DNA from: a virus
Lineage: Duplodnaviria > Heunggongvirae > Uroviricota > Caudoviricetes
Direction: 5' to 3' (one strand)
DNA: 64,000 bases
IMG/VR virus record: IMGVR_UViG_3300010429_001387
Span: 1 to 64,000 of that record
Shown: positions 1 through 64,000 of the stretch, piece after piece
Position numbering within the stretch: position 1 is the stretch's first letter
How the letters are laid out: every line of letters starts with the position of its first letter
Made by a program: the position numbers and the translations under genes
The notes under the pieces: model-generated
The model's input: the letters and a program-made list of their open reading frames with translations, nothing else
Database searches by the model: none
What the model was told of the DNA's origin: nothing

Positions 1-649
1 CAACAACAATATCAGTATATGATTCAAGATTATCTTTATCATAGGTTGTTAATCGAATCTTGGCAATCAATCCAGTCTCAGTTGTAGATGTTATAATCCA
101 ACCTTGAACAGAAAGTGGCATTCGAAAACACCAAACCTTACCAATATTAAATACATCCTCAATTGCGGATTCATCGATAACAGGAGTAAAGGAAAGATCC
201 GGATTCAATGTATACGTATCATCATAGGTTAATGAGACTTTTGGTGTGTCATGTTGCCATTGGATATATTTCTCAATACATTGATTAATCTTGTCGAGTG
301 AATTTGACCAAAACCACATATTGTAAGTAAGGTCAACTGGATTTGCTTTCAATGTTTGGGTATTACCATCTATGGTAGCATATAATCCTCGACGAGCCAC
401 AATTGTCCGTTGTCGTTTCCAAGAAAATGCTACTTGTGTACGATAGATATTAATAAAGTCTAAGAATGTTTTTCCTCGTTTTTCAGCAACCCAACGACGA
501 GCAATTCCTTTTGGACATAATACAACTCCTTGATTAATCGAGTCAGCTGCAGTATCTCCTAAGGTATTGATTCCTAAAATAGAACCAAAACGTGTATATG
601 CTAATGTTCGAATTGCAACATCATACGAATAGAGAAACGAATCAGCCAC
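1..649 (-). CDS. Hypothetical protein, partial; it runs off the window start
   Basis: The minus-strand frame with codon starts at positions 2 mod 3 is free of stops from nt 1 to about 661. Candidate starts are GTG at 649 or ATG at 319. It is absent from the ORF track because its stop lies outside the window. Confidence 0.3.
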   Translation of the reverse strand, partial: MADSFLYSYDVAIRTLAYTRFGSILGINTLGDTAADSINQGVVLCPKGIARRWVAEKRGKTFLDFINIYRTQVAFSWKRQRTIVARRGLYATIDGNTQTLKANPVDLTYNMWFWSNSLDKINQCIEKYIQWQHDTPKVSLTYDDTYTLNPDLSFTPVIDESAIEDVFNIGKVWCFRMPLSVQGWIITSTTETGLIAKIRLTTYDKDNLESYTDIVV

Positions 650-849
650 GTGTATTTTCTTTCAATATTTGTAAGAAACAGTCAAGAACGAGATTTTCAA
701 AGCTTAAAATTCGAGGTCGAAGATTCTTCGAAAACCACCATTCAGCAAATCCTTCTGGCCCAACGGAGCCACATTTCTTAGCATCCATATATTGTTTGTG
801 CAACAGTACAGACGTAAGAAGAGCTCCCATGCCATATTTTTGCACATAT

Positions 850-1071
850 TTAATCGAAAAGTCGAGTTTTACAATTGCATTCATTAACTTCACCAAGATC
901 ATAAGTAACAATAACTTTTCCGGACAGATCAGGAATATTTTTCACATTTTTGTTTCGAACTGTATTTCCGGGAGGAACAATACACTGATTACCATCTGAT
1001 TCCAATAATGTTATTGATATAGATGATATGTTCTTTAATTCTTTAATCCTCATTGCTATTCCTTTAGACAT
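850..1071 (-). CDS. Hypothetical small protein (73 aa)
   Basis: ORF on the coding strand shared with its neighbours. Next to its start at 1071 lies a conserved 'ctcgtttaactgtt' sequence that recurs at the 3' ends of the LRR-like paralogs. Confidence 0.3.
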   Translation of the reverse strand: MSKGIAMRIKELKNISSISITLLESDGNQCIVPPGNTVRNKNVKNIPDLSGKVIVTYDLGEVNECNCKTRLFD

Positions 1072-1098
1072 ATTCTCGTTTAACTGTTAGAGAAATTA

Positions 1099-1587
1099 TC
1101 AAACATTAACTCTCCTTGGTGCAGCCGCATAAATTCTTGTTAATACTGCATCATGCATATTTGCAATCGCCACATCAACCACTTCAAATTCTTCAGTTCC
1201 TACATAATTAGCTGGAATAAATTCAGGGGATATTCTAAAATAAGATCGTAATACAACATCAATAGCTACTTCACTTCCAGCATTTGAGCCTTCTAATGCT
1301 GTTGCAACATTTCCAAATCTTACTAAAATAGGAAGTTGCCCATCATCTGTAAACAATCCCAATTTTTTAAGTTTGTTCATAGATGGTTTCCATTCAATAA
1401 ACACATTCGCTGTGTAGGATGTGTAAACAAGATCCTCTGGCACTGAATATATATCCAATTTTTCAGCTTCTGAATATGTTGTATTGGTAGGAATAAATAA
1501 AGTGCAGGCTATGCCTATAATGTCTAATGCAACATCGACATAATTCCTAACAACATCAATTGTCCGACGTGGAATAAGCTTCGACAT
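1099..1587 (-). CDS. Hypothetical protein (162 aa)
   Basis: 162-aa ORF. Its start overlaps the stop of the upstream gene at 1587, which suggests translational coupling. Confidence 0.5.
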   Translation of the reverse strand: MSKLIPRRTIDVVRNYVDVALDIIGIACTLFIPTNTTYSEAEKLDIYSVPEDLVYTSYTANVFIEWKPSMNKLKKLGLFTDDGQLPILVRFGNVATALEGSNAGSEVAIDVVLRSYFRISPEFIPANYVGTEEFEVVDVAIANMHDAVLTRIYAAAPRRVNV

Positions 1588-1823
1588 TATATTTTCTCGA
1601 TTTCAAAACCAAATACAGTTTCCAAATACGAAATCAACGGTTGTATTCCACCGTCATTAAATTCTAACCAAGCATCTTCAAGATCATTAGCAGTCATCAA
1701 ATCACGATTATGCCAAGTAACCTCATATCCATGTTTTTCGATTGTATCTAATAGTCTATGGTATGAATCTTCAGGTGCTGCTCGAAAATCCTCATTTAGT
1801 TTATCAACTAGATTATGGTACAT
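1587..1823 (-). CDS. Hypothetical protein (78 aa)
   Basis: Compact ORF with the same orientation and tight spacing as its neighbours. Confidence 0.45.
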   Translation of the reverse strand: MYHNLVDKLNEDFRAAPEDSYHRLLDTIEKHGYEVTWHNRDLMTANDLEDAWLEFNDGGIQPLISYLETVFGFEIEKI

Positions 1824-1832
1824 ATGTTGTCC

Positions 1833-2399
1833 TTATCTTAAATAGTCTCGTTTAACTGTTTGTTTGAGTTTTTCCTTCGGAACCAAATTATCACTACAAA
1901 AGAAAACTCCTTTTACTTCAAGAGGAGCTCCTTCAAGAGAAGTTAATCGATTCCCCATACATTTGAAATTACCATTTATTACTTTAGGAACTCCGATTAA
2001 CGAAGTTATTTTATTAAAAGAACAATTAAAATCTTTTCCGACTCTTTTAGGAGCATCATAAAGAGAAATCAATTCATTATTGTCACAATAAAAACTTCCG
2101 CGTACGTCGATTGGACATCCTTTTAATGAAGTCAGCTGATTGTAACTACAATCAAAATGTCCTTTTACTTCTTTAAATTTAACAGGAAGTTGAGTTAAAT
2201 GTAAATCGAATAAATCAACATCATATTTACATGAATATGTTCCATCATCATTTAAAATCCATTCTTGTTCTTTTACTAAACGTTCAATTCTATCTTTTAA
2301 TCGTTCGTCTCGTTCCGCTTTCGAGATCGGCTGGAATGCCGAGTCGAAGTCGGATTCTTCGAATACGTGAATTAGAGATTCATGGAGTTTAGAGAACAT
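1833..2399 (-). CDS. LRR-like tandem-repeat protein, paralog C (about 5 degenerate 22-aa repeats)
   Basis: N-terminal about 55 aa conserved with ORFs 3019..3519 and 4457..5020. Repeats follow the pattern 'F-C--N-LTSL-G-P--V-G-'. The C-terminus 'KQTVKRDYL' is conserved. Confidence 0.6.
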   Translation of the reverse strand: MFSKLHESLIHVFEESDFDSAFQPISKAERDERLKDRIERLVKEQEWILNDDGTYSCKYDVDLFDLHLTQLPVKFKEVKGHFDCSYNQLTSLKGCPIDVRGSFYCDNNELISLYDAPKRVGKDFNCSFNKITSLIGVPKVINGNFKCMGNRLTSLEGAPLEVKGVFFCSDNLVPKEKLKQTVKRDYLR

Positions 2400-3022
2400 T
2401 ACCCAATTCCTAATTCTCTCTTAATATCTGCATAATCTATTGAATTATCTTCTTCATCAAAACACTCTTTTGTTCCAGCAGGACCAACTGCAACAGCATA
2501 CTTTTTATTGTGGGTTTTATCAATCACAACATAAATTGTGATTCCTCCTTCCCAGTATTGATCCCACCAAGTCGCTGTTTTTCCAGAAATACACCATTTA
2601 GTATTAGCTCCATAAAAACATGACGCTTTGTGTGATTTTAATTTCACTATAAGGTATTTGTTTGTTTCTTGGATAATTTCAGAACCTTCTTCTTTGGCTT
2701 GCTTTTTAACTTCACCTTTAGTTTTTACTTTTGACCTATTTTGGATCAAATCATCCAATGATTCTAAATCGTAGGTATAGATATTAGATTCGTCTTTTTG
2801 TACAATTTTACGATTTACAAGGGGATCAAAAGCTTTTACAACATCAATAATATGACGTTGTCTAGTAGGATTTTGTAGATATTGTTTAAGCATCCACTGC
2901 AGATATTTCTTGCTTTTCGAAGGATCTTCTTTAAGAAATAATTCAAAAGCCTCTGCAGATACTTTATTAGTGTCGACATATTGTTGGTGAAGTTCTTTTG
3001 TGCCTTCTTCAAGATATTTCAT
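2399..3022 (-). CDS. Hypothetical protein of a 'TxWC'-motif family (paralog of 20117..20872)
   Basis: Shares 'KASCFYGANTKWCISG...TWWD...YVVIDK' with 'KASQWFCRGTRWCLGS...TYWE...YVLILK' in the other ORF. Its start and stop overlap the neighbouring genes. Confidence 0.55.
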   Translation of the reverse strand: MKYLEEGTKELHQQYVDTNKVSAEAFELFLKEDPSKSKKYLQWMLKQYLQNPTRQRHIIDVVKAFDPLVNRKIVQKDESNIYTYDLESLDDLIQNRSKVKTKGEVKKQAKEEGSEIIQETNKYLIVKLKSHKASCFYGANTKWCISGKTATWWDQYWEGGITIYVVIDKTHNKKYAVAVGPAGTKECFDEEDNSIDYADIKRELGIG

Positions 3023-3519
3023 AGATAGTCTCGTTTAACTGTTTGTTTTAACTGTTGTTCAGGGACAGGATTACGATAACAATCAAAATATCCTCCAACA
3101 TGTGCAGGTGCACCCTGGAGTGATGTTAGTCTGTTTCCACGACAAAAAAAATTTCCTCTAACATGTGCAGGTGCACCTTGGAGTGATGTTAGGTTGTTTT
3201 GGGAACAACTAAAATCTCCACCAACATGTGCAGGTGCACCTTGGAGAGATGTTAATTGGTTATGGAAACAATAAAAATGTCCTCTAACTTCCTTAAACGT
3301 AACAGGAAGTTTAGTTAAATGTAAATCGAAGAGATATACAGTCCCTTCACAAGAATAACTCCCGTCGGGATTTTGTATCCAGGATTGTTCTTTTGCTAAA
3401 CGTTCTATTTTTTGTTTGAGACGTTCGTCATATTCTTCGGGCGAAACCGGCTGGAATGCCGAATCGAAGTCGGATTCTTCAAATATTTGTTGAAGATTAT
3501 CGAAAAGTTGATAATACAT
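3019..3519 (-). CDS. LRR-like tandem-repeat protein, paralog B (3 near-identical 22-aa repeats)
   Basis: Three 66-bp tandem DNA repeats encode 'NxLTSLQGAPAHVxGxFxC'. The N- and C-termini are conserved with the paralogs. Confidence 0.6.
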   Translation of the reverse strand: MYYQLFDNLQQIFEESDFDSAFQPVSPEEYDERLKQKIERLAKEQSWIQNPDGSYSCEGTVYLFDLHLTKLPVTFKEVRGHFYCFHNQLTSLQGAPAHVGGDFSCSQNNLTSLQGAPAHVRGNFFCRGNRLTSLQGAPAHVGGYFDCYRNPVPEQQLKQTVKRDYL

Positions 3520-4436
3520 TACTTAATCCCCAGCATACTTTTTAGTTTAACAACATCTTCAGTTTCAATTTCATCATCTTGCATTAACTCGTTTAAATCT
3601 CCAATAATTTTCAAATACTGATATTTTGCTAAAAACTTAAAAGCTGCATTAGCATCATTCCAATCTTTTGCCAGCTTAACATCCTTTAACAACTCATCGG
3701 GAGATTTTTCTGGCATCTCAATGCTGCGAGCATCAATCCAAATTTTGCGTAAATCATAAAGTTTTTGAATATCAGCTTCAATTTCTTGTAATTTCGCTTT
3801 AGCTAATTGTAAGAATTTCTGTCGTTGGGCTTTTGACATGTTTACCATTGCTTTATGCAACGTATCAAAATCAATCGTATCTCGTTTTAATTCGCCTAAC
3901 AACATATCTGCTTCTTTAAAGGAATCTTGCATTCCCTTTAAAATCCCAGAATAATCTTGCATGGGGTCATAATCCGGTGGAACAATTCTTGGACCTTTAA
4001 TCCAAGCATTTGTTAATAGATCATAAACTCCTTCAGATCGATAGTCCTGCAAAGGATTAAACTGTATGGATATTTCGATCGGATGCTGACCAATAAAAGC
4101 ATCTAAGTCGGTTTGATGTTTTTCAAACCACTTACGAACTTCTTTAGCATCTTTTTCCGTCCATGGGGTTTTTGGAATTATATGCACATCAATATCTGTA
4201 TCTTCTGTATATTGATTTGTTGTAATTGACCCCACTATGTGAATTTGGTCTGCAAGCTCCTGAATATTAACAGTCGGATGTTGTTGCATTACTTTGTATA
4301 TCTTAGCTGCAACAGTATCTCGGAGCTTGTAGATACCATTTGGTTGTTTATCCCAAACCTGCAAATCCAATCCGGCTCGAGGATAATCGAGAAGTGATTC
4401 TTGGATTAGTTGGATTTTATTAAAAAGGTTTTGCAA
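3519..4436 (-). CDS. Pol-beta-superfamily nucleotidyltransferase
   Basis: 'VGSITTNQYTEDTDIDVHII' matches the hG[GS]x9-13Dh[DE]h NTase signature. An alpha-helical C-terminal half follows. The stop codon is shared with the downstream paralog. Confidence 0.6.
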   Translation of the reverse strand: MQNLFNKIQLIQESLLDYPRAGLDLQVWDKQPNGIYKLRDTVAAKIYKVMQQHPTVNIQELADQIHIVGSITTNQYTEDTDIDVHIIPKTPWTEKDAKEVRKWFEKHQTDLDAFIGQHPIEISIQFNPLQDYRSEGVYDLLTNAWIKGPRIVPPDYDPMQDYSGILKGMQDSFKEADMLLGELKRDTIDFDTLHKAMVNMSKAQRQKFLQLAKAKLQEIEADIQKLYDLRKIWIDARSIEMPEKSPDELLKDVKLAKDWNDANAAFKFLAKYQYLKIIGDLNELMQDDEIETEDVVKLKSMLGIK

Positions 4437-4456
4437 GGAATATTCTCAACTTTTAA

Positions 4457-5020
4457 TTATAAATAGTCTCGTTTAACTGTTTGTTTTAACTGTTGTTCAG
4501 GGACAGGATTACGATAACAATCAAAATATCCTCCAACATGTGCAGGTGCACCTTGGAGAGATGTTAGGTTGTTGTGAGAACAAGAAAAACTGTCTCCAAC
4601 ATGTGCAGGTGCACCCTGGAGAGATGTTAGGTTGTTGTGAGAACAATAAAAAGTTCCGCTTACAAATTGCGGTGCTCCCTCAAGAGAGGTTAATTTATTA
4701 GCATTACAATAAAAACTTCCTCCAACATGTGCTGGAGCACCTTGGAGGGATGTTAGGTTGTTGTGAGAACAATCAAAAGATCCTTTTATTTCTTTAAATT
4801 TTACAGGAAGTTGTGGTAAATTTAAACGATAGAGATTTACATCTCCATTACAGGAAAAAGTCCCATCAGGATTTTGTATCCACTTTTGTTCTTTCTTTAA
4901 ACGTTCAATTGTCTGTTTAATACGTTCTTGATGTTCCTCTTTCGAGATCGGCTGGAATGCCGAATCGAAATCATCTTCCTCGTAGATGTGGATTAAGTTT
5001 TCGAATAATTGATAATACAT
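4457..5020 (-). CDS. LRR-like tandem-repeat protein, paralog A (5 repeats)
   Basis: Five 66-bp tandem repeats encode 'NNLTSLQGAPAHVGGSFxC'. It shares the N-terminus 'MYYQLFENL...DFDSAFQP' and the C-terminus 'VPEQQLKQTVKRDYL'. Confidence 0.6.
   Translation of the reverse strand: MYYQLFENLIHIYEEDDFDSAFQPISKEEHQERIKQTIERLKKEQKWIQNPDGTFSCNGDVNLYRLNLPQLPVKFKEIKGSFDCSHNNLTSLQGAPAHVGGSFYCNANKLTSLEGAPQFVSGTFYCSHNNLTSLQGAPAHVGDSFSCSHNNLTSLQGAPAHVGGYFDCYRNPVPEQQLKQTVKRDYL
4520..4790. repeat. Tandem 66-bp coding repeats (5 copies). Related arrays lie at about 3100-3260 (3 copies) and, degenerate, at about 1900-2200
   Basis: Repeated 'catgtgcaggtgcaccttggagagatgttaggttgttgtgagaaca...' units are visible directly in the sequence. 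Confidence 0.8.
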
Positions 5021-5883
5021 TATTTCATGATCTTTAACAGGACTTTAGGCTTATCAGTTGTAATGAATTCAAAAATAACAGCGTCCTTAACTTCTTTAGT
5101 TTCAGTATGCCAATACCCTGCTTTTTGAAGTCCTTCCGCAACAAGATTAGCTATATCTTCGGGATGATCAATCGTAACTTCTTCATTGATGGATTCTTTG
5201 ATAAGTGAAATGGCTTTAGGTACTAATACCATTTTAAGATACACCATCTTAACATCTTCATCAGGATCAAGTTTAGAAGGATCGACAAAATCTTCCAATG
5301 AACTAAGAGCATCAATCATTTCATCATCTGTGGGCCATTCATTAGGAATCTTACCTGATTCAACTGCATCTCGAACAGCTTTGTTATCGTCTGGAGTAAG
5401 TTCTTCCATCTCACCCACTAGCTCAAGAACACCTTCAGTTAATGTTTTAATTACTTTCTCTTCATTGTCATCTTTGTTAGGGACTTTACCTTCTTTAACA
5501 ACCTTCTCGACTAATTCAGAAGAACAAAATGTACATTTACTTTCATTACTCCGAAATGTCTTAAAACAGGCATTACAAAGATAAAGATCAGACTTCTTAT
5601 TTTCTTTAGCCGCAGCTTTAGGCTTGGGATTTTGTGTATCTTTATCCGGAACTTCTTTCCAAGTCTTGTCATTTTTGAGCTTCGGCTTTGCTTTAGGACC
5701 ATTTAACTCCTGGTCAGAATAGTCTTCCATACCAATTTCTTCAGGAGTATTTTCGGGTTTTTTATCAGCAGGAGTCTGTTGTGGAACTTCAATAAGCTCG
5801 ATCTTTGTTTCTTCAATATCTAATCCAGCTTTCTTAAAAGCGTCATCCTCTCGCATTATATTAAGCAATCCCGTGAATTCCAT
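5020..5883 (-). CDS. Acidic protein with a zinc-ribbon and the 'EGKVPNKDDNEEKVIKTL' motif
   Basis: Contains 'CNACFKTFRSNESKCTFCSS' (CxxC...CxxC). It carries the same 16-aa motif, on a near-identical 47-bp DNA segment, as the giant ORF at 16361..20101. Confidence 0.55.
   Translation of the reverse strand: MEFTGLLNIMREDDAFKKAGLDIEETKIELIEVPQQTPADKKPENTPEEIGMEDYSDQELNGPKAKPKLKNDKTWKEVPDKDTQNPKPKAAAKENKKSDLYLCNACFKTFRSNESKCTFCSSELVEKVVKEGKVPNKDDNEEKVIKTLTEGVLELVGEMEELTPDDNKAVRDAVESGKIPNEWPTDDEMIDALSSLEDFVDPSKLDPDEDVKMVYLKMVLVPKAISLIKESINEEVTIDHPEDIANLVAEGLQKAGYWHTETKEVKDAVIFEFITTDKPKVLLKIMK
5447..5493. repeat. Dispersed 47-bp near-identical segment. Other copies are at 18513..18559 and 19815..19861
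   Basis: 'ttaattactttctcttcattgtcatctttgttagggactttaccttc' occurs three times in two different genes, with one mismatch in the third copy. Confidence 0.85.
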
Positions 5884-5886
5884 GTT

Positions 5887-6372
5887 TTACTCCTTTTCTT
5901 CCAAGTCATCAATAAGTTCAACCTTCTCACCATTCATGTCTGACCAGAAAGTTGACCCTCCTTTACCCTCCCAATCGATCAAATCCTTGCATCGATCATA
6001 TACCTGTCCACCACGACACCAAAAGGCTACTTCATGTCGACGACCTTTCTTGGCTCGTGGTTGCAAAGCTAAAGGATGCAGACAGGCAAATCGCATATTA
6101 AGCAACTTTTGCACTGAATCCGCAACACATTTTTCATCAAGGATCTCATCCAGGATCGCTAATGCACGTTTATCCTTTGGCAACACCTTTGCACCATTGG
6201 CAACAGCTGCATTAAATAACCTTTCCACCCCAGTTGCTGGCATTTTATCAGAATATGATCCTAAAATCCTTAACAAGCGTTTAAACAATTTAAGATCTTT
6301 AGCTTCTAAAATCCTTTTAGCTTTACTCATTGGTATTTTCCTCATTTCCACAAATATCATTAATGCTTTCAA
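5887..6372 (-). CDS. Hypothetical protein (161 aa)
   Basis: ORF on the coding strand. The overlapping plus-strand ORF 5873..6406 is judged spurious. Confidence 0.45.
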   Translation of the reverse strand: MKALMIFVEMRKIPMSKAKRILEAKDLKLFKRLLRILGSYSDKMPATGVERLFNAAVANGAKVLPKDKRALAILDEILDEKCVADSVQKLLNMRFACLHPLALQPRAKKGRRHEVAFWCRGGQVYDRCKDLIDWEGKGGSTFWSDMNGEKVELIDDLEEKE

Positions 6373-7198
6373 TCAATGCTTCAATTGTTGCTTGCGTTTG
6401 TCCTAATGTTGGATAAAATATGTTCTGAATTCGTTTTAATCCAACAACAGATTCTTCAACTTGATCTACAACAAACGGATCATCAACTTGTATTGATAAT
6501 TGATGCTGAAGATCATAGTCAACTTGAGCTTCAAATATCATATCAACATCTCCCATTTGTGAGAGATATCGACAAGCAGCTAAGCATTTGCCAGGAAGAA
6601 CCTTTTCATTGATTTCATTATCGAGAATTTGAGATTCAAGAATATCCAATTTTCCTAAATCCTCCTCCTCATTCTCAATTAAATCTTCGAGTAAAGAATT
6701 AACTGCATTTTCCATGTTTCCTAATAGGACTGTGGGATCTGATGCAGTGAGATTCTCTTTGAGATCAAAACATTGTATCCATCGAGTTGCTATTGTGTTA
6801 AGAGCTTGTAGAATAGGCTTTTGGAAATGTTCGACAATTGCATCTCTTAATCGTTCTTTACGAGATTCGAAAACATCTTCATCTTGATCCGAATCCAATA
6901 ATGGATATGATAAATCAAGATATGAATTCTCATCTAATTGCCCATCAAACATAGAATTAAAAGAAGCCCAATGTTCATGAGGAACATGAATTTGGAGTTG
7001 GTCCTCAAAGCAGACTGTCCGCATTTTGTCTCCTTCAAGGATTTCAATGTTCCATTTGTTCTTTTGACGTTTGAGATCACCCAATGTAGCCTTGACTGCT
7101 CCCATTTGAGATGGAAGGAAAGAAATAGCACTCATTGTAGTTGTCTCGTCTTTGCGAAGCGATTCGCCCATATTTGTTGAGAGATCATAGAAATTCAT
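6323..7198 (-). CDS. Acidic hypothetical protein (291 aa)
   Basis: Long ORF with D/E-rich stretches. It overlaps its neighbours by a few codons. Confidence 0.5.
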   Translation of the reverse strand: MNFYDLSTNMGESLRKDETTTMSAISFLPSQMGAVKATLGDLKRQKNKWNIEILEGDKMRTVCFEDQLQIHVPHEHWASFNSMFDGQLDENSYLDLSYPLLDSDQDEDVFESRKERLRDAIVEHFQKPILQALNTIATRWIQCFDLKENLTASDPTVLLGNMENAVNSLLEDLIENEEEDLGKLDILESQILDNEINEKVLPGKCLAACRYLSQMGDVDMIFEAQVDYDLQHQLSIQVDDPFVVDQVEESVVGLKRIQNIFYPTLGQTQATIEALIESINDICGNEENTNE

Positions 7199-7199
7199 T

Positions 7200-10100
7200 T
7201 TAGGTTCCTTTTTGCCAAACAGTTATAGGTTCCATTCGACCAGCATAACAATTTTTCTTTGGATATTTACCTTCATATTCCGAACTAACATTTAAACTGA
7301 TCTTTTTTATCCAAGGTTGAATATGAGATAAAATTTCGTCTTTATGTTGTTCCCATGCAATTTTAGCAGCTTCTGATCGTTTTCCAATTGGAGCTTTAAT
7401 TTTCCACATACCTAAATGACTAACATGTCCAATTTCTTTCGGCCACATTTCTTTAGGAAAATATTCCTTTGATACATACACAACATATGTTGCTAATTTC
7501 TCTTCTTGAAGAGATTCATGGAATTGTGCTGCTAAACTTGGAGCATGAACTTCTTCTCCTCTGAGATACGCTGACAAATCAGATGATGATCGAAGAGGTA
7601 TAGAATCCCCTGTTCTATCAATCCACAAACTTGTTGAATCATGTAATTTTGCTATTTCCTGCAATGCTATGATCTGTTGTTGAGTTGGTTTTTGATTAAA
7701 ATCTAAATGCAATTCACCTTTATCAATATCTGAACTTACGCGGATCATCCCTGTATTTTTAGCTACACCATACCCATATGTATGAGGTAATAATATGTCG
7801 AAATGAGCACATTTAACCCATAGTATGGTACCATCATTAAGAATCCACAATTTTACAACGTGTTCACCAGGAAAAGTCGATTTTGTCATCAATTGTTTTT
7901 GAGTTGCCGGAGGAAACTTAGCTTTAAACCCTTGCTGCAGTTCTGGTAATTCGTCAGATTCCTGGATGGATTCATTTGCAGCCTTTTGACATTCCTTTTG
8001 ATATTTTTGACGAACCAATACAGTCCATGTCCAAGGCACAGGTTCAATTAATTCATAAGCTGTTTGGTAATCTGTATCAGACCATTTGTATCCTTTAGCA
8101 AGTTTTTTTACTTCAGGAAAAATCATTTCTATTTCTATTCGTTTTGGTTTAAATCCCTCTTCTTTTAAAATGTTTTTAAGTTGAATCATTTGCTTTGTAG
8201 TTGGTTCTTCATATAGATTTAAAACCAAATCAGTTTCACCATATGTTCGAAATTGTAATGCGGTTTTTTCAAAGTATTTACGATGAACTTCACCTGTACT
8301 TAATATTTCTGATCTACCATCTGAAAACACAACCCCTGCAGTTTCAAGTAATTGTTTTTTTGATTCATGGAATTGTGCTGCTAAACTTCGCACATTTCGA
8401 CCCATTGCTAAAATACTTCTTAATTCTTCTGGCCAATTATCATCTATTGGTTCAATAGATCCTTCCATATATGGGGGATTCAATCTTTGAACAATCATAC
8501 ATTGAATTGGTTCATGCCAACCATTTATTAATTTATTAACAGCAATAACTTGCTCTTTTGTTAAAATACCTCGAGTCCGAACAACAATAGTAGCTTTATT
8601 ATCGTATACCCAAGCTGGGTATATGCGATATTCTAAAGCTTGTAGTTCCAGAAAACTAGCATCATCATCTACATAGTCAGCATGTTCTTTTCTTGGGTCA
8701 TTTTCAAAAATACGACCATCAGGAAATACAAAACCTGACTTACCAAGATCTCGACCTTTGGCCGTTTCCTCAGTAATGGATTCAACTTTCTTCTTACCAA
8801 GAGCAATTCCTGCCGCTTTGAATCTCGCAGCTGTTTCTTTAGCTTTCCGTTCTGCCTTTTCAATTACGTCATTATAGAACTTCTTGATCCAATTTGCCAT
8901 TGTACCTTTATAGAATGGCAAAACTTTCATTAGATTCTGAAGATGCTTGCAGTATGCTCCATACTTTTTCGGATTTCGAATATCAGGTGATCGATTTTCA
9001 GGCTCACCATACTTAGCTCTATACTTGTCTTGGGAAAGGATATAGTCTCCTCCCCAATAAAGTTGTGCTGGACAGGAGCATGATAATTCAATATCACCAT
9101 TACTAAACATCTTAGCAGCTAATTTCTTAAGATCCACTTTATTGAGTTTCTTATTCCAATTTCTCCGATCCGCAACAAGACGTTCCAAATCTGGACCAAC
9201 ATTCTTCCATTTAACAACTGCATCATACCAAAGATCATCTTCAGTTGCTGAATGAATTCGAAACTCCCATTTATCCTTTTCCATATTATGCAACCGTATT
9301 CCCCCCTTGGCTGCAACTCCTGGAACTTTCTTAGGATTAGAATAGAAATCTGGGAATAGTCGAGTTATGGATTGTTGTTTCTTTTTAAGCTGAGAAAGAT
9401 TAGCTTCTTGTATTTCAGATTCATATGCTGGTTGGTTCAGAAATTCTGGTCCATCTTCAAGAGCCATTTTAAGCCGATTTGTATCAGTTACATCCACTGT
9501 TGCATAACCACCCTGGACCAAACTCAAATCTATAGATACACTATATAGTTTGTATTTATTAATCAATGTCATCACTGATTTTATCTGCTTAGGATTCAAA
9601 GTCCCACCAGTGTCAAGGGATATAGATTCATTTGGCACGATTCGTCCACGGATACCACCTGATCTTAAAAACAATCGTTGCAATTCATATGCCTCATCCT
9701 CTTGAGAAGTAAAACGCACAGCCTTTAACTTTTTCCAATCCTTGCCCGCAATCGTCGCAGCATGCCAAGCTGGCACAACAACTACGGATCCATCATTAAG
9801 TATCAGAAACTTAAGAAATTGATCTTCACCAGCACCCGTCCAAAGACTATTGGGTATGTCAAAAGATATTTGTTCACGTCCCTTAATCTCAGCCTGTAGA
9901 GGAGTCAAGGCCATTGGATTAGTACGGATCTTTGTGGCAACAGCTTCATCAACAGATTCATGAAACTGTGCTGCTAAGGATTTTTGTTTTACTTTTCCAG
10001 TTAAAATAGCAGGCAACTCTTTAGAAGATTTAATATTAAATGTTGTGCCAATATGTTCTAATACTACGGTTTTTGTATTATGCAAATCACATAATTTTTG

Positions 10101-10463
10101 CAACCATTTAATCTGTTCAATTGTAGGTTGTTTTTCAAAATCAATATACATCGTTTTATTTTCGGTTGAAGCTATTCGAATTGCACCAGAGACAATCAGT
10201 TCGTCAATATCAGAACCAGCGTCATATGCTGTTGAATAATGGATATCATCTACAAATATTGGTGTTCCATCATTTAACAGCCAAAATTTTACTAAATAGC
10301 TTTCAGTAGTAGCATGAGTAAAAAGCTCTGATTTCTTTGCAGGTCCAAAATGCTTTACTAAATTCTGTTGAACTTTAGGCAAAGCAGTTTCATTAACAAG
10401 AGAAACTTTCTTCTTGTCTTCTTTGAACAAATCTTTCGCATCATGAAAAATGCTATCAAACAT
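7200..10463 (-). CDS. Large protein (1087 aa) with a triplicated internal domain
   Basis: Three copies each of 'SLAAQFHES' and 'W(L/I)LNDG(T/S)' spaced about 280 aa apart. The matching DNA repeat 'ttcatggaattgtgctgctaaac' occurs near 7520, 8355 and 9960. Confidence 0.6.
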   Translation of the reverse strand: MFDSIFHDAKDLFKEDKKKVSLVNETALPKVQQNLVKHFGPAKKSELFTHATTESYLVKFWLLNDGTPIFVDDIHYSTAYDAGSDIDELIVSGAIRIASTENKTMYIDFEKQPTIEQIKWLQKLCDLHNTKTVVLEHIGTTFNIKSSKELPAILTGKVKQKSLAAQFHESVDEAVATKIRTNPMALTPLQAEIKGREQISFDIPNSLWTGAGEDQFLKFLILNDGSVVVVPAWHAATIAGKDWKKLKAVRFTSQEDEAYELQRLFLRSGGIRGRIVPNESISLDTGGTLNPKQIKSVMTLINKYKLYSVSIDLSLVQGGYATVDVTDTNRLKMALEDGPEFLNQPAYESEIQEANLSQLKKKQQSITRLFPDFYSNPKKVPGVAAKGGIRLHNMEKDKWEFRIHSATEDDLWYDAVVKWKNVGPDLERLVADRRNWNKKLNKVDLKKLAAKMFSNGDIELSCSCPAQLYWGGDYILSQDKYRAKYGEPENRSPDIRNPKKYGAYCKHLQNLMKVLPFYKGTMANWIKKFYNDVIEKAERKAKETAARFKAAGIALGKKKVESITEETAKGRDLGKSGFVFPDGRIFENDPRKEHADYVDDDASFLELQALEYRIYPAWVYDNKATIVVRTRGILTKEQVIAVNKLINGWHEPIQCMIVQRLNPPYMEGSIEPIDDNWPEELRSILAMGRNVRSLAAQFHESKKQLLETAGVVFSDGRSEILSTGEVHRKYFEKTALQFRTYGETDLVLNLYEEPTTKQMIQLKNILKEEGFKPKRIEIEMIFPEVKKLAKGYKWSDTDYQTAYELIEPVPWTWTVLVRQKYQKECQKAANESIQESDELPELQQGFKAKFPPATQKQLMTKSTFPGEHVVKLWILNDGTILWVKCAHFDILLPHTYGYGVAKNTGMIRVSSDIDKGELHLDFNQKPTQQQIIALQEIAKLHDSTSLWIDRTGDSIPLRSSSDLSAYLRGEEVHAPSLAAQFHESLQEEKLATYVVYVSKEYFPKEMWPKEIGHVSHLGMWKIKAPIGKRSEAAKIAWEQHKDEILSHIQPWIKKISLNVSSEYEGKYPKKNCYAGRMEPITVWQKGT

Positions 10464-10477
10464 TAACCATTAACTCC

Positions 10478-11065
10478 TCATTCTTGAATTGGTAAAATCG
10501 CATTATGGTTTCCCAATACACGATAATTAATTACTTTACCTGTGTCTGTCAAATAGACTTTTTCTATTGCAATTCCCCAACCTTTTGAATCTTCCTTTAA
10601 ACCCTGCAAGATTTCCGATTTCAACTCTTTGCGAGCACTAGTTACAAGCTCCTGCAATGTCTTCTCAGCTATGAAGTCATGTATCACACCCAATGCTAAG
10701 GTCTGTATATTTTTGTCGTGATCAAAGTTCTTAAACAATGCTTTCTTAGCAGATGTAAGATGATAACGCAATGCTCCAGAAATTATGACTTCTTGCCCAT
10801 CTCTTGTCCAAGCAGATTGTGCTGGAAGATCTACAATTTGAGTTTTAACTTTTACCTTCTCAGCATTTTGGACTAAAAACCAAATTATGTGCCAACCAGG
10901 CATTAATTCTTTTACCCAGACACCCCCATCTATATTGTCACGATTCCAAGGCCAACCATTCCATAATTTAGGTGTAACACGAACCCCCAACTCATCAGGA
11001 TTGATTATCCATAAACGAGGAATCACAGACAATATTTTATCCAGAAGTTGATACAGCCAATCCAT
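10478..11065 (-). CDS. SPFH/band-7 domain protein
   Basis: 'DGQEVIISGALRYHLTS...WGIAIEKVYLTD' resembles the SPFH core, including the 'GI.V..V.I.D' element. Confidence 0.45.
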   Translation of the reverse strand: MDWLYQLLDKILSVIPRLWIINPDELGVRVTPKLWNGWPWNRDNIDGGVWVKELMPGWHIIWFLVQNAEKVKVKTQIVDLPAQSAWTRDGQEVIISGALRYHLTSAKKALFKNFDHDKNIQTLALGVIHDFIAEKTLQELVTSARKELKSEILQGLKEDSKGWGIAIEKVYLTDTGKVINYRVLGNHNAILPIQE

Positions 11066-11088
11066 TGGTTCTCTTTCTCAATTATGAC

Positions 11089-11820
11089 TTATTGACGTCT
11101 GTGGAAGCAAACCCAGCGGCCTTCTTTTGCTAATTTCTCTTGCAATTCTTTAACCTCTTGTTTTCCCTCTGACATTAAAGCTTGTCCGTCAAGATTTAAT
11201 CCGGCAGCAACAGTCTTCCGTAACGTATTACCTTCAATTTGTTTTACCAATGCTTTTGTATAATACAATATCCAATCATTAATATGTTGGCTGTCAATAT
11301 CATCGGTTGGAATAATCCTCTTTGTTCCTAACACATACAATGCTGTCGTACCTGTTGGAACATTTCGACAATATAGATAACCACCTTCAGTTGGATCATC
11401 ATGATTTTCTTCAAAATACCAACGGAAATTAGCTCCTACATAAATATTAAATGTCTTAAAGGCTTCAGTTGCCATAATTAGATCGGTACGAATATTATCC
11501 AATACAGCAATGCCTGCAAGAGACCAAGTTGGATATTCGTTCCAAATCCAGTTAGAATTCTTGTTAGGATATATTTGTACAACAGACTTGAATTGTTCCG
11601 ACAATTGAACTCTCGTTTGTCCGGGTGCATATGTAACCATTTGTGAGATTTTGTATGCGGAATGTGTATTCCAATATCGAACAGCATTATCTATCTGTTG
11701 TTCAATTGTAGCATCAGGAGTAGCAAGGGTAAGAGGTTCAAACTCCGCTTTTATCCAAGCAACATATTTAGATTTATCGTCTAATATTGACAAAGCAGCC
11801 ATTAAGATTTCCTCTTGCAA
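11089..11820 (-). CDS. Hypothetical protein (243 aa)
   Basis: Long ORF on the coding strand. Confidence 0.5.
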   Translation of the reverse strand: MQEEILMAALSILDDKSKYVAWIKAEFEPLTLATPDATIEQQIDNAVRYWNTHSAYKISQMVTYAPGQTRVQLSEQFKSVVQIYPNKNSNWIWNEYPTWSLAGIAVLDNIRTDLIMATEAFKTFNIYVGANFRWYFEENHDDPTEGGYLYCRNVPTGTTALYVLGTKRIIPTDDIDSQHINDWILYYTKALVKQIEGNTLRKTVAAGLNLDGQALMSEGKQEVKELQEKLAKEGRWVCFHRRQ

Positions 11821-12407
11821 TTTGTATATTGATGGAAATTACCTGGAGCAGGAACAGAAGGAACTTCATCTGTTGGTTCATTATCTTCTTCTGCTTCTGC
11901 CATTGCTGGTTCCAAAGAAACAGCATTATATGTTTTTAACCATTCTTCCATAAGTTCTTTAGCTCGAATATGGTGGTAATAAGAAGGATCCTCTTCATAG
12001 TAAGGTAGAGCAACTTTTTGCATCTCATGTATGGCTTCCCCATTTATGTTTTGCACATCTAATTGCCCAACTTTTTTGAATATAGCTGGTTGTAATATCC
12101 AATGCTCTTCTGTTACTTCTGCATCAAATACACCTGTTGCTGGAACTGCAGGAGCATGAGTTGTATAAACATATATTGTGTTGGGAAAAGAAAAGCCAAC
12201 TACACCCGCAACTAAACATCCTGCTAATGATGGTGAAACACATATACGTGGAGTATCTGGTTCCCCTTGACAAGACGATGTTGGTTCTCTGGGAAGAAAT
12301 TTAACTTCAGGACCAAAGTCTGTGGTCGATATATGATACCAAGTTCGTTCTTCTTGTTCCCGCAAATTCAATAGGGATTCACATAATTGATGATACTTTG
12401 ATATCAT
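11802..12407 (-). CDS. Hypothetical protein (201 aa)
   Basis: Long ORF. It overlaps the upstream gene. Confidence 0.5.
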   Translation of the reverse strand: MISKYHQLCESLLNLREQEERTWYHISTTDFGPEVKFLPREPTSSCQGEPDTPRICVSPSLAGCLVAGVVGFSFPNTIYVYTTHAPAVPATGVFDAEVTEEHWILQPAIFKKVGQLDVQNINGEAIHEMQKVALPYYEEDPSYYHHIRAKELMEEWLKTYNAVSLEPAMAEAEEDNEPTDEVPSVPAPGNFHQYTNCKRKS

Positions 12408-12412
12408 TTTAG

Positions 12413-12808
12413 TTAATCCTTTGTAAATCCAGACAACGGTATTTCATTACCATTCTCATCAAATAGAATATGTTCGTTGGGATTGTCTTTCCAAGCTGAA
12501 ATACACATTGTTCCATTAGCTGTTGGAGGAGGATACAATATGGGAATTATTTTCTGTTCAGGAATATCATCATCTACTAAATCAATGACACCTATTTTGA
12601 TGAGATCTTCTAAAACTTGCTCACATTTGAATATAGCAACAAACACCTGATCTTTAAACAGATAGTGTTCTTCGATTCCAGTGTTTAATGTTTGATCAAT
12701 TAATGATCGAACTTTAGCTTCTACCATCATTTTAATTTTCCAAGATAAAAAAGAAGGGGTGGAGTTTGGCACATCCGTGTTAACTGGAATCCATTCCCTC
12801 CACCCCAT
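12413..12808 (-). CDS. Hypothetical protein (131 aa), possibly a head accessory
   Basis: ORF immediately downstream of the candidate capsid gene. Confidence 0.45.
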   Translation of the reverse strand: MGWREWIPVNTDVPNSTPSFLSWKIKMMVEAKVRSLIDQTLNTGIEEHYLFKDQVFVAIFKCEQVLEDLIKIGVIDLVDDDIPEQKIIPILYPPPTANGTMCISAWKDNPNEHILFDENGNEIPLSGFTKD

Positions 12809-12834
12809 TGGGGCTAAGTTACTTAGTTGTCAGA

Positions 12835-14340
12835 TTACGATCCTAACACATACCCACTTGCCAGGTTTTGAATCGCACCAGCACAGAACAGCCCAGCGTT
12901 GATCGTCTTGAAGGCTGCAGACGACATGAAGCCTTTCTGAGAGATCAAATCACTGGTAGTCAGTGTTGGCGTTGCGAACAGCGGAATATATGGACAGTAA
13001 ATGAAACCTGCATGCATATAGTCCGGTCCACGGAAACCTAACGTGTAGTTATTGGTCGATTTGAACGGATTCTGGATAACAGTTACCTGATTGTCCAGGA
13101 CACCAATCTTAATCGGACCAGTCGGAATTTGGACCGTAGGAGCAGGAGCAAAATGATCCTTGCCCAGCTGCTTGATAACTCGAGCAACATTGTTTCCACA
13201 AACCATGAAAGTCGCGATACCTCTCTTGGTCTTATCGAAGATGTTGTTCGAGCCTTCTTGGATACGATCCAGGAATTCCAGTTTCTTGAACACCCAAGCT
13301 TCACCCTGCGAAGGACGAGCATCCCAAGTCGTTGGAGCAGTTGCAGCATCACTTGATGCCGCAGCAGTATCAATATAGTCCAATCCACGTTGATCAATTG
13401 TGAACTTGATTTCCCCACCCAAATACTTCACAAGTTCACTCTCGAGATCAATACCGTGAGCCTTCTTAAGATCGATCTCTGCACCCAGCGACCATTTCGC
13501 TCTCAGAGGGAAATCCTGGGCAGTAACAGCCGACTGTGAAACCTCGATGTTCGCCTCGGGCACACCATCCAGATTGCCGTATGCATCAGCCGGAAGATCA
13601 TACTGATAGTCATAACTAATCAGGATTGTTGATCCAGAGGTTGATCCGGAAACTGTAAAGGCGTACACACCGGCCGCAGTAATGCTCCCTGTACCAGTAA
13701 TGTAATCACCAGTGATGTTACCATCCTCATCTGACGTACCCAGTTCAGTGTAAGTTGAGCTAACCTTCTGCTCAATCACAACATTTTCCAGGTTAATCAG
13801 GCCAGGAGCAAACGAGCAAGTTCCAGACTTCGAACCATCGCCAGCACCAGACACCGTTTCACGCTCAACGTGAGCAATCGCATACCGACGCTCAGATTGA
13901 CTTTCCGGATGTCCTGTCGTTGAAGACAACATGGTTCCACCTGAACTAACTTCACCCTTGCTGGTACCATACTTAACATCCAGATAGAACACAGCCGCAA
14001 TTCTACGATCAATTGCCTGAACGATAGAAACTTCATTCAGCACAAGTGTCGGCAGCAATGCAGCAATGACCGGCAGCTGAATACCCAAGAAGCTGATATT
14101 GTCTTCAGTTGTAGTCTCGAACAGACGACTGTTCTGCTTCACGCCACATTCGAGGATGGCATTGTACAGACACTGAGCAACGTTTCGCTTCTCGTGCAGG
14201 GTAATAGGACGATTGTGCTCTTCGAGCATGTACTTCTCAACAGATGCCAGAAGGGGTTTAATCTTGGGATGTTCCATGAGGGAATCCCGAGCAGCATCCA
14301 TCTTCCGCATTTCATTTTGAATCATTTCTTGCAGCTTCAT
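12835..14340 (-). CDS. Major capsid protein (candidate)
   Basis: 501-aa ORF directly downstream of the protease/scaffold gene, so size and order fit a T4/SPO1-like head module. No defining motif was found, so this is a positional call. Confidence 0.45.
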   Translation of the reverse strand: MKLQEMIQNEMRKMDAARDSLMEHPKIKPLLASVEKYMLEEHNRPITLHEKRNVAQCLYNAILECGVKQNSRLFETTTEDNISFLGIQLPVIAALLPTLVLNEVSIVQAIDRRIAAVFYLDVKYGTSKGEVSSGGTMLSSTTGHPESQSERRYAIAHVERETVSGAGDGSKSGTCSFAPGLINLENVVIEQKVSSTYTELGTSDEDGNITGDYITGTGSITAAGVYAFTVSGSTSGSTILISYDYQYDLPADAYGNLDGVPEANIEVSQSAVTAQDFPLRAKWSLGAEIDLKKAHGIDLESELVKYLGGEIKFTIDQRGLDYIDTAAASSDAATAPTTWDARPSQGEAWVFKKLEFLDRIQEGSNNIFDKTKRGIATFMVCGNNVARVIKQLGKDHFAPAPTVQIPTGPIKIGVLDNQVTVIQNPFKSTNNYTLGFRGPDYMHAGFIYCPYIPLFATPTLTTSDLISQKGFMSSAAFKTINAGLFCAGAIQNLASGYVLGS

Positions 14341-14356
14341 CTTTATAATCTCCTTA

Positions 14357-16249
14357 TTATGTCCAAGACTTTAGAAATCCTTTTACTAATTTGTCAGACG
14401 CAGATTGTTCTGCATCGACTATCACGGTTTCTTGGATTTTGACCTCCTTGATCTTCTCCGGATGAAGTGCACCCCGACGAGCAACACCAATAATCTTCTC
14501 CAAGAGACTATCTACATCATGAAGTGTTTCACAATCTTCGAGAAGTGCTCGAGTATTGGTATCAACCTTCAATCGCAGATGAGCCAAACGAGAATCGAAG
14601 TACTCAGCAAGTACCTCGTTACGTCCTGTTAATTTAGCATTGTTTGCAGTTTCAACTAATTCAGCTTGATGTGATTTATGGTATTCATCAAGCTTTGATT
14701 CAGCAATTGTTTTAGCTTCTTGCAACTGTTTAGTTGTCGAAGCCGCATCAGCTGCTTTTGTTTCTAGCATTGTTCGAAGACCATTAACTTCGGCTTCAGC
14801 AGTTTCTTGAATCTTCTTAATCCTATCTTGCAACATTCGAACTTGTAATTCAGAATGTTCAGATTCCTCTAATTCCTCGATTAACTTTTCACATTCTGCA
14901 CGAGCAGTTGCTTCTGCTATTTTAAGATTAGTTAATTGTGATTTGATATCAGAGGATTCATTTTCTTTAGTCTTTACTTCACCACGATGTGACTTACCTG
15001 ACTTATCATAGCAATAGCGAACATATTCATCTTTCTTTAATCCATGTTCCTTGTCACCTGATACTGTTCGAACTCGACCACCTTGGTCAACACATTTGTT
15101 GAATTCTTCATCTTCTTGAACTTCTTCGGACTCGGCAACTGAGGACTTTAATTTTTTCAAAGCATCCAATGCTTCATTTTCTGTATCAAACCAACCAGCT
15201 ACAATTTTATCGCGATTCAAATTTATAACAGCAAATTTCTGTGCTTTTTGCTGTGAAACAATGTCATATTGATCTGATGGGTAACCGGAATAATCTTCTT
15301 CCTCTTTTAGCTTTGATTCAGATTCTTCAACTGACTCCATGGGAAGTTCTTTTTCTTCCTCTTCCTCTGGAGTTTCCAATCCCATTTCGCCAGGAGCTAA
15401 TTCTGGTTCTTCGAGAGGCATTTCTTCTTCAGGAGCAACCATATCACCAGCAAGAACCCCACCTTCTTCTCCCGGAGGAACTTCCGGAGTTGGACTAACA
15501 CTTACATTAATCCCGGCACTATTCTGGATTGTAGTATTTCCAGCTAAGTCACCCGAAACTTGAATATTAGTTTGCTGACCTTTATCTTCAATATTAACAG
15601 AAATATTAGATTCATCAACCTTTAAGGATTCCAGCAGCTTAACTGCAAATGCTCTGTCTCCAGCCTTCATATGTTTGTTTTCTAACTCTCTCTGAAGAGT
15701 TTGTGCAACATTCATGCGAACATCAAGAGGTTCCACACCATATGTCGAAGGATCTGCTGTAAAATCAGTTGTTTTATATTGATATGATTCTGGAACAACT
15801 CGTTGGACCTTAACACCTTCACCTAACTCAACCTCTTCCAGATCACCTTCTGCTCTTGTAGACATTCCAACTTTGGATCCTGCTCTTAATAGACAATCAA
15901 CAATTCGACCAGTTGGAGTATCAACTATATCTACAGTTTGATAAACTTTGTTGGATGCTTCATCTATCCACATCTTATGAATAATGTGGGATGTTTCTCG
16001 GAGATCTGATTGGGTCTCCATCGGATGTTCAGCATGCCCAAATAGACAGCGATCCGCAAGCTTCTGTTGGAGTTCAGAATCTGAAAGAACTTTTTCCCAA
16101 ACTTCCTTATCATACACTCGACCATTTGCATTCTTTTCACCTAAATTACAAATGCAATAGGTTGCCCGAGACAATACACTTTCAGGAAGGTTATTTCGAT
16201 CAGATTCGACTAATTGAACATTAGCTTTTAAGCTTTCTATTAGCTTCAT
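14357..16249 (-). CDS. Prohead protease/scaffolding fusion protein (candidate)
   Basis: A globular N-terminal domain is followed by an acidic, coiled-coil-rich C-terminal half ('EEEEKELPMESVEESESKLKEEED', long heptad regions). It sits immediately upstream of the capsid candidate. Confidence 0.4.
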   Translation of the reverse strand: MKLIESLKANVQLVESDRNNLPESVLSRATYCICNLGEKNANGRVYDKEVWEKVLSDSELQQKLADRCLFGHAEHPMETQSDLRETSHIIHKMWIDEASNKVYQTVDIVDTPTGRIVDCLLRAGSKVGMSTRAEGDLEEVELGEGVKVQRVVPESYQYKTTDFTADPSTYGVEPLDVRMNVAQTLQRELENKHMKAGDRAFAVKLLESLKVDESNISVNIEDKGQQTNIQVSGDLAGNTTIQNSAGINVSVSPTPEVPPGEEGGVLAGDMVAPEEEMPLEEPELAPGEMGLETPEEEEEKELPMESVEESESKLKEEEDYSGYPSDQYDIVSQQKAQKFAVINLNRDKIVAGWFDTENEALDALKKLKSSVAESEEVQEDEEFNKCVDQGGRVRTVSGDKEHGLKKDEYVRYCYDKSGKSHRGEVKTKENESSDIKSQLTNLKIAEATARAECEKLIEELEESEHSELQVRMLQDRIKKIQETAEAEVNGLRTMLETKAADAASTTKQLQEAKTIAESKLDEYHKSHQAELVETANNAKLTGRNEVLAEYFDSRLAHLRLKVDTNTRALLEDCETLHDVDSLLEKIIGVARRGALHPEKIKEVKIQETVIVDAEQSASDKLVKGFLKSWT

Positions 16250-16360
16250 GCTATAGCATCCTCTATCCTTAGTTAATAAAATATGGAGCCATTGATTTAT
16301 CCAATCCGTGATAGGCTCAGGCTCCCCAAGCCGACAATTATCTTTCCTAACTTAAATAAA

Positions 16361-19300
16361 TTATGATATGACTATAAAACGGTGCATATCGGTAGCGAAC
16401 CACTGTCTGTTTGAATTAGGAATTTCTTTTGACTCAATCAGAATACGATCCTTTTCAACCTTTCGGACCACACCTTCTTCAATCACTGGATAGAAATTAC
16501 GAGACAGCATGACTTGAACTGTATCATTCTCTTTAATTTCTACATCAACTGGCTTGGTCTTGTTCAATCCTAAGATTAAATTAGCAATTTGAACAGATTC
16601 GTCAGATTCTTCAACAACAGGAGCAGTTACAACTTCTTCAACTTTGCTCTCATCAACCTTAGATTCCTTTGCAGCCTTAGAAATCTTAATTGATGGATAC
16701 TTAGCATGCACTGCGGAAGCAACTTTCTTTTTCATAGTATCTAAACTCCCTGTATACCATTTAGGTGCTGAACTATATTGATTTACACGAGCTAATGCAT
16801 TGCGAGCTTGTCCAATGTTGTTAATTGGAAAATGATCTTTGTCATCTTTTACTGACTTAGATCCAGCTGGGAATACAACATTGCCACGATTGCGAACTTC
16901 TGCTTTAGGATCCTTTTTAGCTTCTTCAACAGTTTCTGATTCTTTCATTTTACATTCATCTTCTTCGTATTCAGCTTCCTCATTATCAATATTAGCGTAA
17001 TATTCCTCTTCATCCTCACCCTCTTCCTCATCTCCATCTCGTGTATTAACTACAACACGTCGACCATCTGTATTAACCGAAAATTCACCGTTTTCGGCTT
17101 CAAACCGTAAATTGTTTTGTACATCAAAAACTCGACCCATACTTTCGGCTTCTTTTCGATCAACTTTCCACATGGATTCAGGAACAATTCCTAAAACACC
17201 TGCATCAACCCCATATCGAATACCATCTGATCCTTTATACTCCCCATCACCATACGCTGTGCCTGCAACTGCAAATTTACCTTCAGGAGAATCATACACT
17301 CCATCATTAAAATCACATTTATCTCCCCAAAAACCATGATACATCTCATCTTTCATAACATAACAAATATCCCCGAAGTAATACACACCAGGCTCAAATG
17401 TTGTTGCAACAACTTCTTCAGGCTTATAGGCTTCTTTGAGATGTGTTTTGTGATTACCAGCTTTTCGATTCTCTTTCATTTCATTGATTTTAGATTCCCG
17501 CATCAATGAAACTCCCTTAGGCAACAGAGCATTAACCGCTTTAATATCCTTAACTCCCTTTAATTCAAAACCAGCATCAGTTTGTCGAGCACTTTTAACT
17601 AATCTTCGATTAACAATTTGCTGGACAGCTGCAGCAATAGCTTCTACATCTCCAGCTTTTGCATCTGGAGAATCTGGAATGTGATAATTGGCTTCTTCAA
17701 CAGTTTCTTCTTTTACACATTCCTCAGTTGGCTCGTCAATTTCTTCTTCATGGGTACGATCCCCAGGTTCATCACAAGCACCCTTTTCCATACGATCCAG
17801 GTGTGTGTAATATTGAGGATCTTCTGCTAGATGATCCATGGCAATCTCTTTAGCAAGTTCAGGTGTGTTAGTATGTTCTAACTCAACCTTGATTCCCATC
17901 TGCAATTGTTCGGGATCAAATTCATCTTCGGCTCGATTGTCTGCTAATCCACCTGAGAGAATGTCTTTGTGATCTTCCTTTACACATTCCTCATCCTCTG
18001 ATTTACGCATACCTGGCAATCCAGCTTTTCGCCTGGCTGAAGCTTTATATGGACCAGTACCATCTCGTTTGCCTGGAGACTCATAACCTTCGTTCTTCTT
18101 GGACTCACCAATCTTAACAATCTTAGTAACCTTTTCCACACCTTTCTTACGAGCCATCATCTGCTTAGCATCATCTTCATCAAATGCTTCGACTCGCATT
18201 TTCTTTTCGACACCATCCACAACAAATGTAACTTCATACACGTGTTTGATGACGCCATAGTCTTCTTCTTGTATATTAGATTCTGCTAATTCAATCTCGT
18301 CATCTGCTAAATTTAATTCACGTCCATCATCAAATTTAACAAAATAAACACCTTCATCTTCATTATCTTTTCGAATTGAGGTTGCTATCCCAACCTTTCC
18401 AACATAATTTTTTGCCCAACGAGGCAATGGTTCATCATGCCCATGCATTTTCTCACCAGTAAACCTAACTCGTTTTCCTCGATAATCAATCCCTTCTTCT
18501 TCCATGAGTGTCTTAATTACTTTCTCTTCATTGTCATCTTTGTTAGGGACTTTACCTTCCATTGTTTCTTCCGACATACCAGCAGCTTCTTGAGCTTTCT
18601 TCAAGAGCTCTTCCTCTTCAGGCTCCAGCATACCTTTGCTTTTCATCTTCATAAGATGTGTTACTAATTGTGTGGCGAAGTATTTATTACCCTCTTCTTG
18701 AGATGCTGGTGCAAAATCTTCACCAAACTCATTGACTTTGGATTCATTAAAATCAGACATATCTAAATCATTTCGAACCTCATAATGAATTAATTTTTGG
18801 ATGCCTGGGATTACATTGTTTCTTATCTTTTGTTTAACCTCAGATAATTTTTCTTCTACAACATATTCAGTTGACCCTGCACCTGTCGACATGAAATGAA
18901 ATCCTAATTTTTCTCTCATTATCTTATCGAGAGTTGGGTCTTCATTGAATGCCTCTTCATCAACTGAAATTAAAACAACTGTTTCTTGGACTTTGGATTC
19001 ATTCTTAGATTCCACCGTCCGCTGTGCAACCAATTCAACATAATCTTGTTCATCAAGATGGGATATGGTTTCCAATGCTAATTCTTTAATACCCTCATCA
19101 GTCATGCGACCTTCATTTGCACCAAATAGATGTGCAAAGTCTGCAGTGAATCGATATTCTTTGTCATTGATTCGAAGCTTAATCCTCTTTTCTGTTTCGT
19201 CTAAAAGTTCAATATCAAATTCGTTTCCCTTTTCATCCTTGATGAGAGTTTCAGACAATTTCTTTTTCATATCTCCATCCTTAGATTCCATTGGTTTGGT

Positions 19301-20101
19301 TTTTGGCTTAGCAGGTTCAGTTGGCTCAGGAGCAGGAAGTTCTTCTTCCTCTTCTTCACCACCCATAAACTCTTCAGGCTCTTCCTCTTCAGGTTCAATT
19401 TCTTCTTCCTCTTCATCTTCAGGAAGGATGTATTGTAACACAACAGATCTTTCTAATTGTGCAATATCAACTTCTTGGATGACCTTGTCGATAAATGTTT
19501 CAACATTTGTTGGATCCAGATCATGTTCCTTAGCTGAATAAACCGGATCTCCTTCTTGATTAACTAATTGGAGATCGGTGACTTCAGCTTCTTCAGATCT
19601 GTCAACAACAAGATAATAATGAACATCATCTGTATGTCCAATGTAGATCTTATCGAAATCGATTTCAGCTGGTTCTTCTTCCTCTTCAGGCTCATCGGTT
19701 AGCTCAGGATTAGGCTGTTCCTCTTCCCCTGGCGTGATCTCTTTGTCTGCTTTGGGTTGGAAGGCTTTGTCGAATTCTTTGTCCTTTGGATCCTCAGGAG
19801 CTTCCATTAAAGTCTTAATTACTTTCTCTTCATTGTCATCTTTGTTAGGGACTTTGCCTTCAGCTTTAACTTTAGCTAAGTTCCTACGGAGAAGTTCAGC
19901 TTCTACTTCTCTCTTGTCATGCTCATATGTTTCGTATCGTTTACCTGTAGGATCTTTATATCCTTCATCCATTTCTTTGTAGAAAGCAATTAGTTCTTGA
20001 TCTCCCATTTCGTAAATGTGACAAACACATTCGTGCATGGGAATATCTCGCATGAAATTATCTTTGTTGTCTACAAATTCGCGAATCCAATCACGCTTCA
20101 T
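16361..20101 (-). CDS. Giant acidic protein (1246 aa); candidate internal head or ejected protein
   Basis: Poly-Glu tracts and two copies of 'EGKVPNKDDNEEKVIKTLME'. A C-terminal 'GIKVELEHT...AMDHLAEDPQYY' domain is present. It lies upstream of the head genes. Confidence 0.55.
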   Translation of the reverse strand: MKRDWIREFVDNKDNFMRDIPMHECVCHIYEMGDQELIAFYKEMDEGYKDPTGKRYETYEHDKREVEAELLRRNLAKVKAEGKVPNKDDNEEKVIKTLMEAPEDPKDKEFDKAFQPKADKEITPGEEEQPNPELTDEPEEEEEPAEIDFDKIYIGHTDDVHYYLVVDRSEEAEVTDLQLVNQEGDPVYSAKEHDLDPTNVETFIDKVIQEVDIAQLERSVVLQYILPEDEEEEEIEPEEEEPEEFMGGEEEEEELPAPEPTEPAKPKTKPMESKDGDMKKKLSETLIKDEKGNEFDIELLDETEKRIKLRINDKEYRFTADFAHLFGANEGRMTDEGIKELALETISHLDEQDYVELVAQRTVESKNESKVQETVVLISVDEEAFNEDPTLDKIMREKLGFHFMSTGAGSTEYVVEEKLSEVKQKIRNNVIPGIQKLIHYEVRNDLDMSDFNESKVNEFGEDFAPASQEEGNKYFATQLVTHLMKMKSKGMLEPEEEELLKKAQEAAGMSEETMEGKVPNKDDNEEKVIKTLMEEEGIDYRGKRVRFTGEKMHGHDEPLPRWAKNYVGKVGIATSIRKDNEDEGVYFVKFDDGRELNLADDEIELAESNIQEEDYGVIKHVYEVTFVVDGVEKKMRVEAFDEDDAKQMMARKKGVEKVTKIVKIGESKKNEGYESPGKRDGTGPYKASARRKAGLPGMRKSEDEECVKEDHKDILSGGLADNRAEDEFDPEQLQMGIKVELEHTNTPELAKEIAMDHLAEDPQYYTHLDRMEKGACDEPGDRTHEEEIDEPTEECVKEETVEEANYHIPDSPDAKAGDVEAIAAAVQQIVNRRLVKSARQTDAGFELKGVKDIKAVNALLPKGVSLMRESKINEMKENRKAGNHKTHLKEAYKPEEVVATTFEPGVYYFGDICYVMKDEMYHGFWGDKCDFNDGVYDSPEGKFAVAGTAYGDGEYKGSDGIRYGVDAGVLGIVPESMWKVDRKEAESMGRVFDVQNNLRFEAENGEFSVNTDGRRVVVNTRDGDEEEGEDEEEYYANIDNEEAEYEEDECKMKESETVEEAKKDPKAEVRNRGNVVFPAGSKSVKDDKDHFPINNIGQARNALARVNQYSSAPKWYTGSLDTMKKKVASAVHAKYPSIKISKAAKESKVDESKVEEVVTAPVVEESDESVQIANLILGLNKTKPVDVEIKENDTVQVMLSRNFYPVIEEGVVRKVEKDRILIESKEIPNSNRQWFATDMHRFIVIS

Positions 20102-20116
20102 GAATTAAACTCCATT

Positions 20117-20872
20117 TTATTCACCATACATATCTTTACCTTTTTTAAATGTGGAAAAAGGCACATTTATACTTTTCAATAACACACTATTGAAATCTTG
20201 ATTTAAAAGATCATCTTTTTCATTATATATTTCTATGTATGTAGAATCTTTTATATTTGGTAGTGCTAAAATTCCGATTTTCGCATTTCTTGTTAATTTC
20301 ATAATCTTATATGGTTTTTCGTGAACGCCTCTTTCCCAAAATTCAAGATTAATTTTTAGTGGTTGTTTTAAAATTAAAACATAAAAATAATATCCATGGC
20401 GTTGTTTTTCTTCCCAGTATGTCGTATTTAATGACCCCAAACACCATCTTGTTCCACGACAAAACCATTGAGATGCTTTGTAATCAAAGATATTGTAAAT
20501 ACTACAATATTCATTATCAAAAACTAGTTGACTTCCCGCTTCTTGATGCTTTTTAGCTGGAGTTTGTTTTATATCTTTCAAAAGATTTTTTAATTGATCT
20601 GCATCAAATTGATAAATGTCGGTTTGTCCAGGTTGTAATAATTTGTGTTTTAGAAATAAATCGAAGTCATTGATTAGCTTAATTACATCTTCTGTTGAAG
20701 CACCATTTACAATTTCTCGGGCCATCCATTCTGTATATTTATTAGAATTTGTAAAATCTGCATTAACTATTTCTTCGAATGTTTCCGCATCAATTTTATC
20801 AGCATATTTCTTTCGAGCTGATGCATATCCTTCTTCTATTTGACACAACATTTCAAAAAGCTTTTCAAACAT
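20117..20872 (-). CDS. Hypothetical protein of the 'TxWC' family (paralog of 2399..3022)
   Basis: Contains 'ASQWFCRGTRWCLGSLNTTYWEE'. The N-terminal region is also similar to the paralog. Confidence 0.55.
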   Translation of the reverse strand: MFEKLFEMLCQIEEGYASARKKYADKIDAETFEEIVNADFTNSNKYTEWMAREIVNGASTEDVIKLINDFDLFLKHKLLQPGQTDIYQFDADQLKNLLKDIKQTPAKKHQEAGSQLVFDNEYCSIYNIFDYKASQWFCRGTRWCLGSLNTTYWEEKQRHGYYFYVLILKQPLKINLEFWERGVHEKPYKIMKLTRNAKIGILALPNIKDSTYIEIYNEKDDLLNQDFNSVLLKSINVPFSTFKKGKDMYGE

Positions 20873-20874
20873 AA

Positions 20875-21198
20875 TTAAAACCCAAAAACAGATCCCACCT
20901 TAGCCTCAAAAGTGGATTCTACATCATCACTTGCAGCAGGCACACTTCCTGCTTGCAGATAAATCGTGATTTCATAGGTGCTAGAAGGGAAATCTTCAGG
21001 AATGATAACAGGATACTGCCCATTCATTTGAGCATCAGACATCTCAATTGCAGAATTAACCCAAGTTGTGTCTATGGCAAAAGCTTCAGCAACTGTATCC
21101 CAAATGTAATTATCTGCTCTGCGAACAATTCGAAAATAGTAAGTGTTACCTGTGTAACCTTGAGCATCAAAGAAAATACGATCGATATAAGCATCCAT
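20875..21198 (-). CDS. Hypothetical protein (107 aa)
   Basis: ORF on the coding strand. Confidence 0.45.
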   Translation of the reverse strand: MDAYIDRIFFDAQGYTGNTYYFRIVRRADNYIWDTVAEAFAIDTTWVNSAIEMSDAQMNGQYPVIIPEDFPSSTYEITIYLQAGSVPAASDDVESTFEAKVGSVFGF

Positions 21199-21213
21199 GC
21201 AAGATTCTCCTGT

Positions 21214-21447
21214 TTAAGACATTTTTACAATAGCTAAAATTAAACCAACAATTGCCGAAAGCATTGCGGTGTATGTTGCTATTCTTAAGAGTTTATGTTC
21301 ATGCAGATGATCATTAACATTGGATATTACAATATCCAATTTAGTTTGTGTGACATTACTTTCCGCACTCAAATTAGATAAATCTTCTTTGATGTCTTTT
21401 AACTGAGTTTTAACATCATCCAGTACCACACGATCTTCCTTGTTCAT
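21214..21447 (-). CDS. Small membrane protein (77 aa)
   Basis: C-terminal hydrophobic helix 'LLRIATYTAMLSAIVGLILAIV'. Confidence 0.4.
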   Translation of the reverse strand: MNKEDRVVLDDVKTQLKDIKEDLSNLSAESNVTQTKLDIVISNVNDHLHEHKLLRIATYTAMLSAIVGLILAIVKMS

Positions 21448-21698
21448 GGATTCTGATCTCCCTCATCATGATGTTGTTTGTTTAACATTGCCTCTAAATT
21501 TGCTTTTTCGCGTTGTGTGGATTCTAAATCAAACATAATGTGTTTGACATTGATTCGAAGAAAATCTAAAAGATCATTTAATGTTGTAAAAGAAGGTTCC
21601 TTAATTTTACAATCTGCTAAACACCCACATGTTATTTTGAAGATCTCGTCTGCTTTGAATGTCACTTCCAACAATTGTTTCTGTTCTTCTTTAGTCAT
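21444..21698 (-). CDS. Hypothetical protein (84 aa)
   Basis: ORF that overlaps the stop and start of its neighbours. Confidence 0.4.
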   Translation of the reverse strand: MTKEEQKQLLEVTFKADEIFKITCGCLADCKIKEPSFTTLNDLLDFLRINVKHIMFDLESTQREKANLEAMLNKQHHDEGDQNP

Positions 21699-21709
21699 GG
21701 GATGTTTCC

Positions 21710-21994
21710 CTAATGATTTAGAATATTGCCACTTGAGGAACTTTTTCTTTTAATAACATAGAAATTCTGAGATGTTGTTTTAACACTGTCCTCATAAAAT
21801 AATCCAACCCATATTCCTAACATATCAAAAACAATATCTAAATAATACAATCCTTGTCCTGCTTCTTGAAGAGTTATTAGTGATGTCCACACAATTGCAG
21901 GATTAAGAAATTTACCTTGCACTAATATATTTTCTTGGAAACCCTTGGATCTATAAAAGATTCGGTTGGACCCAAGAGCATATTGCTCAGCCAT
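21710..21994 (-). CDS. Hypothetical protein (94 aa)
   Basis: ORF on the coding strand. Confidence 0.4.
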   Translation of the reverse strand: MAEQYALGSNRIFYRSKGFQENILVQGKFLNPAIVWTSLITLQEAGQGLYYLDIVFDMLGIWVGLFYEDSVKTTSQNFYVIKRKSSSSGNILNH

Positions 21995-22395
21995 TAGCTA
22001 ACCATCGGTGGAGTATCAATTGAAGAGACTTTAGTATCAATAACATCAATTTTAGAATCAATCGTTGTAACATCACCTTGGAGACTATTAACATCATCAC
22101 CAACACTTTGCATGTTATGAGATCCAACAGAATATCTCTTAACTACTTGTCCTGATCCATCCTGTTTATGAATTAAGACAACCCACTCACCAACATCATC
22201 AGGAGTAAATGTACCAACATAAACCCCTGTTGTTCCTCGTTCGGTTAAGGTTACATCTGGGAAGTTAATGATGTCTTTAAGTCCAGTTGGAAGATAGATT
22301 TCAGCAATTACAGTTGCTCCTGTTTCTTTGTTTGGGGCCTGATACACAATTGTTGCAGCATTGTTAACTTTAAAATTCTTTTCAGACATAATCAC
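21994..22395 (-). CDS. Hypothetical tail-associated protein (133 aa)
   Basis: Lies immediately downstream of the tail fibre gene. It is Ser/Thr/Val-rich. Confidence 0.4.
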   Translation of the reverse strand: MIMSEKNFKVNNAATIVYQAPNKETGATVIAEIYLPTGLKDIINFPDVTLTERGTTGVYVGTFTPDDVGEWVVLIHKQDGSGQVVKRYSVGSHNMQSVGDDVNSLQGDVTTIDSKIDVIDTKVSSIDTPPMVS

Positions 22396-22560
22396 TCTCC
22401 TTGTGCTGGTGGATATTTTGTTATAAAATATTGTTGAAGCTTGATCATTTTTCGAAGATGTCTATTAACTCGTTTTAATTCTAAGAATATTAAGAGATCA
22501 ATTGTTGGTCGTTTTAATTTAGATTTTGAATTACAATTATTCTTATTTTGTTGTGGCATA

Positions 22561-24672
22561 TTAATTGTTTATAAGATTATCTCCTGTTGCAATTCCATCA
22601 TTAAATATGTTGGGAGATTTATCCTTTTTGTTTTGAGCAAATGTTCCTGTATATTCTGTTCCATTTGCTCCATACCCTATACCATCAACAACATTGGATG
22701 CTCCAGGAAGAACATCTGTTCCAGAGAATTCAATTCCACCAGCACCATAGCTAGTCCCAGTTCTTACTTTTCCAACTACAGGAAGTTTTAACATTCCTAT
22801 CTTTTCGGCGAATTGATAATCCACACCATCCCGAACATCAGCTTCATCGGGATAATCACCATCTTTTGTCCAGGCAAAGTAGACATCACCACTGGCTCTC
22901 TTGGCTGTTAGACGAACCCACACAAGTTTAGGAATTGAACCAGTATTCTTATAAGATACGACAACTTCTTGCCACCCTGTTTCGGTTCCACTTACAATAT
23001 CAGAATCCAATGAAGTGTAACTACTTGATACAATAGGATCGCTTCCCTGGTCAATAATCTCCAATCTTGGAGGATAAGTCGAATGGTCATCTGCAATCTT
23101 AATATACCCACGAACTCGCAAAGTCTCCCCAGGCATTATAGTAACTGGTTCCTGATAGAAACCATGAAATGTCGCCGACTCGCAAGTTAATTTTAATCCC
23201 TGTGTATATCCTGTAGGAACAGTAATGGTTTCACTCTCCGTAATTCCACCCTTAGAAAGTGTTTTGATAGCAGAAGCCGTACCATCCACTCCATGCCAGA
23301 GAACATAACCGTTCGCAAGAGTCCATTCGTTGTTGTAATCAACGAACTCGGTAGCCCCCAAGAGAGATACATCGGTCAATGTGACAAAGGGACACCGGCG
23401 AAATGCTGTTGTATCATTGCTTGTGGTGTTCGAGCAGGTGACGGTGCAGTTGTTGAACCCATTGTTATTCCCGCTGCTTGTGCCTCCGCTCCAGGTGACG
23501 GTGCACGTATAGAATCCATTGCTATTCCCGCTACTTGTGCCTCCGCTCCAGGTGACGGTGCACGTATGGAATCCATTGCTATTCCCGCTACTTGTGCCGC
23601 CAGACCAGATGACTGTGCAAAGATAAAACCCGGTACTATTCCCACTGCCTGTACCTCCAGTCCATGTGACGGAGCAGAGATTGAATGTGTTGGTATTTCC
23701 GGCACTTGTGCCATTAGACCATATAACACCACAGGTATGGAATACACTGTTGTTCCCGCTACTTGTACCACCAGACCAAGTAACAGTGGAGTTATGAAAC
23801 CCTCTTGACCAACCAGAGGCCCATCCGCTCGTCGGACCAACGCCATAATACCCACCATCTACAGTCAATCCCGTACAGGCATCAAACCCAAATCCCTGTC
23901 CTGCTGTAGCACAGTACATCCAAGCATCGACTCTGGCATTAACAGCATTAGCAATACACTTTTGAGACGATCCAGACCCACCTATGATCTTAACGTTTCG
24001 TGTGGCAAGAGCAATTATACAAGGATAGTTCCCCGCTGTTTTTGCGGCAGTCAATCCAGCCGTAACAGTGATAGTGGAAGCAGCAATTCCCCCAGCAGCA
24101 ATAACACGAGTTTCATGTTCCTGTGCCTTTTGTAAATCACAAATTGAAACCGTATCACCAGCAGCCCAGATGTCCCCAGTGACATTTGTGTCTACGCTCA
24201 ATTCAGTCTGACCTATAGCTTCGTCAGCGGACAATCGAATAATAGGATTAGCTGGTTCGGCACAGAGAATCTTAATATCGAGATACGTTCCGTCGATATA
24301 ACCTGTCGTCATACACTCAATAGTCACTTTACTGGCAAACGGATGTCGAGTATCTCCAGTGGCCCAGGCTCCATCGGAATTGCACAACAATCTGCCTTTG
24401 GTGGCAGCATTTGTCCCATTAATAGTAGTTCCTGTTTTGATCTTAAGATGCTTAGTCGTAGCTCCAACATTGAAGAATAACATCCCTGGTGTGGTTGCAT
24501 GGCTGGTAATAGTCAATCCTGCAATACCATTAGCAAAACCCGATTGATCTACATCGAATTCCACCGAATGACCTGCAGCAATGACAACTGTGTCATTATC
24601 AGCAGGGACACCTGTGTCCCAAGTACCGGCAACAGACCACTTACCTGATCCTATAGAAGTTATCGTAGCCAT
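22561..24672 (-). CDS. Tail fibre/tailspike protein with a tandem repeat array
   Basis: 703 aa and Gly/Thr/Ser-rich. It has at least six tandem 22-aa repeats 'TWSGGTSSGNSNGF(Y/H)TCTV', encoded by 66-bp DNA repeats at about 23390-23800. Confidence 0.55.
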   Translation of the reverse strand: MATITSIGSGKWSVAGTWDTGVPADNDTVVIAAGHSVEFDVDQSGFANGIAGLTITSHATTPGMLFFNVGATTKHLKIKTGTTINGTNAATKGRLLCNSDGAWATGDTRHPFASKVTIECMTTGYIDGTYLDIKILCAEPANPIIRLSADEAIGQTELSVDTNVTGDIWAAGDTVSICDLQKAQEHETRVIAAGGIAASTITVTAGLTAAKTAGNYPCIIALATRNVKIIGGSGSSQKCIANAVNARVDAWMYCATAGQGFGFDACTGLTVDGGYYGVGPTSGWASGWSRGFHNSTVTWSGGTSSGNNSVFHTCGVIWSNGTSAGNTNTFNLCSVTWTGGTGSGNSTGFYLCTVIWSGGTSSGNSNGFHTCTVTWSGGTSSGNSNGFYTCTVTWSGGTSSGNNNGFNNCTVTCSNTTSNDTTAFRRCPFVTLTDVSLLGATEFVDYNNEWTLANGYVLWHGVDGTASAIKTLSKGGITESETITVPTGYTQGLKLTCESATFHGFYQEPVTIMPGETLRVRGYIKIADDHSTYPPRLEIIDQGSDPIVSSSYTSLDSDIVSGTETGWQEVVVSYKNTGSIPKLVWVRLTAKRASGDVYFAWTKDGDYPDEADVRDGVDYQFAEKIGMLKLPVVGKVRTGTSYGAGGIEFSGTDVLPGASNVVDGIGYGANGTEYTGTFAQNKKDKSPNIFNDGIATGDNLINN
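23390..23800. repeat. Tandem repeats of about 66 bp inside the tail fibre gene
   Basis: Repeated 'ccgctccaggtgacggtgcacgtatagaatccattgctattcccgctacttgtgcctc' units. They create mirror-image spurious ORFs on both strands. Confidence 0.75.
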
Positions 24673-24947
24673 TAAACAACTCCACCTTCCACAGTAATCA
24701 CCAATTTTCTACGTAAAACTTCGGCAACAAGATCAGCATCTGAGCAATTCATCAAAATCTGAATCACGGGATCAGGCTCAGGAGTATGTGTCAGATCATA
24801 CCACTGCAATGCATAAGCAATCCAATCATCATCAGTTACATATGTTCCCAACGGAGCGTTCATTGCCGCTGTGCAACCGTCAGCAAAACGAAAATAGGCA
24901 TAATCTGAATTATTCCAAGTATATCGTCTTATCAGTTCTACAGTCAT
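24672..24947 (-). CDS. Hypothetical protein (91 aa)
   Basis: ORF. Its C-terminus 'EVLRRKLVITVEGGVV' resembles the downstream paralog's 'EVKKRNIQLYVRGEAK'. Confidence 0.4.
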   Translation of the reverse strand: MTVELIRRYTWNNSDYAYFRFADGCTAAMNAPLGTYVTDDDWIAYALQWYDLTHTPEPDPVIQILMNCSDADLVAEVLRRKLVITVEGGVV

Positions 24948-25192
24948 TTTGCTTCCCCTCTTACATAAAGTTGTATGTTACGTTTCTTTACTTCTGCTAC
25001 CAATTCATCATCTGTTAACCCAGAAATATTAGTCTTTGGCTCTTCAGGTGTCTTTAATGCCAATTCCCGAAGATTATTAACCACTGATTCTACATCTTTA
25101 TCCTGACACTTTAGGGGAACTCGACCCAGGACATCATCCTCAATTACAACGTAATGATGATTATTCCAGTCATATGATTTTATGATCTTCAT
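24944..25192 (-). CDS. Hypothetical protein (82 aa), paralog of 24672..24947
   Basis: Shared '...DDELVAEV(K/L)(K/R)R' motif. The gene ends overlap. Confidence 0.4.
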   Translation of the reverse strand: MKIIKSYDWNNHHYVVIEDDVLGRVPLKCQDKDVESVVNNLRELALKTPEEPKTNISGLTDDELVAEVKKRNIQLYVRGEAK

Positions 25193-25348
25193 TTAGATCA
25201 CCTTATTAGATTTTTAGAAACAATCACATCACCAACAACATTAACCAATACAACACAATCTTTGATAACCTTTGGTAGATAAGAATTCGTGATTGCAGTC
25301 TTTCTCATTTCACCAAGAATTCTTGTTGTTAAATCAAGTTTGCTCATG

Positions 25349-25795
25349 TTACCATTCTTCCTCTTCTGGCAACTCATCCTTTTTCATTTTACATTCGACT
25401 TCAGGTTCATCTTCTGGACCAACCATTTCTTCTTTTGGCTCTTCCAGATTGCCTTCAAGATTTCCCGAAGCTGCATCAATATTAGCATCAACAGTGTTCA
25501 TAAGATATGTTTCAATATGTTCTTCTTCAATCTGATCCACCAAAATATGAAACAAATCTATCGTTGCCTCTTTGAATCGATCAAGAGCCTCAAGTCCTTC
25601 ACCATCATTTGTCAACTCTTCAATCTTATCAAACACTTCTCTTGGAAGATCGCCAGTTTTGTGTTCTGGCTCATCGACCCCCTGGACTGGAGTATCTGGT
25701 GTATCCGAAACTGGCGATTCCTCGTCTCGTGCCATTTCTTCTTGAACCACTTTATTTACATTTTCAAACAACTTTTCATAGTTAGCTCTGGTCAT
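25349..25795 (-). CDS. Acidic hypothetical protein (148 aa)
   Basis: D/E-rich ORF. Confidence 0.45.
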   Translation of the reverse strand: MTRANYEKLFENVNKVVQEEMARDEESPVSDTPDTPVQGVDEPEHKTGDLPREVFDKIEELTNDGEGLEALDRFKEATIDLFHILVDQIEEEHIETYLMNTVDANIDAASGNLEGNLEEPKEEMVGPEDEPEVECKMKKDELPEEEEW

Positions 25796-25933
25796 CCGTG
25801 ATCTCCTTTTTGATTTGGTCTACTAAATATATTTGAAAATCCTCTTTTTCGACACCTTGATTTATAAGACTCATTTTCATGCTTTTAACAGCTAATCTAA
25901 AATTCTGTTTCTGCTCTTTACACAATCGACTTT

Positions 25934-26125
25934 CTATTCTACACCAAACTTCTTTGGATAAAGATCCTGTTTCAAATTCCATTTTCTCTTTTCCTCGTTA
26001 TTAGCTTTTCTTTTGATGGGTCCTTGTTCACCCTGGCAGTACTCACATATCCAGTATTCACTATCTTTCGATAGTGTCATCTCGCTATTACAACTGCCAC
26101 ATTTTGGCGATTTAAACGTTTTCAC
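25934..26125 (-). CDS. Small zinc-ribbon protein (63 aa)
   Basis: Contains 'CGSCNSEMT...WICEYCQGE' (CxxC...CxxC). Confidence 0.35.
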   Translation of the reverse strand: MKTFKSPKCGSCNSEMTLSKDSEYWICEYCQGEQGPIKRKANNEEKRKWNLKQDLYPKKFGVE

Positions 26126-26158
26126 TTCTATTCTCCTCTTTACTAGCTTTTCGATTTG

Positions 26159-26578
26159 TTAGCTGGGGTTTTCCATCATCTGATAACATATCTCATTTTG
26201 TCTTTCTAACAGTTGAGGCAACAACATTGCATATTCAAAATTACCATGTTCACATTCTATTGCTACATGAGTTATCAGAGATGAATATCCAATTAGCTTT
26301 CTAAGATTCGATGTGTGTGTATCATGGATTTCTTTTAATGTTTTAAATACCGATTTGGTTTTCAACTTATTAATTAGGTTTATTAAAAGTTCCTGATTAG
26401 AAGGCACATTTTTAACCAGATTTTGAGCTTCATCCAATTTGCCCTCGTTTAATAGATAAATGGATCTATTAAGGATACTGGTTAAGGCTTGATTATGTTT
26501 ATAAAACTTTTTTAAGTCATTTATTTGGATTTGGAGTTCTAGAGGAGTCATTGATTCTTCCTTGAAGTTAAATATCAT
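26159..26578 (-). CDS. Hypothetical protein (139 aa)
   Basis: ORF on the coding strand. Confidence 0.45.
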   Translation of the reverse strand: MIFNFKEESMTPLELQIQINDLKKFYKHNQALTSILNRSIYLLNEGKLDEAQNLVKNVPSNQELLINLINKLKTKSVFKTLKEIHDTHTSNLRKLIGYSSLITHVAIECEHGNFEYAMLLPQLLERQNEICYQMMENPS

Positions 26579-26702
26579 TCATTTATTGCGTCCAAAACTT
26601 CTAATGCTTGAATAATAACATCAACTTCTTCTTGGCTAATATCTATATGATCGTTAGGACCAAGATTATTGAAATATTGAATTAGTTCTCTCAGATTCAT
26701 TT

Positions 26703-26888
26703 TTAGATTTCCTTGATGTCAACTTTGATAGGTTTAAAAAGTGTTCCTTGAAATTGCCATGATGCGTAATTACGTGCTTCAGATTTTGATTTAAATAATG
26801 TAGCATAGTATAGTTTATCCCATTGTTTATCAAAATCATCCCAATATAGATTTTTCTTTGTTTTATGTTTTAACACCCAAGCTTTCAT
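26703..26888 (-). CDS. Small protein of the 'MKAWV...NLYWDD' family (61 aa)
   Basis: Tandem paralog of 26891..27079. A related 60-aa ORF lies at 30928..31110. Confidence 0.45.
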   Translation of the reverse strand: MKAWVLKHKTKKNLYWDDFDKQWDKLYYATLFKSKSEARNYASWQFQGTLFKPIKVDIKEI

Positions 26889-26890
26889 TT

Positions 26891-27079
26891 TTAGACTTCC
26901 TTGATTTCGACTTTAACAACTTTAAATGGTTCATTTATTTTAGTGCACACTATTGCAGTAAATGCTTCGCTTTTCGTACAAGATAATAAAGCGTGTGATA
27001 AAGGTCCCCAAGCTCTTGCGTAGTCATCCCAGTACAAATTTTTCTTTGGATGATGTTGTTTAATTACCCAAGCTTTCAT
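26891..27079 (-). CDS. Small protein of the 'MKAWV...NLYWDD' family (62 aa)
   Basis: 'MKAWVIKQHHPKKNLYWDDYARAW' aligns with 'MKAWVLKHKTKKNLYWDDFDKQW'. Confidence 0.45.
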   Translation of the reverse strand: MKAWVIKQHHPKKNLYWDDYARAWGPLSHALLSCTKSEAFTAIVCTKINEPFKVVKVEIKEV

Positions 27080-27082
27080 TTT

Positions 27083-27295
27083 TTAGATCTCCTTAATATC
27101 TGTCAACTTTCGCATTATTAATTTAGAAGTAGACTGAGATTGACGTTCAAGGAGGAAAACTCGTTCTCCTGGACAACATGTTTCTTTTTGATTTTGGAGA
27201 CCATTTGGAAGAAACAAAGCTCCTATTTCTATTGCATGTAAAGGAAGTTGTTGGAATGTTTCGTAGTCAATGGTATCAAGAGGATCGTCGTTCAT
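27083..27295 (-). CDS. Hypothetical protein (70 aa)
   Basis: Its C-terminus 'DIKEI' is shared with the adjacent small paralogs. Confidence 0.35.
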   Translation of the reverse strand: MNDDPLDTIDYETFQQLPLHAIEIGALFLPNGLQNQKETCCPGERVFLLERQSQSTSKLIMRKLTDIKEI

Positions 27296-27317
27296 TGATC
27301 TTTCTCCTTAGTTTGGT

Positions 27318-27983
27318 TTACTTTAAACCTGTTCCATTGCAGTTTGGGCATGGATCATTACAAGCTGGATCTGGTTCAGGGTGTATACATCCTGTTCCCC
27401 GACACCTTGAACAAATAATTGGTGTTTGACCATTTTCTTTTTGTATTGCATTAATGATTGCTTGGCGAATTGAAGATACTGCTCCAAACTGTGTCGTCTC
27501 GTGCAATCTTATTCCCCTCCCATTTGACGACCATCGAAAGATGACTTTACCTGTATATTGTGCTTTGCTTAATTGCTCTTGTAACCAATCAAGAAGTTCA
27601 GTATCCGAATAATATTCTTTTTGCGACGATTCAATAATGACTACCTCATTATGCTGAGCAGCTGATTTCTGTTGTTGCAAAAGATCTTGAATTAGTTTCT
27701 TTTCCAAATATATTGCTCCATTGCCATAAGGTCTTAATCCATAACCAGGAGCAGTTAATTTAAGTTTTTCATCATTAAAATCTTCAACCCCAAAAACAAC
27801 ATCGGCTGGAATACCTAGATGAAAATCCATATCTTGACCATAGAGATAAAGATTTCCTTCTTTAAATTGGATTCGTTTCGGAAATGGATTAAACATTTCT
27901 CTAGAAAGAATCTCTTCTTCAAAGTCACTCATTTTTAATCTTTCTCCAATAACATCGCATGTCGATTTTTTATCTCTATCCAC
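27318..27983 (-). CDS. Protein with a C-terminal DnaJ-type zinc finger (CxxCxGxG x2)
   Basis: 'CSRCRGTGC...CPNCNGTG' at the C-terminus. Confidence 0.5.
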   Translation of the reverse strand: MDRDKKSTCDVIGERLKMSDFEEEILSREMFNPFPKRIQFKEGNLYLYGQDMDFHLGIPADVVFGVEDFNDEKLKLTAPGYGLRPYGNGAIYLEKKLIQDLLQQQKSAAQHNEVVIIESSQKEYYSDTELLDWLQEQLSKAQYTGKVIFRWSSNGRGIRLHETTQFGAVSSIRQAIINAIQKENGQTPIICSRCRGTGCIHPEPDPACNDPCPNCNGTGLK

Positions 27984-28372
27984 TGATCTAACGAGATTCC
28001 TCGTTCGGTTCCTTTGCGTCTTTTACGAACTTCTTCATCTGTTGGGATCGGAAGGAAATCCCAAATGATCTCGTATCTTCCGAACAATTCTTGTACATAA
28101 TCTTCAAAGTACTTTCTATCGTTCTTTGACAAAAAGAATACAGCATCATCTACAGCCACATTATACTGTGCATCCAACCAATTTAATACACACGCAACCA
28201 TAATTTGGCGAATAGGGTTTTCAAGTTTGGGATCAAATGTGTATTTTTCAAAGAAGATCGTTCGTAAAGCATCAGCTTCGACAAGAACAGCAGGTTGATT
28301 ATTCTTTATCCATTCACGACATTTAGTTGTCTTACCAGAAGCTGTGGTACCTACAGGAATATAGATTGTCAT
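27935..28372 (-). CDS. P-loop nucleotide/polynucleotide kinase-like protein
   Basis: Walker A 'GTTASGKTT' lies just after an internal Met ('MTIYIPVG'). The track ORF extends to 28465, but that extension overlaps the lipoprotein gene, so I take the start at 28372. The architecture resembles small phage Pnk/dNMP-kinase-type proteins. Confidence 0.45.
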   Translation of the reverse strand: MTIYIPVGTTASGKTTKCREWIKNNQPAVLVEADALRTIFFEKYTFDPKLENPIRQIMVACVLNWLDAQYNVAVDDAVFFLSKNDRKYFEDYVQELFGRYEIIWDFLPIPTDEEVRKRRKGTERGISLDQWIEIKNRHAMLLEKD

Positions 28373-28373
28373 A

Positions 28374-28574
28374 TCAGTCAGCCTTTTTAAATTCCCATGT
28401 TGCAGAGATATTAACCCCACTCCAATCTTCGGGACTATGATTATACATTCCTTGTTCAATTCCAACAGTTACATAGTCCGGAACCAACGCAGCTTGCTTA
28501 TCAAAACCTGTGCCACTACACCCATGCATTAGAAAGACAAAACCTCCTACTAAAACCAATAGCATGATTTTCAT
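28374..28574 (-). CDS. Small lipoprotein or secreted protein (66 aa)
   Basis: 'MKIMLLVLVGGFVFLMHGCSG' looks like a signal peptide with a lipobox-like 'MHGC'. Confidence 0.4.
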   Translation of the reverse strand: MKIMLLVLVGGFVFLMHGCSGTGFDKQAALVPDYVTVGIEQGMYNHSPEDWSGVNISATWEFKKAD

Positions 28575-28890
28575 TTTTAACTCCTAATTAGATGTATACC
28601 ACCACTTCCAACCCAAACAGGTTCAGGCATCCATGTCTTCTGATCATTACACATCATAATGACCGTATCATGTGTCCAGGGTATACACAACGATATATGT
28701 CCATTAGAATTTGTGTATTGATGTGTTGGTTGTGTAGATGGATCGATGTAAACCATTTATTCTTCGCCTAACAGATCTTTTAAGGACAATCGAAAATAAT
28801 CTTGCATTTGATCGATTAGTTCTTCTCTAACTTTTATCCAATTATCCCAAGCTGGATCAAATTCAATTGGTTTAATGTATTCAAAATCAT

Positions 28891-29397
28891 TCATTTTCGT
28901 AATGCCTTAAAACACTCAACACAATACTTAACTTGGAAAATACAATCCTCTAAAGCATCATGTGTTGTGACTGAAGTATCTTGTTTCGGTAATCCAGCAA
29001 GATCAACTAAAGTTCTAATGTCTCTCGCAGCACGATACGGAAGAGGTTTTATCTTGAACCGCTTTAATGCTTCTTGTATTATAACAAAGTCGAAGGTTGC
29101 GTGTGACCAAATCTGTTTTGCATCCTTTACAAATGCTTTAAACTGCCGTAAAGCTTCACAACATTTAACTGGATTATTTAAGAATGTTAGTAGATTACCT
29201 TCTTTAGCTTGATTCAACCACCAACAAATTGTTGATCCGTCAAATTCACCAATTTTCTCAGAAACAAAATCCACATTTACAAGGAAGGAGCTTCCTATTT
29301 CACCCGTATATCGATCGAAATAGCAAGCTCCTATTTGGATGATGACTGCTTCCGAACCAGAAGACATTGTCTCCAGATCTAACATCAAATCCGTCAT
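28891..29397 (-). CDS. DEDDh 3'-5' exonuclease (DnaQ/RNase T-like)
   Basis: Exo I 'LDLETMS', Exo II 'HATFDFV' and Exo III 'HDALEDC' are all present. Confidence 0.6.
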   Translation of the reverse strand: MTDLMLDLETMSSGSEAVIIQIGACYFDRYTGEIGSSFLVNVDFVSEKIGEFDGSTICWWLNQAKEGNLLTFLNNPVKCCEALRQFKAFVKDAKQIWSHATFDFVIIQEALKRFKIKPLPYRAARDIRTLVDLAGLPKQDTSVTTHDALEDCIFQVKYCVECFKALRK

Positions 29398-29399
29398 TA

Positions 29400-30221
29400 T
29401 TACCTCTCTTGTTTCTCACTACACTTTGCGATACCTAAAGCTATTCTATCAATTGGAACAATAAAGCTTAATCCATTGGTTCCTCGATACAACCAAGAAA
29501 CGATACCAATTAAATCTCCGTTTGAATCAAAAACTGGACCTCCAGAATTTCCTGGATTTGTCGGAGCATCAATTTGAATATACTTTTGCACAGCACCTAT
29601 CGGATCTGCAACGTCAACATTTAAGCGACTCACAATACCAGATGTAACAGTAAATGTTAGATTAAAAGGCATTCCAACGACAACGATTGTATCTCCAACC
29701 TGTGTTGCATTTTGTGGATGTTTAATTTCAACCGGCTCCAAATTCAACCCATCTGGGTCAATCCAAATAATTCCCACATCTGGATTTCGACTTCCTGCAT
29801 TTGATGTGTATAAGACTTCGCGTTCGACACCATCAGCAAAAACAACCCAAAATCTATTATACGGGCCTGGTGTAACATCATCAACAACATGAGCAGCAGT
29901 TAAAATTATTCCATTCGGATCAATAACCACCCCCGATGCACAACACCTAAAATTCTCGCCGGTCAGTGGATTGATTTGGTCATACTCTATGTATACTGTT
30001 ACAACCGAAGATTTTCGATATTTCGCAACATTCTGAACTGCATTTTCTTTTGCATACAAATAATTTAAACCATAAAAAACATAATCAAATTGTACTTCCG
30101 TAACGAGATTTGAATAATGTAAATCTTCCTTAATTGATTCAATCCTCATTGATGTTAAAACTGTGTTTACTGCCAATCCTGCCAACAGAACCACAACCAT
30201 CCATGTTCGTGCTCTCTTCAT
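29400..30221 (-). CDS. Trypsin-like (S1/HtrA-type) serine protease with an N-terminal membrane anchor or signal
   Basis: N-terminal hydrophobic 'WMVVVLLAGLAVNTVL'. Has the catalytic motifs 'TAAHVV', 'DVGIIWI' and 'GNSGGPVF'. Confidence 0.6.
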   Translation of the reverse strand: MKRARTWMVVVLLAGLAVNTVLTSMRIESIKEDLHYSNLVTEVQFDYVFYGLNYLYAKENAVQNVAKYRKSSVVTVYIEYDQINPLTGENFRCCASGVVIDPNGIILTAAHVVDDVTPGPYNRFWVVFADGVEREVLYTSNAGSRNPDVGIIWIDPDGLNLEPVEIKHPQNATQVGDTIVVVGMPFNLTFTVTSGIVSRLNVDVADPIGAVQKYIQIDAPTNPGNSGGPVFDSNGDLIGIVSWLYRGTNGLSFIVPIDRIALGIAKCSEKQER

Positions 30222-30256
30222 CGTACTGCTCCTTAAATTAAATTAATATGGTTTTA

Positions 30257-30469
30257 CTATTGTTTTTGCAGATAAATATCCTTCCTCTGCTTTTCAATTT
30301 CAGAATTATATTTAGCAATCCATTCATCACGCTCATCTAACACATTGCCTAACACATTTAAAAGATTACGTGTTGTCCGCTCTTCCTCACTCAACCAATG
30401 TTTTAAAACTCCTATAGTAATAAATTCCAGTACAGCAACACCAGCAAGTAAATATAGTCCGAAAGACAT
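30257..30469 (-). CDS. Small membrane protein (70 aa)
   Basis: N-terminal transmembrane segment 'MSFGLYLLAGVAVLEFITIGVL'. Confidence 0.35.
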   Translation of the reverse strand: MSFGLYLLAGVAVLEFITIGVLKHWLSEEERTTRNLLNVLGNVLDERDEWIAKYNSEIEKQRKDIYLQKQ

Positions 30470-30658
30470 TTTCTTTCTCCTAATTAATTTTGATCATTTT
30501 CGAAAACATATTAACGTATATCAATGTTCCATTTTCTGTTCTTAAATGCCAAGAATCACCTGTTGCCACTGGAATGTGTAAAACTTCCAAATCAAACTCA
30601 GCATCTATATTTTCAAAGAACACATTTACTTTATCACCAATTTGGATTTTATCGGTCA

Positions 30659-30925
30659 TTAAAAGAAACTCCTGCCGTCACACAATTCAACTAAAACATC
30701 TCCATGACAAGGCAATGGAGCACACCAACATCCTAATACGTTTCCTTTTAGCTCATGCAAGTCCTGCAATAGAACAGGTTGCTGCAAAATCCATTCTCTG
30801 TACTTTTGTATGACTTCTTGTCTTGTTCCATCTTTTCCAATTGTAAATGGATTTCCCCATTTTGAAGGACGACCAATGTAGACATCATATGGCTGTTTTT
30901 GACAATGTACCACTTTAGTTGGCAT
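30659..30925 (-). CDS. DUF4326-like protein
   Basis: 'VVHCQKQPYDVYIGRPSKWGNPF...GCWCAP...CHGDVL' matches the pattern I recall for the DUF4326 family. Confidence 0.4.
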   Translation of the reverse strand: MPTKVVHCQKQPYDVYIGRPSKWGNPFTIGKDGTRQEVIQKYREWILQQPVLLQDLHELKGNVLGCWCAPLPCHGDVLVELCDGRSFF

Positions 30926-30927
30926 TT

Positions 30928-31110
30928 TTAATAAACAGTTATTACAACTTTTCGAACTGTCTCGCTAACTGGTTTACAATCTCTAGCTTTTCTGCGAGTA
31001 GAATAAAATCTCGCATTGAAAATATTTGATGTATATTCGTAGTCGTCGTTCCAGTCCAAATACTTGCCGTTCTTTTTGGATTTAAGTACCCAACCAGTTT
31101 GGGATTTCAT
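30928..31110 (-). CDS. Small protein related to the 'MKAWV...YWDD' family (60 aa)
   Basis: 'GWVLKSKKNGKYLDWNDDYEY' resembles the tandem pair at 26703..27079. Confidence 0.4.
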   Translation of the reverse strand: MKSQTGWVLKSKKNGKYLDWNDDYEYTSNIFNARFYSTRRKARDCKPVSETVRKVVITVY

Positions 31111-31430
31111 GATTTCTCCTCTGCAACAATATTTACTTTATACACATCAATATTTTTAGGAATTATTTGCACAACTCCGGTATCAATTGCAACACAATAA
31201 ACAACATCATCTCGTAATGTAAGTTTAGTTTCAACATCCTTAAACATATCAATTTGGGATAAATCAATTACCTCTAAACATTGCTGCTTTTCAATTAAGC
31301 GAAATGTTTCGCCTATTTCAATTTCACTTGCTTTGCATTTCACTCGATTCTTCAGATGAACTTCCATGATTCTTTTTCTCCTTAGACTTTTTCTTCTTCT
31401 TACGATGCTCACAAGTATGACAAAAATCAT
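31107..31430 (-). CDS. Hypothetical protein (107 aa)
   Basis: ORF that overlaps the downstream gene. Confidence 0.4.
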   Translation of the reverse strand: MIFVILVSIVRRRKSLRRKRIMEVHLKNRVKCKASEIEIGETFRLIEKQQCLEVIDLSQIDMFKDVETKLTLRDDVVYCVAIDTGVVQIIPKNIDVYKVNIVAEEKS

Positions 31431-31544
31431 AATTATTAACGTGTTTACATTGAGAACATGGATCCATCTTCATATATTCTCTTTCTAAAAACACATTAAA
31501 GAAAAAACGGAGAAGATGAAATCCTCTCCGTCAAAGCAGGAAGA

Positions 31545-31799
31545 CTATTCCTGCTGAGGCTTGCCTTTTAATTCTCTGTGCTTTACATCATGCATTACAA
31601 CAGCCGCTGATTCCTTTGCATCTTTTTCAGTACGACCAGCAGCCAGATACATATTTACGATGACTTGCTTAACTTCTTTATCTTCTTTGCCTTCAACTAA
31701 AAGCTGTCTTGCTGTTTTGATAACACCACGAACTGCCGTTTGCCTTACTTTAACTGGTTGTTCTTGAATAGTTTCTTCACTCATTTTCATTCTCCTCAA
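31545..31799 (-). CDS. Hypothetical protein (84 aa)
   Basis: ORF on the coding strand. Confidence 0.4.
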   Translation of the reverse strand: MRRMKMSEETIQEQPVKVRQTAVRGVIKTARQLLVEGKEDKEVKQVIVNMYLAAGRTEKDAKESAAVVMHDVKHRELKGKPQQE

Positions 31800-32148
31800 T
31801 TATAGGTTGTAATTCATCTTTGGAACTATGGTTATTATACTTATCAATTAAATAAAGTAAATGGTTTGCAAAACGTTTAGTTGTTGCTCCATTAAGACAA
31901 ACCATATCATTAAACGGTGTTCCAGTCCGCAATATTTTCCAAGCCCAACGCAATCTGTCTTTCCAACCCAAACGATTATTACTGTATGGAGCCATTCCCC
32001 AAAATGCAATATTTACATGTGGACCACCTGCAATATCTTCATACCATGGATCGTCTTCAGCAACGATTACTAATCCCTCCCCACCACAATCACAAGGGAA
32101 TACCTTTAATACGGGAAGGGTACCAAATGCACCTTTTGAATCTTTCAT
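31777..32148 (-). CDS. Hypothetical protein (123 aa)
   Basis: ORF that overlaps its neighbours. Confidence 0.4.
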   Translation of the reverse strand: MKDSKGAFGTLPVLKVFPCDCGGEGLVIVAEDDPWYEDIAGGPHVNIAFWGMAPYSNNRLGWKDRLRWAWKILRTGTPFNDMVCLNGATTKRFANHLLYLIDKYNNHSSKDELQPIIEENENE

Positions 32149-32690
32149 TTTCGAAAATCCCTTTCAATCATCAATAATTTCCCCAACATGTTTAATCCTT
32201 GATCTTGACATTTTTGACAGAAACAACTTCCCCAAAAATTATCATGCCAATAATTACCTTCTTTTAACAATCCATCCGTTTGAAGCAATAACTCAACTAA
32301 GTCCGCATGTTGCTCGAATTTACAATAAACCAATTCAGCCATTACAGATAATTTAATTGCTTCCCAATCTGATCGGATAGGAAGGGTTTTACCTTTTGCT
32401 TTAGCCCTTGCTGCTGTAGATAATTGTAAGATAGCATCTGCATAATCTAAATTTTTTGCAGCTTGATATGCATGTTCAACTGTCGGCCATGTTCGTTGCT
32501 GCCAAATAATTGGGCTATGATAAAAATTACTTAAAAATCTGTATTCATTTTTGAATTCTAAAATCATTTCAATCGCCAAATAATATACACAAATCCAATT
32601 GCATCTATTATCAATTTTGCTGCTAACCAAACTAAAAAGACATAATCTGTGGATTTCATTTCTTCTTCCTAGGTGCTCGAGTTCTTCCAC
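32145..32690 (-). CDS. NADAR (YbiA-like) family protein
   Basis: 'YRFLSNFY...VEHAYQAAK...LKEGNYWHDNFWG' matches the NADAR signature (FLSNF, EHxYQxxK, EGN...WG). Confidence 0.6.
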   Translation of the reverse strand: MEELEHLGRRNEIHRLCLFSLVSSKIDNRCNWICVYYLAIEMILEFKNEYRFLSNFYHSPIIWQQRTWPTVEHAYQAAKNLDYADAILQLSTAARAKAKGKTLPIRSDWEAIKLSVMAELVYCKFEQHADLVELLLQTDGLLKEGNYWHDNFWGSCFCQKCQDQGLNMLGKLLMIERDFRK

Positions 32691-32868
32691 AATAAACTTC
32701 GATGTTTAAATGCATACAAAAACCACCACACATGTGTCCATTATCATGTTCTCCCAACGAATCAGCTTGATGTGGAATAGCATGTGGACATTTTAAACAT
32801 TGCTCGTTATGAAACTTACCTATATACCATTTATACTTTGGTTTGGGATTATGCTTGGTCAAAATCAT
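32656..32868 (-). CDS. Small Cys/His-rich protein (70 aa)
   Basis: Multiple C/H residues ('CLKCPHAIPHQ...HMCGGFCMH'). Confidence 0.35.
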   Translation of the reverse strand: MILTKHNPKPKYKWYIGKFHNEQCLKCPHAIPHQADSLGEHDNGHMCGGFCMHLNIEVYCGRTRAPRKKK

Positions 32869-32983
32869 TCCTTTGATTTATCACGACACCAATTTTTAGA
32901 CTTCTCTTTCTTCTTGTCTTTAAAGACATTTGTTGGAGGAGGCATTTTACCTCTAGGAAGTTTTGGTTTATTCTTTTTCATAA

Positions 32984-33055
32984 CTCCCCAGGAAAGAATC
33001 GAACTTTCATTTTGCGGTTAACAGCCGCACGTTCTACCATTGAACCACCAGGGAA
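32984..33055 (-). tRNA. tRNA-Asn: tRNA-Asn (GTT)
   Basis: Manual fold gives acceptor TCCCTGG/CTGGGGA, D stem GTTC/GAAC, anticodon stem TGCGG/CCGCA with loop CTGTTAA, and T arm GAAAG-TTCGATT-CTTTC. No CCA is encoded. Confidence 0.65.
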
Positions 33056-33056
33056 G

Positions 33057-33129
33057 GTGACCACTGGAATTCGAATCCAGACACCAGGAGCCACAATCCT
33101 GTGCTCTAACCAGTTGAGCTATGGCCACA
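33057..33129 (-). tRNA. tRNA-His: tRNA-His (GTG)
   Basis: Acceptor GTGGCCA/TGGTCAC, D stem GCTC/GAGC, anticodon stem CAGGA/TCCTG with loop TTGTGGC, T arm CTGGA-TTCGAAT-TCCAG, and discriminator C. No encoded G-1 and no CCA. Confidence 0.7.
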
Positions 33130-33131
33130 GT

Positions 33132-33214
33132 GACGGTGAAGAGATTCGAACTCTTACACCCTGAAGGGTATTGGTTCTTGAAACCAATGCGTCTGCCAAT
33201 TCCACCACACCGTC
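33132..33214 (-). tRNA. tRNA-Leu: tRNA-Leu (CAA), class II with a long variable arm
   Basis: Acceptor GACGGTG/CACCGTC, anticodon stem TTGGT/ACCAA with loop TTCAAGA, variable arm CCCT..AGGG, and T arm AAGAG-TTCGAAT-CTCTT. Confidence 0.7.
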
Positions 33215-33311
33215 AAAACTCCTAAGATCTTCACGTCTGCCATATCACTAAGGCTATGTAAAATGTAGTCTACCAAACTCATTTTCCTTACAGACCTTAT
33301 AAGATATCTTA

Positions 33312-33384
33312 GGAATTAAATAGCGGTGGATGGATTTGAACCATCGACCTTCTCCTTATGAGGGAGCTAAGCTAACCACTGCTC
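33312..33384 (-). tRNA. tRNA-Met: tRNA-Met (CAT); could be the initiator or Ile-lysidine type
   Basis: Acceptor AGCGGTG/CACCGCT, D stem GAGC/GCTT, anticodon loop CTCATAA, and T arm GATGG-TTCAAAT-CCATC. Confidence 0.65.
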
Positions 33385-33392
33385 TACACCGC

Positions 33393-33465
33393 TAAAATAT
33401 TGGACCGTGGAGAGACTCGAACTCTCATTCTGAACATTGCAAGTGTTCCGCTTTCCCAATTAAGC
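33393..33465 (-). tRNA. tRNA-Ala: tRNA-Ala (TGC)
   Basis: Acceptor GGGCGTG/CACGGTC with a G3·G70 mismatch, D stem GCTT/AAGC, anticodon stem GAACA/TGTTC with loop CTTGCAA, and T arm GAGAG-TTCGAGT-CTCTC. Confidence 0.55.
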
Positions 33466-33480
33466 TACACGCCCATAAAA

Positions 33481-33745
33481 TTGAATGTTCAGCCCTGACC
33501 CATCATACCGGCTTTCTCCGTCGAGCAGCCACGTCGTCGACAACACCTGCCAGGAAGAGGTTGTTCTCATAAACATTCAATTATTTTTAAAGCTCAGCGG
33601 GGCAAAACCCTATCAAGCCGTCCAGCGGCACTGAGCTATTATAATGAATCATTTGGCAGGGATTTACACCACTGCATATGGACCGCGTATCGGCTGTTCG
33701 ATTGTAATAGGATACGGCTGATCAGGCTACCACCCATTACATCCC
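33481..33745. ncRNA. GC-rich ORF-free structured island, a candidate ncRNA or small inserted element, flanked by 10-bp direct repeats
   Basis: About 55% GC against an AT-rich background. No ORF of 60 aa or more. Nested stems are visible (AGCTCAG...CTGAGCT enclosing GCCG/CGGC; GTCGA...TCGAC). The direct repeat CCCTGACCCA sits at 33484 and 33734. Confidence 0.35.
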
Positions 33746-33799
33746 TGACCCACTTAACCGTTGCAAGCGTCTACTTATTCCGCCACAAATGATTCTATT

Positions 33800-33988
33800 T
33801 TATTCTTCAAACTCATCAACAAATGTATCAAAGTCATCATAATTAAACTTATTCAAAACAGCTTTGATTTTCATCCTTGATTGCTTATTTTGCATCTTAC
33901 GTTGTGTTGCATTAGGCTTTACACGACTTTCACTATCCACCACGTCATCAAACTGTTCTCTACGAGGTCTGCGATTTGTACTACTCAT
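33800..33988 (-). CDS. Small basic protein (62 aa)
   Basis: ORF on the coding strand, Arg/Lys-rich. Confidence 0.35.
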   Translation of the reverse strand: MSSTNRRPRREQFDDVVDSESRVKPNATQRKMQNKQSRMKIKAVLNKFNYDDFDTFVDEFEE

Positions 33989-33999
33989 GTTACTTACCT

Positions 34000-34296
34000 T
34001 TACGTTCCTTTCTCAACAATTGCAAGAATATCATCAAATTCCAACAACAAACACTCACCATCATCCATTTCTAATGTTGTTCCACCTTGTGTAGAAATCA
34101 ACACCTTATCTCCAACAGCACATGGCTGTGGAGCTTGTACACCTGAAGGATATGTCTTTCCTGGACCAATGGCAAGTACATCTGCTATCGTTCCAAGAAT
34201 CTTTGCACTTGCCGGAAGAACAATTCCTCCTTCGGTCTTTGTCTTTGGAGGCTCACGTTTTACAATTACTTTATTAAAAGACGGTTTAAATTTCAA
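34000..34296 (-). CDS. groES: GroES-family co-chaperonin
   Basis: 'KVIVKREPPKTKTEGGIVLPASA...DVLAIGPGK...GDKVLIS...ILAIVE' matches the GroES pattern along its full length at 98 aa. Confidence 0.65.
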   Translation of the reverse strand: MKFKPSFNKVIVKREPPKTKTEGGIVLPASAKILGTIADVLAIGPGKTYPSGVQAPQPCAVGDKVLISTQGGTTLEMDDGECLLLEFDDILAIVEKGT

Positions 34297-34317
34297 TTTG
34301 CTTTCTCCTTAAAACAA

Positions 34318-34503
34318 TTATTCCATTTCAATTAAAGCATGATTATCTCTCTCACGAAAGAGACGATCCATTGCTTGTGCTCGATTAACAAACTCTGTAT
34401 TATACTGATGCTTATTCCGAAAATTAATCGAAACTTCTGAATCAACACCATAGCGATGCAACAAAGCTGTGTAATCAATGATGAGATGTCCTGCTGCTTT
34501 CAT
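34318..34503 (-). CDS. Hypothetical protein (61 aa)
   Basis: Short ORF between GroES and tRNA-Pro. Confidence 0.3.
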   Translation of the reverse strand: MKAAGHLIIDYTALLHRYGVDSEVSINFRNKHQYNTEFVNRAQAMDRLFRERDNHALIEME

Positions 34504-34531
34504 TATGAACCTTTCAAATATATTTCGTTAA

Positions 34532-34607
34532 TCGGAATGGCAGGATTCGAACCTGCGATTACGTGGTCCCAGGCCACGTGGCTTAAACCAAACTAGCCCA
34601 CATTCCG
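34532..34607 (-). tRNA. tRNA-Pro: tRNA-Pro (TGG)
   Basis: Acceptor CGGAATG/CATTCCG, D stem GGCT/AGCC, anticodon stem CGTGG/CCACG with loop CCTGGGA, and T arm GCAGG-TTCGAAT-CCTGC. Confidence 0.65.
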
Positions 34608-34621
34608 AATATTATACTTGT

Positions 34622-34918
34622 TTAAACAATGATTTTTGTTAATTCAATTTCTATATACGGATAATGATTGCACGCTCCAGACTCAAAATAAACCTCATCC
34701 CGGCAGAAACAATGTGTAACTTTACAAACTTTCAGACGTTTTCCTCCTCTAGATTCAATCCATTCCCCTTCTCTTGGAACAGCAACAAACCGTTCCGGCC
34801 AACATTCCATTCTATATTCATCAAGATTAGTTCGACAACGACCACGAATCATTTTATAATTCTCCTCTCTTAAAATTTTAAAACCGAGCACCCTACTCAC
34901 TAGATGTTCTGGCGGCAC
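34622..34918 (-). CDS. Cys/His-rich hypothetical protein (98 aa)
   Basis: ORF containing 'CKVTHCFCRDE...GACNHY'. Confidence 0.4.
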   Translation of the reverse strand: MPPEHLVSRVLGFKILREENYKMIRGRCRTNLDEYRMECWPERFVAVPREGEWIESRGGKRLKVCKVTHCFCRDEVYFESGACNHYPYIEIELTKIIV

Positions 34919-34948
34919 ATCATTGCTTTCAGGTGCCTCGAAGCAGAA

Positions 34949-35020
34949 TAGACCTGGTTGGATTTAAACCAACAACGACACCCTTATAAGGGGTGTGCTC
35001 TATCGTTGAGCTACAGGTCA
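34949..35020 (-). tRNA. tRNA-Ile: tRNA-Ile (TAT)
   Basis: Acceptor TGACCTG/CAGGTCT with a 1-72 mismatch, D stem GCTC/GAGC, anticodon stem CACCC/GGGTG with loop CTTATAA, and T arm GTTGG-TTTAAAT-CCAAC. Confidence 0.55.
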
Positions 35021-35021
35021 T

Positions 35022-35092
35022 TTGACCTACATGGATTTGAACCAGGATCGCACGATTATCGGTCGTGTACTCTACCATTGAGCTATAGGTCA
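35022..35092 (-). tRNA. tRNA-Ile: tRNA-Ile (GAT)
   Basis: Perfect acceptor TGACCTA/TAGGTCA, D stem GCTC/GAGT, anticodon stem CACGA/TCGTG with loop CCGATAA, and T loop TTCAAAT. Confidence 0.6.
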
Positions 35093-35093
35093 C

Positions 35094-35164
35094 CAACTCC
35101 ATTAGGATTTGAACCTAAACTGGGAGATTCAAAATCTCCAGTGCTGCCGTTACACTATGGAGTT
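35094..35164 (-). tRNA. tRNA-Gln: tRNA-Gln (TTG)
   Basis: Acceptor AACTCCA/TGGAGTT, anticodon stem GGAGA/TCTCC with loop TTTTGAA, and T arm TTAGG-TTCAAAT-CCTAA. Confidence 0.65.
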
Positions 35165-35376
35165 AAAAATACAGAATGAAAAACACAACCGAATTCTATT
35201 CAGGGTTAATTAAAATTTTGCGATTCGTAAACATGTCCCTTATCAACTCTTCTTATTCTCAAAAATATACCAAGACCGCATTTTCGCCCGCACGAACGAG
35301 GAATTTGTAACCTTTAAATATTGGCTTTGTTCCTCCTCAGCCTTTCATTCTGTATTAAATTTTCAAAGAAACTAAA

Positions 35377-35450
35377 TAGCCCTGATCAGATTTGAACTGA
35401 CGTCTTTGGCTTGAAGGGCCAATATCCTAGACCGACTAGAAGACAGGGCC
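35377..35450 (-). tRNA. tRNA-Glu: tRNA-Glu (TTC)
   Basis: Acceptor GGCCCTG/CAGGGCT, anticodon stem TTGGC/GCCAA with loop CCTTCAA, and T arm GTCAG-TTCAAAT-CTGAT. The D-arm geometry is slightly non-canonical. Confidence 0.5.
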
Positions 35451-35454
35451 AAAA

Positions 35455-35658
35455 TCAGATTAATTGAATAATCTGTTTAAATATTGAATAAGCTAATTCA
35501 TCATCTCGTTCTTTTTCCGCTTCAAGCAGTTGATCAAACAAGTGATCAAATTCCTTTTGAGTATCTTGTTCAGTTTTAATTGTTCTTTCTTCCTGTTTAT
35601 ACATATGGAACACATTTACCTCGAAAGGAAATATCCAATTCAACAACTTCATAATCAT
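35455..35658 (-). CDS. Hypothetical protein (67 aa)
   Basis: Short ORF downstream of the portal gene. Confidence 0.35.
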   Translation of the reverse strand: MIMKLLNWIFPFEVNVFHMYKQEERTIKTEQDTQKEFDHLFDQLLEAEKERDDELAYSIFKQIIQLI

Positions 35659-35770
35659 TACTGGAATTGTAATATCCTAGATGAAAATCCCAAATCAAAG
35701 GTGTATGTTTGAAATATCTAACACATTCCAAACAACCATTTACCAACAAACCATACCACATTTTACCATC

Positions 35771-35805
35771 CCTTTGCAGATTGAAAATTAGGGGCTACAA
35801 CAAGT
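35771..35805 (-). terminator. Candidate intrinsic terminator downstream of the portal gene
   Basis: 8-bp perfect stem GGGGCTAC/GTAGCCCC with a 5-nt loop. On the transcribed strand it is followed by 'UAAUUUUCAAU'. Confidence 0.4.
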
Positions 35806-35921
35806 AGCCCCATCTTCTTGGAATCCAGGCCCATGTTGAGATCATGAATGACATCTCCATGGCTGGCTCATACTTATATTATAGCTTATAATCAGAGAAA
35901 CCAAAATGGAAAATTATAAAA

Positions 35922-37883
35922 TTACACTTTCTTTTCTTCTGCTATTTCAGTTACACAAGCATCACCATATTTATCCATCCAGGTTAGATAATCTCGCTGC
36001 TCCAAGAAATTGATGTCAATTGGATTCTCAGCCGGATTATCAATTATCATTATACGTTCATTCAATTTGTCCTTGGTATCTTCAGTAACATGTGAAGACA
36101 TTACAGCTGGTAGGCATGCATACACATCAGTATTGAATCTACCTTCATTTAATCTTGGACATCTTCGCACTTTAGCCTCAATAATTGTAGTGGCGTCAAA
36201 ATCATCTTCTACACTAGAAATTAATCGAATTGGTTTCTTTTCTTCTTCTTTTTTAACTGGTGGAACAGCCGGAACGGGACCACCAGCTGGGGGCACGGCT
36301 CCAGGTTGTTCCATTGGAGGCATTGCCTCAGCAGCAGCTTTTGCTGCAGCAGCTTCTGCCTCTTTAGCAATAACATCTTTGGATTTGTAAAAATCTTCGA
36401 TACGAAAATCTTCTAATCGCAGGATCTTATCATTATAATACTCAAACACCTTTTCGGGATCCAATTTACGTCCACTAACTTTCTTTAGCGTCGACATAAA
36501 TGATCCTAATGTTTTCAATCCAGTTTCCAAACCTTTGCGAATTGCATTTTCTTCTGCGGTAGAAGTTTCTGCCATTTGAATTTGGAACAATTGTGGATCT
36601 GGATCCATCCCTTTATATGCAAGATGGATCTGACACATACGAACTAAACCATTAATTAGTGCTCTTTGGATTCTTCTCGCAGATCTAGCAAATCGAATAC
36701 CTAACTGTTCAATTGCTTCGGATCCTAATGATCCTGTTGCCTCTTTTACATAACCACCTAACAATGATGGTGGCGTTGCCAATGCTGTCGCTAATTGATT
36801 TCGAAGATTATCAATATCAACAATCCAACGAATGTCAGCTTCCCCACCAACTTTCTCATAAGTAAGATCATTAATATCACCCCAAACAGGAATGAATATA
36901 TCTTCGATAGCAGAGATAGATGAATTCTTCGAATCGAAAGACGCTGAACCTTCTCTTGTATCAATAGCTCTTGCTCTTGTTATAAGAGTTGCATATTGAT
37001 CCATAAGAGACGAAACAGCTTCCATATTTGTACCATCAACTTTATACTTCCAGATGTATTTGATAATACCTCTTGTAACACGAGCAAGTAACAAACTATC
37101 TTCTGCTAAGCGAAGTCGTTTGTATGATGGCAAGGCATTAAGGAGCAATGATGTCCCATATCGTGTTGTCACTTGTCTTGTTTCAGATGTTGTGATAAGA
37201 TTAACACTTCTCATCTCCGAATATTGATTTTCAGCAAATCGAGAACGTCTCTTAATACCACCCAACAATCTCATGTGTACATATTTCCAAGGTGGAATTA
37301 ATGTGTTCTTCTCTGTAGATTGATTACCCGAAAAACCTTGCAACGATTTATAAAACCCTACGAGTATACCTTCATATTCAACACGAGAAGTATTCATGGG
37401 ATGTTCTGCATCATTAATAGAAACGATACCTAATCCCGGCATACCATTTAATTCAATAAACAAATCACCATATGCAGCCAATGTAAAGGCCCAATCATGA
37501 ATCCTTTCTTCTATCGAAATCCTGTCAAACAGATCATTTAATTCCCGCTGGTAGGTTTCCGAATCAGCTTGCACCCAGCAAGTCGCACCATGAATTGGAG
37601 AAAATGGTGTACTTGTTCCGGCGTATAATTCTATAGCAGGACCCACCATCCAATGGGTAATTGCCCGTTCAACTTCCTGGTAAATATTCCACCGATCCCA
37701 ACTAATTTCAATATCTGCATTAATTGACCGTTGAACCATTTCCGCAGTGATACCTGCTTTTTTGATCATGCGGATAACTTCTTCGGTAGCATTTTCGCCT
37801 TTGACTACCTCAGTCGGAATCATCGGAGGTTTGGGTGTGAGATCAGGAAGAAGTGAATTAAATGGGTTTTGGGTATAAGGCAT
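35922..37883 (-). CDS. Portal protein (candidate)
   Basis: 653 aa. The C-terminal tail is Ala/Pro/Glu-rich and low in complexity. Size and composition are typical of myovirus portals. This is my recollection of the pattern only. Confidence 0.45.
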   Translation of the reverse strand: MPYTQNPFNSLLPDLTPKPPMIPTEVVKGENATEEVIRMIKKAGITAEMVQRSINADIEISWDRWNIYQEVERAITHWMVGPAIELYAGTSTPFSPIHGATCWVQADSETYQRELNDLFDRISIEERIHDWAFTLAAYGDLFIELNGMPGLGIVSINDAEHPMNTSRVEYEGILVGFYKSLQGFSGNQSTEKNTLIPPWKYVHMRLLGGIKRRSRFAENQYSEMRSVNLITTSETRQVTTRYGTSLLLNALPSYKRLRLAEDSLLLARVTRGIIKYIWKYKVDGTNMEAVSSLMDQYATLITRARAIDTREGSASFDSKNSSISAIEDIFIPVWGDINDLTYEKVGGEADIRWIVDIDNLRNQLATALATPPSLLGGYVKEATGSLGSEAIEQLGIRFARSARRIQRALINGLVRMCQIHLAYKGMDPDPQLFQIQMAETSTAEENAIRKGLETGLKTLGSFMSTLKKVSGRKLDPEKVFEYYNDKILRLEDFRIEDFYKSKDVIAKEAEAAAAKAAAEAMPPMEQPGAVPPAGGPVPAVPPVKKEEEKKPIRLISSVEDDFDATTIIEAKVRRCPRLNEGRFNTDVYACLPAVMSSHVTEDTKDKLNERIMIIDNPAENPIDINFLEQRDYLTWMDKYGDACVTEIAEEKKV

Positions 37884-37970
37884 GTTCAGATTCCCTTCTT
37901 AAGAAATATCCTCAAAATTTACGAGATAACTGTTCTTAATTAAATAAATGTTTTTAAATTATACATCGGA

Positions 37971-38318
37971 TCAAAACAATATGACCTCAACAGACACATT
38001 ATTCCTTTTAGCTAAATCAATTGTTGATTTAGTACCTTTTGATTTACCATCCCAGAATGCTAAAATGAAATCTGAATCTAACACAATCAACTGATTTCTT
38101 AAGAAACCAGCAGATTTTCCAAATGTTTTCCAATCAGGAAGATGTATTGTTTTTCCAAGATTGTTTTCGTTGGCAAATAGTTCGGCTAATTGATCTGCTC
38201 CTTTAGCTCCTCCTGATATTAAATGGAAGGGTATTAACAGCGTTAAATAACTTTCTAAAAGAGAATAGTTATTGAAACTCCTAGATCCAACAACCCCAAT
38301 CTTAGGGATTTCCATCAA
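37971..38318 (-). CDS. SLOG/DprA-like Rossmann-fold protein
   Basis: 'GVVGSRSF...ISGGAKGADQLAE' is a GGxxGxD-type SLOG/LOG/DprA-like nucleotide-binding motif. Confidence 0.4.
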   Translation of the reverse strand: MMEIPKIGVVGSRSFNNYSLLESYLTLLIPFHLISGGAKGADQLAELFANENNLGKTIHLPDWKTFGKSAGFLRNQLIVLDSDFILAFWDGKSKGTKSTIDLAKRNNVSVEVILF

Positions 38319-38631
38319 CTCTTATTCCTGTGTTGGGGATCACTTGGATGGCTCTGTCATCCCAACATTCGATCATAAGATAATCTTTTTGATATGTTAC
38401 TTCAAGTGGAGGCAATCCATATTTCTTACACCAAGCATGGATAATTCGAATATCAAAATCTGGTTGGGAAGCTCGGGCAGTAAATATCTTGACTCGTTTG
38501 CCTTCTGCTAACATATTCTTAACACGTGAAAGCATCAAAGGCACAGCTTCACCAATATGGTGTGAACCTCGCCATTCATCATAATACGCTAACGTACCAT
38601 CCAAATCAATTGCAATCCAACCTTTATCCAT
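38302..38631 (-). CDS. HAD-superfamily phosphatase (small)
   Basis: Motif I 'IAIDLDGTL', a conserved Thr in 'KIFTARAS', and Lys/Asp later in the sequence. Confidence 0.5.
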   Translation of the reverse strand: MDKGWIAIDLDGTLAYYDEWRGSHHIGEAVPLMLSRVKNMLAEGKRVKIFTARASQPDFDIRIIHAWCKKYGLPPLEVTYQKDYLMIECWDDRAIQVIPNTGIRVDGNP

Positions 38632-38813
38632 TATTTAATTCCTTAATATATTTGCTTTTGAATACTTTCAAATTGTTTATATACTGCAGGTTTCATACAA
38701 GCCTTAATCAACTCATCTGTATTTTTCGGGGGCATTAACCAATCAAAATGAGCAGTCTGTAAAAAGGCTATCATTAATGTCCACTCATTATAACTTGGAG
38801 CTATATTTAGCAT

Positions 38814-39740
38814 TTAAACCTCTCTCAAAAATTGCGGAAGTGAACCCACAATCCAAAAACAGTTTCGTTTTCCTTTAAACAATTCAGGATCATCTAACAT
38901 CCATACAAAAACTTTCGCTTCATAATGGGGGTGAAGTTCAGTCCCATCAGGCAAAAACGCTTCCACTTGCTCTTCATATTTCCAACCATCTGTATATGCA
39001 TCAACATAATGGAATGGGATATTCCACAAATCCAATCCAGACAGTATTGATAAGGTTGCAAGTCTTTCTCGGATCTTCTTTTCTCGATTTGGTGCTGTTC
39101 CAATTAACCAAACATCCTTAACTTGTTTATTATACTTTTTTAATCCATATAAAATGCCTGTAGATGTGATTCCAGATCCACAGTCAATTACCAAATTATC
39201 TAAATCATCTGGAAGATTCTTTACCTGATTTGCAGTTACATCATAAAATGCTTCCACATAATTTGTGTTCTGGCAATTAACACCATACTCCAAAAAGAAA
39301 TCACCTGGAAGCATTTCTTTCTTACCACACGATTGCAATACGTTTGATCTTCCAGAAGGAGCTAATTTAATTTCTGCTCCGAAATGCTTCACCAATCGTG
39401 GCATATGGTGTTTCTGGTGCTGCGGTGTCCCATACCATACAATGCATGGGAGATCATAATATCGGGCAACAGCAGCTGCCACAGGAGCTTGTGCGGATAA
39501 AACAGAGCACCCAGTAATAATTCGTTTGTATCCTTCTTTGACAATTAAAGAAAGTAAGAGGCATCCTTGCCTAAGTTTGCCTCCATTAAGGATGTCACTG
39601 CCAAAAGGGGAATACAAATCATCACGTTTATAATAAACCCCAGCCATTTCCTGCACAGGAGTTAGATCATAAACTTGGAGATCTTGGAGAGATTTGGACA
39701 TGTCAAAAATAGTAGAGATCGACAGGTGTAACAAGATCAT
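38814..39740 (-). CDS. PLP-dependent fold-type-II enzyme (ACC-deaminase/D-Cys desulfhydrase-like)
   Basis: 'YYKRDDLYSPFGSDILNGGKLRQ' parallels the ACCD family 'KRDDL...GGNKxRKL' PLP-lysine region. A Gly-rich 'DCGSGITSTG' loop is present. Confidence 0.5.
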   Translation of the reverse strand: MILLHLSISTIFDMSKSLQDLQVYDLTPVQEMAGVYYKRDDLYSPFGSDILNGGKLRQGCLLLSLIVKEGYKRIITGCSVLSAQAPVAAAVARYYDLPCIVWYGTPQHQKHHMPRLVKHFGAEIKLAPSGRSNVLQSCGKKEMLPGDFFLEYGVNCQNTNYVEAFYDVTANQVKNLPDDLDNLVIDCGSGITSTGILYGLKKYNKQVKDVWLIGTAPNREKKIRERLATLSILSGLDLWNIPFHYVDAYTDGWKYEEQVEAFLPDGTELHPHYEAKVFVWMLDDPELFKGKRNCFWIVGSLPQFLREV

Positions 39741-39942
39741 CTAAGTACATATATTCTAGTGAACCTCTTAGATCAAATTTTGTTTTAGGCACTACCAAAA
39801 CAGCATACTCTTCTTCATCCTTAATATAAATTGCTCTTCGACGTCCAATACGAAATGCATCTCCCATCATCAAATCACCGAACGGAACTTTCTTTGTTCT
39901 TGCCATGATCTTTCTCCTACTCATACATTTTAAAAATTTCAC
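39703..39942 (-). CDS. Hypothetical protein (79 aa)
   Basis: ORF that overlaps its neighbours. Confidence 0.35.
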   Translation of the reverse strand: MKFLKCMSRRKIMARTKKVPFGDLMMGDAFRIGRRRAIYIKDEEEYAVLVVPKTKFDLRGSLEYMYLDDLVTPVDLYYF

Positions 39943-40111
39943 CTGTTACCATATTTACTTGATAGTGTTTTCCAGACCCAGGAACAGTCATTTCAATTGT
40001 ATCATCTCGCATGCACAATGCTAATTGATTTCCCTCTTCTGTTTTTAATATTAAGGGATTATAAACCTTTTTAAGCACAAAAGCATATGCCTCATTTACG
40101 TCAATCTGCAT
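39917..40111 (-). CDS. Hypothetical protein (64 aa)
   Basis: Short ORF. Confidence 0.35.
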   Translation of the reverse strand: MQIDVNEAYAFVLKKVYNPLILKTEEGNQLALCMRDDTIEMTVPGSGKHYQVNMVTGEIFKMYE

Positions 40112-40123
40112 ATTTACTCGCTT

Positions 40124-41185
40124 TCAAATATCAAAGGTTTTGTCTTTGTCCACCGTGTCCAAACCCATAACATTATACCCAAACTTTGATTTAGCTATCT
40201 CACGCATTACATTTTCAAATGTAAGTTGATCCAATACATCTGATGCCCAAGATGATTGACACAAAGTTTTAAAGCAAACAGTGTGTCCAACTTCTTTCAT
40301 AGCTGGCGTTGGTTGTGGATCTTCTCCTGCGTAAATGTGATTGAGATTGAATGTGTTGTGTTGGAAACCCGGAACTCCTTCACAACCACAACATACCAAC
40401 GAATCTCCCATCCAACGCAAACGATTTTCACCACAGAAAAACTTAAGATTCAACTCATGGGCTCTATCACGGATTTGTTCAAAGTGATGTTGCAGAATAT
40501 TTAAGGGATAAACAAAGTCGGCTCCAACCTGTATTGTCCCAGGCTGTTTTCCATCATAAAACTTCATACCTTCAACCACAACACCATATGCTCCAGCATT
40601 TTGAACTTGAGGAATAGTAATCGTTAATACTTTTTCAAGTTCGGTAATCATATACGGCTGAATACGAACAATAACTCTTTTTGATACTTTTGCAAGTTTA
40701 CCAATAATTTCCACACGTTCTTTAAATGGAGGAGCTCCAGCATCCAAAACATCATATGATGGAGAAACTAACGACACTTGCATAACTGCATTACATTGTG
40801 AAATCAAATCAAGATATTCAGGTTTTGCAACAATCCTTCCTTTTGTGGAAGCAAGAAATGGGTGTTGACTTTCAGCTAAAATCTTTAGAGCTTCAAATGA
40901 AATCTTATACTTATCTTCACACGGTTGAAAAGGATCTGACATCCCTCCTATGTGAATCGGGAATTTCCAATCCTTATCAATCCAAGATAGTTCGCCTTTT
41001 CTCTCGCCTGCAATAAAATTTCGAAGTGCTGTTAAACTATCACCTTTTTCAATATCCACATCTTGCCCAATTCGATCATCTAATTTGCGACGAGTAAAGC
41101 AATATTGGCAAGAATGTGTACATCCCTTATATGGATCCCATCTTACAGGCACAGAACACAGCACGACTTGGCTTCCACATCTCAC
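40124..41185 (-). CDS. Radical-SAM enzyme, SplB/'DNA repair photolyase' (COG1533)-like
   Basis: 'DPYKGCTHSCQYCFTRRK' fits the CxxxCxxC cluster in the PYxGCxHxCxYC context I recall for spore-photoproduct-lyase-like radical SAM proteins. Confidence 0.55.
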   Translation of the reverse strand: MRCGSQVVLCSVPVRWDPYKGCTHSCQYCFTRRKLDDRIGQDVDIEKGDSLTALRNFIAGERKGELSWIDKDWKFPIHIGGMSDPFQPCEDKYKISFEALKILAESQHPFLASTKGRIVAKPEYLDLISQCNAVMQVSLVSPSYDVLDAGAPPFKERVEIIGKLAKVSKRVIVRIQPYMITELEKVLTITIPQVQNAGAYGVVVEGMKFYDGKQPGTIQVGADFVYPLNILQHHFEQIRDRAHELNLKFFCGENRLRWMGDSLVCCGCEGVPGFQHNTFNLNHIYAGEDPQPTPAMKEVGHTVCFKTLCQSSWASDVLDQLTFENVMREIAKSKFGYNVMGLDTVDKDKTFDI

Positions 41186-41188
41186 GAT

Positions 41189-41422
41189 TTATCCTTTCGC
41201 TTGAACTAATTTTTCTTTACAATACTCAACAACATGAGCAGCCAATTCTGTTTTCCCAAACTTCTTAAAATAATTATTAACAATTTCAAAATCTTCGATA
41301 TTCCAAGTCAAACTCGCCGACATGTAAATCTGAGCACCAACGTTCTCAGCAGCCTTTAATACAGCTTCTTTAATACTATTATTTTGGATTTTACACCAAA
41401 GTGGAGGTTTAAATGTGAACAT
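41189..41422 (-). CDS. Hypothetical protein (77 aa)
   Basis: ORF on the coding strand. Confidence 0.35.
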   Translation of the reverse strand: MFTFKPPLWCKIQNNSIKEAVLKAAENVGAQIYMSASLTWNIEDFEIVNNYFKKFGKTELAAHVVEYCKEKLVQAKG

Positions 41423-41633
41423 TCCTTTTTCTCCTTTTAATAAGAACTTTTAGGGAATCGGGATCATGAATACTAGGCCCCATTATCCATGTGAATGGTC
41501 CTAAACAAGCTACGATAAATCCCATCATTAAATCACTTGTTCGGAGGTCAAAGTCCGAAGTCCACCAATATACAAATCCAATAAATCCAACTATCCACCA
41601 CAAAATAAGACCCAGCGTTATTAATAGTACCAT
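41409..41633 (-). CDS. Small membrane protein (74 aa, two TM segments)
   Basis: 'LLITLGLILWWIVGFIGFVYWW' and 'MMGFIVACLGPFTWIMG'. Confidence 0.4.
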   Translation of the reverse strand: MVLLITLGLILWWIVGFIGFVYWWTSDFDLRTSDLMMGFIVACLGPFTWIMGPSIHDPDSLKVLIKRRKRNVHI

Positions 41634-41816
41634 TTCTCAATCTCCAAAATCATAGTCAGCCCAATAGATATCACTGTGTAGCTGATCAACAACTCGATTA
41701 ATAATTTCCCCAACGACTTTAATTTGTTCTTCAGTTAAATTTGCTTCTTTAAGTTTCACATCAATGTCGGCCCAAGTCATTGCATTCTCCTTAACAAGAG
41801 AGGACACCGCTGTTCT

Positions 41817-42071
41817 TTAAGCAGATTTAAAACGGTTCATTATCTCCTCAAGTGTTTTGTCAGGATGCATCCACAGCAGAAAATCCTTTAAACAATACTG
41901 ACACAAATCAATTGAAATTTCCAAGTCATCATACCAACTATCATATCCACCAATTGTTGACGCGAAAAGACCTTCATAATTATAGGCTTGTTTACAAGTT
42001 TTCCCACACCTATCACAAATAATATCTTTCAGGACTTCGGTACTTCTTTCAATGATTTCATGCCGTTTCAT
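41817..42071 (-). CDS. Small Cys-containing protein (84 aa)
   Basis: 'CDRCGKTCKQ...CQYC'. Confidence 0.35.
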   Translation of the reverse strand: MKRHEIIERSTEVLKDIICDRCGKTCKQAYNYEGLFASTIGGYDSWYDDLEISIDLCQYCLKDFLLWMHPDKTLEEIMNRFKSA

Positions 42072-42385
42072 TGTTCATCCTTTAATTTAATCAAAGTAAC
42101 TTCTTTCTTTTCTTCTTCTCCCAGCAAAATCCCTTCCACTTGCTCCCATGACATCTTAACAGCATACCCAGCACCACAATTAAGCCTCAACAATGTACCA
42201 GGGATGCCGATCGGTTCACCATCAGGACCTTTCATATTGGAAGGCAACGTAATTGGTTCTAACGCTGCAACTTGATCCTTATGGAATCTTACTTGCTTTT
42301 CGATCACAGCCAACTGATTTCCCATTTGACGCATTTCAACAACTTGCATTTCTACAAAATTAGGAAGCATGGTTTCTCCAATCAT
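42068..42385 (-). CDS. Hypothetical protein (105 aa)
   Basis: ORF with overlapping ends. Confidence 0.4.
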   Translation of the reverse strand: MIGETMLPNFVEMQVVEMRQMGNQLAVIEKQVRFHKDQVAALEPITLPSNMKGPDGEPIGIPGTLLRLNCGAGYAVKMSWEQVEGILLGEEEKKEVTLIKLKDEQ

Positions 42386-43077
42386 ACAAAACTTAGGAAT
42401 TCAACTTGTAAATTCGAATTAATTCCAAAATGTTTATCTACAAGATGCTTTAACCAAACATCTTTTTCTTCTAATGACATTAATTCATTAACAATGTACA
42501 CATCAAACACTTTTGCCTTTAATGCTTCACCCCAAGATAATGTTGCGTAAGAATCCAATAAATTGCATCCAGATTCTATCAACAAATCTCTTGTATATTC
42601 CGCAACACCATCCAACGCTGTTTCAGATTTGTGTTTATCTGTATCAGCAAATGGAGCTTTCGTTAATCGAATTACTAACCCATTATGTTCTTGAATATAC
42701 TTTAATTCATTTCGAAATCGAACATCGGGAGTTATAACAATGTCTACAAATAGTTCTTGCAATTTTTTAGCATATGCATTGACCCAACAATCTGAAAACA
42801 TTTCACGAAACCAATCTGTTCCTACAATTTGTAACATTTGCCTCACAGTTTTATTGCAAGGCAACATTCTATTTTTATTCTCATCAGGCTCCAAGTCTTT
42901 GATTGTCCAATTCCACTCCGTAGGAACAAAGCAGTCAATAACTATTTCTTTAAGTTTGTCGGCAAAACAGACAATCTCAGTTTTTGTTGCAAATTTCTCC
43001 TGAAGCAATTTACTCAAAGTTGCAGCCGCAGTACTTTTGCCAGATTGTTTCTTTCCTGAGATCCCAATTATCAACAT
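42382..43077 (-). CDS. P-loop kinase (dNMP-kinase-like; alternatively a 5-hmdU DNA kinase-like protein)
   Basis: N-terminal Walker A 'IIGISGKKQSGKST', the same position as in T4 gp1-type kinases. 231 aa. Confidence 0.5.
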   Translation of the reverse strand: MLIIGISGKKQSGKSTAAATLSKLLQEKFATKTEIVCFADKLKEIVIDCFVPTEWNWTIKDLEPDENKNRMLPCNKTVRQMLQIVGTDWFREMFSDCWVNAYAKKLQELFVDIVITPDVRFRNELKYIQEHNGLVIRLTKAPFADTDKHKSETALDGVAEYTRDLLIESGCNLLDSYATLSWGEALKAKVFDVYIVNELMSLEEKDVWLKHLVDKHFGINSNLQVEFLSFV

Positions 43078-43212
43078 ACCTTATCGTCTCCGGCATTTTC
43101 TTCTTTCTTTTCTTCCTCAACTTTAGGAGCATACTTCTTGCGAAGATATTCTTTCATATCCAAATAAAACAGATATTTAAGATTCTCTTGAGCCTCTTGC
43201 ATTTCACGTTGT

Positions 43213-43446
43213 TTACGACGATTGATTCCCATTAGATTCCTCTTTTAAAGTATTTTGTCCTTTTCTTGCAATATCTTGACCCGGCCAATCTTTACCTTTA
43301 AACAGTATGCCCCCACCTGAACCAATTAATCGCTTTAACTTTTTCTTACCACATTTCGGACACAACCTTTTTGGCCCTTCTGTTATCTTTTGATAGATTT
43401 CAAATTGACTTCCACAATTAGCACACATATAATCGTAGGTTGGCAT
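43213..43446 (-). CDS. FmdB-family zinc-ribbon protein
   Basis: 'MPTYDYMCANCGSQFE...CPKCG' is the classic FmdB pattern. Confidence 0.55.
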   Translation of the reverse strand: MPTYDYMCANCGSQFEIYQKITEGPKRLCPKCGKKKLKRLIGSGGGILFKGKDWPGQDIARKGQNTLKEESNGNQSS

Positions 43447-43448
43447 TT

Positions 43449-44048
43449 TTACGAAACCTCAATTCCTCGAATCCGAAATTGGTGCCTTAACCGTATAACA
43501 CAATCTTGTGCCGTTTTCCTAACCGAATCAATATGCAGATTATAAAGAGCAGCTAATTGTGTATAAGGTATTTCCCACATAAAATGAGCCTTCATAATAT
43601 TAATTTCGGTTTGTGTGAATATACCTTCTTCAATTAATTTCTTTATATTTTCTTCAACACATTCAAATTCTAAATTCGTGTAAATACCTTTATCGGATTC
43701 TTCAGTATCAACCCAATCCATCGAAAGTTCAGGACGAGAAGGAAAATCCTTTTTTATCTCACATTTCATGTAAGCAATGAATTTTGCGATTACAATATCT
43801 GGTATTTCATCCGGCTTAATTTTCTTTACACCTGCATACAAACCAACTATTGCCGAATTGTAAACATCCTGTATGTCAGCTTTTTTCAAATGTGGAAGTT
43901 TACCAATACAACCCCACGCAACATATAGAGCAAGCTTGTCAACACGCAATAATATTTTGCTAAATGTGTCAACCGATGGCTCTTTTTGATATTGCAAACA
44001 CAATGATTTAAGTACTTCCTTGTTAAGTTGATCCATATTTGTGGACAT
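43449..44048 (-). CDS. Sigma-70-family-like transcription factor (candidate late sigma)
   Basis: The C-terminal 'LAALYNLHIDSVRKTAQDCVIRLRHQF' resembles a region-4 HTH. The gene sits immediately upstream of the terminase. Confidence 0.4.
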   Translation of the reverse strand: MSTNMDQLNKEVLKSLCLQYQKEPSVDTFSKILLRVDKLALYVAWGCIGKLPHLKKADIQDVYNSAIVGLYAGVKKIKPDEIPDIVIAKFIAYMKCEIKKDFPSRPELSMDWVDTEESDKGIYTNLEFECVEENIKKLIEEGIFTQTEINIMKAHFMWEIPYTQLAALYNLHIDSVRKTAQDCVIRLRHQFRIRGIEVS

Positions 44049-44065
44049 AAAATTAATCTTTCATT

Positions 44066-46021
44066 TCATCCATGGTGTAAACCTCGTATCTTTTTCAATA
44101 GTTCATTATACTGAATTGCCTCTTGATTCTTTGGTGGAATTGGGTCTTCTCGCTTGATTTGTATGCCTGCATCTACCCACCAGAGTTTTTCCGCTTCCCT
44201 TACTTCTGGCTTCATTTTTCCAAACAATTGATTCATCATCTCAATATCTGGTGGGGTAATACATTCTTTGATTGCTTGTGTTATAGAACCACCAACCGCA
44301 TCACTAATATCTTTTGACCCCATAAGAACTATTTCGCGGAGATTGCCTGTTTCCAACATTTCAACTTCCACAACTTCAGCAGGATGATCAACCATATTCT
44401 TTTCAGGGTCATCTTCAAGATTCTTTAATTCAAAATGCAGATATGGGTGCCACGGTGTGGACCATCGGCCTTCACAAACTAATGTAGCAAAATCCCTATA
44501 GTCTTGGGGATTTTTATCCATAGATAGATAGTCACAGGCTATGCCAGCACGTTCGAGAATTTGTTTGGTATCTTCTGTTCCGATTCTTAAATCGAAAGTA
44601 CATCGATGGATATTAAACTTACAAACTTCTTTAAGATCTAAAATGAACTTACGAATTTTGTGGATCGGAATCTTGTCACCAGGGTGTGCCTTGATACGCA
44701 TTGCAAAGTCCGTGTGGGTCACAGGGACACGTTCTGTCCTGAATGTACCATCTGCATTTTCAATATTCTTTTTCGTCCACCCTGTAATGCAGGACATGGC
44801 TAATCCACTAGCATCCCCATCACCGGAATATGCGTAGTCCTGATGGATAAAGCGAGGAACATTCTTAGGAACTTTAATAGATGTTATGTCAAGAAAATTC
44901 ATTAAGTCAATGTTATCATTAAGTCCAACCTCAACTGTCATTAATTTAACAGGATTTGGGTCTTTCGTATAACATTTCATTAGCATGGTTTCAGAAGGAA
45001 ACAATTTGGAAACACGAACATGGGAAACAGATATGCCAGCGATGTCCCGAAGTGAGCAGACCAAATCTTTCTGAAATGGTTCTAAATATTCAATGGGGAC
45101 ATCAATAATTTGAAACCCTTTAGCCTGGAATTCTTTTGCTTCCTCATCTGTATCACAAATCTTTGGAGGATTGTAAATATCCCCAACAGAGACTTTAAAC
45201 TTCTTTCCACAATAATTCGAAGCTGGTTTTGCTTCCCAAATTGGAATATCAATGATAACAATATTTGGAGAATTTTTATACTTAGCAATAAATGTGTTTA
45301 AAAAGCTTAATCTTTCTTGCTTTGATGCAACAAGAAAAAATCTTCCAATTGTCTCACCTTTAACAATAAATCGAGAATCAAGACGTCTACGTGCATTTTC
45401 ATAGGCTTCAATAACTTTAGCTCGTTGAATATCGGATGCAACAGGAGAATCTACCTCGTCCATCAAAGCCAAAATGATATTTTCACCCTGAGTCCCAAAA
45501 CCTTGAACAAACGGTGATGCAAATGTATACTTAAACAAATTAAATTCTAACTTCGGTTGAAGCTCTGAGCCTTTCACAATCCCATGTTCACGGAACCAAG
45601 ACGAACTTAATAGCATGGTTTGAAAGAGTTTGTATCCGGTGCTTTCGGATTGAGATTTTGTTAAATTAAAAAACACAATCGACATCTGCGAACCAGACCC
45701 AAGTTTAAAGTATTCCCAAGGGTTTTTCAAACATAGAATTCGACACATTGTATACAACATACCTATAATTGCTGTATACGTTTTTCCTCCCCCAATACAA
45801 CCCGTAAAGACATATAAAAATTTAGAATCTTCTTGAGCCACCTTCTCCAACACTTGTTGCCAAATTGGATACACTACACTCCCATTATTGGTAATAGTGC
45901 CTAAATACTTAGGATCAGCAAGGAATTGCTTAATTGTGGGCGGTCGTTCTTTGTAATTAAGTGAGTATATGTACTCTATATAATTTTCAATTTTGTGATC
46001 CATTTGAACTTCCTTTTTCAA
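44066..46021 (-). CDS. Terminase large subunit (candidate)
   Basis: Walker A 'FTGCIGGGKTYTA' and Walker B-like 'IILALMDEVD'. The C-terminal half has clustered acidic residues ('IHQDYAYSGDGDASG'). 651 aa. Confidence 0.5.
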   Translation of the reverse strand: MKKEVQMDHKIENYIEYIYSLNYKERPPTIKQFLADPKYLGTITNNGSVVYPIWQQVLEKVAQEDSKFLYVFTGCIGGGKTYTAIIGMLYTMCRILCLKNPWEYFKLGSGSQMSIVFFNLTKSQSESTGYKLFQTMLLSSSWFREHGIVKGSELQPKLEFNLFKYTFASPFVQGFGTQGENIILALMDEVDSPVASDIQRAKVIEAYENARRRLDSRFIVKGETIGRFFLVASKQERLSFLNTFIAKYKNSPNIVIIDIPIWEAKPASNYCGKKFKVSVGDIYNPPKICDTDEEAKEFQAKGFQIIDVPIEYLEPFQKDLVCSLRDIAGISVSHVRVSKLFPSETMLMKCYTKDPNPVKLMTVEVGLNDNIDLMNFLDITSIKVPKNVPRFIHQDYAYSGDGDASGLAMSCITGWTKKNIENADGTFRTERVPVTHTDFAMRIKAHPGDKIPIHKIRKFILDLKEVCKFNIHRCTFDLRIGTEDTKQILERAGIACDYLSMDKNPQDYRDFATLVCEGRWSTPWHPYLHFELKNLEDDPEKNMVDHPAEVVEVEMLETGNLREIVLMGSKDISDAVGGSITQAIKECITPPDIEMMNQLFGKMKPEVREAEKLWWVDAGIQIKREDPIPPKNQEAIQYNELLKKIRGLHHG

Positions 46022-46724
46022 ACTGTGCTTCCTGCTCTGGAGAATTCATTTTCTCCAATCGATGAAGAACTGCTTCTCTCTCCATTGGGGACATATTTTC
46101 CAAATCTTTTCCAACGGAAGCATCAATATTCACTGGCTCAGCCACTTTATCTTTACGCTGATCTACATAGATAAACTGTTGATTCTTTTCAACGATTTTT
46201 GGTGCTCCAGTTGTAAATCCCATTTCTTTCGCCATCTTGATAAGATGTGTTGACTCTTCCCGCATTTGCTTCAGAATTTTCATCTTCAATTCTTCAAGAT
46301 CCAGAAATGAAAGTGTCTTGACATTACAGGTTTCATTGCACGCTAAGCATCGATAGTAGCTGTTACCACCCATTTCAATATGTTCTACCGGAGCACTACA
46401 ACAAATCGAAGCTTCAGCAATTTCTCGACCATCCCATGTTTGATACATAGCTTCTAATTTAGCTTTACGCTCTAATGATCCTTGCAGTATCTCTTGAGCT
46501 AAATTACAGGCAACCCAATAATTAATGTCCTTGGATTGACTCTTTTTGAATTTGTCATAGATTCGCTTGACTTCTTCAATTGATACTTCTCGATTGACAA
46601 ACTTCGATGCTTCTTCGGCAACTCGCATTAAATTCTTCGGAAACCGAAGAAGTAAGTATCGAACATGTTCCTCATACGTAGTTTTCTGGATGGAATTCAT
46701 GTCAATCTTTCTTAACAATAGCAT
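45987..46724 (-). CDS. Terminase small subunit (positional candidate)
   Basis: 245-aa ORF whose 3' end overlaps the large-subunit start. No diagnostic motif. Confidence 0.3.
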   Translation of the reverse strand: MLLLRKIDMNSIQKTTYEEHVRYLLLRFPKNLMRVAEEASKFVNREVSIEEVKRIYDKFKKSQSKDINYWVACNLAQEILQGSLERKAKLEAMYQTWDGREIAEASICCSAPVEHIEMGGNSYYRCLACNETCNVKTLSFLDLEELKMKILKQMREESTHLIKMAKEMGFTTGAPKIVEKNQQFIYVDQRKDKVAEPVNIDASVGKDLENMSPMEREAVLHRLEKMNSPEQEAQFEKGSSNGSQN

Positions 46725-47076
46725 GCAAATCTAAGACACCACAAAGCACAACCGCATGCTTCTTACCTCGTTTATCCGGAACTAATGATCTCCAGGGAAC
46801 CCAATGATCGTAAAACACCAGAGAACCCGGAACTAAGGATGGATCTGTTGGAAACCACCGACCTTCTTTATCGTGGTATCCTGGCCCAATTGCCAACAAT
46901 ATTCCCCAACCTTCGGATACAAATTCTTCGCGAAGATGTTCAGGAATTAAAATGTTACCTCCCTCAACAAATGTTGTTGGCAGAGGTTTAGGATAGATAA
47001 AAACTCGATCGGCTGTTGGTTTCCAAGGAAATTGGAGTTTTCCTCGTTTGTTGTGGAATGGTGTTTGCAAATCCAT
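46702..47076 (-). CDS. GroES/gp31-like co-chaperonin (candidate)
   Basis: 'RVFIYPKP...GGNILIPEH...GWGILLAIGPG...GSLVFYD' follows GroES beta-barrel spacing with an insertion. Confidence 0.35.
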   Translation of the reverse strand: MDLQTPFHNKRGKLQFPWKPTADRVFIYPKPLPTTFVEGGNILIPEHLREEFVSEGWGILLAIGPGYHDKEGRWFPTDPSLVPGSLVFYDHWVPWRSLVPDKRGKKHAVVLCGVLDLHAIVKKD

Positions 47077-47094
47077 CCTTGGCTCCTCTAATCG

Positions 47095-47418
47095 TTAAAG
47101 TTGCAACCTATTAAGAATGTCAATAGCTCCATTATCAATAGCTTCAAGCTGGTTTCGTATAGCCGAAAGTTGTTGCAATAAAGAACTGCCATGCGACGAT
47201 TGATCATCTTTCACATTTGGTGCTTGAGAAGTTGGAACATTAGGCTCTTTTACAATTTCTAATCTTGCTGACAATTGCAAAAGGTGATCTTGCAAAATGT
47301 GTAACCTTGAAGTTATTTGATTTAATCCATTTTCTATGGGGGAAAGATCCTGTTCACGTTTACAATCACCCACGCATGTTGACCCAAATGTGGTATTTAC
47401 AGTTACTCTTGGCTCCAT
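47095..47418 (-). CDS. Hypothetical coiled-coil protein (107 aa)
   Basis: ORF on the coding strand. Confidence 0.35.
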   Translation of the reverse strand: MEPRVTVNTTFGSTCVGDCKREQDLSPIENGLNQITSRLHILQDHLLQLSARLEIVKEPNVPTSQAPNVKDDQSSHGSSLLQQLSAIRNQLEAIDNGAIDILNRLQL

Positions 47419-47432
47419 TGTTCTATCTCCAA

Positions 47433-48068
47433 TTAAAGTGTTGCCTTAATCTTTGCGACGGTTTCTTTGGTATCAGCTGATTGAGCCGCAGCCAACTTTG
47501 CCTTCAATGCTTCTGCTTCACCATTTCCTGTCTTGATGAATGCTTGAACACCCTTTACTAGTTCAATAATCTGACGATCCTTTGCAGTCACTTCACCCTT
47601 AACTTCCGATACCACTTGTTCCATTTCCTGTTGAGTAATGTCACCAGGACGCTTCCGCATCAATCCAATCATACCTGTAAGACCACCAAATCCAGCTAAT
47701 CCAAGACCCATCGACAGCAAGCCAGTTTCGCTAAACAACATCTCTTCCTTCTGCTTAGCAATTTCAAGATTCTTGGCTGCAATATCATGAAGCAGATTAT
47801 AGTCAAGATTATTCTTTTCTTGAAGCTGTTGCAATGCTAATGTATTGACCTCATAAGCAGCTACAATTGCCCTCGCAAGCTTCTCAGCCTTATGTAAATT
47901 AGCATAGCCTTTAAATTCATTTGCGTCAACAACTCCAGCCTTGTCAACGTAGTTGATGGCTTGCTTATTAAGCTCAGCTGGAGTTATATATTCGGACAAT
48001 GCCACACACCCAATTCCACTAATTGCCATAATTCCCAACAATACATATGCTACGATCTTCATTCTCAT
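47433..48068 (-). CDS. Membrane/lipoprotein-like coiled-coil protein (211 aa)
   Basis: N-terminal signal 'IVAYVLLGIMAISGIGC', a second TM 'LLSMGLGLAGFGGLTGMIGLM', and a coiled-coil region. Confidence 0.4.
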   Translation of the reverse strand: MRMKIVAYVLLGIMAISGIGCVALSEYITPAELNKQAINYVDKAGVVDANEFKGYANLHKAEKLARAIVAAYEVNTLALQQLQEKNNLDYNLLHDIAAKNLEIAKQKEEMLFSETGLLSMGLGLAGFGGLTGMIGLMRKRPGDITQQEMEQVVSEVKGEVTAKDRQIIELVKGVQAFIKTGNGEAEALKAKLAAAQSADTKETVAKIKATL

Positions 48069-48080
48069 TTCTCCTTAAAT

Positions 48081-48344
48081 TTAAACCAATTCTTCTTTTG
48101 TGAGAGCATACACAGTACCATCCGATGCCCAAGAAGCCCAACATTTATAATAAATTTTTTGCAACCAAACCCATCTTCCTGAATTCAATTGTACGGGTCT
48201 CCAGGCAAACCATTTCTGTGCATACATAAATGGGTTTTTAAGATCTCGTTCTTGATGTGTTTTTCCCCAAATCATTATTAATATCTCCAATAATCTGTAT
48301 GAAACAATATGAGAACGATCATCAAGGGTCCTAAACATGAACAC
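48081..48344 (-). CDS. Hypothetical protein (87 aa)
   Basis: Trp-rich ORF. Confidence 0.35.
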   Translation of the reverse strand: MFMFRTLDDRSHIVSYRLLEILIMIWGKTHQERDLKNPFMYAQKWFAWRPVQLNSGRWVWLQKIYYKCWASWASDGTVYALTKEELV

Positions 48345-48444
48345 ATAAGACTATACCACAAATTGATTTCATTAAATGATTTCTTCCAATCTAAATACCC
48401 GAGAAATCCTCCAACAATCACCCAAAGAAAAACCATCAAATAAA

Positions 48445-49068
48445 TCATTTTATTCTCTCCACAAAACTAATTCCATCTTCTTGTTCAACTTTGTAGCACA
48501 CATCCGCAGCATCAATAAGATTTTGCTCATGTGTAACCATAATTGTTTGCACTTCCAACAAGGAAGTTAATTCTCGAATCATGTGCTGCAAAAGAGGCAG
48601 TCTTGCCTTATCAACATACTTCAAAGGCTCATCAAAGAACATGATTGATGATGTTCTGTCTATTTGAATCGCCCAACAAGTGAAGCGTAAAGCAAAGGAT
48701 ACAACATCAACCACACCACCACCTAATTCTTCTTTTAGCGAAAACTTTTGATTTCCTTTAATCACATAAAAATTGGTTTCCGGTTGATTTCGGACTATTT
48801 GATTTTCAATAGTAAATCCATATTCCGAACCAAATACAAATTGCAAAGCATCTGTTACTAATAATTCAATTACTTCTCTTACTTCGGTTTGAGCTAACAC
48901 ACCCACAAGATTAAATACTTCTTGAACCTGTTTAAGTTCGTTTAATTTAGTGTTTAGGTCTTGTACATCACAAGCTAACTCATTAAATTGTTGAGTTAAA
49001 ACCTCCTGCTTAGCTCTTGTCTTTTGAACATATTCACGATAAAGCTTAAACTTCTGCATTTTTCCCAT
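48445..49068 (-). CDS. Rad50/SbcC ATPase, C-terminal half (signature, Walker B, D-loop, H-loop)
   Basis: 'LGGGVVDVVSFALRF' is signature-like. 'IMFFDEPLKYVD' is Walker B. 'MVTHEQ' is the H-loop. Confidence 0.55.
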   Translation of the reverse strand: MGKMQKFKLYREYVQKTRAKQEVLTQQFNELACDVQDLNTKLNELKQVQEVFNLVGVLAQTEVREVIELLVTDALQFVFGSEYGFTIENQIVRNQPETNFYVIKGNQKFSLKEELGGGVVDVVSFALRFTCWAIQIDRTSSIMFFDEPLKYVDKARLPLLQHMIRELTSLLEVQTIMVTHEQNLIDAADVCYKVEQEDGISFVERIK

Positions 49069-49282
49069 TACCTAAATAGATTTCAATCTTAGTACCTAAT
49101 GGAAGTTTTTCACAGGGAAGTACCAAAGGTTGCATTGGCGAAAGATTTGTCTTGTCTTCACCATTTGGTCCAGAGGTAACCCAAAACTTTGTACCAGTTA
49201 AACGATGTCGCATTAACACCGCTGATCCATCCGGTTTATTCTTTCTTCGAAATGGATTCCACATTATCAACTCCCTTTGCAT
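49046..49282 (-). CDS. Hypothetical protein (78 aa)
   Basis: Short ORF between the coiled-coil piece and the Rad50 C-terminal half. Confidence 0.35.
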   Translation of the reverse strand: MQRELIMWNPFRRKNKPDGSAVLMRHRLTGTKFWVTSGPNGEDKTNLSPMQPLVLPCEKLPLGTKIEIYLGNGKNAEV

Positions 49283-49514
49283 TGTTAATAATCTTATCTA
49301 ATTCAGCATCAATCTCTTGAAGACGTTTTTCATTTTCGGAAACTGTTTCCAACAATCGAGCTAATTCTTTTTCTGCTTCCTCAATAGAATTCAACCCTAA
49401 AGCTGATAATTGCTTCATAACTTCTTCCATACGTCCTTGTCGTTTTGCTTCTTGCCGAATCAAATCTTCAAGGATCTTCTGCTTTTGGTTTAGTTGATCA
49501 ATTATTTGACTCAT
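49236..49514 (-). CDS. Coiled-coil protein (92 aa), possibly the returning Rad50 coiled-coil arm
   Basis: Heptad-rich 'LNQKQKILEDLIRQEAKRQ...LARLLETVSENEKRLQEIDAELDKI'. Confidence 0.4.
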   Translation of the reverse strand: MSQIIDQLNQKQKILEDLIRQEAKRQGRMEEVMKQLSALGLNSIEEAEKELARLLETVSENEKRLQEIDAELDKIINNAKGVDNVESISKKE

Positions 49515-50440
49515 TGTGTGTCACACTCCAAAAGGATATCATTAATTATTTCTTGCACAGTTGTTGAAACATTCTTTTCTTGGAGCACATCGGAAAGCAT
49601 AGATTTCCACCCAACTTTAGCAGCTTCCGAATCCTTTAATCTATTAATAAACTGCTCTAGGGATTGTTTGTTCGGAGAACTATCTTCTATTTTCGTTAAA
49701 TCAAATACTTCTTCAACTGGCTTACAATCCAAAGGAAAATCTTGTATCGTTAAATCAGGAATCGAAACCACACATACTTTCGGTTGCAACCCTTCTCGAA
49801 CATCATTAAGATTTTTGCGAACTATACATCCAGGATTTAAAATTTTACGACCTTGATATTCATCATAGAACGAATAGTGATAATCTCCACAAAGAATAAG
49901 ACTGTAATCGGGATTTGCTCTTAAGAATGCTCGAGGATTCTCCAACTCTTGTCCCGGAAACAAGGGACGATTTCCTATCATACGATGTGTGACTAAAATG
50001 TTAACTGCTTTTGGATTTTCTACTAAAGGAACATCTTCTCCAAAGGAAGCTCCATAGAAATAAACCGGAGCAGATTGATCTTTTTTCGTATTTACAACGA
50101 ATTCTCCCAGGATTTGCAACGCATTAGCCGATTCCAAAACAGCTAACGGACTATTAGAAAGTGTTCCTAAATTATGTCCTGATAAATCGTGTTGGCCACT
50201 AACACATAACAATCTTTGAGGATAGGATAGCAATAATCGAGTTACTTCCGCAATTACTCGATTTGCGACTGTTGGTGTATCAAAAAAATCACCAACTTGT
50301 ATAACATATAAGCAGTCCTCTTGGGTAAATATATCGAATGCCTGTTTAAGTTTTCCTAAGATTGTTTCAAAATAACTGTCCTTCCTTCTGGCAGGACTTC
50401 GGTTTGTTATATGCAAATCACCCAACACACCTATTTTCAC
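49511..50440 (-). CDS. Mre11/SbcD-family nuclease (calcineurin-like phosphoesterase)
   Basis: 'MKIGVLGDLHI' (motif I), 'VIQVGDFFD' (motif II), 'GQHDL' and 'ILCGDYH'. Confidence 0.6.
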   Translation of the reverse strand: MKIGVLGDLHITNRSPARRKDSYFETILGKLKQAFDIFTQEDCLYVIQVGDFFDTPTVANRVIAEVTRLLLSYPQRLLCVSGQHDLSGHNLGTLSNSPLAVLESANALQILGEFVVNTKKDQSAPVYFYGASFGEDVPLVENPKAVNILVTHRMIGNRPLFPGQELENPRAFLRANPDYSLILCGDYHYSFYDEYQGRKILNPGCIVRKNLNDVREGLQPKVCVVSIPDLTIQDFPLDCKPVEEVFDLTKIEDSSPNKQSLEQFINRLKDSEAAKVGWKSMLSDVLQEKNVSTTVQEIINDILLECDTQ

Positions 50441-51690
50441 AGTTTATTTCCTAACAAGATTTTCTTTGTCTGTTCAGTCAATTTGCTGCCACAAGATGGA
50501 CAAGTATCTAACTGTTGCTTTAGGTGTTGAACTTCTTCTTCAACTTGAATCACTTTTTGAACTCCAGAAGCAATGTCTAAATCAAGATCTTTATACACAT
50601 AAATCAAATCAGATATTTGAACAGCATTTGTAGCTGTTTCATTAAATACCTTTATCTGCTGTGCTTTTTCTTCTAAGCAAACAGTGACTTTTGCAACATC
50701 AACATATTTTGATCTTTGAGCAGCTTTATACGATGCAACCATTGCAGAAAGGTTGTTGATTTGAGCAGCCCAATGTTGTATAGTTGCCGTTGTTTGTATG
50801 ATATCATCAAAATAATTAAACAAAATCGTTTCTTCTGGAAGTTGGACTTGAGCTTCCTTTAAGTTCTTCACATTTTCTAAACAAGAATCAATTGCAACTT
50901 TTTGTTGTGTGGCTTCATTTACTTTCTTTTCCACCAATGTGGCTTCGGCTATTAATTCCACGATTCGATCCATCGGAAGGGAAATCTTCTTTGATTCCAA
51001 TTCCTTAATTTGAGCCACTAACTCACTAAGATCCACAATTGATTGACTATCGTCAGCAATAAAATCTTGAAGATGTGTTGCTGTGTCTAACAATTCTTCA
51101 AGCTTAGATAACGGAATTTGCTGGATGGTATCCAACTCTTCTTTCAGTACATCTAATGATTCCTGCTTCTCGACGATTCGTGAATTAACAGTACGAATCC
51201 GTTTAGCTGTTATCTCAACAGCCTTATCTAATTTCTGCAAACCAGTAATATTTCTTAGGTACTCTGAAATACTACCAGGAGAATCAAAAACTAAAAACGA
51301 TGGACTAAATTGCCCCTGCAAGTTAATATCAGACAAATTCAAAGCATTTGTAACTTCTGGCGGTGGAGATTGTCCAAAAGCTGTGAATTCTCCTTGAAAA
51401 TTTGGAGCATTTAATTCATAGTAATTCTTAGATTTACCACGAGAACGAATAACTTGTACTTTACCTTTAGTCCCATCAAAGATCAAATCAACTAACGCAT
51501 CCGATTGTCCTTTACGAATGAAACTTTCACCTAAAGGACGATTGTTTAAAACCCAATTAATTGCTCGGATGCAGGCTGACTTCCCAGCATTGGATTCCCC
51601 AACAATCACATTTACTCCAGGAGAAAACTCCATAAAGGTATCTTGATGTGATTGAAAATCTTTAATTCGAATCGATTTTAACATTACCAA
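50437..51690 (-). CDS. Rad50/SbcC ATPase, N-terminal half plus coiled-coil plus zinc hook
   Basis: Walker A 'VIVGESNAGKSA', a long coiled coil, and a C-terminal 'CPSCGSKL' CxxC hook. Confidence 0.6.
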   Translation of the reverse strand: MVMLKSIRIKDFQSHQDTFMEFSPGVNVIVGESNAGKSACIRAINWVLNNRPLGESFIRKGQSDALVDLIFDGTKGKVQVIRSRGKSKNYYELNAPNFQGEFTAFGQSPPPEVTNALNLSDINLQGQFSPSFLVFDSPGSISEYLRNITGLQKLDKAVEITAKRIRTVNSRIVEKQESLDVLKEELDTIQQIPLSKLEELLDTATHLQDFIADDSQSIVDLSELVAQIKELESKKISLPMDRIVELIAEATLVEKKVNEATQQKVAIDSCLENVKNLKEAQVQLPEETILFNYFDDIIQTTATIQHWAAQINNLSAMVASYKAAQRSKYVDVAKVTVCLEEKAQQIKVFNETATNAVQISDLIYVYKDLDLDIASGVQKVIQVEEEVQHLKQQLDTCPSCGSKLTEQTKKILLGNKL

Positions 51691-52385
51691 ATCTTCTCAA
51701 TAAATGGACGATCTAATAAATTCACAGGATATGTTTTTGTGACTCGATTAAATACTCTGATTTGATGCTCGGGAAGATCTTTAAGTTGAAGTTTTCCTAA
51801 ACGTAATAACATTTCTGTTCGTAGCAAAGATGCCAGGAAATATGCATCAGCAACATCTGTACCGGGACCAGCTAATTCTGTTTTCTTACCCTTTTTTGAT
51901 GACTTTACATATACATCTAATCCAGTTTCTTTCTTAAATTGATTATATATCGTTTCTTTTGAGGCATGTCCATTTCCTACAGCAAACAATTTTACACTAT
52001 CTGGATCGTGAACCCGGATAGCTGCTCCTCCCAATAAAAGTTGGGTTTTCAAATAACCTGTTAATTCTGCAATCTCATATTGGCGTGGTGAATCAGAAGC
52101 ATATCCATATCCTTCAATTGATACCATCAATATCGTATTTGCACAGTTATAAATATCATAGAGTCTTCTAAGCAAACCTACAATATAAATCATGCGATCA
52201 AAATGCTCTGAAGAATCACATCTCGCAGAAGGAATTTGATGATGCACTGAATGATGTTTGTCAACTTCAACATCCTTTTTAACATCTGTCATATAATAAT
52301 AGTCTAAAACTTTGCCTTCTTCATCAAGAAGGCATGATCCAAAATGATTTAATGACAAATCAATTCCCAAAAATTTCATTACCAC
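51684..52385 (-). CDS. RuvC-like Holliday-junction resolvase (candidate)
   Basis: 'FLGIDLSLNHFGSC' is an RNase-H-fold N-terminal Asp motif. Later acidic residues occur in 'SIEGYGYAS' and 'DVADAYFLA'. Confidence 0.45.
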   Translation of the reverse strand: MVMKFLGIDLSLNHFGSCLLDEEGKVLDYYYMTDVKKDVEVDKHHSVHHQIPSARCDSSEHFDRMIYIVGLLRRLYDIYNCANTILMVSIEGYGYASDSPRQYEIAELTGYLKTQLLLGGAAIRVHDPDSVKLFAVGNGHASKETIYNQFKKETGLDVYVKSSKKGKKTELAGPGTDVADAYFLASLLRTEMLLRLGKLQLKDLPEHQIRVFNRVTKTYPVNLLDRPFIEKIW

Positions 52386-53542
52386 ACTCTCGGCTTTCTA
52401 TCTTCGGTTTCGTATTGTCGTTCCCAAACCTTAGCCACAACACGCTTCAATTGTTCCTCTCGTGCCTGATCTTCAATAACAGGGACCCAATCCATGATTC
52501 GCTTATTACAGGCATTTTCCTTAGGATCAACAATTATTTCCCCATCACAATCTTTAGTTGTGCATTTCTCATCAGTTATATCCAACAAAGCCCCACATTT
52601 CTTACAAACGGGAATGAAAACTTTGGTTGTTAATTTATACAAATCATCTTTAGATGTTTCTTTTTGTGTATCAGCCAAGAAGGAAAGTGAAGAAGTAATA
52701 TCATCCAAACCATAATCAAACAGAATTTTGAAGTGTCCTTTTCTAAATGGGGGACCTATCTTATTTTTCTCGACCTGATATTTTACCCAAATACCAATCT
52801 CTTTATCATTCGAATTAGTTACTTTCTTATCATGTTTCAAATATAAACGTACTGAAGAATAAAATTCTAATCCTCGACCACCCGTTGTAACTTCGCTGGC
52901 ATATGGAGAATTCACATTATCTCGCGTTTGATCAATACAAAATAATGTTACATCCTTATCAACCATGTCCTTAATATATTTTCGCAACCCCAAACCAATT
53001 TGTTTGGCTCGATATGCTCCAAATCCTTGCTTAGACATTTCTGTTTTGAGTTCAAATGCAGCTGGTAAAGCAGTGATGGTGTCCACCACAACAATTTTAG
53101 GTTTACGAGTCCGTATTTTCAAAATTCCACTCAAATAAGTATCAAAAAATTCCTCAATACTTCCAGGTTGTTCTAATGTCTTCATATCTTTGTTATAGGA
53201 ATATCCATAGAAGAAATCAGCGTGGGTGCAATCAAGCCCATACATTTTTGCAAATTGAGGATCAAATGTATACTCAATATCTGCTAAAAATGCTTGCTTA
53301 CCGGATCGTAATGCATAGCCTAAAACGGTACTCGCCAAAACTGATTTAGCTGTGCTGGCCCCACCATATACGTGAAAGATCCGGCCCACCGGAATTCCAC
53401 CAGGTAATTGGTTTGAAATTGCTAAGTCTAAAACAGTTGCTCCAGTAGAACACCAATCTTTCACTTCAGGAAAGTCATCAAATTCACAGGCTGCAGCAGT
53501 TTCTTGGATTTCTTTTCCCAATTCTTCGGTCTTTTTACTCAT
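52379..53542 (-). CDS. RecA-superfamily recombinase-like ATPase with a C-terminal zinc ribbon
   Basis: P-loop-like 'YGGASTAKS' and Walker B 'IVVVDTITAL'. The C-terminal 'CKKCG...CTTKDC' is a zinc ribbon. Confidence 0.45.
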   Translation of the reverse strand: MSKKTEELGKEIQETAAACEFDDFPEVKDWCSTGATVLDLAISNQLPGGIPVGRIFHVYGGASTAKSVLASTVLGYALRSGKQAFLADIEYTFDPQFAKMYGLDCTHADFFYGYSYNKDMKTLEQPGSIEEFFDTYLSGILKIRTRKPKIVVVDTITALPAAFELKTEMSKQGFGAYRAKQIGLGLRKYIKDMVDKDVTLFCIDQTRDNVNSPYASEVTTGGRGLEFYSSVRLYLKHDKKVTNSNDKEIGIWVKYQVEKNKIGPPFRKGHFKILFDYGLDDITSSLSFLADTQKETSKDDLYKLTTKVFIPVCKKCGALLDITDEKCTTKDCDGEIIVDPKENACNKRIMDWVPVIEDQAREEQLKRVVAKVWERQYETEDRKPRVW

Positions 53543-54074
53543 TTAATTCCTCACCTTGAGTTTCTTCTTGCCTTTGAGCAGCATTCTTTCGACGCAATTC
53601 AACAATATCTTGTTCACCAACAGTTGACATAACTTTTCTCTCAGGAGTCAAATCCTGTTTAGTTGAATAATACTCATGAACAAATAACGAAACAGCATCC
53701 TTTACCATTGATTTCCGTTGCTCAGCAGCCGCCAACAAAACACTTGCACAATCCGCTAAGTATTGAGTATCAAGATAGAATTTAGAAGCTTTTTGATATT
53801 CCGGATGAATTACCACTGCATCTTCAATGGCATCAATAGTAACTTTAGAGATGCCAAATGATCCAGGATTTTTTCTAGCTTTGTCTCGCAAGTCAGCGGC
53901 AACAAAATCTGCTCGATCCTTTGCTTGACGAGCCTCATGCTTCAGTTGGGAAACAAAATCCCCCACTTCTGCATAAAATGCAGCTTGGTAGACACATTCT
54001 TCATCTAAACGTTCACGAGAAATGGGCATCCTTGCCCGGATTGACTCCAATTTTTCTCTAATTTCATTGTCCAT
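53535..54074 (-). CDS. Hypothetical protein (179 aa); a recombination mediator is possible by position
   Basis: ORF between the RecA-like gene and the SSB. No motif found. Confidence 0.35.
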   Translation of the reverse strand: MDNEIREKLESIRARMPISRERLDEECVYQAAFYAEVGDFVSQLKHEARQAKDRADFVAADLRDKARKNPGSFGISKVTIDAIEDAVVIHPEYQKASKFYLDTQYLADCASVLLAAAEQRKSMVKDAVSLFVHEYYSTKQDLTPERKVMSTVGEQDIVELRRKNAAQRQEETQGEELNE

Positions 54075-55014
54075 TTGCCATTCCTCTTAATTGATTAATC
54101 CGATTGCGAACTGCTTCCTGAGAACTAACAGCCGTACCACTCGCCGCAGCTTGTGGCTGAGGATCTGCTGTTCCTCGTGCTCGAGTTGGTGGATCTTGAA
54201 CTGTTTGTGCCACAGGAACAGGTTGCTGAACCGGAGCAGGTTGTTCGGCCCCACCACGTGTTCTGGTGGGAGGATCTTGAACAACACTTTCTTGAGGATT
54301 TTCCATTTGGGGATTTGAAGAAGGATCGGCAAATCCCATAGCTGTCACCAATTGTTCGTATGTCGGATACATGATAAACTCCTCAAAGTCATCAGGAGCA
54401 TTATTATACCATTCCTGAGGAGGAGGAGAATTATCCATCAGCTTAAATCCTTCATACTTAGTTGTCATTCCCTTACCAACTCTCTCAAACTCAATATCCT
54501 TACCTGTTAACGGATCACTAACATCAATGAAATCACCTGTCCGACGATCCTTCGACAACGAAATAACATTGTCCTTTACCGAAACTGGAGAATCAAACCA
54601 ATGCAATCCCAGCTTTTCAGTCTCAGCATCCTGAACATTGTAGATGAAGAAGAAATATCTCCTCGAAGGCCACAATTCTTTCAGACGATCATCATTTGCA
54701 TTCTGAGCTCGAATGGTATCAGCGTACTCACAGATCGGACAACGCTGATTCAACATCCTCTTCGGACAAACAAACGTACGACCATCTGGCCCAATGCCTG
54801 TATGAATAAAAATTTCCTTCCCATAGAATGGAAGCTTATCTGCAGGATACTTCGAAAATTTTGGTGAAATAATACGGATAAAATTCGTATCCTGCATCTT
54901 GTATGGGGGAATACCTGCACGTTCCAACGCACGTACATCTACATAATCATACTTTCCTGAGTTACCTTCTTTCGTTTTACGATGTTCATTCGCAATTGCG
55001 TCCATCCGACTCAT
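54064..55014 (-). CDS. Single-stranded DNA-binding protein, T4 gp32-like
   Basis: Zn-binding 'HTG...FVCPKRMLNQRCPICEY' and an acidic/Pro-Gln-rich C-terminal tail. Confidence 0.55.
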   Translation of the reverse strand: MSRMDAIANEHRKTKEGNSGKYDYVDVRALERAGIPPYKMQDTNFIRIISPKFSKYPADKLPFYGKEIFIHTGIGPDGRTFVCPKRMLNQRCPICEYADTIRAQNANDDRLKELWPSRRYFFFIYNVQDAETEKLGLHWFDSPVSVKDNVISLSKDRRTGDFIDVSDPLTGKDIEFERVGKGMTTKYEGFKLMDNSPPPQEWYNNAPDDFEEFIMYPTYEQLVTAMGFADPSSNPQMENPQESVVQDPPTRTRGGAEQPAPVQQPVPVAQTVQDPPTRARGTADPQPQAAASGTAVSSQEAVRNRINQLRGMANGQ

Positions 55015-55059
55015 ATTTTATTCCTCCAAAAACTTAATGGATTATGTTACCGTTGATTA

Positions 55060-56004
55060 TTATACTGTGCTCCCAAAAATAGCTTTGCAGAAAAGTGAAC
55101 CTAATGTTGCCTTGCCTCCATAAAAAACATTAAACGAAAATATCTGGATTAGATTCGACAGATCTTCTGCTTCATTGAGATTGTCGGCTGTTACCAGTTT
55201 CTTATACAGATACCCTAAGATGGCTTTGCGGATGTTTTCAGGTTCTCCATCCAAAGCATCAAATTTCTGCAATATCAATTGCCATTTTTGTTTTCGAACA
55301 TCCGGAGCAGCATACATTAATTTACAAAGTTCAATAATTTCAACATCCTTTTCTGTGCCCTTCAGAAGCAAATTGATTGCGTCATCCAGATTATCAACTT
55401 CCATAACTGTTTCTAATGCAACAATTGCTGCTCTTGGTGAACCTTCAGATGTGACCGCTACAGCATCAAGAATTTCAGGTTTAACTTCAATACCTGCCTT
55501 CTTAACAACATTATCCAACAATTGACGAATCTTACCTTCGGACAAAGATGCCATTTCAAATTTAGTACATCGATTACGAATTGTAGGAATGATATTCTTT
55601 GGTTCGGTTGTGCAGAAAATAAAATAGCAATCCCGAGGATGATCTTCTAAAATCTTTAACAAACATTCTTGAGCAGAGGCAGTGAGTTGGTGAGACTCGT
55701 CAAAAATATACACTTTTGCATTACCATCAATAGTTGATTTTTGAGCATTTACCGTAATTTCTCGGATATTATCAATACCTCTTGTATTAGCCGCATTCAG
55801 TTCAAAAACACTGTTTTCTGAAGCACCAAATTCTCGAGCTAGAATCCTAGCAACAGTTGTTTTTCCACATCCAGAACTTCCAGAAATAAGAATAGCGTGA
55901 GGATGCTCTTCAGATTTTAACATCTTCTCCATTGCTTTGACTGTTGCAGGATTTCCTACAATTTCATCAAGCGTATCAGGACGTACTTTTTGATATAGAC
56001 TCAT
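55060..56004 (-). CDS. Clamp-loader AAA+ ATPase (gamma/tau- or gp44-like)
   Basis: Walker A 'ISGSSGCGKTT', Walker B 'VYIFDESHQL', sensor 'CTT', and 'SEGSPRAA'. Confidence 0.6.
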   Translation of the reverse strand: MSLYQKVRPDTLDEIVGNPATVKAMEKMLKSEEHPHAILISGSSGCGKTTVARILAREFGASENSVFELNAANTRGIDNIREITVNAQKSTIDGNAKVYIFDESHQLTASAQECLLKILEDHPRDCYFIFCTTEPKNIIPTIRNRCTKFEMASLSEGKIRQLLDNVVKKAGIEVKPEILDAVAVTSEGSPRAAIVALETVMEVDNLDDAINLLLKGTEKDVEIIELCKLMYAAPDVRKQKWQLILQKFDALDGEPENIRKAILGYLYKKLVTADNLNEAEDLSNLIQIFSFNVFYGGKATLGSLFCKAIFGSTV

Positions 56005-56222
56005 TATGTTCCTCTCTTTAAAGTTTCCGGCTTATTCAACAAACCTTCCCAAGTTTTATCTGTTGGGGTAATAACAAGTGATCTACGACGAACTTTGTCA
56101 ATTTGAAATTCAACATTCCCAATGAAAAACTTCTGTCCTATTACAAATACCGGCATACCCTGCATTGCCTTTTCATCATCTTCCGTTATGATGGGATTAA
56201 ATTCTCTTGTTTCCACATTCAT
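56004..56222 (-). CDS. Hypothetical protein (72 aa)
   Basis: Short ORF coupled to the clamp loader. Confidence 0.35.
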   Translation of the reverse strand: MNVETREFNPIITEDDEKAMQGMPVFVIGQKFFIGNVEFQIDKVRRRSLVITPTDKTWEGLLNKPETLKRGT

Positions 56223-56223
56223 T

Positions 56224-56601
56224 TTATTTCTCCAAAGCTTTTAACCAAGACAAATTTACGGGAATGTATGTTGGAGGCTTAACCCACTTACCTGTAGTAT
56301 CAAAATGGCCTCCTGCTTTCGTCATATTAGATTCATGGACTTGCCGAAAAACTTCATCAAAGGGCAAACCATGTTCCACTGCTGCACCATCAACAACATA
56401 CTTCAAATCCGCAAGAGCATCAGCAATTTCCACAATATTGCCTTCCGATACAGCTTTGCAATACTCAGAAAATTCTTCTGCTATTAATCTTGCTCTTCGG
56501 GCAAAAGCATGTCGATCAATTTGACGTGGGGATTCTCCTATTGGAATCCCCACCATCTGATGGAATTCTTTAACCATTTCAAAAGTAGTCATATTATTCA
56601 A
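56224..56601 (-). CDS. mazG: MazG-like nucleoside triphosphate pyrophosphohydrolase
   Basis: 'RLIAEEFSEY' (EExxE) and 'DALADLKYV'. 125 aa. Confidence 0.55.
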   Translation of the reverse strand: MNNMTTFEMVKEFHQMVGIPIGESPRQIDRHAFARRARLIAEEFSEYCKAVSEGNIVEIADALADLKYVVDGAAVEHGLPFDEVFRQVHESNMTKAGGHFDTTGKWVKPPTYIPVNLSWLKALEK

Positions 56602-57620
56602 TCCTCATTTGTAAATCTAATTATACGTTGAACAACCAATTCTATTTCATTTAACTCATGCCCCCAGATAATTAAAGTGTTATATCCTTCCTTTAAAAAA
56701 TGTTCTTTTCTTTCTTTTTCATGTTCTTCATTTGTTAATCCAGTTTTCTCCTCAGAATGCCAAAAGTCACCAAAAAATTCTATCAATAGAGGTTTTGTTT
56801 TATGTACATAATCTGGACAACGACCATTTATTATTAATTTTCCATCACCTACAAAATCCCATTCACCTGGAAATAATTTGTTAAGTAATTTTTTAACAAA
56901 CTTTTCATACCTATTTGGCATTACTTTATGAGATTTCATCTGTTTTGCTATATATTCCGGATTTTTCCAACTCTTTTTCGCATGTGGCCTATTTTTCTTT
57001 CCAATTTGCTTCTTTGATTCTTCAGAAATTTTATGCCTATAAGAAGGATGATTTTCTCCTGACAATTCTTTTCTACTCAATTTACATATTGGGCAATTAC
57101 AATCTTCTTTATGACCTAATTCTTGAAGAGTTTTTCCTTTCTTAGCTTTACTGACTTTTTCAGCTATCTCAGGATTTTTCATACAATTATTTTCCCCTTG
57201 GGACCACAAATGTGGTTTTCCTCTTCTTGACAAACCACTTTTCTTTGCAACCTCAGGATTTCGCATAGGATTATTATTATTCCCAATATACTCTCCACGT
57301 TTTGCTTTACATTGCCCACAATTACAATTTTCAGGATGTTTTTCTGCTCGTTTATTTAAACAAAACGTACAAGGGCAATCTTTTTTATGTTCTGAACGAA
57401 TATGTATGCCTCGTTTTGCTGAACAACTAACACATTTACAATCTTCTTTATGTTCTATAAAATCTCCTCTTTTATTTCTACAAGCAACACACATACAATT
57501 TTCTTTATGGATTATATTTCTTAATTGATGATACAGTATGTATTTATTTTCGGAATTTGTAACATGCTCTCCACATCCACATGCACATAAAGGAAGATTT
57601 TCTTTATTTTTATTATTCAT
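56598..57620 (-). CDS. Vsr/EDxHD-like endonuclease with an N-terminal zinc-finger repeat array (homing-endonuclease candidate)
   Basis: C-terminus 'CPDYV...LLIEFFGDFWHSEE...EGYNTLIIWGHEL' parallels Vsr 'PDIV...VIFVHGCFWHG...GWRVLIVWE'. The N-terminus has at least four 'C.C..C.(A/N)KRG' repeats. Confidence 0.5.
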   Translation of the reverse strand: MNNKNKENLPLCACGCGEHVTNSENKYILYHQLRNIIHKENCMCVACRNKRGDFIEHKEDCKCVSCSAKRGIHIRSEHKKDCPCTFCLNKRAEKHPENCNCGQCKAKRGEYIGNNNNPMRNPEVAKKSGLSRRGKPHLWSQGENNCMKNPEIAEKVSKAKKGKTLQELGHKEDCNCPICKLSRKELSGENHPSYRHKISEESKKQIGKKNRPHAKKSWKNPEYIAKQMKSHKVMPNRYEKFVKKLLNKLFPGEWDFVGDGKLIINGRCPDYVHKTKPLLIEFFGDFWHSEEKTGLTNEEHEKERKEHFLKEGYNTLIIWGHELNEIELVVQRIIRFTNED

Positions 57621-57629
57621 TTTATTTAT

Positions 57630-58643
57630 TTAATCCATACAAATTTGATGACAAGATGGACAAATACTATAATGTTTTGATATTTCCCCTGCTGTTTTCA
57701 TTAAACTTGCAGACGAAATCCTAGAAAGCTTATTAGAATGTGAAGAAACAAAAGTAAAATTATTCCACAAATCATATGCCGTCTCTGGACCTTTACCATT
57801 ATTCGAGGCTACAGCAGCATCAACAATTTCTTTCTGTGTGCGAACAGGAATCCCAAACCTTCGGAACATGCTTGCAAGTGTCTCATCAAGCTTTTCACCA
57901 AGCTTTACTTCAGTCAACTTTCGAATCCTGCCGAACTCATTACTTAAAGCGGAAAAAGCAGACTGTGTATGATTCATTACCCAACTTTGCAAATCTGAAC
58001 CATCATCATTTTTATGCGACCATTGCCCAATATTCTCCGAAACAATTGCCCCATTCGAGCAAATCTGCCTAAAAACATATGGTGTAATTTCGATCTTATG
58101 CTCCCCAATAATAGAATTCTGCATGCGAATTCCACCATACAACATATCACCAGGCATCGGTTCAAACTTCTGATCAACCACCACCGAAACCGTTGAATAG
58201 TCAAGTCCTGTATAAACTTGATGATAGCCTAATACTCGCTGAATTCCAACACTACGCTCAATACTTTCCATCATCTGCATATTAGAAAAGTATTCTGAAC
58301 GACTTGCAGAAGCTCCAACAATATTTTCATCCTTAACAAACAAACGAATCTTTCCCTTTGTTCCACCCGAATACCAATAATTGAGATGATGTGATAGAAG
58401 CTCCCAAGGACAACGTTTCACATACGATTCCGGAATCCCAACTAGCCGAGCAACATCGGCCAATCCTGACGACAGCATTTCATACTCCTGTGCTGCAAAT
58501 GCCATGATTGGAGGACCTTCATTTTTCTTCCAGAAATTAGTCTTGCTGTCTGTATCCAAATCAAGATCAACATGTGTGATATTTTCAGTTGTTTCAAGTG
58601 TTTTAACGACTGCTTCTTTGTTCATTAATGCTAATTCTGACAT
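57630..58643 (-). CDS. Hypothetical protein (337 aa)
   Basis: Long ORF between the polymerase and the endonuclease. The C-terminus has 'CPSCHQIC'. Confidence 0.45.
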   Translation of the reverse strand: MSELALMNKEAVVKTLETTENITHVDLDLDTDSKTNFWKKNEGPPIMAFAAQEYEMLSSGLADVARLVGIPESYVKRCPWELLSHHLNYWYSGGTKGKIRLFVKDENIVGASASRSEYFSNMQMMESIERSVGIQRVLGYHQVYTGLDYSTVSVVVDQKFEPMPGDMLYGGIRMQNSIIGEHKIEITPYVFRQICSNGAIVSENIGQWSHKNDDGSDLQSWVMNHTQSAFSALSNEFGRIRKLTEVKLGEKLDETLASMFRRFGIPVRTQKEIVDAAVASNNGKGPETAYDLWNNFTFVSSHSNKLSRISSASLMKTAGEISKHYSICPSCHQICMD

Positions 58644-58645
58644 AT

Positions 58646-61285
58646 TTAGTCTCCTACTTTTATAAAATCATCCAATAAGATATTCTTTTTTGTTTCGTTT
58701 TCTTTAACTACAACATATAGATTATTATCAATCTTCTTTAAAGGTTGTAGATCAAACCAACATGATTTTCCAATTTCCCAGGATACGGTTAATGGAACAA
58801 TCCCTTGCCATTCAAATCTCTTGGACGTCATAATCTCAGTTACGATTTGAACAACTTCAGCAGCCTCTTGTGGTACGGTATCAATAGTAAGGCTATCGTG
58901 AATCTCAAACAATGGTTTAGATCGAAGTTTCCTCTTAGCAAATTCTTTCTCAATTTTTATTATACTGTCCAGCATCAAATGAAACGCTGTTCCCTGGATC
59001 GGATAATTACAAATCTTGTTTATGTTCAGAGGACCATAACATCGGAATCCTGACATTCCCTCAATATAACCATTGCAAACGTACTTTTCAGTATTTTGAA
59101 TTTGCCAAGCCTTAACACCTTGGAATTCTCTCCAGAATTTCTCTTGTACTTCTTTAATGTGTTCTTTTCGAAGCTTGGGGAATTTAGGAGCAATTGTTTC
59201 CCAAATAGCCCCATAAAAGGAGGCGAACACAAAGGAGTTCTTCGCATCAAATCGCTGTTCAGAAGTGATATCAGATTCTGGAATTAAATAGATTTCCGAG
59301 GACCATCGACGATGAGTATCAACTCCATTAATAATTTGATGAGTTAATTCTGTATCGCGTGAATCCATAGCAATGACTTTAACTTCCAAGGCATCAAAGT
59401 CAACTTCCAACAAGATGTTGCCAGGAGAAGCTTTAATAACTCTACGGAATTTCTTGAGCTCTTTATCATGTTTAAAAATATTCTGTATTGAAGGATTGTC
59501 GGCAGAAGATCTAAAAGTATCCACCGTATTTAGGTTGAATGTTGGATGCACAAACCAGTTCTTATCTATCAATCCTCTGTAATTCTTAGCTCGTTTCAAC
59601 AAAGATGTGCATTTACGAAATCGCTGAACCGCATTAACTAACTTTTTAACTTCCTCATCTCTCGTTGCAGCAATAATCTTTTCAAGAGCATCAATATCAG
59701 TTGACAGTGTTCCCTTAAATGGTTCAACCTTGTAATATTTATAAAGTATTGTACTTAATTGTTGTGGAGATTCTGGATTAAACTCTTTTTTAGCATATTG
59801 TTCGTATGCTGGAATTCCTTTACAAGTTCGCATTTCAACTTTACGTTGTTCAGCTTCTTGTGAATATTCTAGTTCTAGCGATCTCATATCTTCTTCGGAA
59901 ATTGGAACACCACGTTCCGTCAAATTCACAAGAGCTAATGCTCCAGTTTGAAACAATTGACTAAATTCTGCTATTCGATTTTCTGAAATAATGCGTGGAT
60001 ATTGATATTCTAATGCCATCCGAGTATATCGAGCATCCCACGAATTATAATGAAAAATAGCTTCTAATGGAGCACGAGCCATATCCCGAGCATCAACCAT
60101 GCACTTATAATCATGTCCGGTCATCTCAAAAACTTGGAAAGCTAATCCTGTCGTTCCTGTATTCCCATTTAGAACATGAGCCCCGATCATTGTATCATAA
60201 ATATGATTTATTTCTTCGGTGTTAACCTCCACCAACTCTTCAAAATTGTAAGATGCTTGCTTAAAATACACACGATTCCAAATCTCTTCCATATTAAGAT
60301 TTTGAACCGCTTTGGGAGCAGGACTTCTTAAGAATTCCCGAATTGCATTAAATACATGAGATTTTTCTTCTGGATTGAAAAATACTCTTCCAGTAGTGGG
60401 GTTTACAACATCAACCGGAATGAAATATCCTATATTGACAGCATTTGATAACGCTACTGAAAGCACACGAGCATTTCTATGAAACGGACTTAATGTCGTG
60501 GTTTCATAGTCATAAGCAACGTGTGTTTTGCTGTTGCCAAGCATTTTTAATGTAGATTGAACTTTGTCAACTGTATCTAAAAGAATATTCCCTTCTTTAG
60601 TTAAAGGCTTTGGAAGTGGTTTATTAAGATATGATAATGCTTTCGCAACATCAAATGCTAATAGATTTTCATCGTCTGGTACGTCTGTTCGATTTTTTCT
60701 TCGCAAGAAAAATGAAGGATGGTATGCCCCCACAACCCAGCAATTAAATTCCTCGCTGGGAACAACTCTCCCATGCATCATTTTAGCACTAAAAGAAGAA
60801 AAGTTGCAAGCATCTGGAACTTTTAAAACAGCGTTAATTGCTTGCTCACCCAAACAGATAATCAATTTGGGTTGAACTTCACGAATATCCTGAATTAAAT
60901 TTTTGCGACATGCTAATATTTGTTCTTTGGTCGGATCTGTATCTTTGAAACACGAGACAATGTTGGTACGAACACAATCTTGATCTAAATTCAACCCCAC
61001 ATATCCCAACTGTCTTTTCAACAAATCTCCGGAAGGACCAACAAATGGGATTCCTAACGTATCTTCTTGTCGTCCTGGACATAACCCAACAATCAATATC
61101 CCTGATTGACCTTTTCCGTATCGTTTGATTCTTGGATTTCGACAATTCTTAGACAATCCACAAGTACTACAATCCAACACAATATTCCTAGGAGCAGAAG
61201 ATTTCTGACTCCTGCTCCTAGGTTTCGCCGTGGTAGCGGATATTTCTTTTCGATCTATTTCAAAAAACGATCCTTGTTGTCCCAT
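58646..61285 (-). CDS. Family-A DNA polymerase with an N-terminal UDG-family-4-like domain
   Basis: N-terminus 'GLCPGRQEDTLGIPFVGPSGDLL' plus 'GAYHPSF' are UDG-4 motifs A and B. The C-terminal half has Pol A-type motifs ('DFDALEVKVIA', 'RRWSSEIY...KNSFVFASFYG', 'HDSL'). Confidence 0.7.
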   Translation of the reverse strand: MGQQGSFFEIDRKEISATTAKPRSRSQKSSAPRNIVLDCSTCGLSKNCRNPRIKRYGKGQSGILIVGLCPGRQEDTLGIPFVGPSGDLLKRQLGYVGLNLDQDCVRTNIVSCFKDTDPTKEQILACRKNLIQDIREVQPKLIICLGEQAINAVLKVPDACNFSSFSAKMMHGRVVPSEEFNCWVVGAYHPSFFLRRKNRTDVPDDENLLAFDVAKALSYLNKPLPKPLTKEGNILLDTVDKVQSTLKMLGNSKTHVAYDYETTTLSPFHRNARVLSVALSNAVNIGYFIPVDVVNPTTGRVFFNPEEKSHVFNAIREFLRSPAPKAVQNLNMEEIWNRVYFKQASYNFEELVEVNTEEINHIYDTMIGAHVLNGNTGTTGLAFQVFEMTGHDYKCMVDARDMARAPLEAIFHYNSWDARYTRMALEYQYPRIISENRIAEFSQLFQTGALALVNLTERGVPISEEDMRSLELEYSQEAEQRKVEMRTCKGIPAYEQYAKKEFNPESPQQLSTILYKYYKVEPFKGTLSTDIDALEKIIAATRDEEVKKLVNAVQRFRKCTSLLKRAKNYRGLIDKNWFVHPTFNLNTVDTFRSSADNPSIQNIFKHDKELKKFRRVIKASPGNILLEVDFDALEVKVIAMDSRDTELTHQIINGVDTHRRWSSEIYLIPESDITSEQRFDAKNSFVFASFYGAIWETIAPKFPKLRKEHIKEVQEKFWREFQGVKAWQIQNTEKYVCNGYIEGMSGFRCYGPLNINKICNYPIQGTAFHLMLDSIIKIEKEFAKRKLRSKPLFEIHDSLTIDTVPQEAAEVVQIVTEIMTSKRFEWQGIVPLTVSWEIGKSCWFDLQPLKKIDNNLYVVVKENETKKNILLDDFIKVGD

Positions 61286-62343
61286 TAACGCCGAGCCTTC
61301 ACCAAATACTTGAACTTATCAGATTCAAACAATACAACAGAGGAATCTGCAAAGAAGCAAAATTCCCAACAAAATCCCAACACATCAGACATCAGGTTCG
61401 GATTGACACAGAAATTCAAATCAGGACCTGTTCGAGCAGCCTTCAAAGGTGTATCTTCTTCCAAAGACCTCATTTCCTCCCCAGCAACAGAGAATACTTT
61501 CGAAACAGTTTTAACTGAATCTTTTCCAACATAGAAATGTACTTCTTTGTCGTCTGCCGAAACATCTGATAGGATAGTCATATGCCGAGCAAGAATGTTT
61601 GTAAACGATTCATGCAATTGTATCTTTTCAACATTTGTGCTATTGGGAAAGAACCCGGATAAATCTTTGTATTCTCCTTCTATCGCATTTGCCCAAAGGA
61701 TTGTTCCACCAGTCAGCTTGACTCCAAATCGCCCACCGTAGTTAGTTCCGGCCTTAAAACACATGACTTCTACATTTTTCTTATTGGAATACAGAAATCC
61801 AATCACAGATTTCGGAATCGAACAAACCATCCCCGTATTGGTTGCCAAATTCCACTTCAAGATACGGTAACGATCACATCCCCAAACAGTGTTATTCTTT
61901 ATTGCAACTCCAGTAAGTGGTCCGGTACTTTCGTCTTTAGAACAACCGTGCTTACAAAATTCCATCCCATCAATCAAATCCACCATATCAAATGATTGTG
62001 TTTCGAGGGGAAAATCTGGTAAAGTCGTCACTTTTGGTTCAGCAATAACAAAGTCTCCAAAAGAAGAAGAATCCGAAATCTTCACCTTGCCTTTGGACAC
62101 AACAACTTCCACATCCTCATCTGCCATTTTGTTGAGCAAGGCATAGAATGACGCTGCAGTAACGGAAAGATTAAGCTCTAACCCTTCTGGTAGAGGAGCA
62201 TCAATCCAAATTGCACCATCTGAAGCTTGGACACGCTTCCCATAAAAATGGAAAGCTTGGTACTCTACAAAGATGGATTTATTTTCCACCGCTTCCATCA
62301 AATTTCGCAAACAAGACAGCAATTCCAAACGCTTGACTTTCAT
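61285..62343 (-). CDS. Sliding clamp, DnaN (beta)-like (candidate)
   Basis: 352 aa. The N-terminus 'MKVKRLELLSCLRNL' has the pattern of DnaN domain I. It is positioned between the primase and the polymerase. Confidence 0.4.
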   Translation of the reverse strand: MKVKRLELLSCLRNLMEAVENKSIFVEYQAFHFYGKRVQASDGAIWIDAPLPEGLELNLSVTAASFYALLNKMADEDVEVVVSKGKVKISDSSSFGDFVIAEPKVTTLPDFPLETQSFDMVDLIDGMEFCKHGCSKDESTGPLTGVAIKNNTVWGCDRYRILKWNLATNTGMVCSIPKSVIGFLYSNKKNVEVMCFKAGTNYGGRFGVKLTGGTILWANAIEGEYKDLSGFFPNSTNVEKIQLHESFTNILARHMTILSDVSADDKEVHFYVGKDSVKTVSKVFSVAGEEMRSLEEDTPLKAARTGPDLNFCVNPNLMSDVLGFCWEFCFFADSSVVLFESDKFKYLVKARR

Positions 62344-63284
62344 TTCATTCTCCTTGCCAAAGTTTTAAATATCAAATCCCAGGTTTCTTCCGTCCCATAA
62401 CTATCTGGATCGTGTGGAGGAGGTAACTCCACCACTACCACATTATTTATAAAATCAGCGAATCGCTCAGCTTCTTCTTGAGCAATCAAAATCGCATCAG
62501 AATCAAAACAAATAACTAAATTCTCAACTTTTGATTTGATAATCAATGAGTGTTGCTTATCCGACATAGCAGTGCCTAATGATGCTACTGCATTATACCC
62601 AACTCGCCATTGATCCAAAACACCTTCAACCAATACCAATGTACTCATGTTCCAATCTACATTATCCCATCCATACAAATATTCTTTGATGTCATTATTC
62701 GCATTTACATATTTCTTCTCAGCCTTGCCAGTTAAATCTGCAGCAATGTAACTAACTAATTGCCCATCAAAATACAGAGGAATTATCATGCGGCACATGT
62801 ATTTTCCAACTGTACAAACTCCGCAACGATTTGCAATCAATGTTTGTTTATCTACCTTACGACGGATCATCCACGAATTCAACGGAGGGTATTCTGTCGC
62901 AGCAGTTATCAACTCAAAATACTGAGGAAGTTGAATTAACTGTTGATTTGTGGAGTTTGTCTCTGTTTCGGAAGGATAGAAAATTTCGTTAAGTTGTGTA
63001 ATAATATCCTTATCATACTCAAATCCAGCTTCGCGAATTAATTTGAAGCATTCCTGGATAGATTGGAAGGATAATCTTGACAGAAGATAGGCAAAACTGC
63101 CATCAAGTCCACACTTCCAACAATGGAAGATTAAGGATTCACGATTAATACCATTATGATTTGAATGATCATTGCAGAAAGGACATTGAACATTAATGTA
63201 ATCTTCCGAACAATTCTTTCCCACTTCCCAATAGGGGATTTGATATCGTTCCAGCAGAGTTTTTATGATGCGGGATTGGTTCAT
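62340..63284 (-). CDS. DnaG-like primase (zinc ribbon plus TOPRIM)
   Basis: Zinc-binding 'CPFCNDHSNH...CWKCG', and TOPRIM 'LVLVEGVLDQ' ... 'ICFDSD'. Confidence 0.6.
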   Translation of the reverse strand: MNQSRIIKTLLERYQIPYWEVGKNCSEDYINVQCPFCNDHSNHNGINRESLIFHCWKCGLDGSFAYLLSRLSFQSIQECFKLIREAGFEYDKDIITQLNEIFYPSETETNSTNQQLIQLPQYFELITAATEYPPLNSWMIRRKVDKQTLIANRCGVCTVGKYMCRMIIPLYFDGQLVSYIAADLTGKAEKKYVNANNDIKEYLYGWDNVDWNMSTLVLVEGVLDQWRVGYNAVASLGTAMSDKQHSLIIKSKVENLVICFDSDAILIAQEEAERFADFINNVVVVELPPPHDPDSYGTEETWDLIFKTLARRMK

Positions 63285-63526
63285 TAAGACTTGTTTTTAA
63301 TGGGAGGATCAATCAATGTTTCGTAGCGAGTTGATTGTGAGGCAGCTGCAAGGAATTGGGTTATTCGAATTGGAGACCACCCAGCTTTCGACAATTGCTC
63401 TGAAAATGAGCTCCATTCAAAATCCCAACCTCGTTTCAACAAATCATGGAGATCTAACAATGCTTGGATATACAAAATAATTTCAGAAGTGTTTTGTAGA
63501 TCTACAGTTGCAGAATCCTTTGCCAT
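63284..63526 (-). CDS. Hypothetical protein (80 aa; start 'MAKDS')
   Basis: This is the C-terminal portion of the track ORF 63284..63640. The likely true start is ATG at 63526. It overlaps the stop of the upstream small ORF (TAATG). Confidence 0.4.
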   Translation of the reverse strand: MAKDSATVDLQNTSEIILYIQALLDLHDLLKRGWDFEWSSFSEQLSKAGWSPIRITQFLAAASQSTRYETLIDPPIKNKS

Positions 63527-63678
63527 TATTTCCCATCTCCCCAAATAGCAGCCACTGCAATAATAAACGGGAAAATAAAGAAGAATCCAAGAAATGGTGC
63601 ATGTGCTCCACTTCGAGCTATACCTATCCAAACGCCACACATTCCTAATGTTGCAATTGCTCTTCCAATAGCCTTCAT
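63526..63678 (-). CDS. Small membrane protein (50 aa), not in the ORF track
   Basis: Preceded by 'AAGGAGGAG' with 4-nt spacing. The protein 'MKAIGRAIATLGMCGVWIGIARSGAHAPFLGFFFIFPFIIAVAAIWGDGK' is hydrophobic. Its start overlaps the upstream stop (ATGA). Confidence 0.4.
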   Translation of the reverse strand: MKAIGRAIATLGMCGVWIGIARSGAHAPFLGFFFIFPFIIAVAAIWGDGK

Positions 63679-64000
63679 ATCTCCTCCTTATTGCGTTTCA
63701 CATCACTTAAAATATATTGTATGGCAGAAATTGCATCTTCTTTCCTACGGCCAACAGCCAAGTAAAGTGGAAGAATATTTTCCACAATCTGCTCATCGGT
63801 TTTTTGCTCAGCAAGGTATTGCCGGCAAAGTTTGCTTACGCCCATAACTTTCTTCGGACGCGGTTCCTTTCCCGGCCAAAGTTCCTTAAACCCTTCATAT
63901 GAAGGTTCATGTTTTGGTTCGTATTCCTCAACATCTGTTACACCTTGTTCCGCATTGCTGTCTTCAGCTTTCTGCTGCTCATCGGTAAGTTCAGGAATCC
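63675..64000 (-). CDS. Hypothetical protein, partial; its N-terminus lies beyond the window end
   Basis: Open minus-strand frame from 64000 down to TGA at 63675-63677 ('...ILSDVKRNKEEI*'). The last codons carry the ribosome-binding site for the next gene. Confidence 0.45.
   Translation of the reverse strand, partial: IPELTDEQQKAEDSNAEQGVTDVEEYEPKHEPSYEGFKELWPGKEPRPKKVMGVSKLCRQYLAEQKTDEQIVENILPLYLAVGRRKEDAISAIQYILSDVKRNKEEI

Follow-up and report, generated by a model that had tools for sequence, protein, structure and literature searches.

The leucine-rich-repeat (LRR) genes of the environmental, T4-like phage from which the window derives (the whole 64,000-nucleotide stretch of DNA analysed here) are, together with genes for a TxWC domain of unknown function, variable accessory cargo within a cluster of virion structural genes, a setting overlooked by the first-pass annotation, and it is to the TxWC domain, not to the adjoining nucleotidyltransferase (NTase), that the LRR copies are tied functionally. 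[quoted passage not shown] The best inference is that these genes encode capsid-targeted, injected cargo resembling the internal proteins of T4, in which LRR and TxWC would work together, as one polypeptide in related phages and as the products of the split, coupled genes LRR-B, TxWC and LRR-C here; we give this explanation as a whole a probability of about 0.4.

Three LRR paralogs are encoded on the minus strand, as the open reading frame list confirms: A (4457..5020, 187 aa), B (3019..3519, 166 aa) and C (1833..2399, 188 aa). Alignment upheld their proposed paralogy, B and C being 76% and 60% identical to A, and the same N-terminus and C-terminal KQTVKRDYL occur in all three. In paralog A a leader of ~21 aa precedes a helical N-cap, LRR units (one degenerate, four of the canonical 21-aa, Cys-containing kind) and a C-cap with KQTVKRDYL at its end; B is shorter by exactly one 21-aa unit and matches A at the DNA level over its final ~30 codons; C has the same architecture, and DNA divergence among its repeat units (mutual identity 50-61%) makes it an older copy. 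Translational coupling of the block, also suggested at first pass, is supported by overlapping start and stop codons (TAATG at 5020, 3519 and 2399, ATGA at 3019-3022, and a further TAATG at 1587), the sole gaps between genes being 20 nt (4437-4456) and 9 nt (1824-1832). A fourth paralog begins just past window coordinate 1 (L004:4891-5082). In other samples, short contigs of this phage break off within LRR repeats, so the order of the copies rests on assembly through near-identical sequence.

Structure prediction bore out the suspected LRR solenoid: the AlphaFold2 model of paralog A (pLDDT 95, pTM 0.85) has as its top Foldseek PDB matches the LRRs of SspH1, IpaH9.8, IpaH3, SDS22, YopM and InlC, with probability 1.0, query TM-score up to 0.54 and 22-26% identity against the IpaH/SspH/YopM-type LRRs. 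Sequence models gave weak matches to InlJ and SspH2, InlJ being the sole NCBIfam model matched by all three paralogs (21-27 bits against a cutoff of 1,700). Each paralog is a 21-residue cysteine-ladder LRR solenoid of the bacterial type. Across 640 units C1, N4, L6, L9, G11, P13, V16 and F20 are invariant and positions 2, 3, 5, 19 and 21 most variable, the entropy maximum falling on the concave face, in support of the earlier idea of a diversifying binding surface; an invariant scaffold with hypervariable concave-face residues indicates that the paralogs are protein-binding modules.

The repeat unit, first described as 22 aa and 66 bp, is actually 21 aa and 63 bp, according to the tandem array of A that encodes the LRR units (4516..4778, unstranded; TRF period 63, 4.2 copies; direct-repeat spacing 63), the array of B (3078-3288; TRF period 63, 3.3 copies) and the 21-aa difference between A and B. 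Likewise the counts of 5, 3 and about 5 units become 4, 3 and 4 for NxLTSL, or 5, 4 and 5 for the FxC rung, in A, B and C. The DNA units, described as near-perfect, are so only in part: A1, A3 and A4 are 89-91% mutually identical (77-91% when B1-B3 are included), A2 is 64% identical to the rest, and the units of C are as divergent as given above. The longest common substring of A and B is an exact 90-nt tract at their 3' ends (4463..4552 = 3025-3114, unstranded), where sliding identity reaches 100% against ~64-80% over most of the gene; such a tract is a footprint of gene conversion or recombination and supports the earlier suggestion of ongoing gene conversion, or gain and loss of units, between the two. 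The motif string written in the first-pass annotation has 21 positions.

The TxWC protein (2399..3022, minus strand, 207 aa) is, judging from sequence, the true functional partner of the LRR, missed at first pass, because relatives carry the two fused in either order: TxWC before LRR in P0124, P0125, P0129-P0133, P0135 and P0138, and LRR before TxWC in P0127 and P0134. LRR units occur in 17 of the 148 top representatives of the TxWC family, for which phmmer returned 4,307 relatives. The protein, modelled by AlphaFold2 at pLDDT 86.5, has a helical domain at its N-terminal end and, at its C-terminal end, an alpha/beta domain in which T141, W143 and C144 are invariant; it begins without the leader. 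It appears to be a distant PcfJ-like (PF14284) domain: its relatives score 16.6-24.6 bits on PF14284 (cutoff 25), and its BFVD matches include PcfJ-like proteins and EST35_0205 of Pseudomonas phage PA5oct, a remote homolog (22% identity, E 5e-5) whose annotation describes a structural protein with ESI-MS/MS detection in virions. All of these have a TxWC-containing alpha/beta domain after a 'DPS..KYLQW' helical region, and the family is widespread, stand-alone as well as within giant multidomain proteins; the window protein differs in scoring under every Pfam threshold. No paper describing PcfJ activity was found in the literature. A second TxWC paralog (20117..20872, minus strand, 251 aa), just upstream of the head gene block, aligns with the first from its residue 12 (BLASTP, 28% identity, E 1e-22), and its extra 11 N-terminal residues, MFEKLFEMLCQ, resemble the LRR leader.

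The closest structural counterparts, IpaH9.8, IpaH3, SspH1/2 and YopM, share with the phage proteins short (20-22 aa) bacterial-type units with a Pro-containing end loop, and in these type III effectors, too, the LRR is a target-recognition module joined to a separate effector domain with a key cysteine. The phage proteins differ in being phage-encoded and far smaller, in their 21-aa unit with a core cysteine, and in lacking the NEL E3-ligase domain, their partner being the PcfJ-like TxWC domain; if they are delivered at all, the route would be the phage head rather than a secretion system.

Among relatives of the phage, LRR and TxWC genes occupy differing slots of a collinear head-tail gene backbone, with 1 to 4 or more LRR copies. 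The order in one relative (L007) is protease, major capsid protein (MCP) and TxWC-LRR copies, followed at some distance by a fourth copy; in another (L008) it is sheath, LRR, tube, LRR-TxWC and baseplate. No enrichment of the T4 late-promoter consensus was found. The LRR family is also far more frequent than the initial remark that such arrays are uncommon in phages would imply: the protein collection contains 1,648 relatives, over 1,600 of them metagenomic, members occur in 27 phage records (Vibrio, Lak and huge phages among them), and other contigs bear tandem arrays of 12-14 LRR paralogs. Giant viruses have expanded families of ankyrin or FNIP/LRR-type repeat genes, similarly arranged as tandem paralog arrays with variable repeat number, and in the BFVD search a Marseillevirus protein had the same TxWC fold fused to ankyrin repeats; those are families of eukaryotic viruses, whereas the genes described here belong to a T4-like structural operon with bacterial hosts.

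The leader of paralog A (residues 1-21, MYYQLFE|NLIHIYE|EDDFDSA; 4958..5020, minus strand), with its equivalents in B (3457-3519) and C (2337-2399, both minus strand), is a candidate capsid-targeting propeptide on sequence grounds, marked by two motifs, L-F/H-E at residue 7 and, at residue 14, [IV]-[YF]-E. Where TxWC precedes LRR in a fusion, the alignment of the LRR part starts only at residue 22-25, so that an internal LRR has no leader, which is carried instead by whichever domain comes first; many stand-alone TxWC proteins begin with the same leader, and its type recurs on unrelated proteins. Within the window, a 201-aa non-LRR protein (11802..12407, minus strand) that occupies the slot of a TxWC-LRR gene of L007 has an N-terminus, MISKYHQLCESLL, that is a close match to MISKFHNLFENLQ, the leader found on the fourth LRR paralog, and a very acidic protein of 148 aa (25349..25795, minus strand) has KLFE at residues 8-11, a leader-like N-terminus on an unrelated payload.

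The tripeptide L-F/H-E recurs at the predicted maturation site of the Gp23-type MCP (12835-14340, minus strand; PF07068, 144 bits), where alignments place cleavage after L-F-E at residues 73-75 (RLFE|TTTED; 14116..14124, minus strand); this site is conserved in three related phages and aligned with the T4 gp24 site LLRE|STTTN. LFE occurs six times in the 88 window proteins, three of the six in the first 11 residues of unrelated proteins (p ~0.004, partly post hoc), and a fourth is probably the MCP site. Nine of 133 proteins of the window and three related loci, from six unrelated families, have [LI][LFYIH]E with its Glu at residue 6 or 7 (0.77 expected); this statistic too is partly post hoc, the leader motifs having been noticed first and tested afterwards. 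The candidate processing enzyme is a T4 gp21-type prohead serine protease (Peptidase_S77) with a long C-terminal region fused to it (14357..16249, minus strand; PF03420, 40.1 bits against a cutoff of 27; phrog_207).

In T4, capsid-targeting sequences are N-terminal propeptides of 10-19 aa that bring into the head internal proteins with nothing else in common (PMC3012670, PMC9026906), and Alt is cleaved at ITE-6 (PMC5694885). Substitution of Asp at P1 stops processing but not targeting (PMC9026906), a result that bears on LRR-B because it has LFD at residue 7. The LRR genes resemble those for the injected, leader-bearing head proteins IPI, IPII, IPIII and Alt as putative small, non-conserved, multi-copy head accessories of the T4 type (PMC9026906, PMC5694885), and their products likewise have a short leader ending in hydrophobic-x-Glu, common to unrelated payloads, in a phage that encodes a gp21-family protease. 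No sequence similarity links them to the T4 leader or its payloads, and the phage LRRs are acidic to neutral, unlike the small, basic T4 internal proteins. The LRR and TxWC genes are cargo inserted at varying slots of the conserved late operon from which a T4-like myovirus makes its head, neck and tail, and they multiply and exchange sequence through unit slippage and gene conversion. The proposed sequence of events is that the ~21-aa leader, acting as a T4-like capsid-targeting sequence, would send the protein into the prohead core and then be removed by the gp21-type (S77) prohead protease; and the mature LRR or LRR-TxWC complex, ejected with the DNA in parallel to T4 IPI* and Alt, would bind some variable target in the host, for instance a defence protein, that TxWC might modify. 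Counting against this course are the leaderless TxWC copy of the window, the remoteness of the PA5oct match, the T4 late-promoter consensus without enrichment, and the points given below on family members without the leader and on the first helix.

It is rather unlikely that the LRR and TxWC proteins instead remain unpackaged and act inside the cell in host interaction or anti-defence, expressed late or continuously from 'moron'-like insertions into the structural operon, with the N-terminal helix being part of the fold. The differing positions and copy numbers among related phages fit such a role, as does the concave-face variability, which suits any binding function; many family members lack the leader (for example, in Vibrio phage SRILMA and the L012 array), some relatives lie outside structural modules (beside a helicase in SRILMA) or on cellular-looking contigs (L013), and the N-terminal helices are modelled with fair confidence as belonging to the protein, so that the first of them (residues 2-14, pLDDT ~80) could be a plain part of the LRR N-cap. 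Against this, the leader is separable, shared by unrelated payloads of the same gene clusters and matched to the predicted MCP maturation tripeptide, and the distant TxWC homolog of PA5oct was detected in virions.

Listeria internalin J is a cysteine-ladder LRR protein with a 21-residue repeat and a conserved cysteine at a core hydrophobic position, as in the phage units. Internalin-type LRRs are adhesins, and the weak InlJ match, the conserved ends with a variable middle, the location among head, sheath, tube and baseplate genes, and a vibriophage tail-module LRR protein proposed to function in host recognition (PMC10945359) could all point to external virion components, Hoc-like or internalin-like capsid decorations or tail-accessory adhesins, anchored by their ends and binding host or environmental surfaces through the variable LRR face. 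This is improbable for proteins of only 166-188 aa in which domain searches recognised no anchoring or trimerisation domain, with no fixed backbone slot such as is typical of a structural subunit, and with fusions to an intracellular-looking PcfJ-like domain, present also in giant multidomain proteins, that favour an effector over an adhesin. By sequence inspection the phage proteins differ from internalin J in their acidic, cytoplasmic-looking N-termini and C-termini without an LPXTG-type sequence, besides their phage context. Quite improbable is a role as head or tail assembly factors, chaperones or scaffold accessories that the protease would clear from the proheads containing them: co-transcription with morphogenesis genes and a leader with protease-like sites, features shared by T4 core proteins (PMC5694885), would agree with it, but essential assembly factors are normally single-copy, position-conserved and not hypervariable, whereas these genes number 1 to 4 or more in differing slots and vary most on the binding face.

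The putative Pol-beta-type NTase (3519..4436, minus strand, 305 aa, GS...DxD motif) is a borderline assignment, PF01909 scoring 20.8 bits, just below the cutoff of 21; its L008 homolog had no Pfam match, and a PDB profile search gave only a weak match to DrrA. The functional LRR-NTase module of the first-pass annotation, in which the LRR would target the NTase to a host factor, is very improbable even though the genes adjoin and the NTase stop codon overlaps the LRR-B start, considering that the L008 homolog (45% identical) retains the same backbone neighbours, downstream genes included, with no LRR beside it, the LRR genes there being among tail genes; that the sole match in the phage collection is partial (29% identity over 40% of the query, in a huge uncultured phage, LR756501.1/LR756503.1, records of identical length) and no close relative could be confirmed when the viral contig collection was scanned by pattern; that no LRR-NTase fusion occurs among ~290 family members inspected; and that the assignment itself is below threshold. 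By these sequence comparisons the NTase is a conserved backbone gene of the phage lineage, outside the LRR/TxWC module. The backbone gene upstream of it encodes an acidic protein of 287 aa (5020..5883, minus strand) with a CxxC...CxxC zinc-ribbon-like motif and no family match in domain searches, whose L008 homolog (29% identity, E 1e-13) is also directly upstream of the NTase.

The window derives from a T4-like myovirus, with genes for a Gp23-type major capsid protein (MCP; 12835-14340; PF07068, 144 bits), a gp21-type prohead protease of the Peptidase_S77 family (14357-16249; PF03420, 40.1 bits versus a cutoff of 27), a gp13-like neck protein (11089-11820) and a portal protein (35922-37883), all on the minus strand, which is also that of the block of leucine-rich-repeat (LRR) genes. 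All-against-all BLASTP of the window and three related loci reveals a collinear gene backbone. In the window the order is protease, MCP, 131 aa, 201 aa, gp13-like, SPFH, 1087 aa, 291 aa, 161 aa and 287 aa, followed by the LRR paralog LRR-A, a nucleotidyltransferase-like gene, LRR-B, the TxWC protein, LRR-C, proteins of 78 aa, 162 aa and 73 aa and, further on, a 313-aa protein and a fourth paralog, LRR-D. Contig L007, with an MCP 75% identical to that of the window, has protease, MCP, two TxWC-LRR fusions, 98 aa, another TxWC-LRR, gp13-like and, further on, another TxWC-LRR and 948 aa; contig L008, which matches the window in the nucleotidyltransferase (45% identity) and the 162-aa protein (44%), has 470+ aa, nucleotidyltransferase, 82 aa, 162 aa and, further on, 302 aa, 139 aa, sheath, 436 aa, LRR, tube, 176 aa, LRR-TxWC and baseplate. 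From these collinear orders the backbone includes the nucleotidyltransferase-like gene and the gene for the acidic zinc-ribbon protein of 287 aa, whereas the slot of the LRR and TxWC genes differs in every genome compared. The pairing of LRR arrays with a nucleotidyltransferase proposed in the first-pass annotation is not conserved. The assignment of ORF 3519-4436 (minus strand) to the Pol-beta-fold nucleotidyltransferases is borderline on sequence: the motif VGS...DIDVH, of the hG[GS]...DxD type, is present and conserved in the L008 homolog, and the score with PF01909 is 20.8 bits versus a cutoff of 21. Pfam gave no match to the L008 homolog, a profile of the family gave only a weak PDB match to DrrA (E 0.49), PDB sequence searches with the nucleotidyltransferase, its profile and the TxWC protein returned nothing usable, and an IMG/VR pattern scan did not confirm a relative. 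What merits study as the partner of the LRR proteins is the TxWC domain; the nucleotidyltransferase is a bystander.

The TxWC protein (2399-3022, minus strand), with invariant T141, W143 and C144, belongs to a family in which the same LRR is found fused to the TxWC domain in either order, TxWC first in P0124, P0125, P0129-P0133, P0135 and P0138, and LRR first in P0127 and P0134; the window order LRR-B, TxWC, LRR-C, in which each stop codon overlaps the next start, presents both fusion orders as split genes. We put at above 0.8 the probability that the LRR binders are functionally coupled to a PcfJ-like domain and constitute variable cargo in the late structural operon. The window TxWC protein has no match in Pfam, and three of its fused relatives fall just short of or below the cutoff of 25 bits for the PcfJ-like family PF14284 (P0138, 24.6; P0131, 17.2; P0134, 16.6) over the same region of the profile, 30-117. 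Structural matches in BFVD include uncultured Caudovirales proteins, some of them named PcfJ-like (E 7e-5 to 5e-3), a Marseillevirus ankyrin-repeat fusion, a siphovirus 'leucine-rich repeat protein' and the PA5oct structural protein A0A4Y5JTQ7. The gene of the latter, EST35_0205, is annotated 'structural protein; ESI-MS/MS' and has further MS-detected virion genes as neighbours; 93 gene products from PA5oct virion particles have been identified by ESI-MS/MS (PMC7318152). Exhaustive phmmer with the TxWC protein found 4,307 cluster representatives at E 1e-3 or better, and a Rosetta-stone link ties the LRR proteins to this large PcfJ-like domain family (>4,300 cluster representatives). These relatives either stand alone at about 210 aa or form parts of larger proteins, the longest of 2,421 aa; one protein can hold as many as five copies, and LRR units accompany the domain in 17 of the 148 top representatives. 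The window also encodes a second TxWC paralog (20117-20872), which is 28% identical to the first (E 1e-22). A literature search for the function of PcfJ found no paper.

The three minus-strand ORFs recognized earlier as LRR paralogs, LRR-A (4457-5020, 187 aa), LRR-B (3019-3519, 166 aa) and LRR-C (1833-2399, 188 aa), are real and related: LRR-B and LRR-C are 76% and 60% identical to LRR-A, respectively, and all three align over an N-terminal region of about 75 aa and a C-terminal ...KQTVKRDYL, LRR-B being shorter than LRR-A by exactly one repeat unit. That unit had been described as 22 aa (66 bp); it is 21 aa (63 bp), because Tandem Repeats Finder places arrays of period 63 at 4516-4778 and 3078-3288 and the direct-repeat spacing is also 63. 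The unit numbers of 5, 3 and about 5 for LRR-A, LRR-B and LRR-C likewise need correction, to 4, 3 and 4 by the motif NxLTSL, or 5, 4 and 5 by FxC rungs. Start and stop codons overlap as reported, in the form TAATG at 5020, 3519 and 2399 and ATGA at 3019-3022, with a further TAATG at 1587, and the only intergenic gaps in the block are of 20 nt and 9 nt. Scans for sigma-70 promoters, terminators and the T4 late-promoter consensus TATAAATA found none above chance, so the operon boundaries cannot be placed. No match to the LRR block emerged from a megablast search of 50,697 phage records, and its matches in Pfam, NCBIfam, PHROGs and PADLOC were limited to LRR and nucleotidyltransferase models below threshold and to PHROGs of unknown function. 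At the ATGA, where the LRR-B stop overlaps the TxWC start, a simple frame change separates the split genes from the single ORF that carries the same domain pair in P0127 and P0134; programmed frameshifting here to produce a fusion was considered and dropped, with no slippery sequence or other evidence for it.

DNA identity is 89-91% among units A1, A3 and A4 of LRR-A and 77-91% in the whole set of A1, A3, A4 and B1-B3, with unit A2 as an outlier (64%); the units of LRR-C are no more than 50-61% identical to each other, and since identities vary in this way the description of the DNA units as near-identical is valid for LRR-A and LRR-B only. An exact tract of 90 nt is common to LRR-A and LRR-B (4463-4552 = 3025-3114), where the background identity along most of the gene is about 64-80%. 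LRR-D begins just beyond window coordinate 1, after the 313-aa gene that runs off the window start, and is seen on the short same-phage contig L004 (4891-5082); its first 64 residues are MISKFHNLFENLQFVFEESDFDSAFQPISKEEHQ..., and it is 99% identical to LRR-A over 134 nt but differs in its N-terminal leader (MISKFHNLFENLQ). Gene conversion and gain or loss of units, which had been proposed to be ongoing, are well supported for LRR-A, LRR-B and LRR-D. Three other samples yielded short contigs of this phage (100% identity over 1.5-4.6 kb); the lengths of LRR-B and LRR-C are unchanged in them, so no copy-number polymorphism was seen. Assemblies are fragile at this locus, as both 5-kb contigs (L004 and L005, from two other samples) end within LRR-A and LRR-D.

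Structure prediction bears out the proposed LRR-like solenoid. LRR-A as modelled by AlphaFold2 from an alignment of 69 family members (mean pLDDT 95, pTM 0.85) has N-terminal helices (residues 2-14, 18-21 and 27-44), short strands every 21 residues and a C-terminal helix, and the predicted curved solenoid, with one beta-strand per unit in a parallel sheet, is that of the LRR superfamily. Its best Foldseek matches in the PDB are the LRR domains of SspH1, IpaH9.8, IpaH3, SDS22, YopM and InlC (E modest, about 1e-2; probability up to 1.0; query TM-score up to 0.54), and all but about one of the top 50 PDB matches are LRR proteins or LRR-containing complexes. LRR proteins have tandem units of 20-30 residues built around the conserved segment LxxLxLxxN/CxL; the 21-aa units here carry it as F20-x-C1-x-x-N4-x-L6, with V16, L9, G11 and P13 near-invariant. 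Among 640 units from 143 family members, C1, N4, L6, L9, G11, P13, V16 and F20 are near-invariant, and entropy is highest (2.75-3.3 bits) at positions 2, 3, 5, 19 and 21, which lie on the concave face, flanking the beta-strand core; this pattern is the signature of an LRR protein with a binding face diversifying on a fixed scaffold. Curated profiles stay below their cutoffs (PF12799 LRR_4, 23.7, 13.7 and 11.6 bits versus 27; PF01462 LRRNT, 24.2 versus 25.8), the Pfam repeat models being poorly suited to this LRR subtype, and the NCBIfam models for internalin J and SspH2 match weakly.

In fold and architecture the window proteins come closest to the LRR domains with which IpaH/SspH effectors recognize their targets and to the cysteine-ladder LRR of InlJ, with its 21-residue repeat; in proposed logic they come closest to the internal proteins of T4. 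IpaH/SspH proteins have a C-terminal NEL E3-ligase after the LRR, whereas the window proteins end about 20 residues past the last unit and have no NEL match in Pfam or NCBIfam. Like internalin J they have 21-residue units with a conserved core Cys, but they score 20.9-27.2 bits with NF033187 versus a cutoff of 1,700, with no full-length match, and, unlike those of secreted wall-anchored internalins, their N-termini are acidic, with no hydrophobic signal sequence. No similarity to T4 IPI-III is found in them. The window proteins are therefore placed outside all three families, having neither NEL, internalin architecture nor IPI-III similarity.

LRR-like arrays had been considered uncommon in phages, a view that cannot be maintained for this type in large phages, given its wide occurrence and its tandem arrays. 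The small phage LRR family is very abundant: a protein search found 1,648 relatives, every one named 'hypothetical', and tblastn located the family in 27 phage records, with carriers including Vibrio phages of about 195 kb, Lak and huge phages of 540-735 kb and Ralstonia phage RsoM2USA. The copy in Vibrio phage SRILMA has eight near-perfect units, and tandem overlapping paralogs number 14, 12 and three on contigs L011, L012 and L013, respectively. The first two arrays (L011:5116-16224 and L012:3347-10376, on scaffolds of 134 kb and 419 kb) are each on one strand, and each is marked by a conserved terminus of its own, either N-terminal (MRHIKxYxxLFESQTEL...) or C-terminal (...AAELIRAGYKENARW). 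The three paralogs of L013, a 132-kb scaffold, lie amid cellular-looking genes (NrdD, VirB8, ribosomal protein L28, Cpn60/Cpn10 and aspartate-semialdehyde dehydrogenase), so the family is not confined to phages, unless L013 is a very large phage. The LRR fold itself is ordinary. A literature search for phage LRR proteins found only one claim, of an LRR in a tail module at 10% HHpred probability, and found no description of an abundant small phage LRR family, of LRR/PcfJ-like pairing or of a shared leader; the pairing, the mobile-cargo behaviour in T4-like structural operons and the leader appear to be undescribed.

The LRR part of TxWC-LRR fusions aligns to LRR-A from residue 22-25 only, so residues 1-21 are a separable N-terminal segment, present only where the LRR comes first. 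As judged from their sequence, the leaders resemble T4-type propeptides, which are short, N-terminal and end in hydrophobic-x-Glu (LRR-A, LFE-7 and IYE-14; LRR-C, LHE-7 and VFE-14; LRR-B, LFD-7 and IFE-14), and the genome encodes both the gp21-family protease and the Gp23-type capsid protein expected alongside T4-type internal proteins. The shared leader also matches the predicted maturation site of the capsid protein, a conserved RLFE-75/TTTED that MAFFT aligns with LLRE/STTTN of T4 gp24, which is cut at this point, after residue 10. A propeptide of that size is cited for gp24 (PMC5694885). T4 internal proteins and Alt have N-terminal capsid-targeting propeptides of 7-19 residues, which gp21 cuts off behind a hydrophobic-x-Glu motif; the injected anti-defence proteins are otherwise diverse, with conservation confined to the leader, and Asp at P1 stops cleavage but not targeting (PMC3012670, PMC5694885, PMC9026906).

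Leader-like starts occur on TxWC-only proteins (MIDLLEKLLD..., MNELLERLL..., MFVELYENL...), on the second window TxWC paralog (MFEKLFEMLCQ), and on unrelated proteins of the window (11802-12407, MISKYHQLCESLL; 25349-25795, ..EKLFENV), of L008 (142 aa, VFDEIFENV; 436 aa, MFGYLFEKL) and of L007 (143 aa, MFCCLLEQIL; 948 aa, MIQNLIENL). By a motif definition that is partly post hoc, [LI][LFYIH]E ends at residue 6 or 7 in 9 of the 133 proteins of the window and related loci, representing six unrelated families, versus an expected 0.77. 'LFE' shows a positional bias: of just six occurrences among the 88 proteins predicted for the window, three lie within the first 11 residues of unrelated proteins, and a fourth is probably the MCP site. 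The leader motifs were noticed before testing; the strict pattern derived from the LRR paralogs, [QKN]L[FH][ED][NS]L, has no match outside them, and the matches in other proteins require a relaxed, post hoc version.

The leader, MCP-site and 'LFE' evidence, taken together with the T4 parallel, makes leader-tagged head cargo the most economical, if still tentative, reading of the LRR and TxWC proteins. For their putative presence in the head, cleavage by the protease and ejection into the host, the MS-detected TxWC-domain protein of PA5oct is the only indirect support. The N-terminal helix may instead belong to the LRR fold, and many members of the LRR family have no leader. If the leader is a capsid-targeting signal, the 'internal protein' strategy of T4 would extend to a far broader range of uncultured phages, a sequence rule for predicting injected proteins would be available, and LRR/TxWC pairs would be candidate injected anti-defence effectors; even if it has no targeting role, the annotation logic of the locus is corrected.

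A fuller mechanism, which we regard as doubtful, is that a portable N-terminal leader, M-x-x-x-[LI]-[FYLH]-E, serves T4-like phages in the environment as the tag by which a modular arsenal is loaded into the capsid. This arsenal of LRR binders, TxWC domains of the PcfJ-like type, fusions of the two and further payloads would enter the host by injection with the DNA. Unit slippage and gene conversion would diversify the LRR paralogs into re-targetable adaptors, and these might direct the cysteine-bearing TxWC effector onto variable host defence proteins, much as bacteria deliver LRR-NEL effectors through type III secretion, of which this would be the phage counterpart.

Several other genes of the window have features of their own. 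An SPFH/Band 7 protein (10478-11065, minus strand; PF01145, 68 bits) lies within the head-neck block and is unusual in a phage structural module. The prohead protease, at 630 aa, is about three times the size of T4 gp21, with its S77 domain confined to residues 40-144; the long C-terminal extension, kept in L002 and L007 (707-710 aa), may be a fused scaffold. Directly upstream of the protease, a 1246-aa protein (16361-20101, minus strand) has a DUF5661 segment (49 bits) as its sole family match, and its homologs on L002 and L007 are very different in length. Two adjacent small ORFs (26703-26888 and 26891-27079, minus strand) have near-identical N-termini, MKAWVLKHKTKKNLYWDD and MKAWVIKQHHPKKNLYWDD, and have the look of one small gene duplicated in tandem. 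The 1087-aa protein (7200-10463, minus strand) contains SLAAQFHES three times (residues 164, 695 and 978), in every case closing a segment of about 150-190 aa that is itself repeated, and a SWIM-like CxC...CxH motif at residue 462. Its homolog in L007, of 948 aa, shares this zinc motif and has a single SLAAQFHEN; the 1087-aa protein may be a polyprotein of the head, with cleavage at F-H-E sites.

Follow-up and report, generated by a model that had tools for sequence, protein, structure and literature searches.

We found that an uncultured T4-like myovirus encodes, within its neck/tail structural block, a two-domain Pol-beta-type nucleotidyltransferase (NTase) that carries a short N-terminal leader ending in a prohead-protease-type site. 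We propose, with moderate confidence, that this NTase is a capsid-targeted enzyme that is matured by a phage protease and injected into the host with the DNA.

The NTase gene lies at positions 3519..4436 on the minus strand of the window (the whole stretch of 64,000 nucleotides that was analysed), starts with TTG and encodes 305 amino acids. Independent gene callers made the identical call (P0001, 100% identity), in agreement with the first-pass annotation, which had also correctly placed the gene between LRR-like paralogs. The two flanking paralogs occupy 3019-3519 and 4457-5020, a third lies at 1833-2399, and the NTase stop codon (3519-3521) shares one base with the start of the downstream LRR gene. 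Judged from its sequence conservation, the open reading frame is certainly coding, because it has 97 homologs at E ≤ 1e-10 and an exhaustive search returned 3,798 cluster representatives at E ≤ 1e-3, including 322 below 1e-30. Scans for promoters and terminators near the gene found nothing above chance level. A nucleotide search with the NTase region found no match among GenBank phages, and tblastn with the query and three divergent family members found no homolog in cultured phages, the matches coming solely from uncultured 'huge phage' assemblies at ~28-29% identity. The head-to-tail block of Listeria phage LIS04, the nearest cultured relative by capsid (28%), has no copy of the NTase. Among GTDB genomes, the NTase occurs in only three MAG contigs, which are probably mis-binned phage.

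Structure prediction gave the alpha/beta NTase fold of the Pol-beta superfamily for residues 14-160 (3957..4397, minus strand), followed by a C-terminal helical bundle (residues 161-305; 3522..3956, minus strand), the same arrangement that had been proposed earlier. The peptide IVGSITTNQYTEDTDIDVHII is present in the protein, and the superfamily motif hG[GS]-x9-13-Dh[DE]h takes the form G69-S70-x10-D81-I-D83 (4188..4232, minus strand); the GS and DxD elements named in the first-pass annotation stand, with a spacing of ten residues rather than nine. Among 225 full-length relatives, diverging down to ~25% identity, G69 is retained in 223, S70 in 224, and D81 and D83 in all 225. The earlier reading had been made to depend on an NTase fold and a third catalytic acidic residue: the fold is predicted, and the likely candidate for the third metal-binding carboxylate is E121 (4074..4076, minus strand), which sits in the predicted strand 118-124 (HPIEISI) and is conserved in 195/225 relatives (87%), the replacements being N (14), Q (7), T (3) and D (3). 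Because this residue is N, Q or T in ~11% of the relatives, some members may lack activity; alternatively, another residue may supply the third ligand.

The helical bundle is predicted to bind substrate or NTP. Across the same 225 relatives, R237 and K267 are invariant, being among the residues kept in 223-225, and D177, R185, D189 and K215 are near-invariant. The bundle itself gave weak four-helix-bundle matches, and the top full-length Foldseek matches to the NTase are two-domain ANT-type enzymes (AadA/ANT(3'')(9), ANT(9), ANT(4') and LinB; E 5e-3 to 3e-2), which likewise combine an N-terminal NTase domain with a C-terminal helical substrate-binding domain. However, this match is weak (TM ~0.2; identity 11-13%) and comes with no sequence-family match, and an antibiotic substrate is implausible for the NTase of a lytic phage. 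Pfam NTP_transf_2 (PF01909) scored 20.8 bits with the query against a gathering cutoff of 21 bits; it matched 45 of 74 family members at E ≤ 0.01, its cutoff was exceeded by several fused relatives, and a precomputed match exists for 5 of the 97 homologs. Searching the PDB by sequence with the query was uninformative, the family profile found only sub-significant MNT and Trf4 matches there, and searches of NCBIfam and PADLOC returned nothing meaningful. Members of the family are strongly acidic, with a median pI of 4.8 and a net charge of -13 on the N-domain, which argues against extensive nucleic-acid binding.

The NTase occupies a variable slot immediately upstream of the conserved neck, gp15-like and sheath genes. 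Across 84 related loci, it is followed on the same strand by a 162-aa protein (69 loci), a gp15-like protein (70), the sheath (74) and the tube (60), and is preceded by homologs of the 287-, 161-, 291- and 1087-aa proteins of the window and a gp13-like adaptor. The window has the same gene order, after the protease and the major head protein. Downstream, two conserved genes of the neck region (162 aa and 73 aa; 850..1587, minus strand) are followed in relatives by the gp15-like, sheath and tube genes; upstream, the conserved 161-aa and 291-aa genes (5887..7198, minus strand) recur in related loci, with homologs at 40 and 35 of them. The 162-aa gene is separated from the NTase by a lineage-specific insert (1587..3519, minus strand) that encodes a 78-aa protein, an LRR paralog, a 207-aa protein and a second LRR paralog, most of them with the same type of leader as the NTase. 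The 78-aa protein is fused to the NTase C terminus in P0112, the 207-aa protein resembles the C-terminal extension of P0105, and in P0010 the NTase is fused to a C-terminal fragment of the 1087-aa neighbour. Among close relatives retrieved via the neighbouring 162-aa gene, 25 of 26 have the NTase. Sixteen more distant relatives have the same neck, gp15 and sheath genes and no NTase; the same interval holds unrelated open reading frames of 428-1250 aa, and three large ones among these occupants had no PDB sequence relatives. The NTase is thus stable in one clade but dispensable, which fits cargo better than an architectural part.

The predicted capsid-targeting propeptide comprises residues 1-13 (MQNLFNKIQLIQE; 4398..4436, minus strand), with predicted cleavage between E13 and S14 (I11-Q12-E13/S14; a slash marks the putative cut). 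In the predicted structure, residues 1-15 have pLDDT <50 and order begins at about S14. Among NTase relatives, the leader is portable, 10-25 residues long and ends in [LIVMF]-x-E/S: in 157 solo relatives, P3 is [LIVMF] in 130 (83% hydrophobic), P1 is Glu in 135 (86%) and P1' is Ser in 150 (96%). In 69 fused relatives the site also persists at the internal junction, an MxxLLEKIL...E leader stands at the start of fused polyproteins regardless of their first domain, and in relatives lacking the NTase the unrelated proteins in the slot bear the same type of leader. Within the window, a site at residue 11-15 occurs in 8/10 consecutive genes in 1587-10463 and in 6/90 genes elsewhere (Fisher p=6e-7; p=2e-5 with paralogs collapsed), and a matrix built only from the NTase leaders of other genomes placed six head/neck-block genes within the top 7 of 100 window genes. 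The 287-aa upstream neighbour (5020..5883, minus strand) begins with MEFTGLLNIMRE/DD, and its orthologs maintain LLxK[IL]QE/[SA]T; the upstream LRR paralog of 187 aa (4457..5020, minus strand) begins with MYYQLFENLIHIYE/E; and the polyprotein-like 1087-aa neighbour (7200..10463, minus strand) contains three exact SLAAQFHE/S linkers at residues 164-170, 695-701 and 978-984. Because the 291-aa and LRR ortholog families keep a cleavage-type site inconsistently, the leader hypothesis applies most strongly to the NTase and 287-aa families. The h-x-E motif is short, and E13-S14 together with the following I-D-F/Y-P is so well conserved that it could belong to the fold or active site and not to a cleavage site.

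The same phage encodes a T4 gp21-type prohead protease of 630 aa (Peptidase_S77; 14357..16249, minus strand; Pfam 3.7e-10; phrog_207 4.9e-28), which has LVE/S and LPE/S sites in its own N terminus and is the predicted processing enzyme of the NTase. Proteases of this type cut after Glu in I/LxE (PMC12991175, PMC5694885), and T4 internal proteins are loaded via cleavable capsid-targeting sequences; processing sites include ITE-6 in T4 Alt and SLE-13 in phiKZ gp93, and SPN3US prefers Ser at P1' (PMC12991175, PMC5694885, PMC10052503, PMC3012670). The leader of the NTase resembles those of T4-type internal head proteins in being short, N-terminal and ended by I/L-x-E.

Some relatives of the NTase are fused to the cell-wall lysin domains SLT, LysM, Hydrolase_2 and Amidase_3, which are typical of virion-borne wall-degrading proteins. 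Others are fused to ART-PolyVal, DarA_C, DMP19, ligase plus PrimPol (with or without cREC), the LigD 3'-phosphoesterase, 2H/Acb1-like or NUDIX domains. Polyvalent proteins, for which packaging and injection have been predicted, draw on the same domain repertoire (PMC5512222). As in those proteins (Iyer et al. 2017), the NTase occurs both within multidomain proteins, alongside conflict-type domains, and alone, with the solo copies lying among virion genes of the structural module. Domains that occur together in polyvalent proteins do not necessarily act in one pathway. The NTase already described from polyvalent proteins, a minimal domain of four strands, comes from Firmicute conjugative elements and is fused to ArdC-N (PMC5512222), whereas the present family has two domains, ~300 aa and a phage origin. 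Architecture and host range separate it from the ArdC-N-linked, PF18765-like NTase (PMC5512222); PF18765 itself scored 14.6 bits with the query against 26.9, with weak sub-threshold matches in 15/74 members.

An alternative that we regard as unlikely is that the NTase is expressed late but not packaged, and acts late in infection within the cytoplasm, for instance by countering defences that sense late proteins or by nucleotidylylating a virion component or DNA during assembly; E-S-x-I-D-F-P would then belong to the fold and mark no cleavage site. A conserved catalytic core and a position in the structural module are equally expected in this case, and the residues past the putative site are conserved as strongly as the site itself. 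However, this alternative leaves unexplained why one portable leader precedes unrelated domains, why the site is retained at fusion junctions and why relatives are fused to virion-type lysins and to DarA_C/ART-PolyVal.

It is improbable that the NTase is a structural or morphogenetic neck/head protein that uses the fold without a catalytic role. Its fixed position among neck/tail genes and the variation at E121 would suit such a protein, but GS and DxD are invariant across the 225 divergent members, which implies selection for catalysis. Moreover, the 16 relatives described above retain the neck, gp15 and sheath genes without it, and the head-to-tail region of the nearest cultured relative by capsid has no copy either.

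Slightly less probable still is a tRNA nucleotidyltransferase that adds or repairs CCA on phage tRNAs or on damaged host tRNAs. Inspection of the 3' ends bore out the earlier observation that none of the ten tRNA genes of the window encodes CCA, and fusions to RNA-end-processing domains (2H, cREC, RNA/DNA ligase) occur in distant relatives; weak MTPAP-like palm matches were seen in 35/74 members. The idea of a CCA-adding activity, raised in the first-pass annotation, found no support: the NTase lacks the PolyA_pol head-domain signature and the tRNA-binding body/tail domains of CCA-adding and class II tRNA nucleotidyltransferases, and there is no genomic linkage to tRNAs (1/53 loci). The characterized RlaP enzymes (PF10127; T4 NrdC.11), RNA-ligase-associated NTases that add 1-2 NMP to RNA 3' ends, have a similar layout of NTase and helical domains (bioRxiv 10.64898/2025.12.29.696909). 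Like the present protein, they are phage-encoded and form a cleft from these two domains; ligases and end-healing domains are fusion partners in distant relatives of the present family. However, RlaP has a basic cleft and an early-region gene, whereas the NTase is acidic, as judged by net charge, and encoded in the structural module. We reject membership of the RlaP family, for which there was no PF10127 match and an hhalign probability of 0.3%.

Least probable, and very improbable, is a CD-NTase (cGAS/DncV-like, as in CBASS), a class also named in the first-pass annotation, whose product would be a nucleotide signal, cyclic or linear, or else a decoy signal: Pfam and PADLOC gave no CD-NTase or SMODS match, the nearest folds are MNT/ANT rather than the bilobed cGAS/DncV type, the C-terminal domain is a long helical bundle and no effector or receptor gene is adjacent. 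Nor did the protein prove to be a minimal NTase of the MNT antitoxin kind: compared with HI0073 and MntA it is three times larger, its fused helical domain has no Rx4-6H motif, and its neighbours are LRR and structural proteins of a phage module, with no HEPN match among them.

What fits best is the more generic proposal of the first-pass annotation, that the enzyme serves host takeover or counter-defence by modifying a protein or nucleic acid. The neck/tail slot, the lysin and polyvalent fusions and the prohead-protease-type leader were absent from that annotation. For an injected NTase, the closest known counterparts are T4 Alt and the internal proteins IPI-III, effectors that are packaged in the head, processed by gp21 and injected (PMC5694885, PMC3012670). 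Like those proteins, the NTase is predicted to have a short N-terminal targeting leader that would be removed after Glu in I/L-x-E by a gp21-family protease, and we would place it among the enzyme or effector cargo of a T4-like head, whose repertoire varies among related phages. By contrast, Alt is an ADP-ribosyltransferase whereas the present protein is a Pol-beta NTase, and the T4 internal proteins are encoded in IP loci whereas the NTase and the other genes with leaders lie in the neck/tail block.

We envisage that the NTase would be made late, together with the structural proteins, and directed to the prohead core by its 13-residue amphipathic leader. The gp21-type protease would trim it after Glu13 (I-Q-E/S), and the trimmed enzyme would be stored in the head and then ejected into the host with the DNA. 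There, NTP and Mg2+ would be held by G69/S70, D81/D83 and probably E121; R237, K267 and other residues of the helical domain would hold the phosphates or the acceptor, and a nucleoside monophosphate would be moved onto a hydroxyl of a macromolecule at the very start of infection. The leading candidates for the acceptor are a nucleic-acid 3' end and a host protein. If the enzyme is active, the acceptor is possibly the 3'-OH of an RNA or DNA end that is repaired or tailed without a template; somewhat less possibly a host protein, through AMPylation-type takeover or neutralization of a defence protein; and, with lower probability, something else.

T4 Alt, P1 Dar and the virion RNA polymerases of N4 and phiKZ are delivered from the head and act ahead of phage gene expression. 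To our knowledge, few kinds of head-delivered phage enzymes have been described, and we know of no characterized head-delivered nucleotidyltransferase like this one. The family has thousands of metagenomic members, no specific family or name, and sits just below the cut-off of Pfam NTP_transf_2; being large, absent from cultured phages and below the cut-off, it constitutes a sizeable blind spot. More tentatively than for the single protein, we suggest that the family is a new class of capsid-injected NTase effectors that are loaded by a portable leader, freed by the prohead protease and at work from the outset of infection. If so, its members may tail or cap a nucleic-acid end, for example to shield the end of the incoming genome or to repair or mark RNA, or they may AMPylate a target in host defence or takeover. 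Identification of the acceptor could disclose a new host-takeover or anti-defence reaction. If the leader and h-x-E/S code holds, the set of injected proteins ('ejectome') of this uncultured T4-like lineage, LRR paralogs included, would be readable from sequence alone, allowing injected cargo to be predicted across the lineage, and the leader would serve as a portable tag with which to load foreign proteins into such capsids.

The ORF at 3519–4436 (minus strand) is present as the first-pass annotation described it, encoding a 305-aa Pol-beta-type nucleotidyltransferase (NTase), and it is certainly a coding gene. It begins with TTG, 20 nt after the preceding stop codon, with only a weak GAGA-type ribosome-binding site. 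We accept this start despite the weak site because an identical, independently called metagenomic protein (P0001) and a same-length homolog at 64% identity agree on it. An indexed search returned 97 homologs, and at E<=1e-3 an exhaustive search returned 3798 cluster representatives, including 322 with E below 1e-30. The GS...DxD motif reported earlier was recovered, but with a spacing of ten residues instead of nine (GS-x10-DxD; G69, S70, D81-I-D83). Among 225 full-length relatives diverging down to ~25% identity, D81 and D83 never varied (225/225), and G69 (223/225) and S70 (224/225) almost never did. Two residues of the helical domain, R237 (224/225) and K267 (225/225), were as conserved as the motif itself. 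The candidate third carboxylate, E121, lies on the strand after the motif (HPIEISI) and is likely to fill that role; it was kept in 195 of the 225 relatives, the remainder having N, Q, T or D there.

An alignment-based AlphaFold model of the NTase was confident (pLDDT 89, pTM 0.80), with a disordered N-terminus (residues 1–15, pLDDT <50), an alpha/beta domain and then a long helical bundle (residues 158–302). Its closest structural relatives were MNT and ANT enzymes, and TUT was also among the matches. The query scored 20.8 bits against Pfam NTP_transf_2, for which the cutoff is 21. Across 74 family members (E<=0.01), Pfam matched NTP_transf_2 in 45, the MTPAP-like palm in 35 and PF18765 in 15, and none matched the CCA/poly(A)-polymerase head domain, the CD-NTase/SMODS families, RlaP or the HEPN/KNTase_C families. 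PADLOC and NCBIfam searches with the NTase gave no meaningful match, and its single PHROG match was to a family of unknown function. RlaP, which has a similar NTase-plus-helical-domain layout and puts 1–2 NMPs on RNA 3' ends (bioRxiv 10.64898/2025.12.29.696909), was rejected as an identity, the family profile scoring 0.3% probability against T4 NrdC.11 in hhalign. The family is unnamed and distinct from known ones; it is large and uncultured, falls just below the NTP_transf_2 cut-off and has no specific family assignment.

Two earlier proposals gained no support. CD-NTase membership fails in the Pfam, PADLOC and structural comparisons. A tRNA-CCA activity had been suggested because none of the ten tRNA genes of the window (32983–35451, minus strand) encodes CCA. 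That observation is correct; such genes are common, and a host enzyme normally adds CCA. The NTase has no CCA-enzyme signature, lies ~29 kb from the tRNA cluster, within the structural block, and is linked to tRNA genes in just 1 of 53 related loci. Within the cluster, a tRNA-Ile whose anticodon, TAT, is unusual lies beside tRNA-Ile(GAT). A related locus (L055) holds a seven-tRNA block (5168–5801) inside the variable cargo slot, mid structural module, ~4.3 kb upstream of its NTase gene.

The central result is the genomic context. The window phage is a myovirus, and the gene order places the NTase in its virion module. On the minus strand, a Peptidase_S77 prohead protease (14357–16249) is followed by the major head protein (12835–14340), a distant T4 gp23 relative with <=28% identity to any cultured phage, and then by a gp13-like adaptor and an SPFH protein, by proteins of 1087, 291, 161 and 287 aa, by the series LRR, NTase, LRR, 207-aa, LRR and 78-aa, and by genes for 162 and 73 aa. 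In homolog loci, a gp15-like protein, sheath, tube and baseplate come beyond these last two. Among 84 loci with a family member, 69 had the 162-aa homolog, 70 the gp15-like protein and 60 the tube downstream of the NTase on the same strand; the sheath lay downstream in 74, on the same strand in 70 of these. Homologs of the window's upstream genes recurred upstream, and an SLT or 3D lytic transglycosylase lay directly upstream in 19 of the 84 loci. When loci were retrieved through the 162-aa gene instead of the NTase, the NTase was just upstream in 25 of 26 close relatives. In sixteen more distant relatives the NTase was absent, and unrelated ORFs of 428–1250 aa occupied the interval bounded by the same conserved genes, so that the slot is a variable cargo region within a conserved neck/tail block. 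One clade retains the NTase stably, yet the architecture does not depend on it. No copy occurs in the nearest cultured relative. GTDB genomes yielded only three NTase-bearing MAG contigs, a scarcity that speaks against residence as a prophage. The Asgard-archaeon MAG 'Candidatus Borrarchaeum weybense' includes a 179 kb contig (L087; JAHQJS010000001.1) whose NTase is 44% identical; this is probably a complete phage genome of the window lineage that was binned wrongly.

The SPFH/Band_7 protein (10478–11065, minus; Pfam 1.4e-18), between the head–tail adaptor and the cargo block, is also found in another related locus (L003). It is an uncommon component of a virion module and has a leader-like N-terminus (MDWLYQLLDKIL). 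Very large DUF5661 proteins lie in the head modules of the window (16361–20101, minus; 1246 aa) and of a related contig, L001 (3608–6592; 994 aa), the latter near a Tad3-family match. The 1087-aa protein (7200–10463, minus) looks like a polyprotein, in which repeated modules are joined by three identical copies of the linker SLAAQFHE|S (residues 164–170, 695–701 and 978–984); the 8-mer recurs in its orthologs in two other genomes (L037 and L079). A CxC...CxH stretch in this protein (CSCPAQ...YCKHL) looks like a SWIM-type zinc finger, without a Pfam call. The three LRR paralogs (166–188 aa; 1833–2399, 3019–3519 and 4457–5020, minus; weakly internalin-J-like in NCBIfam, 1e-6) have in common an N-terminal leader (MYYQLFENLIHIYE|E...) and a DFDSAFQP motif. 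The NTase is embedded between them in the window, as first noted, but this is a local feature, as LRR homologs occurred in only 11 of the 84 loci. Because they are so restricted and their positions vary, the LRR paralogs may be further injected cargo.

In many relatives, the whole two-domain NTase module sits inside larger proteins, for example SLT-NTase, ART-PolyVal-NTase, DMP19-NTase, ligase-PrimPol-NTase-cREC, NUDIX-NTase-2H and NTase-DarA_C. Among 69 fused proteins, Pfam identified wall-lysis-type partners (LysM 6, Hydrolase_2 6, SLT 5, Amidase_3 1), DUF5662 (3), LigD 3'-phosphoesterase (3), ATP-dependent ligase (3), LigD PrimPol (3), 2H phosphoesterase (3, two of which also matched Acb1), and cREC, ART-PolyVal, DarA_C, DMP19 and RNA ligase (1 each). 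A C-terminal fragment of the window's 1087-aa protein is also fused to the NTase elsewhere. The 'polyvalent proteins' of Iyer et al., for which packaging and delivery together with the DNA were predicted, draw on this domain repertoire; the NTase of that study is another, minimal, ArdC-N-linked domain of Firmicute elements (PMC5512222). The 78-aa protein (1587–1823, minus) is homologous to the C-terminal extension of an NTase relative (P0112), and the 207-aa protein (2399–3022, minus) to part of that of a 1030-aa relative (P0105) and to PHROGs 28193/17056 (unknown function); both could be additional pieces of a polyvalent protein that has been split up.

The N-termini carry a candidate site for proteolytic processing. 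In 157 solo family members, a variable amphipathic leader of 10–25 residues, typically MxxLLEKIL..., precedes a site with L/I/V/M/F at P3 (130), Glu at P1 (135) and Ser at P1' (150). In the query this site is I11-Q12-E13|S14, at the boundary of the disordered leader and the ordered domain. The 69 fused proteins retain it at the junction preceding the NTase domain. Fused polyproteins open with an MxxLLEKIL-type leader irrespective of their first domain. T4 gp21-type proteases, of which the window encodes one (Peptidase_S77), cut after the Glu of I/LxE motifs (PMC12991175). Known sites include ITE-6 and LTE-619 of T4 Alt and SLE-13 of phiKZ gp93; SPN3US gp245 prefers Ser at P1', and cleavable capsid-targeting sequences direct the internal proteins of T4 into the prohead (PMC5694885, PMC10052503, PMC3012670). 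A [LIVMF]-x-E-[SDEA] motif at residues 11–15 was present in 8 of the 10 consecutive genes at 1587–10463 versus 6 of the 90 others, two of these six being head genes (Fisher p 6e-7; 2e-5 with the LRR paralogs counted as one). A position matrix built only from other genomes' NTase leaders placed six head/neck-block genes in the top seven of 100 window genes. Unrelated slot proteins of NTase-less relatives begin with the same kind of leader. In one of these (L111), adjacent ORFs (976–1623 and 1620–4949) have an identical 15-residue N-terminus (MSSNIYSDIYAEVSE) and diverge completely thereafter, resembling the processed paralogs gp53/gp54 of SPN3US. The shortness of the motif weakens the cleavage reading. 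Residues right after the site are conserved as strongly as the site and may belong to the fold, and orthologs of the 291-aa and LRR proteins keep the site inconsistently.

The NTase fold and the idea of packaged enzymatic effectors are already known; the literature searched contained no characterised capsid-targeted NTase. In the model that we find most likely, at about an even chance, the NTase is head cargo: it would be made late in infection, targeted to the head by its leader, trimmed by the prohead protease after E13 and ejected along with the DNA, and it would act by transferring NMP when infection begins. Beyond the conserved catalytic motif, every step of this model is one that we infer. 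Its acceptor could, tentatively, be a nucleic-acid 3' end, consistent with the weak poly(A)-polymerase-palm matches, with the TUT matches and with fusions to ligase, PrimPol, 3'-phosphoesterase, 2H, cREC and NUDIX that recur in independent arrangements. A protein or small-molecule hydroxyl, as predicted by Iyer et al. for polyvalent NTases, is a slightly more doubtful acceptor, to which the MNT and ANT relatives and the strong acidity of the family (median pI 4.8, N-domain net charge -13) point. Among the functions first proposed, the evidence favours the generic one, a modifier acting in host takeover or counter-defence.

Follow-up and report, generated by a model that had tools for sequence, protein, structure and literature searches.

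The capsid targeting sequence (CTS) of the phage T4 internal proteins was reportedly described by Mullaney and Black in 1996. The CTS is a sequence of 10 residues carried by IPI, IPII, IPIII, and Alt, and the T4 protease gp21 cuts after L/I-x-E (PMC9026906, PMC3012670). It is bipartite, with targeting residues on its N-terminal side and processing residues on its C-terminal side, and it is common to internal proteins that are otherwise diverse, being identical in IPII and IPIII (PMC9026906, PMC3012670). In the giant phages phiKZ, 201phi2-1, and SPN3US, ejection and inner-body proteins with long propeptides are processed by cleavage at S/A/G-x-E, and the SPN3US paralogues gp53 and gp54 have an identical 15-residue N terminus that has been proposed to be CTS-like (PMC5694885, PMC9026906). 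According to predictions, the polyvalent proteins of phages and conjugative elements are packaged together with the DNA and travel with it on delivery (Iyer et al. 2017, PMC5512222).

Here, we analyzed a 64,000-nt stretch of phage DNA (the window), for which the closest cultured phage shows 28% capsid-protein identity. A sequence-only reading had pointed to a near-identical 47-bp segment found three times in two genes. We have confirmed this observation: positions 5447-5493 and 18513-18559 are the same over all 47 nt, 19815-19861 differs from them by one base (A to G), and an exact core of 41 nt is common to all three copies (5447-5487, 18513-18553, and 19815-19855). When the window was scanned with up to 3 mismatches allowed, we found 3 matches, compared with 0.00 expected from 100 shuffles. 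There was no further copy in the rest of the window (~44 kb) or in the ~11 kb past its ends, the exact 41-mer had 0 matches in IMG/VR, and a degenerate DNA pattern coding for EGKVPNKDDNEEKVIK had 0 matches in JGI metagenome contigs. All three window copies are on the minus strand, in frame, and in direct orientation. In a repeat search, their likeness reached about 60 nt at 92-93% identity and then ended abruptly. Over these 60 nt the copies have 4-5 differences, and their flanks are unrelated, which rules out a longer repeated domain as the source of the repeat.

The repeat encodes a 20-aa peptide, EGKVPNKDDNEEKVIKTL(M/T)E, in two otherwise unrelated proteins. The 47-bp segment had been read as encoding this peptide to its end. 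The (M/T)E end is present, but the 47 nt encode only EGKVPNKDDNEEKVI(K), and the ...TL(M/T)E end is reached 13 nt past them, at 5434, 18500, and 19802. The copies are therefore given here at full length, all on the minus strand: 5434..5493 in a 287-aa protein (aa 131-150, EGKVPNKDDNEEKVIKTLTE), and 19802..19861 (copy 1; aa 81-100, EGKVPNKDDNEEKVIKTLME) and 18500..18559 (copy 2; aa 515-534, EGKVPNKDDNEEKVIKTLME) in a 1246-aa protein. Both carriers proved to be acidic, as had been suggested (pI 4.6; D+E, 22-24%).

The gene for the 287-aa acidic carrier (5020..5883, minus strand) fills a variable slot flanked by two conserved genes, of 161 aa and 305 aa. Its product consists of a disordered N-terminal part, a CxxC...CxxC zinc ribbon at aa 103-120, the motif, and a folded C-terminal domain. 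The zinc ribbon, which the sequence-only reading had named, keeps its CxxC...CxxC in all but one of six relatives. The motif lies in a linker just N-terminal to the folded C-terminal domain: AF2 gave a pLDDT of <50 for residues 122-149, a low-confidence linker at the motif, and a confident fold from about residue 151 (10-residue block means, 64-89). Relative to the orthologues P0009, P0010, and P0013, the motif appears as an insertion. In these orthologues its place is taken by QIKE|G, KLCE|G, and SVNE|G, respectively; together with SLIKE|S and KVNE|A elsewhere, they show that orthologue positions without the module hold a bare Φ-x-E.

The other carrier, of 1246 aa, is an acidic mosaic protein and a putative polyprotein of the head interior. 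It is encoded at 16361..20101 on the minus strand and has two motif copies and five ESKΦxE sites. Pfam found only DUF5661 in it (aa 729-773), and DUF5661 or a DMP19-like domain in relatives; a phrog_20074 module spans aa 905-1033. Homology with the large protein of L005 begins at motif copy 1, and the modules after copy 2 differ between the window and L005, which places copy 2 at a mosaic breakpoint. By megablast, the gene matched none of 50,697 phage records. A tblastn search of the carrier against phages matched only one cargo module (aa ~867-1020) and gave no annotated virion homologue. The homologues of this cargo module are stand-alone hypothetical early-region genes of T4-like Acinetobacter phages and Lak megaphages; one of them, Acj9p028, has no CTS-like N terminus. 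More widely, homology blocks are swapped in mosaic fashion among the proteins of both carrier slots and the protease proteins. A module of the window protease protein (aa ~350-430) recurs in large acidic proteins of L005 and P0002, and the DMP19-like module of P0018 is flanked on both sides by motif copies.

The large carrier had been placed in a head-gene neighborhood, and the protease and capsid genes are indeed directly downstream of the 1246-aa gene. The prohead protease (630 aa; 14357..16249, minus strand) has an N-terminal S77/gp21-like part, then an acidic linker, and ends in a coiled-coil region resembling a scaffold. The protein matched Pfam Peptidase_S77 (PF03420; 3.7e-10) and phrog_207 (4.9e-28), and its sole PDB match was T4 gp21 (5JBL). 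Its His (GHAEHP) and Ser (GMSTR) align with Ala residues of 5JBL, which we take to be mutated catalytic positions. The gp23-like major capsid protein (12835..14340, minus strand; Pfam Gp23, 9e-42) has a predicted maturation site, RLFE75|TTT, with the E75 codon at 14116-14118 on the minus strand. E75 is invariant among relatives in a 12-genome alignment, where it is preceded in the pattern [LIVMY]-x-E75 and followed by TT. This invariant hydrophobic-x-E75 makes a T4-like Φ-x-E specificity of the protease plausible. With an S77 protease encoded and a Φ-x-E75 capsid site in the clade, the earlier suggestion that the (L/I)-x-E of the motif is a T4-type prohead-protease context holds up as a plausible specificity. 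In relatives, the carriers P0017, P0020, and P0014 are just upstream of Peptidase_S77 genes, followed in two of the three by Gp23 genes. PHROGs and Pfam searches of the neighboring genes were mostly uninformative.

We found that the window repeat is the local form of a clade-wide module of 20-23 residues, E-G-K-Φ-P-x(9-12)-[IV]-x-x-L-x-E, with the consensus EGKVP-x-D-x-D-x-EEKKIKKLTE. In related uncultured large phages, we found 71 copies, spread over 44 proteins. The motif is thus conserved in related phages, in multiple proteins per genome, and the capsid proteins of these genomes are only 40-66% identical. The module is exactly 20 aa long in 53 of the 71 copies, and its conservation ends sharply on both sides. 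P1 is E and P3 is L, M, or I in 71/71, both being demanded by the search pattern; P3 is L in 66/71 and P6 is I or V in 67/71, positions that the pattern also restricts. Compared with shuffles, the full motif is enriched about 300-fold (26 occurrences versus 0.085), and EG[KR]ΦP occurs 30 times versus 1.4. Matches are confined to 25 clusters among 1.84 billion representative proteins. The regular expression matched in only 14 of 22 in-group loci sampled, and the orthologues without the module include P0011-P0013, L001, and L002. Carriers in the clade are nearly always mosaic acidic proteins encoded next to the genes for the protease and the capsid protein, and two slots around these genes hold them, both in the window and in many relatives. 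Orthologues carry the module at alternative linker sites, and it is near the N terminus in only a few relatives (aa 14 in P0017 and aa 17 in P0005). A literature search on EGKVP, EGKLP, and EGKIP found nothing relevant.

We propose, with a probability of roughly 0.55, that this module is a portable prohead-targeting and cleavage tag in putative internal-head polyproteins, similar to the T4 CTS but internal, repeated, and unrelated in sequence. Like the CTS, the module is a short peptide in otherwise unrelated proteins encoded near head genes, and its Φ-x-E ending, where cleavage is predicted, would suit the gp21-family (S77) protease that the genome also encodes. Each is bipartite, its N-terminal portion being separate from the processing portion at the C-terminal end. 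Near-identical copies occur within one genome, as in IPII and IPIII, and in both cases the associated cargo proteins vary greatly and are shuffled. Unlike the CTS, which is found in the N-terminal 10-20 residues and is discarded on cleavage, the module has 20-23 residues, is internal, often occurs two or three times per protein, and would remain on the upstream fragment after a cut behind its terminal Glu. Comparison by eye with the T4 CTS, the sequence of which we took to be MKTYQEFIAE, showed no sequence similarity; only P1 = E and a hydrophobic P3 are common. If our reading is right, the idea of one tag for many cargos would be the same as in T4, in a different form that is internal, repeated, and portable.

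The tag could work as follows. Its two conserved parts would be an N-terminal anchor, E-G-K/R-Φ-P, and, a near-fixed distance on, an amphipathic end, [IV]-x-x-L-x-E, that would serve the prohead protease as a T4-type Φ-x-E site. While the shell is still open, the multi-module protein would be docked in its entirety, through the module, to some part of the prohead core, which could be the protease or the scaffold fused to it. Cuts by the S77 protease would follow, after the terminal Glu of the module and at the simpler ESKΦxE linkers, freeing single cargo modules (e.g., DUF5661 or the DMP19-like DNA mimic) inside the head for later ejection. Since recruitment would take in the entire polyprotein at once, the tag would be free to vary in position, and this freedom would account for the alternative module sites in orthologues. 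Between genomes, the variable middle may drift or co-evolve with its partner. The module is missing from some loci and orthologues and therefore cannot be the sole means of entering the head. For both the capsid protein and the protease, cleavage is predicted in the absence of a module, so the N-terminal anchor would be dispensable for cleavage as such.

Other packaging systems share parts of this design. As in phiKZ, 201phi2-1, and SPN3US, we have a large phage with a diverged gp21 homologue and, by prediction, head-internal proteins with several Glu sites. Those phages use N-terminal propeptides of at least 100 residues, whereas here there is a discrete portable 20-mer between polyprotein modules, and P3 is L/I/V/M instead of the S/A/G of the giant-phage motif. 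Like the polyvalent proteins, the carriers are very large, quickly shuffled multidomain proteins among virion genes; for both, packaging and delivery along with the DNA are predicted, and processing into pieces is proposed. However, no hallmark polyvalent domain (MuF, zincin-like MPTase, ART, ParB-like, PBECR, and others) was found in the window protein or in relatives, where we detected only DUF5661 and DMP19-like domains. In addition, the prohead protease would process the carriers at defined linker motifs, in place of an embedded autopeptidase. The cargo-loading peptides of encapsulins are C-terminal or N-terminal, remain uncleaved, and bind the shell protein directly. They resemble the module as short, conserved, disordered peptides that send unrelated cargo into an HK97-fold shell, which is the role we propose here; the module differs in being internal, in its unrelated consensus, and in its predicted cleavage.

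The copies within a genome are alike beyond the window as well. Module DNA differences within genomes are 0/63 in L025, 0/60 in L038, 2-6/63 in L005, and 5/63 in L008. The L003 copies have 15/60 nt differences and only 2 amino acid changes. The ratios of synonymous to nonsynonymous codon differences between copies are 11:2 in L003, 8:3 in L013, and 5:1, 4:1, and 7:2 in L040. For the variable middle of the module, the median identity is 0.92 between copies of one genome and 0.25 between genomes. Within-genome DNA identity with unrelated flanks, along with mainly synonymous divergence, indicates that the copies in a genome are kept alike by recurrent short-tract gene conversion over a homology island of about 60 nt and by purifying selection on the peptide. 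The sequence-only reading had proposed recent duplication or gene conversion. Copying or conversion is supported by DNA identity in independent genomes, but the module itself is old and under purifying selection at the peptide level.

A second linker motif, ESKΦxE, marks the same carrier proteins and the protease-scaffold fusions; in the clade it occurs 60 times versus 5.1 expected from shuffles, a 12-fold enrichment. The 1246-aa protein has five ESK[VIK]xE sites (span 16649..19000, minus strand), with P1 Glu at residues 373, 458, 671, 874, and 1151. On the minus strand of the 1246-aa gene, the ESK[VIK]xE sequences are at 18983-19000, 18728-18745, 18089-18106, 17480-17497, and 16649-16666. The 630-aa protease has two ESKΦxE sites, at 15302-15319 and 14684-14701 on the minus strand. 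These linkers bear on the reading in which the module is only an extended, high-affinity protease substrate, with EGKΦP on an exosite and LxE in the active site, that brings about early or ordered cutting and no recruitment. This would agree with the near-fixed spacing from anchor to scissile Glu (20 aa in 53/71 copies) and with the module standing in for a bare Φ-x-E at the same orthologue positions. The middle is also constrained within a genome (11:2 in L003), as expected if one enzyme reads all copies. However, gp21-family proteases show almost no determinants besides P3 and P1 (PMC9026906), there is no known exosite in the family, and the abundant ESKΦxE sites and the capsid site, all of them predicted sites, work without the anchor. 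We consider it possible, though unlikely, that the module is a substrate and nothing else.

We also considered that the module is a short linear interaction motif unrelated to head assembly, with LxE forming part of an amphipathic binding helix. Its partner could be a host hub protein after ejection or a module of the same proteins (e.g., the conserved C-terminal domain). Sharp bounds, fixed length, and disordered linkers are typical of linear motifs, a middle that varies by lineage could track different hosts, and the cargo resembles host-takeover or anti-defense proteins (the DMP19-like DNA mimic and the module with Acinetobacter-phage early-gene homologues). Nevertheless, the P1 Glu and the P3 Leu/Met/Ile coincide exactly with the specificity of the protease family and with the bare Φ-x-E of orthologues. 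Moreover, the carriers are restricted to the pair of slots on either side of the genes for the protease and the capsid protein, with no copy elsewhere in the window or the ~11 kb beyond it. We regard a role apart from head assembly as quite improbable.

It is very improbable that the repeat is a neutral by-product, either a recently duplicated linker or a recombination joint from the shuffling of modules, and that it has no selected function of its own. In favor of this, the DNA of the window copies is nearly the same, and the carriers are extreme mosaics with homology blocks that start or stop at the motif. However, the motif is kept among genomes with such divergent capsid proteins, the differences between diverged paralogous copies are strongly skewed to synonymous ones, and the ~300-fold enrichment over shuffles also speaks against neutrality. 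That the selected unit is DNA or RNA (a promoter, terminator, structured RNA, sRNA target, site-specific recombination site, or diversity-generating repeat) is scarcely credible: the exact 41-nt identity in the window spans 13 synonymous positions and the repeats are direct and in one orientation, but in other genomes the peptide is kept while the codons differ, as in L003. Nothing resembling a promoter or terminator overlaps any of the three copies, and a structured RNA was rejected, since the sense strand has less structure than its shuffles (z +0.6 to +1.7) and nothing stands out on the antisense strand (overall z -0.96 to +1.68). Repeats of a diversity-generating retroelement, shufflon, or invertase were likewise rejected: all copies are direct, there is no inverted copy among the three in the window, and the 7 variable sites among these are not adenine-specific and are grouped at the motif edges.

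If the tag reading is right, it would provide a rule, readable from sequence, for head-packed proteins and their cut sites (EGKΦP...LxE tags plus ESKΦxE linkers). The rule would apply to an uncultured clade of large phages with contigs up to 215 kb, and candidate ejected effectors (DNA-mimic-like and DUF5661 modules) could be recognized without proteomics. A defined 20-residue tag could also be used to pack capsids with foreign proteins, as has been done with the T4 CTS. We further considered, as a rather improbable idea, that the module is a self-propagating in-frame address-label cassette, spread by short-patch gene conversion into existing Φ-x-E linkers of any protein, with a genome-specific middle that co-evolves with a prohead-core receptor. 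In that case, a code private to each phage lineage would decide which polyproteins, including newly captured anti-defense modules, are loaded and cut, and the cargo loading of the uncultured clade could be predictable and engineerable from sequence alone.

The repeat is a clean natural case of unrelated genes sharing a 60-nt coding island that evolves in concert. Across the copies compared, the flanks are identical at 12-22 of 48 nt. One pair in L039, at 28/48, is an exception to the unrelated flanks and also has 24 nt upstream in common.

Three near-identical 47-nt stretches had been claimed for the window, and we confirmed them: 5447-5493 and 18513-18559 are identical, and 19815-19861 differs by 1 mismatch. 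A 41-nt core is exact across all three copies, and when up to 3 mismatches were tolerated there were 3 matches in the window, versus 0.00 expected from shuffles. The similarity between copies reaches ~60 nt (repeat search, family D4) and then ends abruptly. Every gene of the region lies on the minus strand, and all three copies are in frame, each encoding a 20-residue peptide: EGKVPNKDDNEEKVIKTLTE in the 287-aa protein (aa 131-150, nt 5434-5493) and EGKVPNKDDNEEKVIKTLME twice in the 1246-aa protein (aa 81-100, nt 19802-19861; aa 515-534, nt 18500-18559). The sequence-only reading took the 47-nt interval for a peptide with an LxE end; the interval does encode EGKVPNKDDNEEKVI(K), but the LxE end lies 13 nt beyond it. 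Both carriers are acidic, as had been stated, with a pI of 4.6 each.

The 1246-aa gene had also been placed in a head-gene neighborhood, and it does lie directly upstream of the gene for a 630-aa prohead protease (14357-16249), which is followed by a capsid gene (12835-14340). Matches to Pfam Peptidase_S77 (3.7e-10) and phrog_207 (4.9e-28) identify the N-terminal domain of the 630-aa protein as a gp21-type prohead protease. Its sole PDB relative is T4 gp21, and a His and a Ser align with what we take to be the catalytic positions of that enzyme; an acidic linker and a scaffold-like coiled-coil region make up the remainder of the protein. The next gene encodes a gp23-like major capsid protein (Pfam Gp23, 9e-42). 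Among 50,697 phage records, the closest capsid protein match was 28% identical and there was no nucleotide match; this phage is far from cultured ones. Through the capsid protein we obtained 33 related IMG/VR loci, on contigs of up to 215 kb, and gene order is kept among them. A variable large acidic protein occupies slot i, upstream of the protease. Slot ii, which follows the capsid and neck genes, holds a variable protein between conserved 161-aa and 305-aa genes, and in the window its occupant is the 287-aa protein.

A search of relatives for the motif had been suggested, and a pattern search repeatedly recovered the same module in them, in the form E-G-[KR]-[VILM]-P, 9-12 variable, mostly acidic residues, and [IV]-x-x-[LMI]-x-E. 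Across 909 coding-strand ORFs, the pentapeptide occurred 30 times versus 1.4 in shuffles and the full motif 26 times versus 0.085; the tail followed 26 of the 30 pentapeptides, against a background of 5%. When 1.84 billion representative proteins were searched with a profile, only 25 clusters matched at E ≤ 1e-3, and in most of them a protein carries the motif two or three times. The three matched proteins with contigs long enough to show neighbors were all just upstream of Peptidase_S77 genes, followed in two of the three by Gp23. In total, we collected 71 motif instances in 44 proteins, 53 of them exactly 20 residues long. Counting back from the putative cleavage site, P3 is Leu in 66/71 and P6 is Ile or Val in 67/71, both positions being constrained by the search pattern. 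Motif conservation ends sharply on either side. A profile also found variants with changed anchors, ESIIPDWSKDNEETQIKKL(I/V)E in related locus L020 and NPANIDKPEEVIQTLAE in L023, each with two per protein. The module was not detected in outgroup loci (capsid proteins ~32% identical), and some in-group genomes or orthologues have no recognizable copy.

Among orthologues of the 287-aa protein, the module has two alternative positions. In the window and in P0008 (P numbers denote relatives of the carriers), it lies at the first site, between the zinc ribbon and a conserved EGVLELVGE domain; L005 (P0009) and P0010 have none there and carry it after LVPKALSM instead. The module-less positions carry a bare Φ-x-E (Φ, hydrophobic), which reads QIKE|G, KLCE|G, or SVNE|G if the first site is the empty one and SLIKE|S or SMLE|G if it is the second. 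Similarly, P0002, which is 69-77% identical to the large protein of L005, has EGKVNE|AGPTDD where the latter has its first motif copy. T4-like prohead proteases have L/I-x-E specificity (PMC9026906), and [LIVMY]-x-E75|TT is invariant in the capsid protein across 12/12 aligned genomes; this is where a protease of such specificity would be expected to cut during maturation. A second motif, E-S-[KR]-Φ-x-E (Φ = [VILM]), occurs 60 times across the clade versus 5.1 expected and is concentrated in slot i proteins, slot ii proteins, and protease-scaffold fusions. The window has five in the 1246-aa protein (16649-19000) and two in the protease protein (14684-15319), all on the minus strand; L001, L005, L012, L025, and other loci also have it. 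This motif is probably the ordinary prohead protease cleavage site of the clade, and the carriers resemble polyproteins. In an AlphaFold model of the 287-aa protein based on seven sequences (mean pLDDT, 58.7), the motif falls within a linker modeled with low confidence (residues 122-149, pLDDT below 50), and a confident fold (block means, 64-89) begins directly past its terminal Glu. We put the probability of cleavage after the terminal Glu of the module at roughly 0.65.

Every function that we propose for the module is one that we infer from sequence comparison. The module would be a portable tag: through its anchor, the polyprotein would dock to the core of the assembling prohead, and cutting by the S77 protease at the module end and at the ESKΦxE linkers would then free modules inside the head. 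The targeting role of the EGKΦP anchor is a tentative part of this proposal. A maturation-cleavage or capsid-targeting signal had been suggested from the sequence-only reading, and the S77/Gp23 context, the clade-wide motif, and the Φ-x-E site correspondence lend it in silico support. The T4 capsid targeting sequence (CTS) offers the closest precedent: it is a short peptide common to otherwise diverse internal proteins, sometimes identical, with N-terminal targeting determinants and C-terminal processing determinants (L/I-x-E) (PMC9026906, PMC3012670, PMC5694885). Unlike the CTS, the present module occurs repeatedly and at internal positions; it is twice as long, its sequence is unrelated, and it would stay on the upstream fragment after cleavage. 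Because these differences are substantial, we do not place it in the CTS family; it probably works like the CTS. It is also plausible that the module is an exosite-type extended protease substrate element, with no targeting role. We consider an interaction motif with no relation to assembly less likely, because the motif matches the protease site exactly and is confined to the head module (relatives were sampled up to 10 kb on either side of the capsid gene, and the window's genome was scanned over 64 kb plus ~11 kb).

In some genomes, the motif copies have diverged as DNA with the peptide retained. Synonymous-to-non-synonymous codon differences were 11:2 in L003, 8:3 in L013, and 5:1, 4:1, and 7:2 in L040. 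This retention and synonymous excess argue strongly that the peptide is the selected object, and together with the clade-wide conservation they disfavor a neutral duplicate or recombination scar. Diverged copies in L003 and L013 retain even the "variable" middle, which points to a lineage-specific constraint, as would be expected if one partner reads all copies. The median identity of the middle is 0.92 within genomes versus 0.25 between genomes. Several independent genomes have copies with identical or almost identical DNA, exactly over the motif and with unrelated flanks (differences of 0/63 in L025, 0/60 in L038, 2-6/63 in L005, 5/63 in L008, and 4-5/60 in the window). All 7 of the 7 variable sites in the window copies fall in the outer 19 nt and 0 in the central 41 nt, as expected from short conversion tracts anchored within a small homology island. 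Recurrent gene conversion, superimposed on the peptide selection, is likely. A DNA or RNA element was considered and set aside, since there was no RNA structure, promoter, or terminator at the copies and the peptide is conserved where codons differ.

Homology blocks are freely exchanged among slot i proteins, slot ii proteins, and the C-terminal part of the protease proteins. The DUF5661 module of the 1246-aa protein is also in slot ii proteins of L001, L004, and L018, and the domain after the motif in the 287-aa protein is also inside the large protein P0003. A Cys-containing module of the window protease protein, CVDQGGRVRTVSG...YCY (aa ~350-430, approximately 15000-15200), sits directly after a motif copy in large acidic proteins of L005 and P0002; thus, modules move between the protease gene and cargo genes. 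Modules in common with the protease protein, which is necessarily inside the prohead, support a head-internal location for the carriers. Recognizable cargo is sparse, comprising DUF5661 and a DMP19-like domain (DNA-mimic family, PF14300). DMP19-like modules are inside motif-bearing polyproteins (P0018, aa 94-267; P0031, aa 573-669), and two motif copies bracket the one in P0018, which suggests releasable anti-defense cargo. A module of the 1246-aa protein (aa ~867-1020, approximately 17042-17500; phrog_20074) has stand-alone homologues, all annotated hypothetical, in the early-gene region of T4-like Acinetobacter phages, such as Acj9p028 of phage Acj9 (L042, 2489-2950), and in Lak megaphages. 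This fits cargo of host-takeover or anti-defense effectors, which the clade may deliver pre-made.

We made several other observations in the region. Tandem paralogous small genes on the minus strand (1833-2399, 3019-3519, and 4457-5020; span 1833-5020) adjoin the 287-aa carrier; they form repeat families D1 and D2, with 60-73% DNA identity and weak LRR-like matches. A 1087-aa basic protein (7200-10463, minus) contains the peptide SLAAQFHES three times (7513-7546, 8362-8395, and 9955-9988), each preceded by a repeated domain, and two of the three copies are 91% identical as DNA. The peptide was absent from all related loci searched, where the protein is kept only centrally (aa ~353-561), with a CxC...CxH SWIM-like cluster. 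A large 703-aa ORF with no family match (22561-24672, minus) has a 57-nt tandem repeat at 23378-23776 (TRF array, 23435-23676; ~4-6 copies, 82% matches) that encodes a 19-residue repeat. A trypsin-like serine peptidase gene (29400-30221, minus; Trypsin_2, 6e-26) is located ~9 kb upstream from the head module, and its equivalent in L041 (1310-2711) adjoins a gene matching PF25185 (Tad3). Finally, the capsid gene match is 300-700 nt longer than the gene needs, with a split ORF, in L005 (10001-12046), L002 (3856-5648), and L018 (8777-10959), which suggests an intron, intein, or homing endonuclease insertion.
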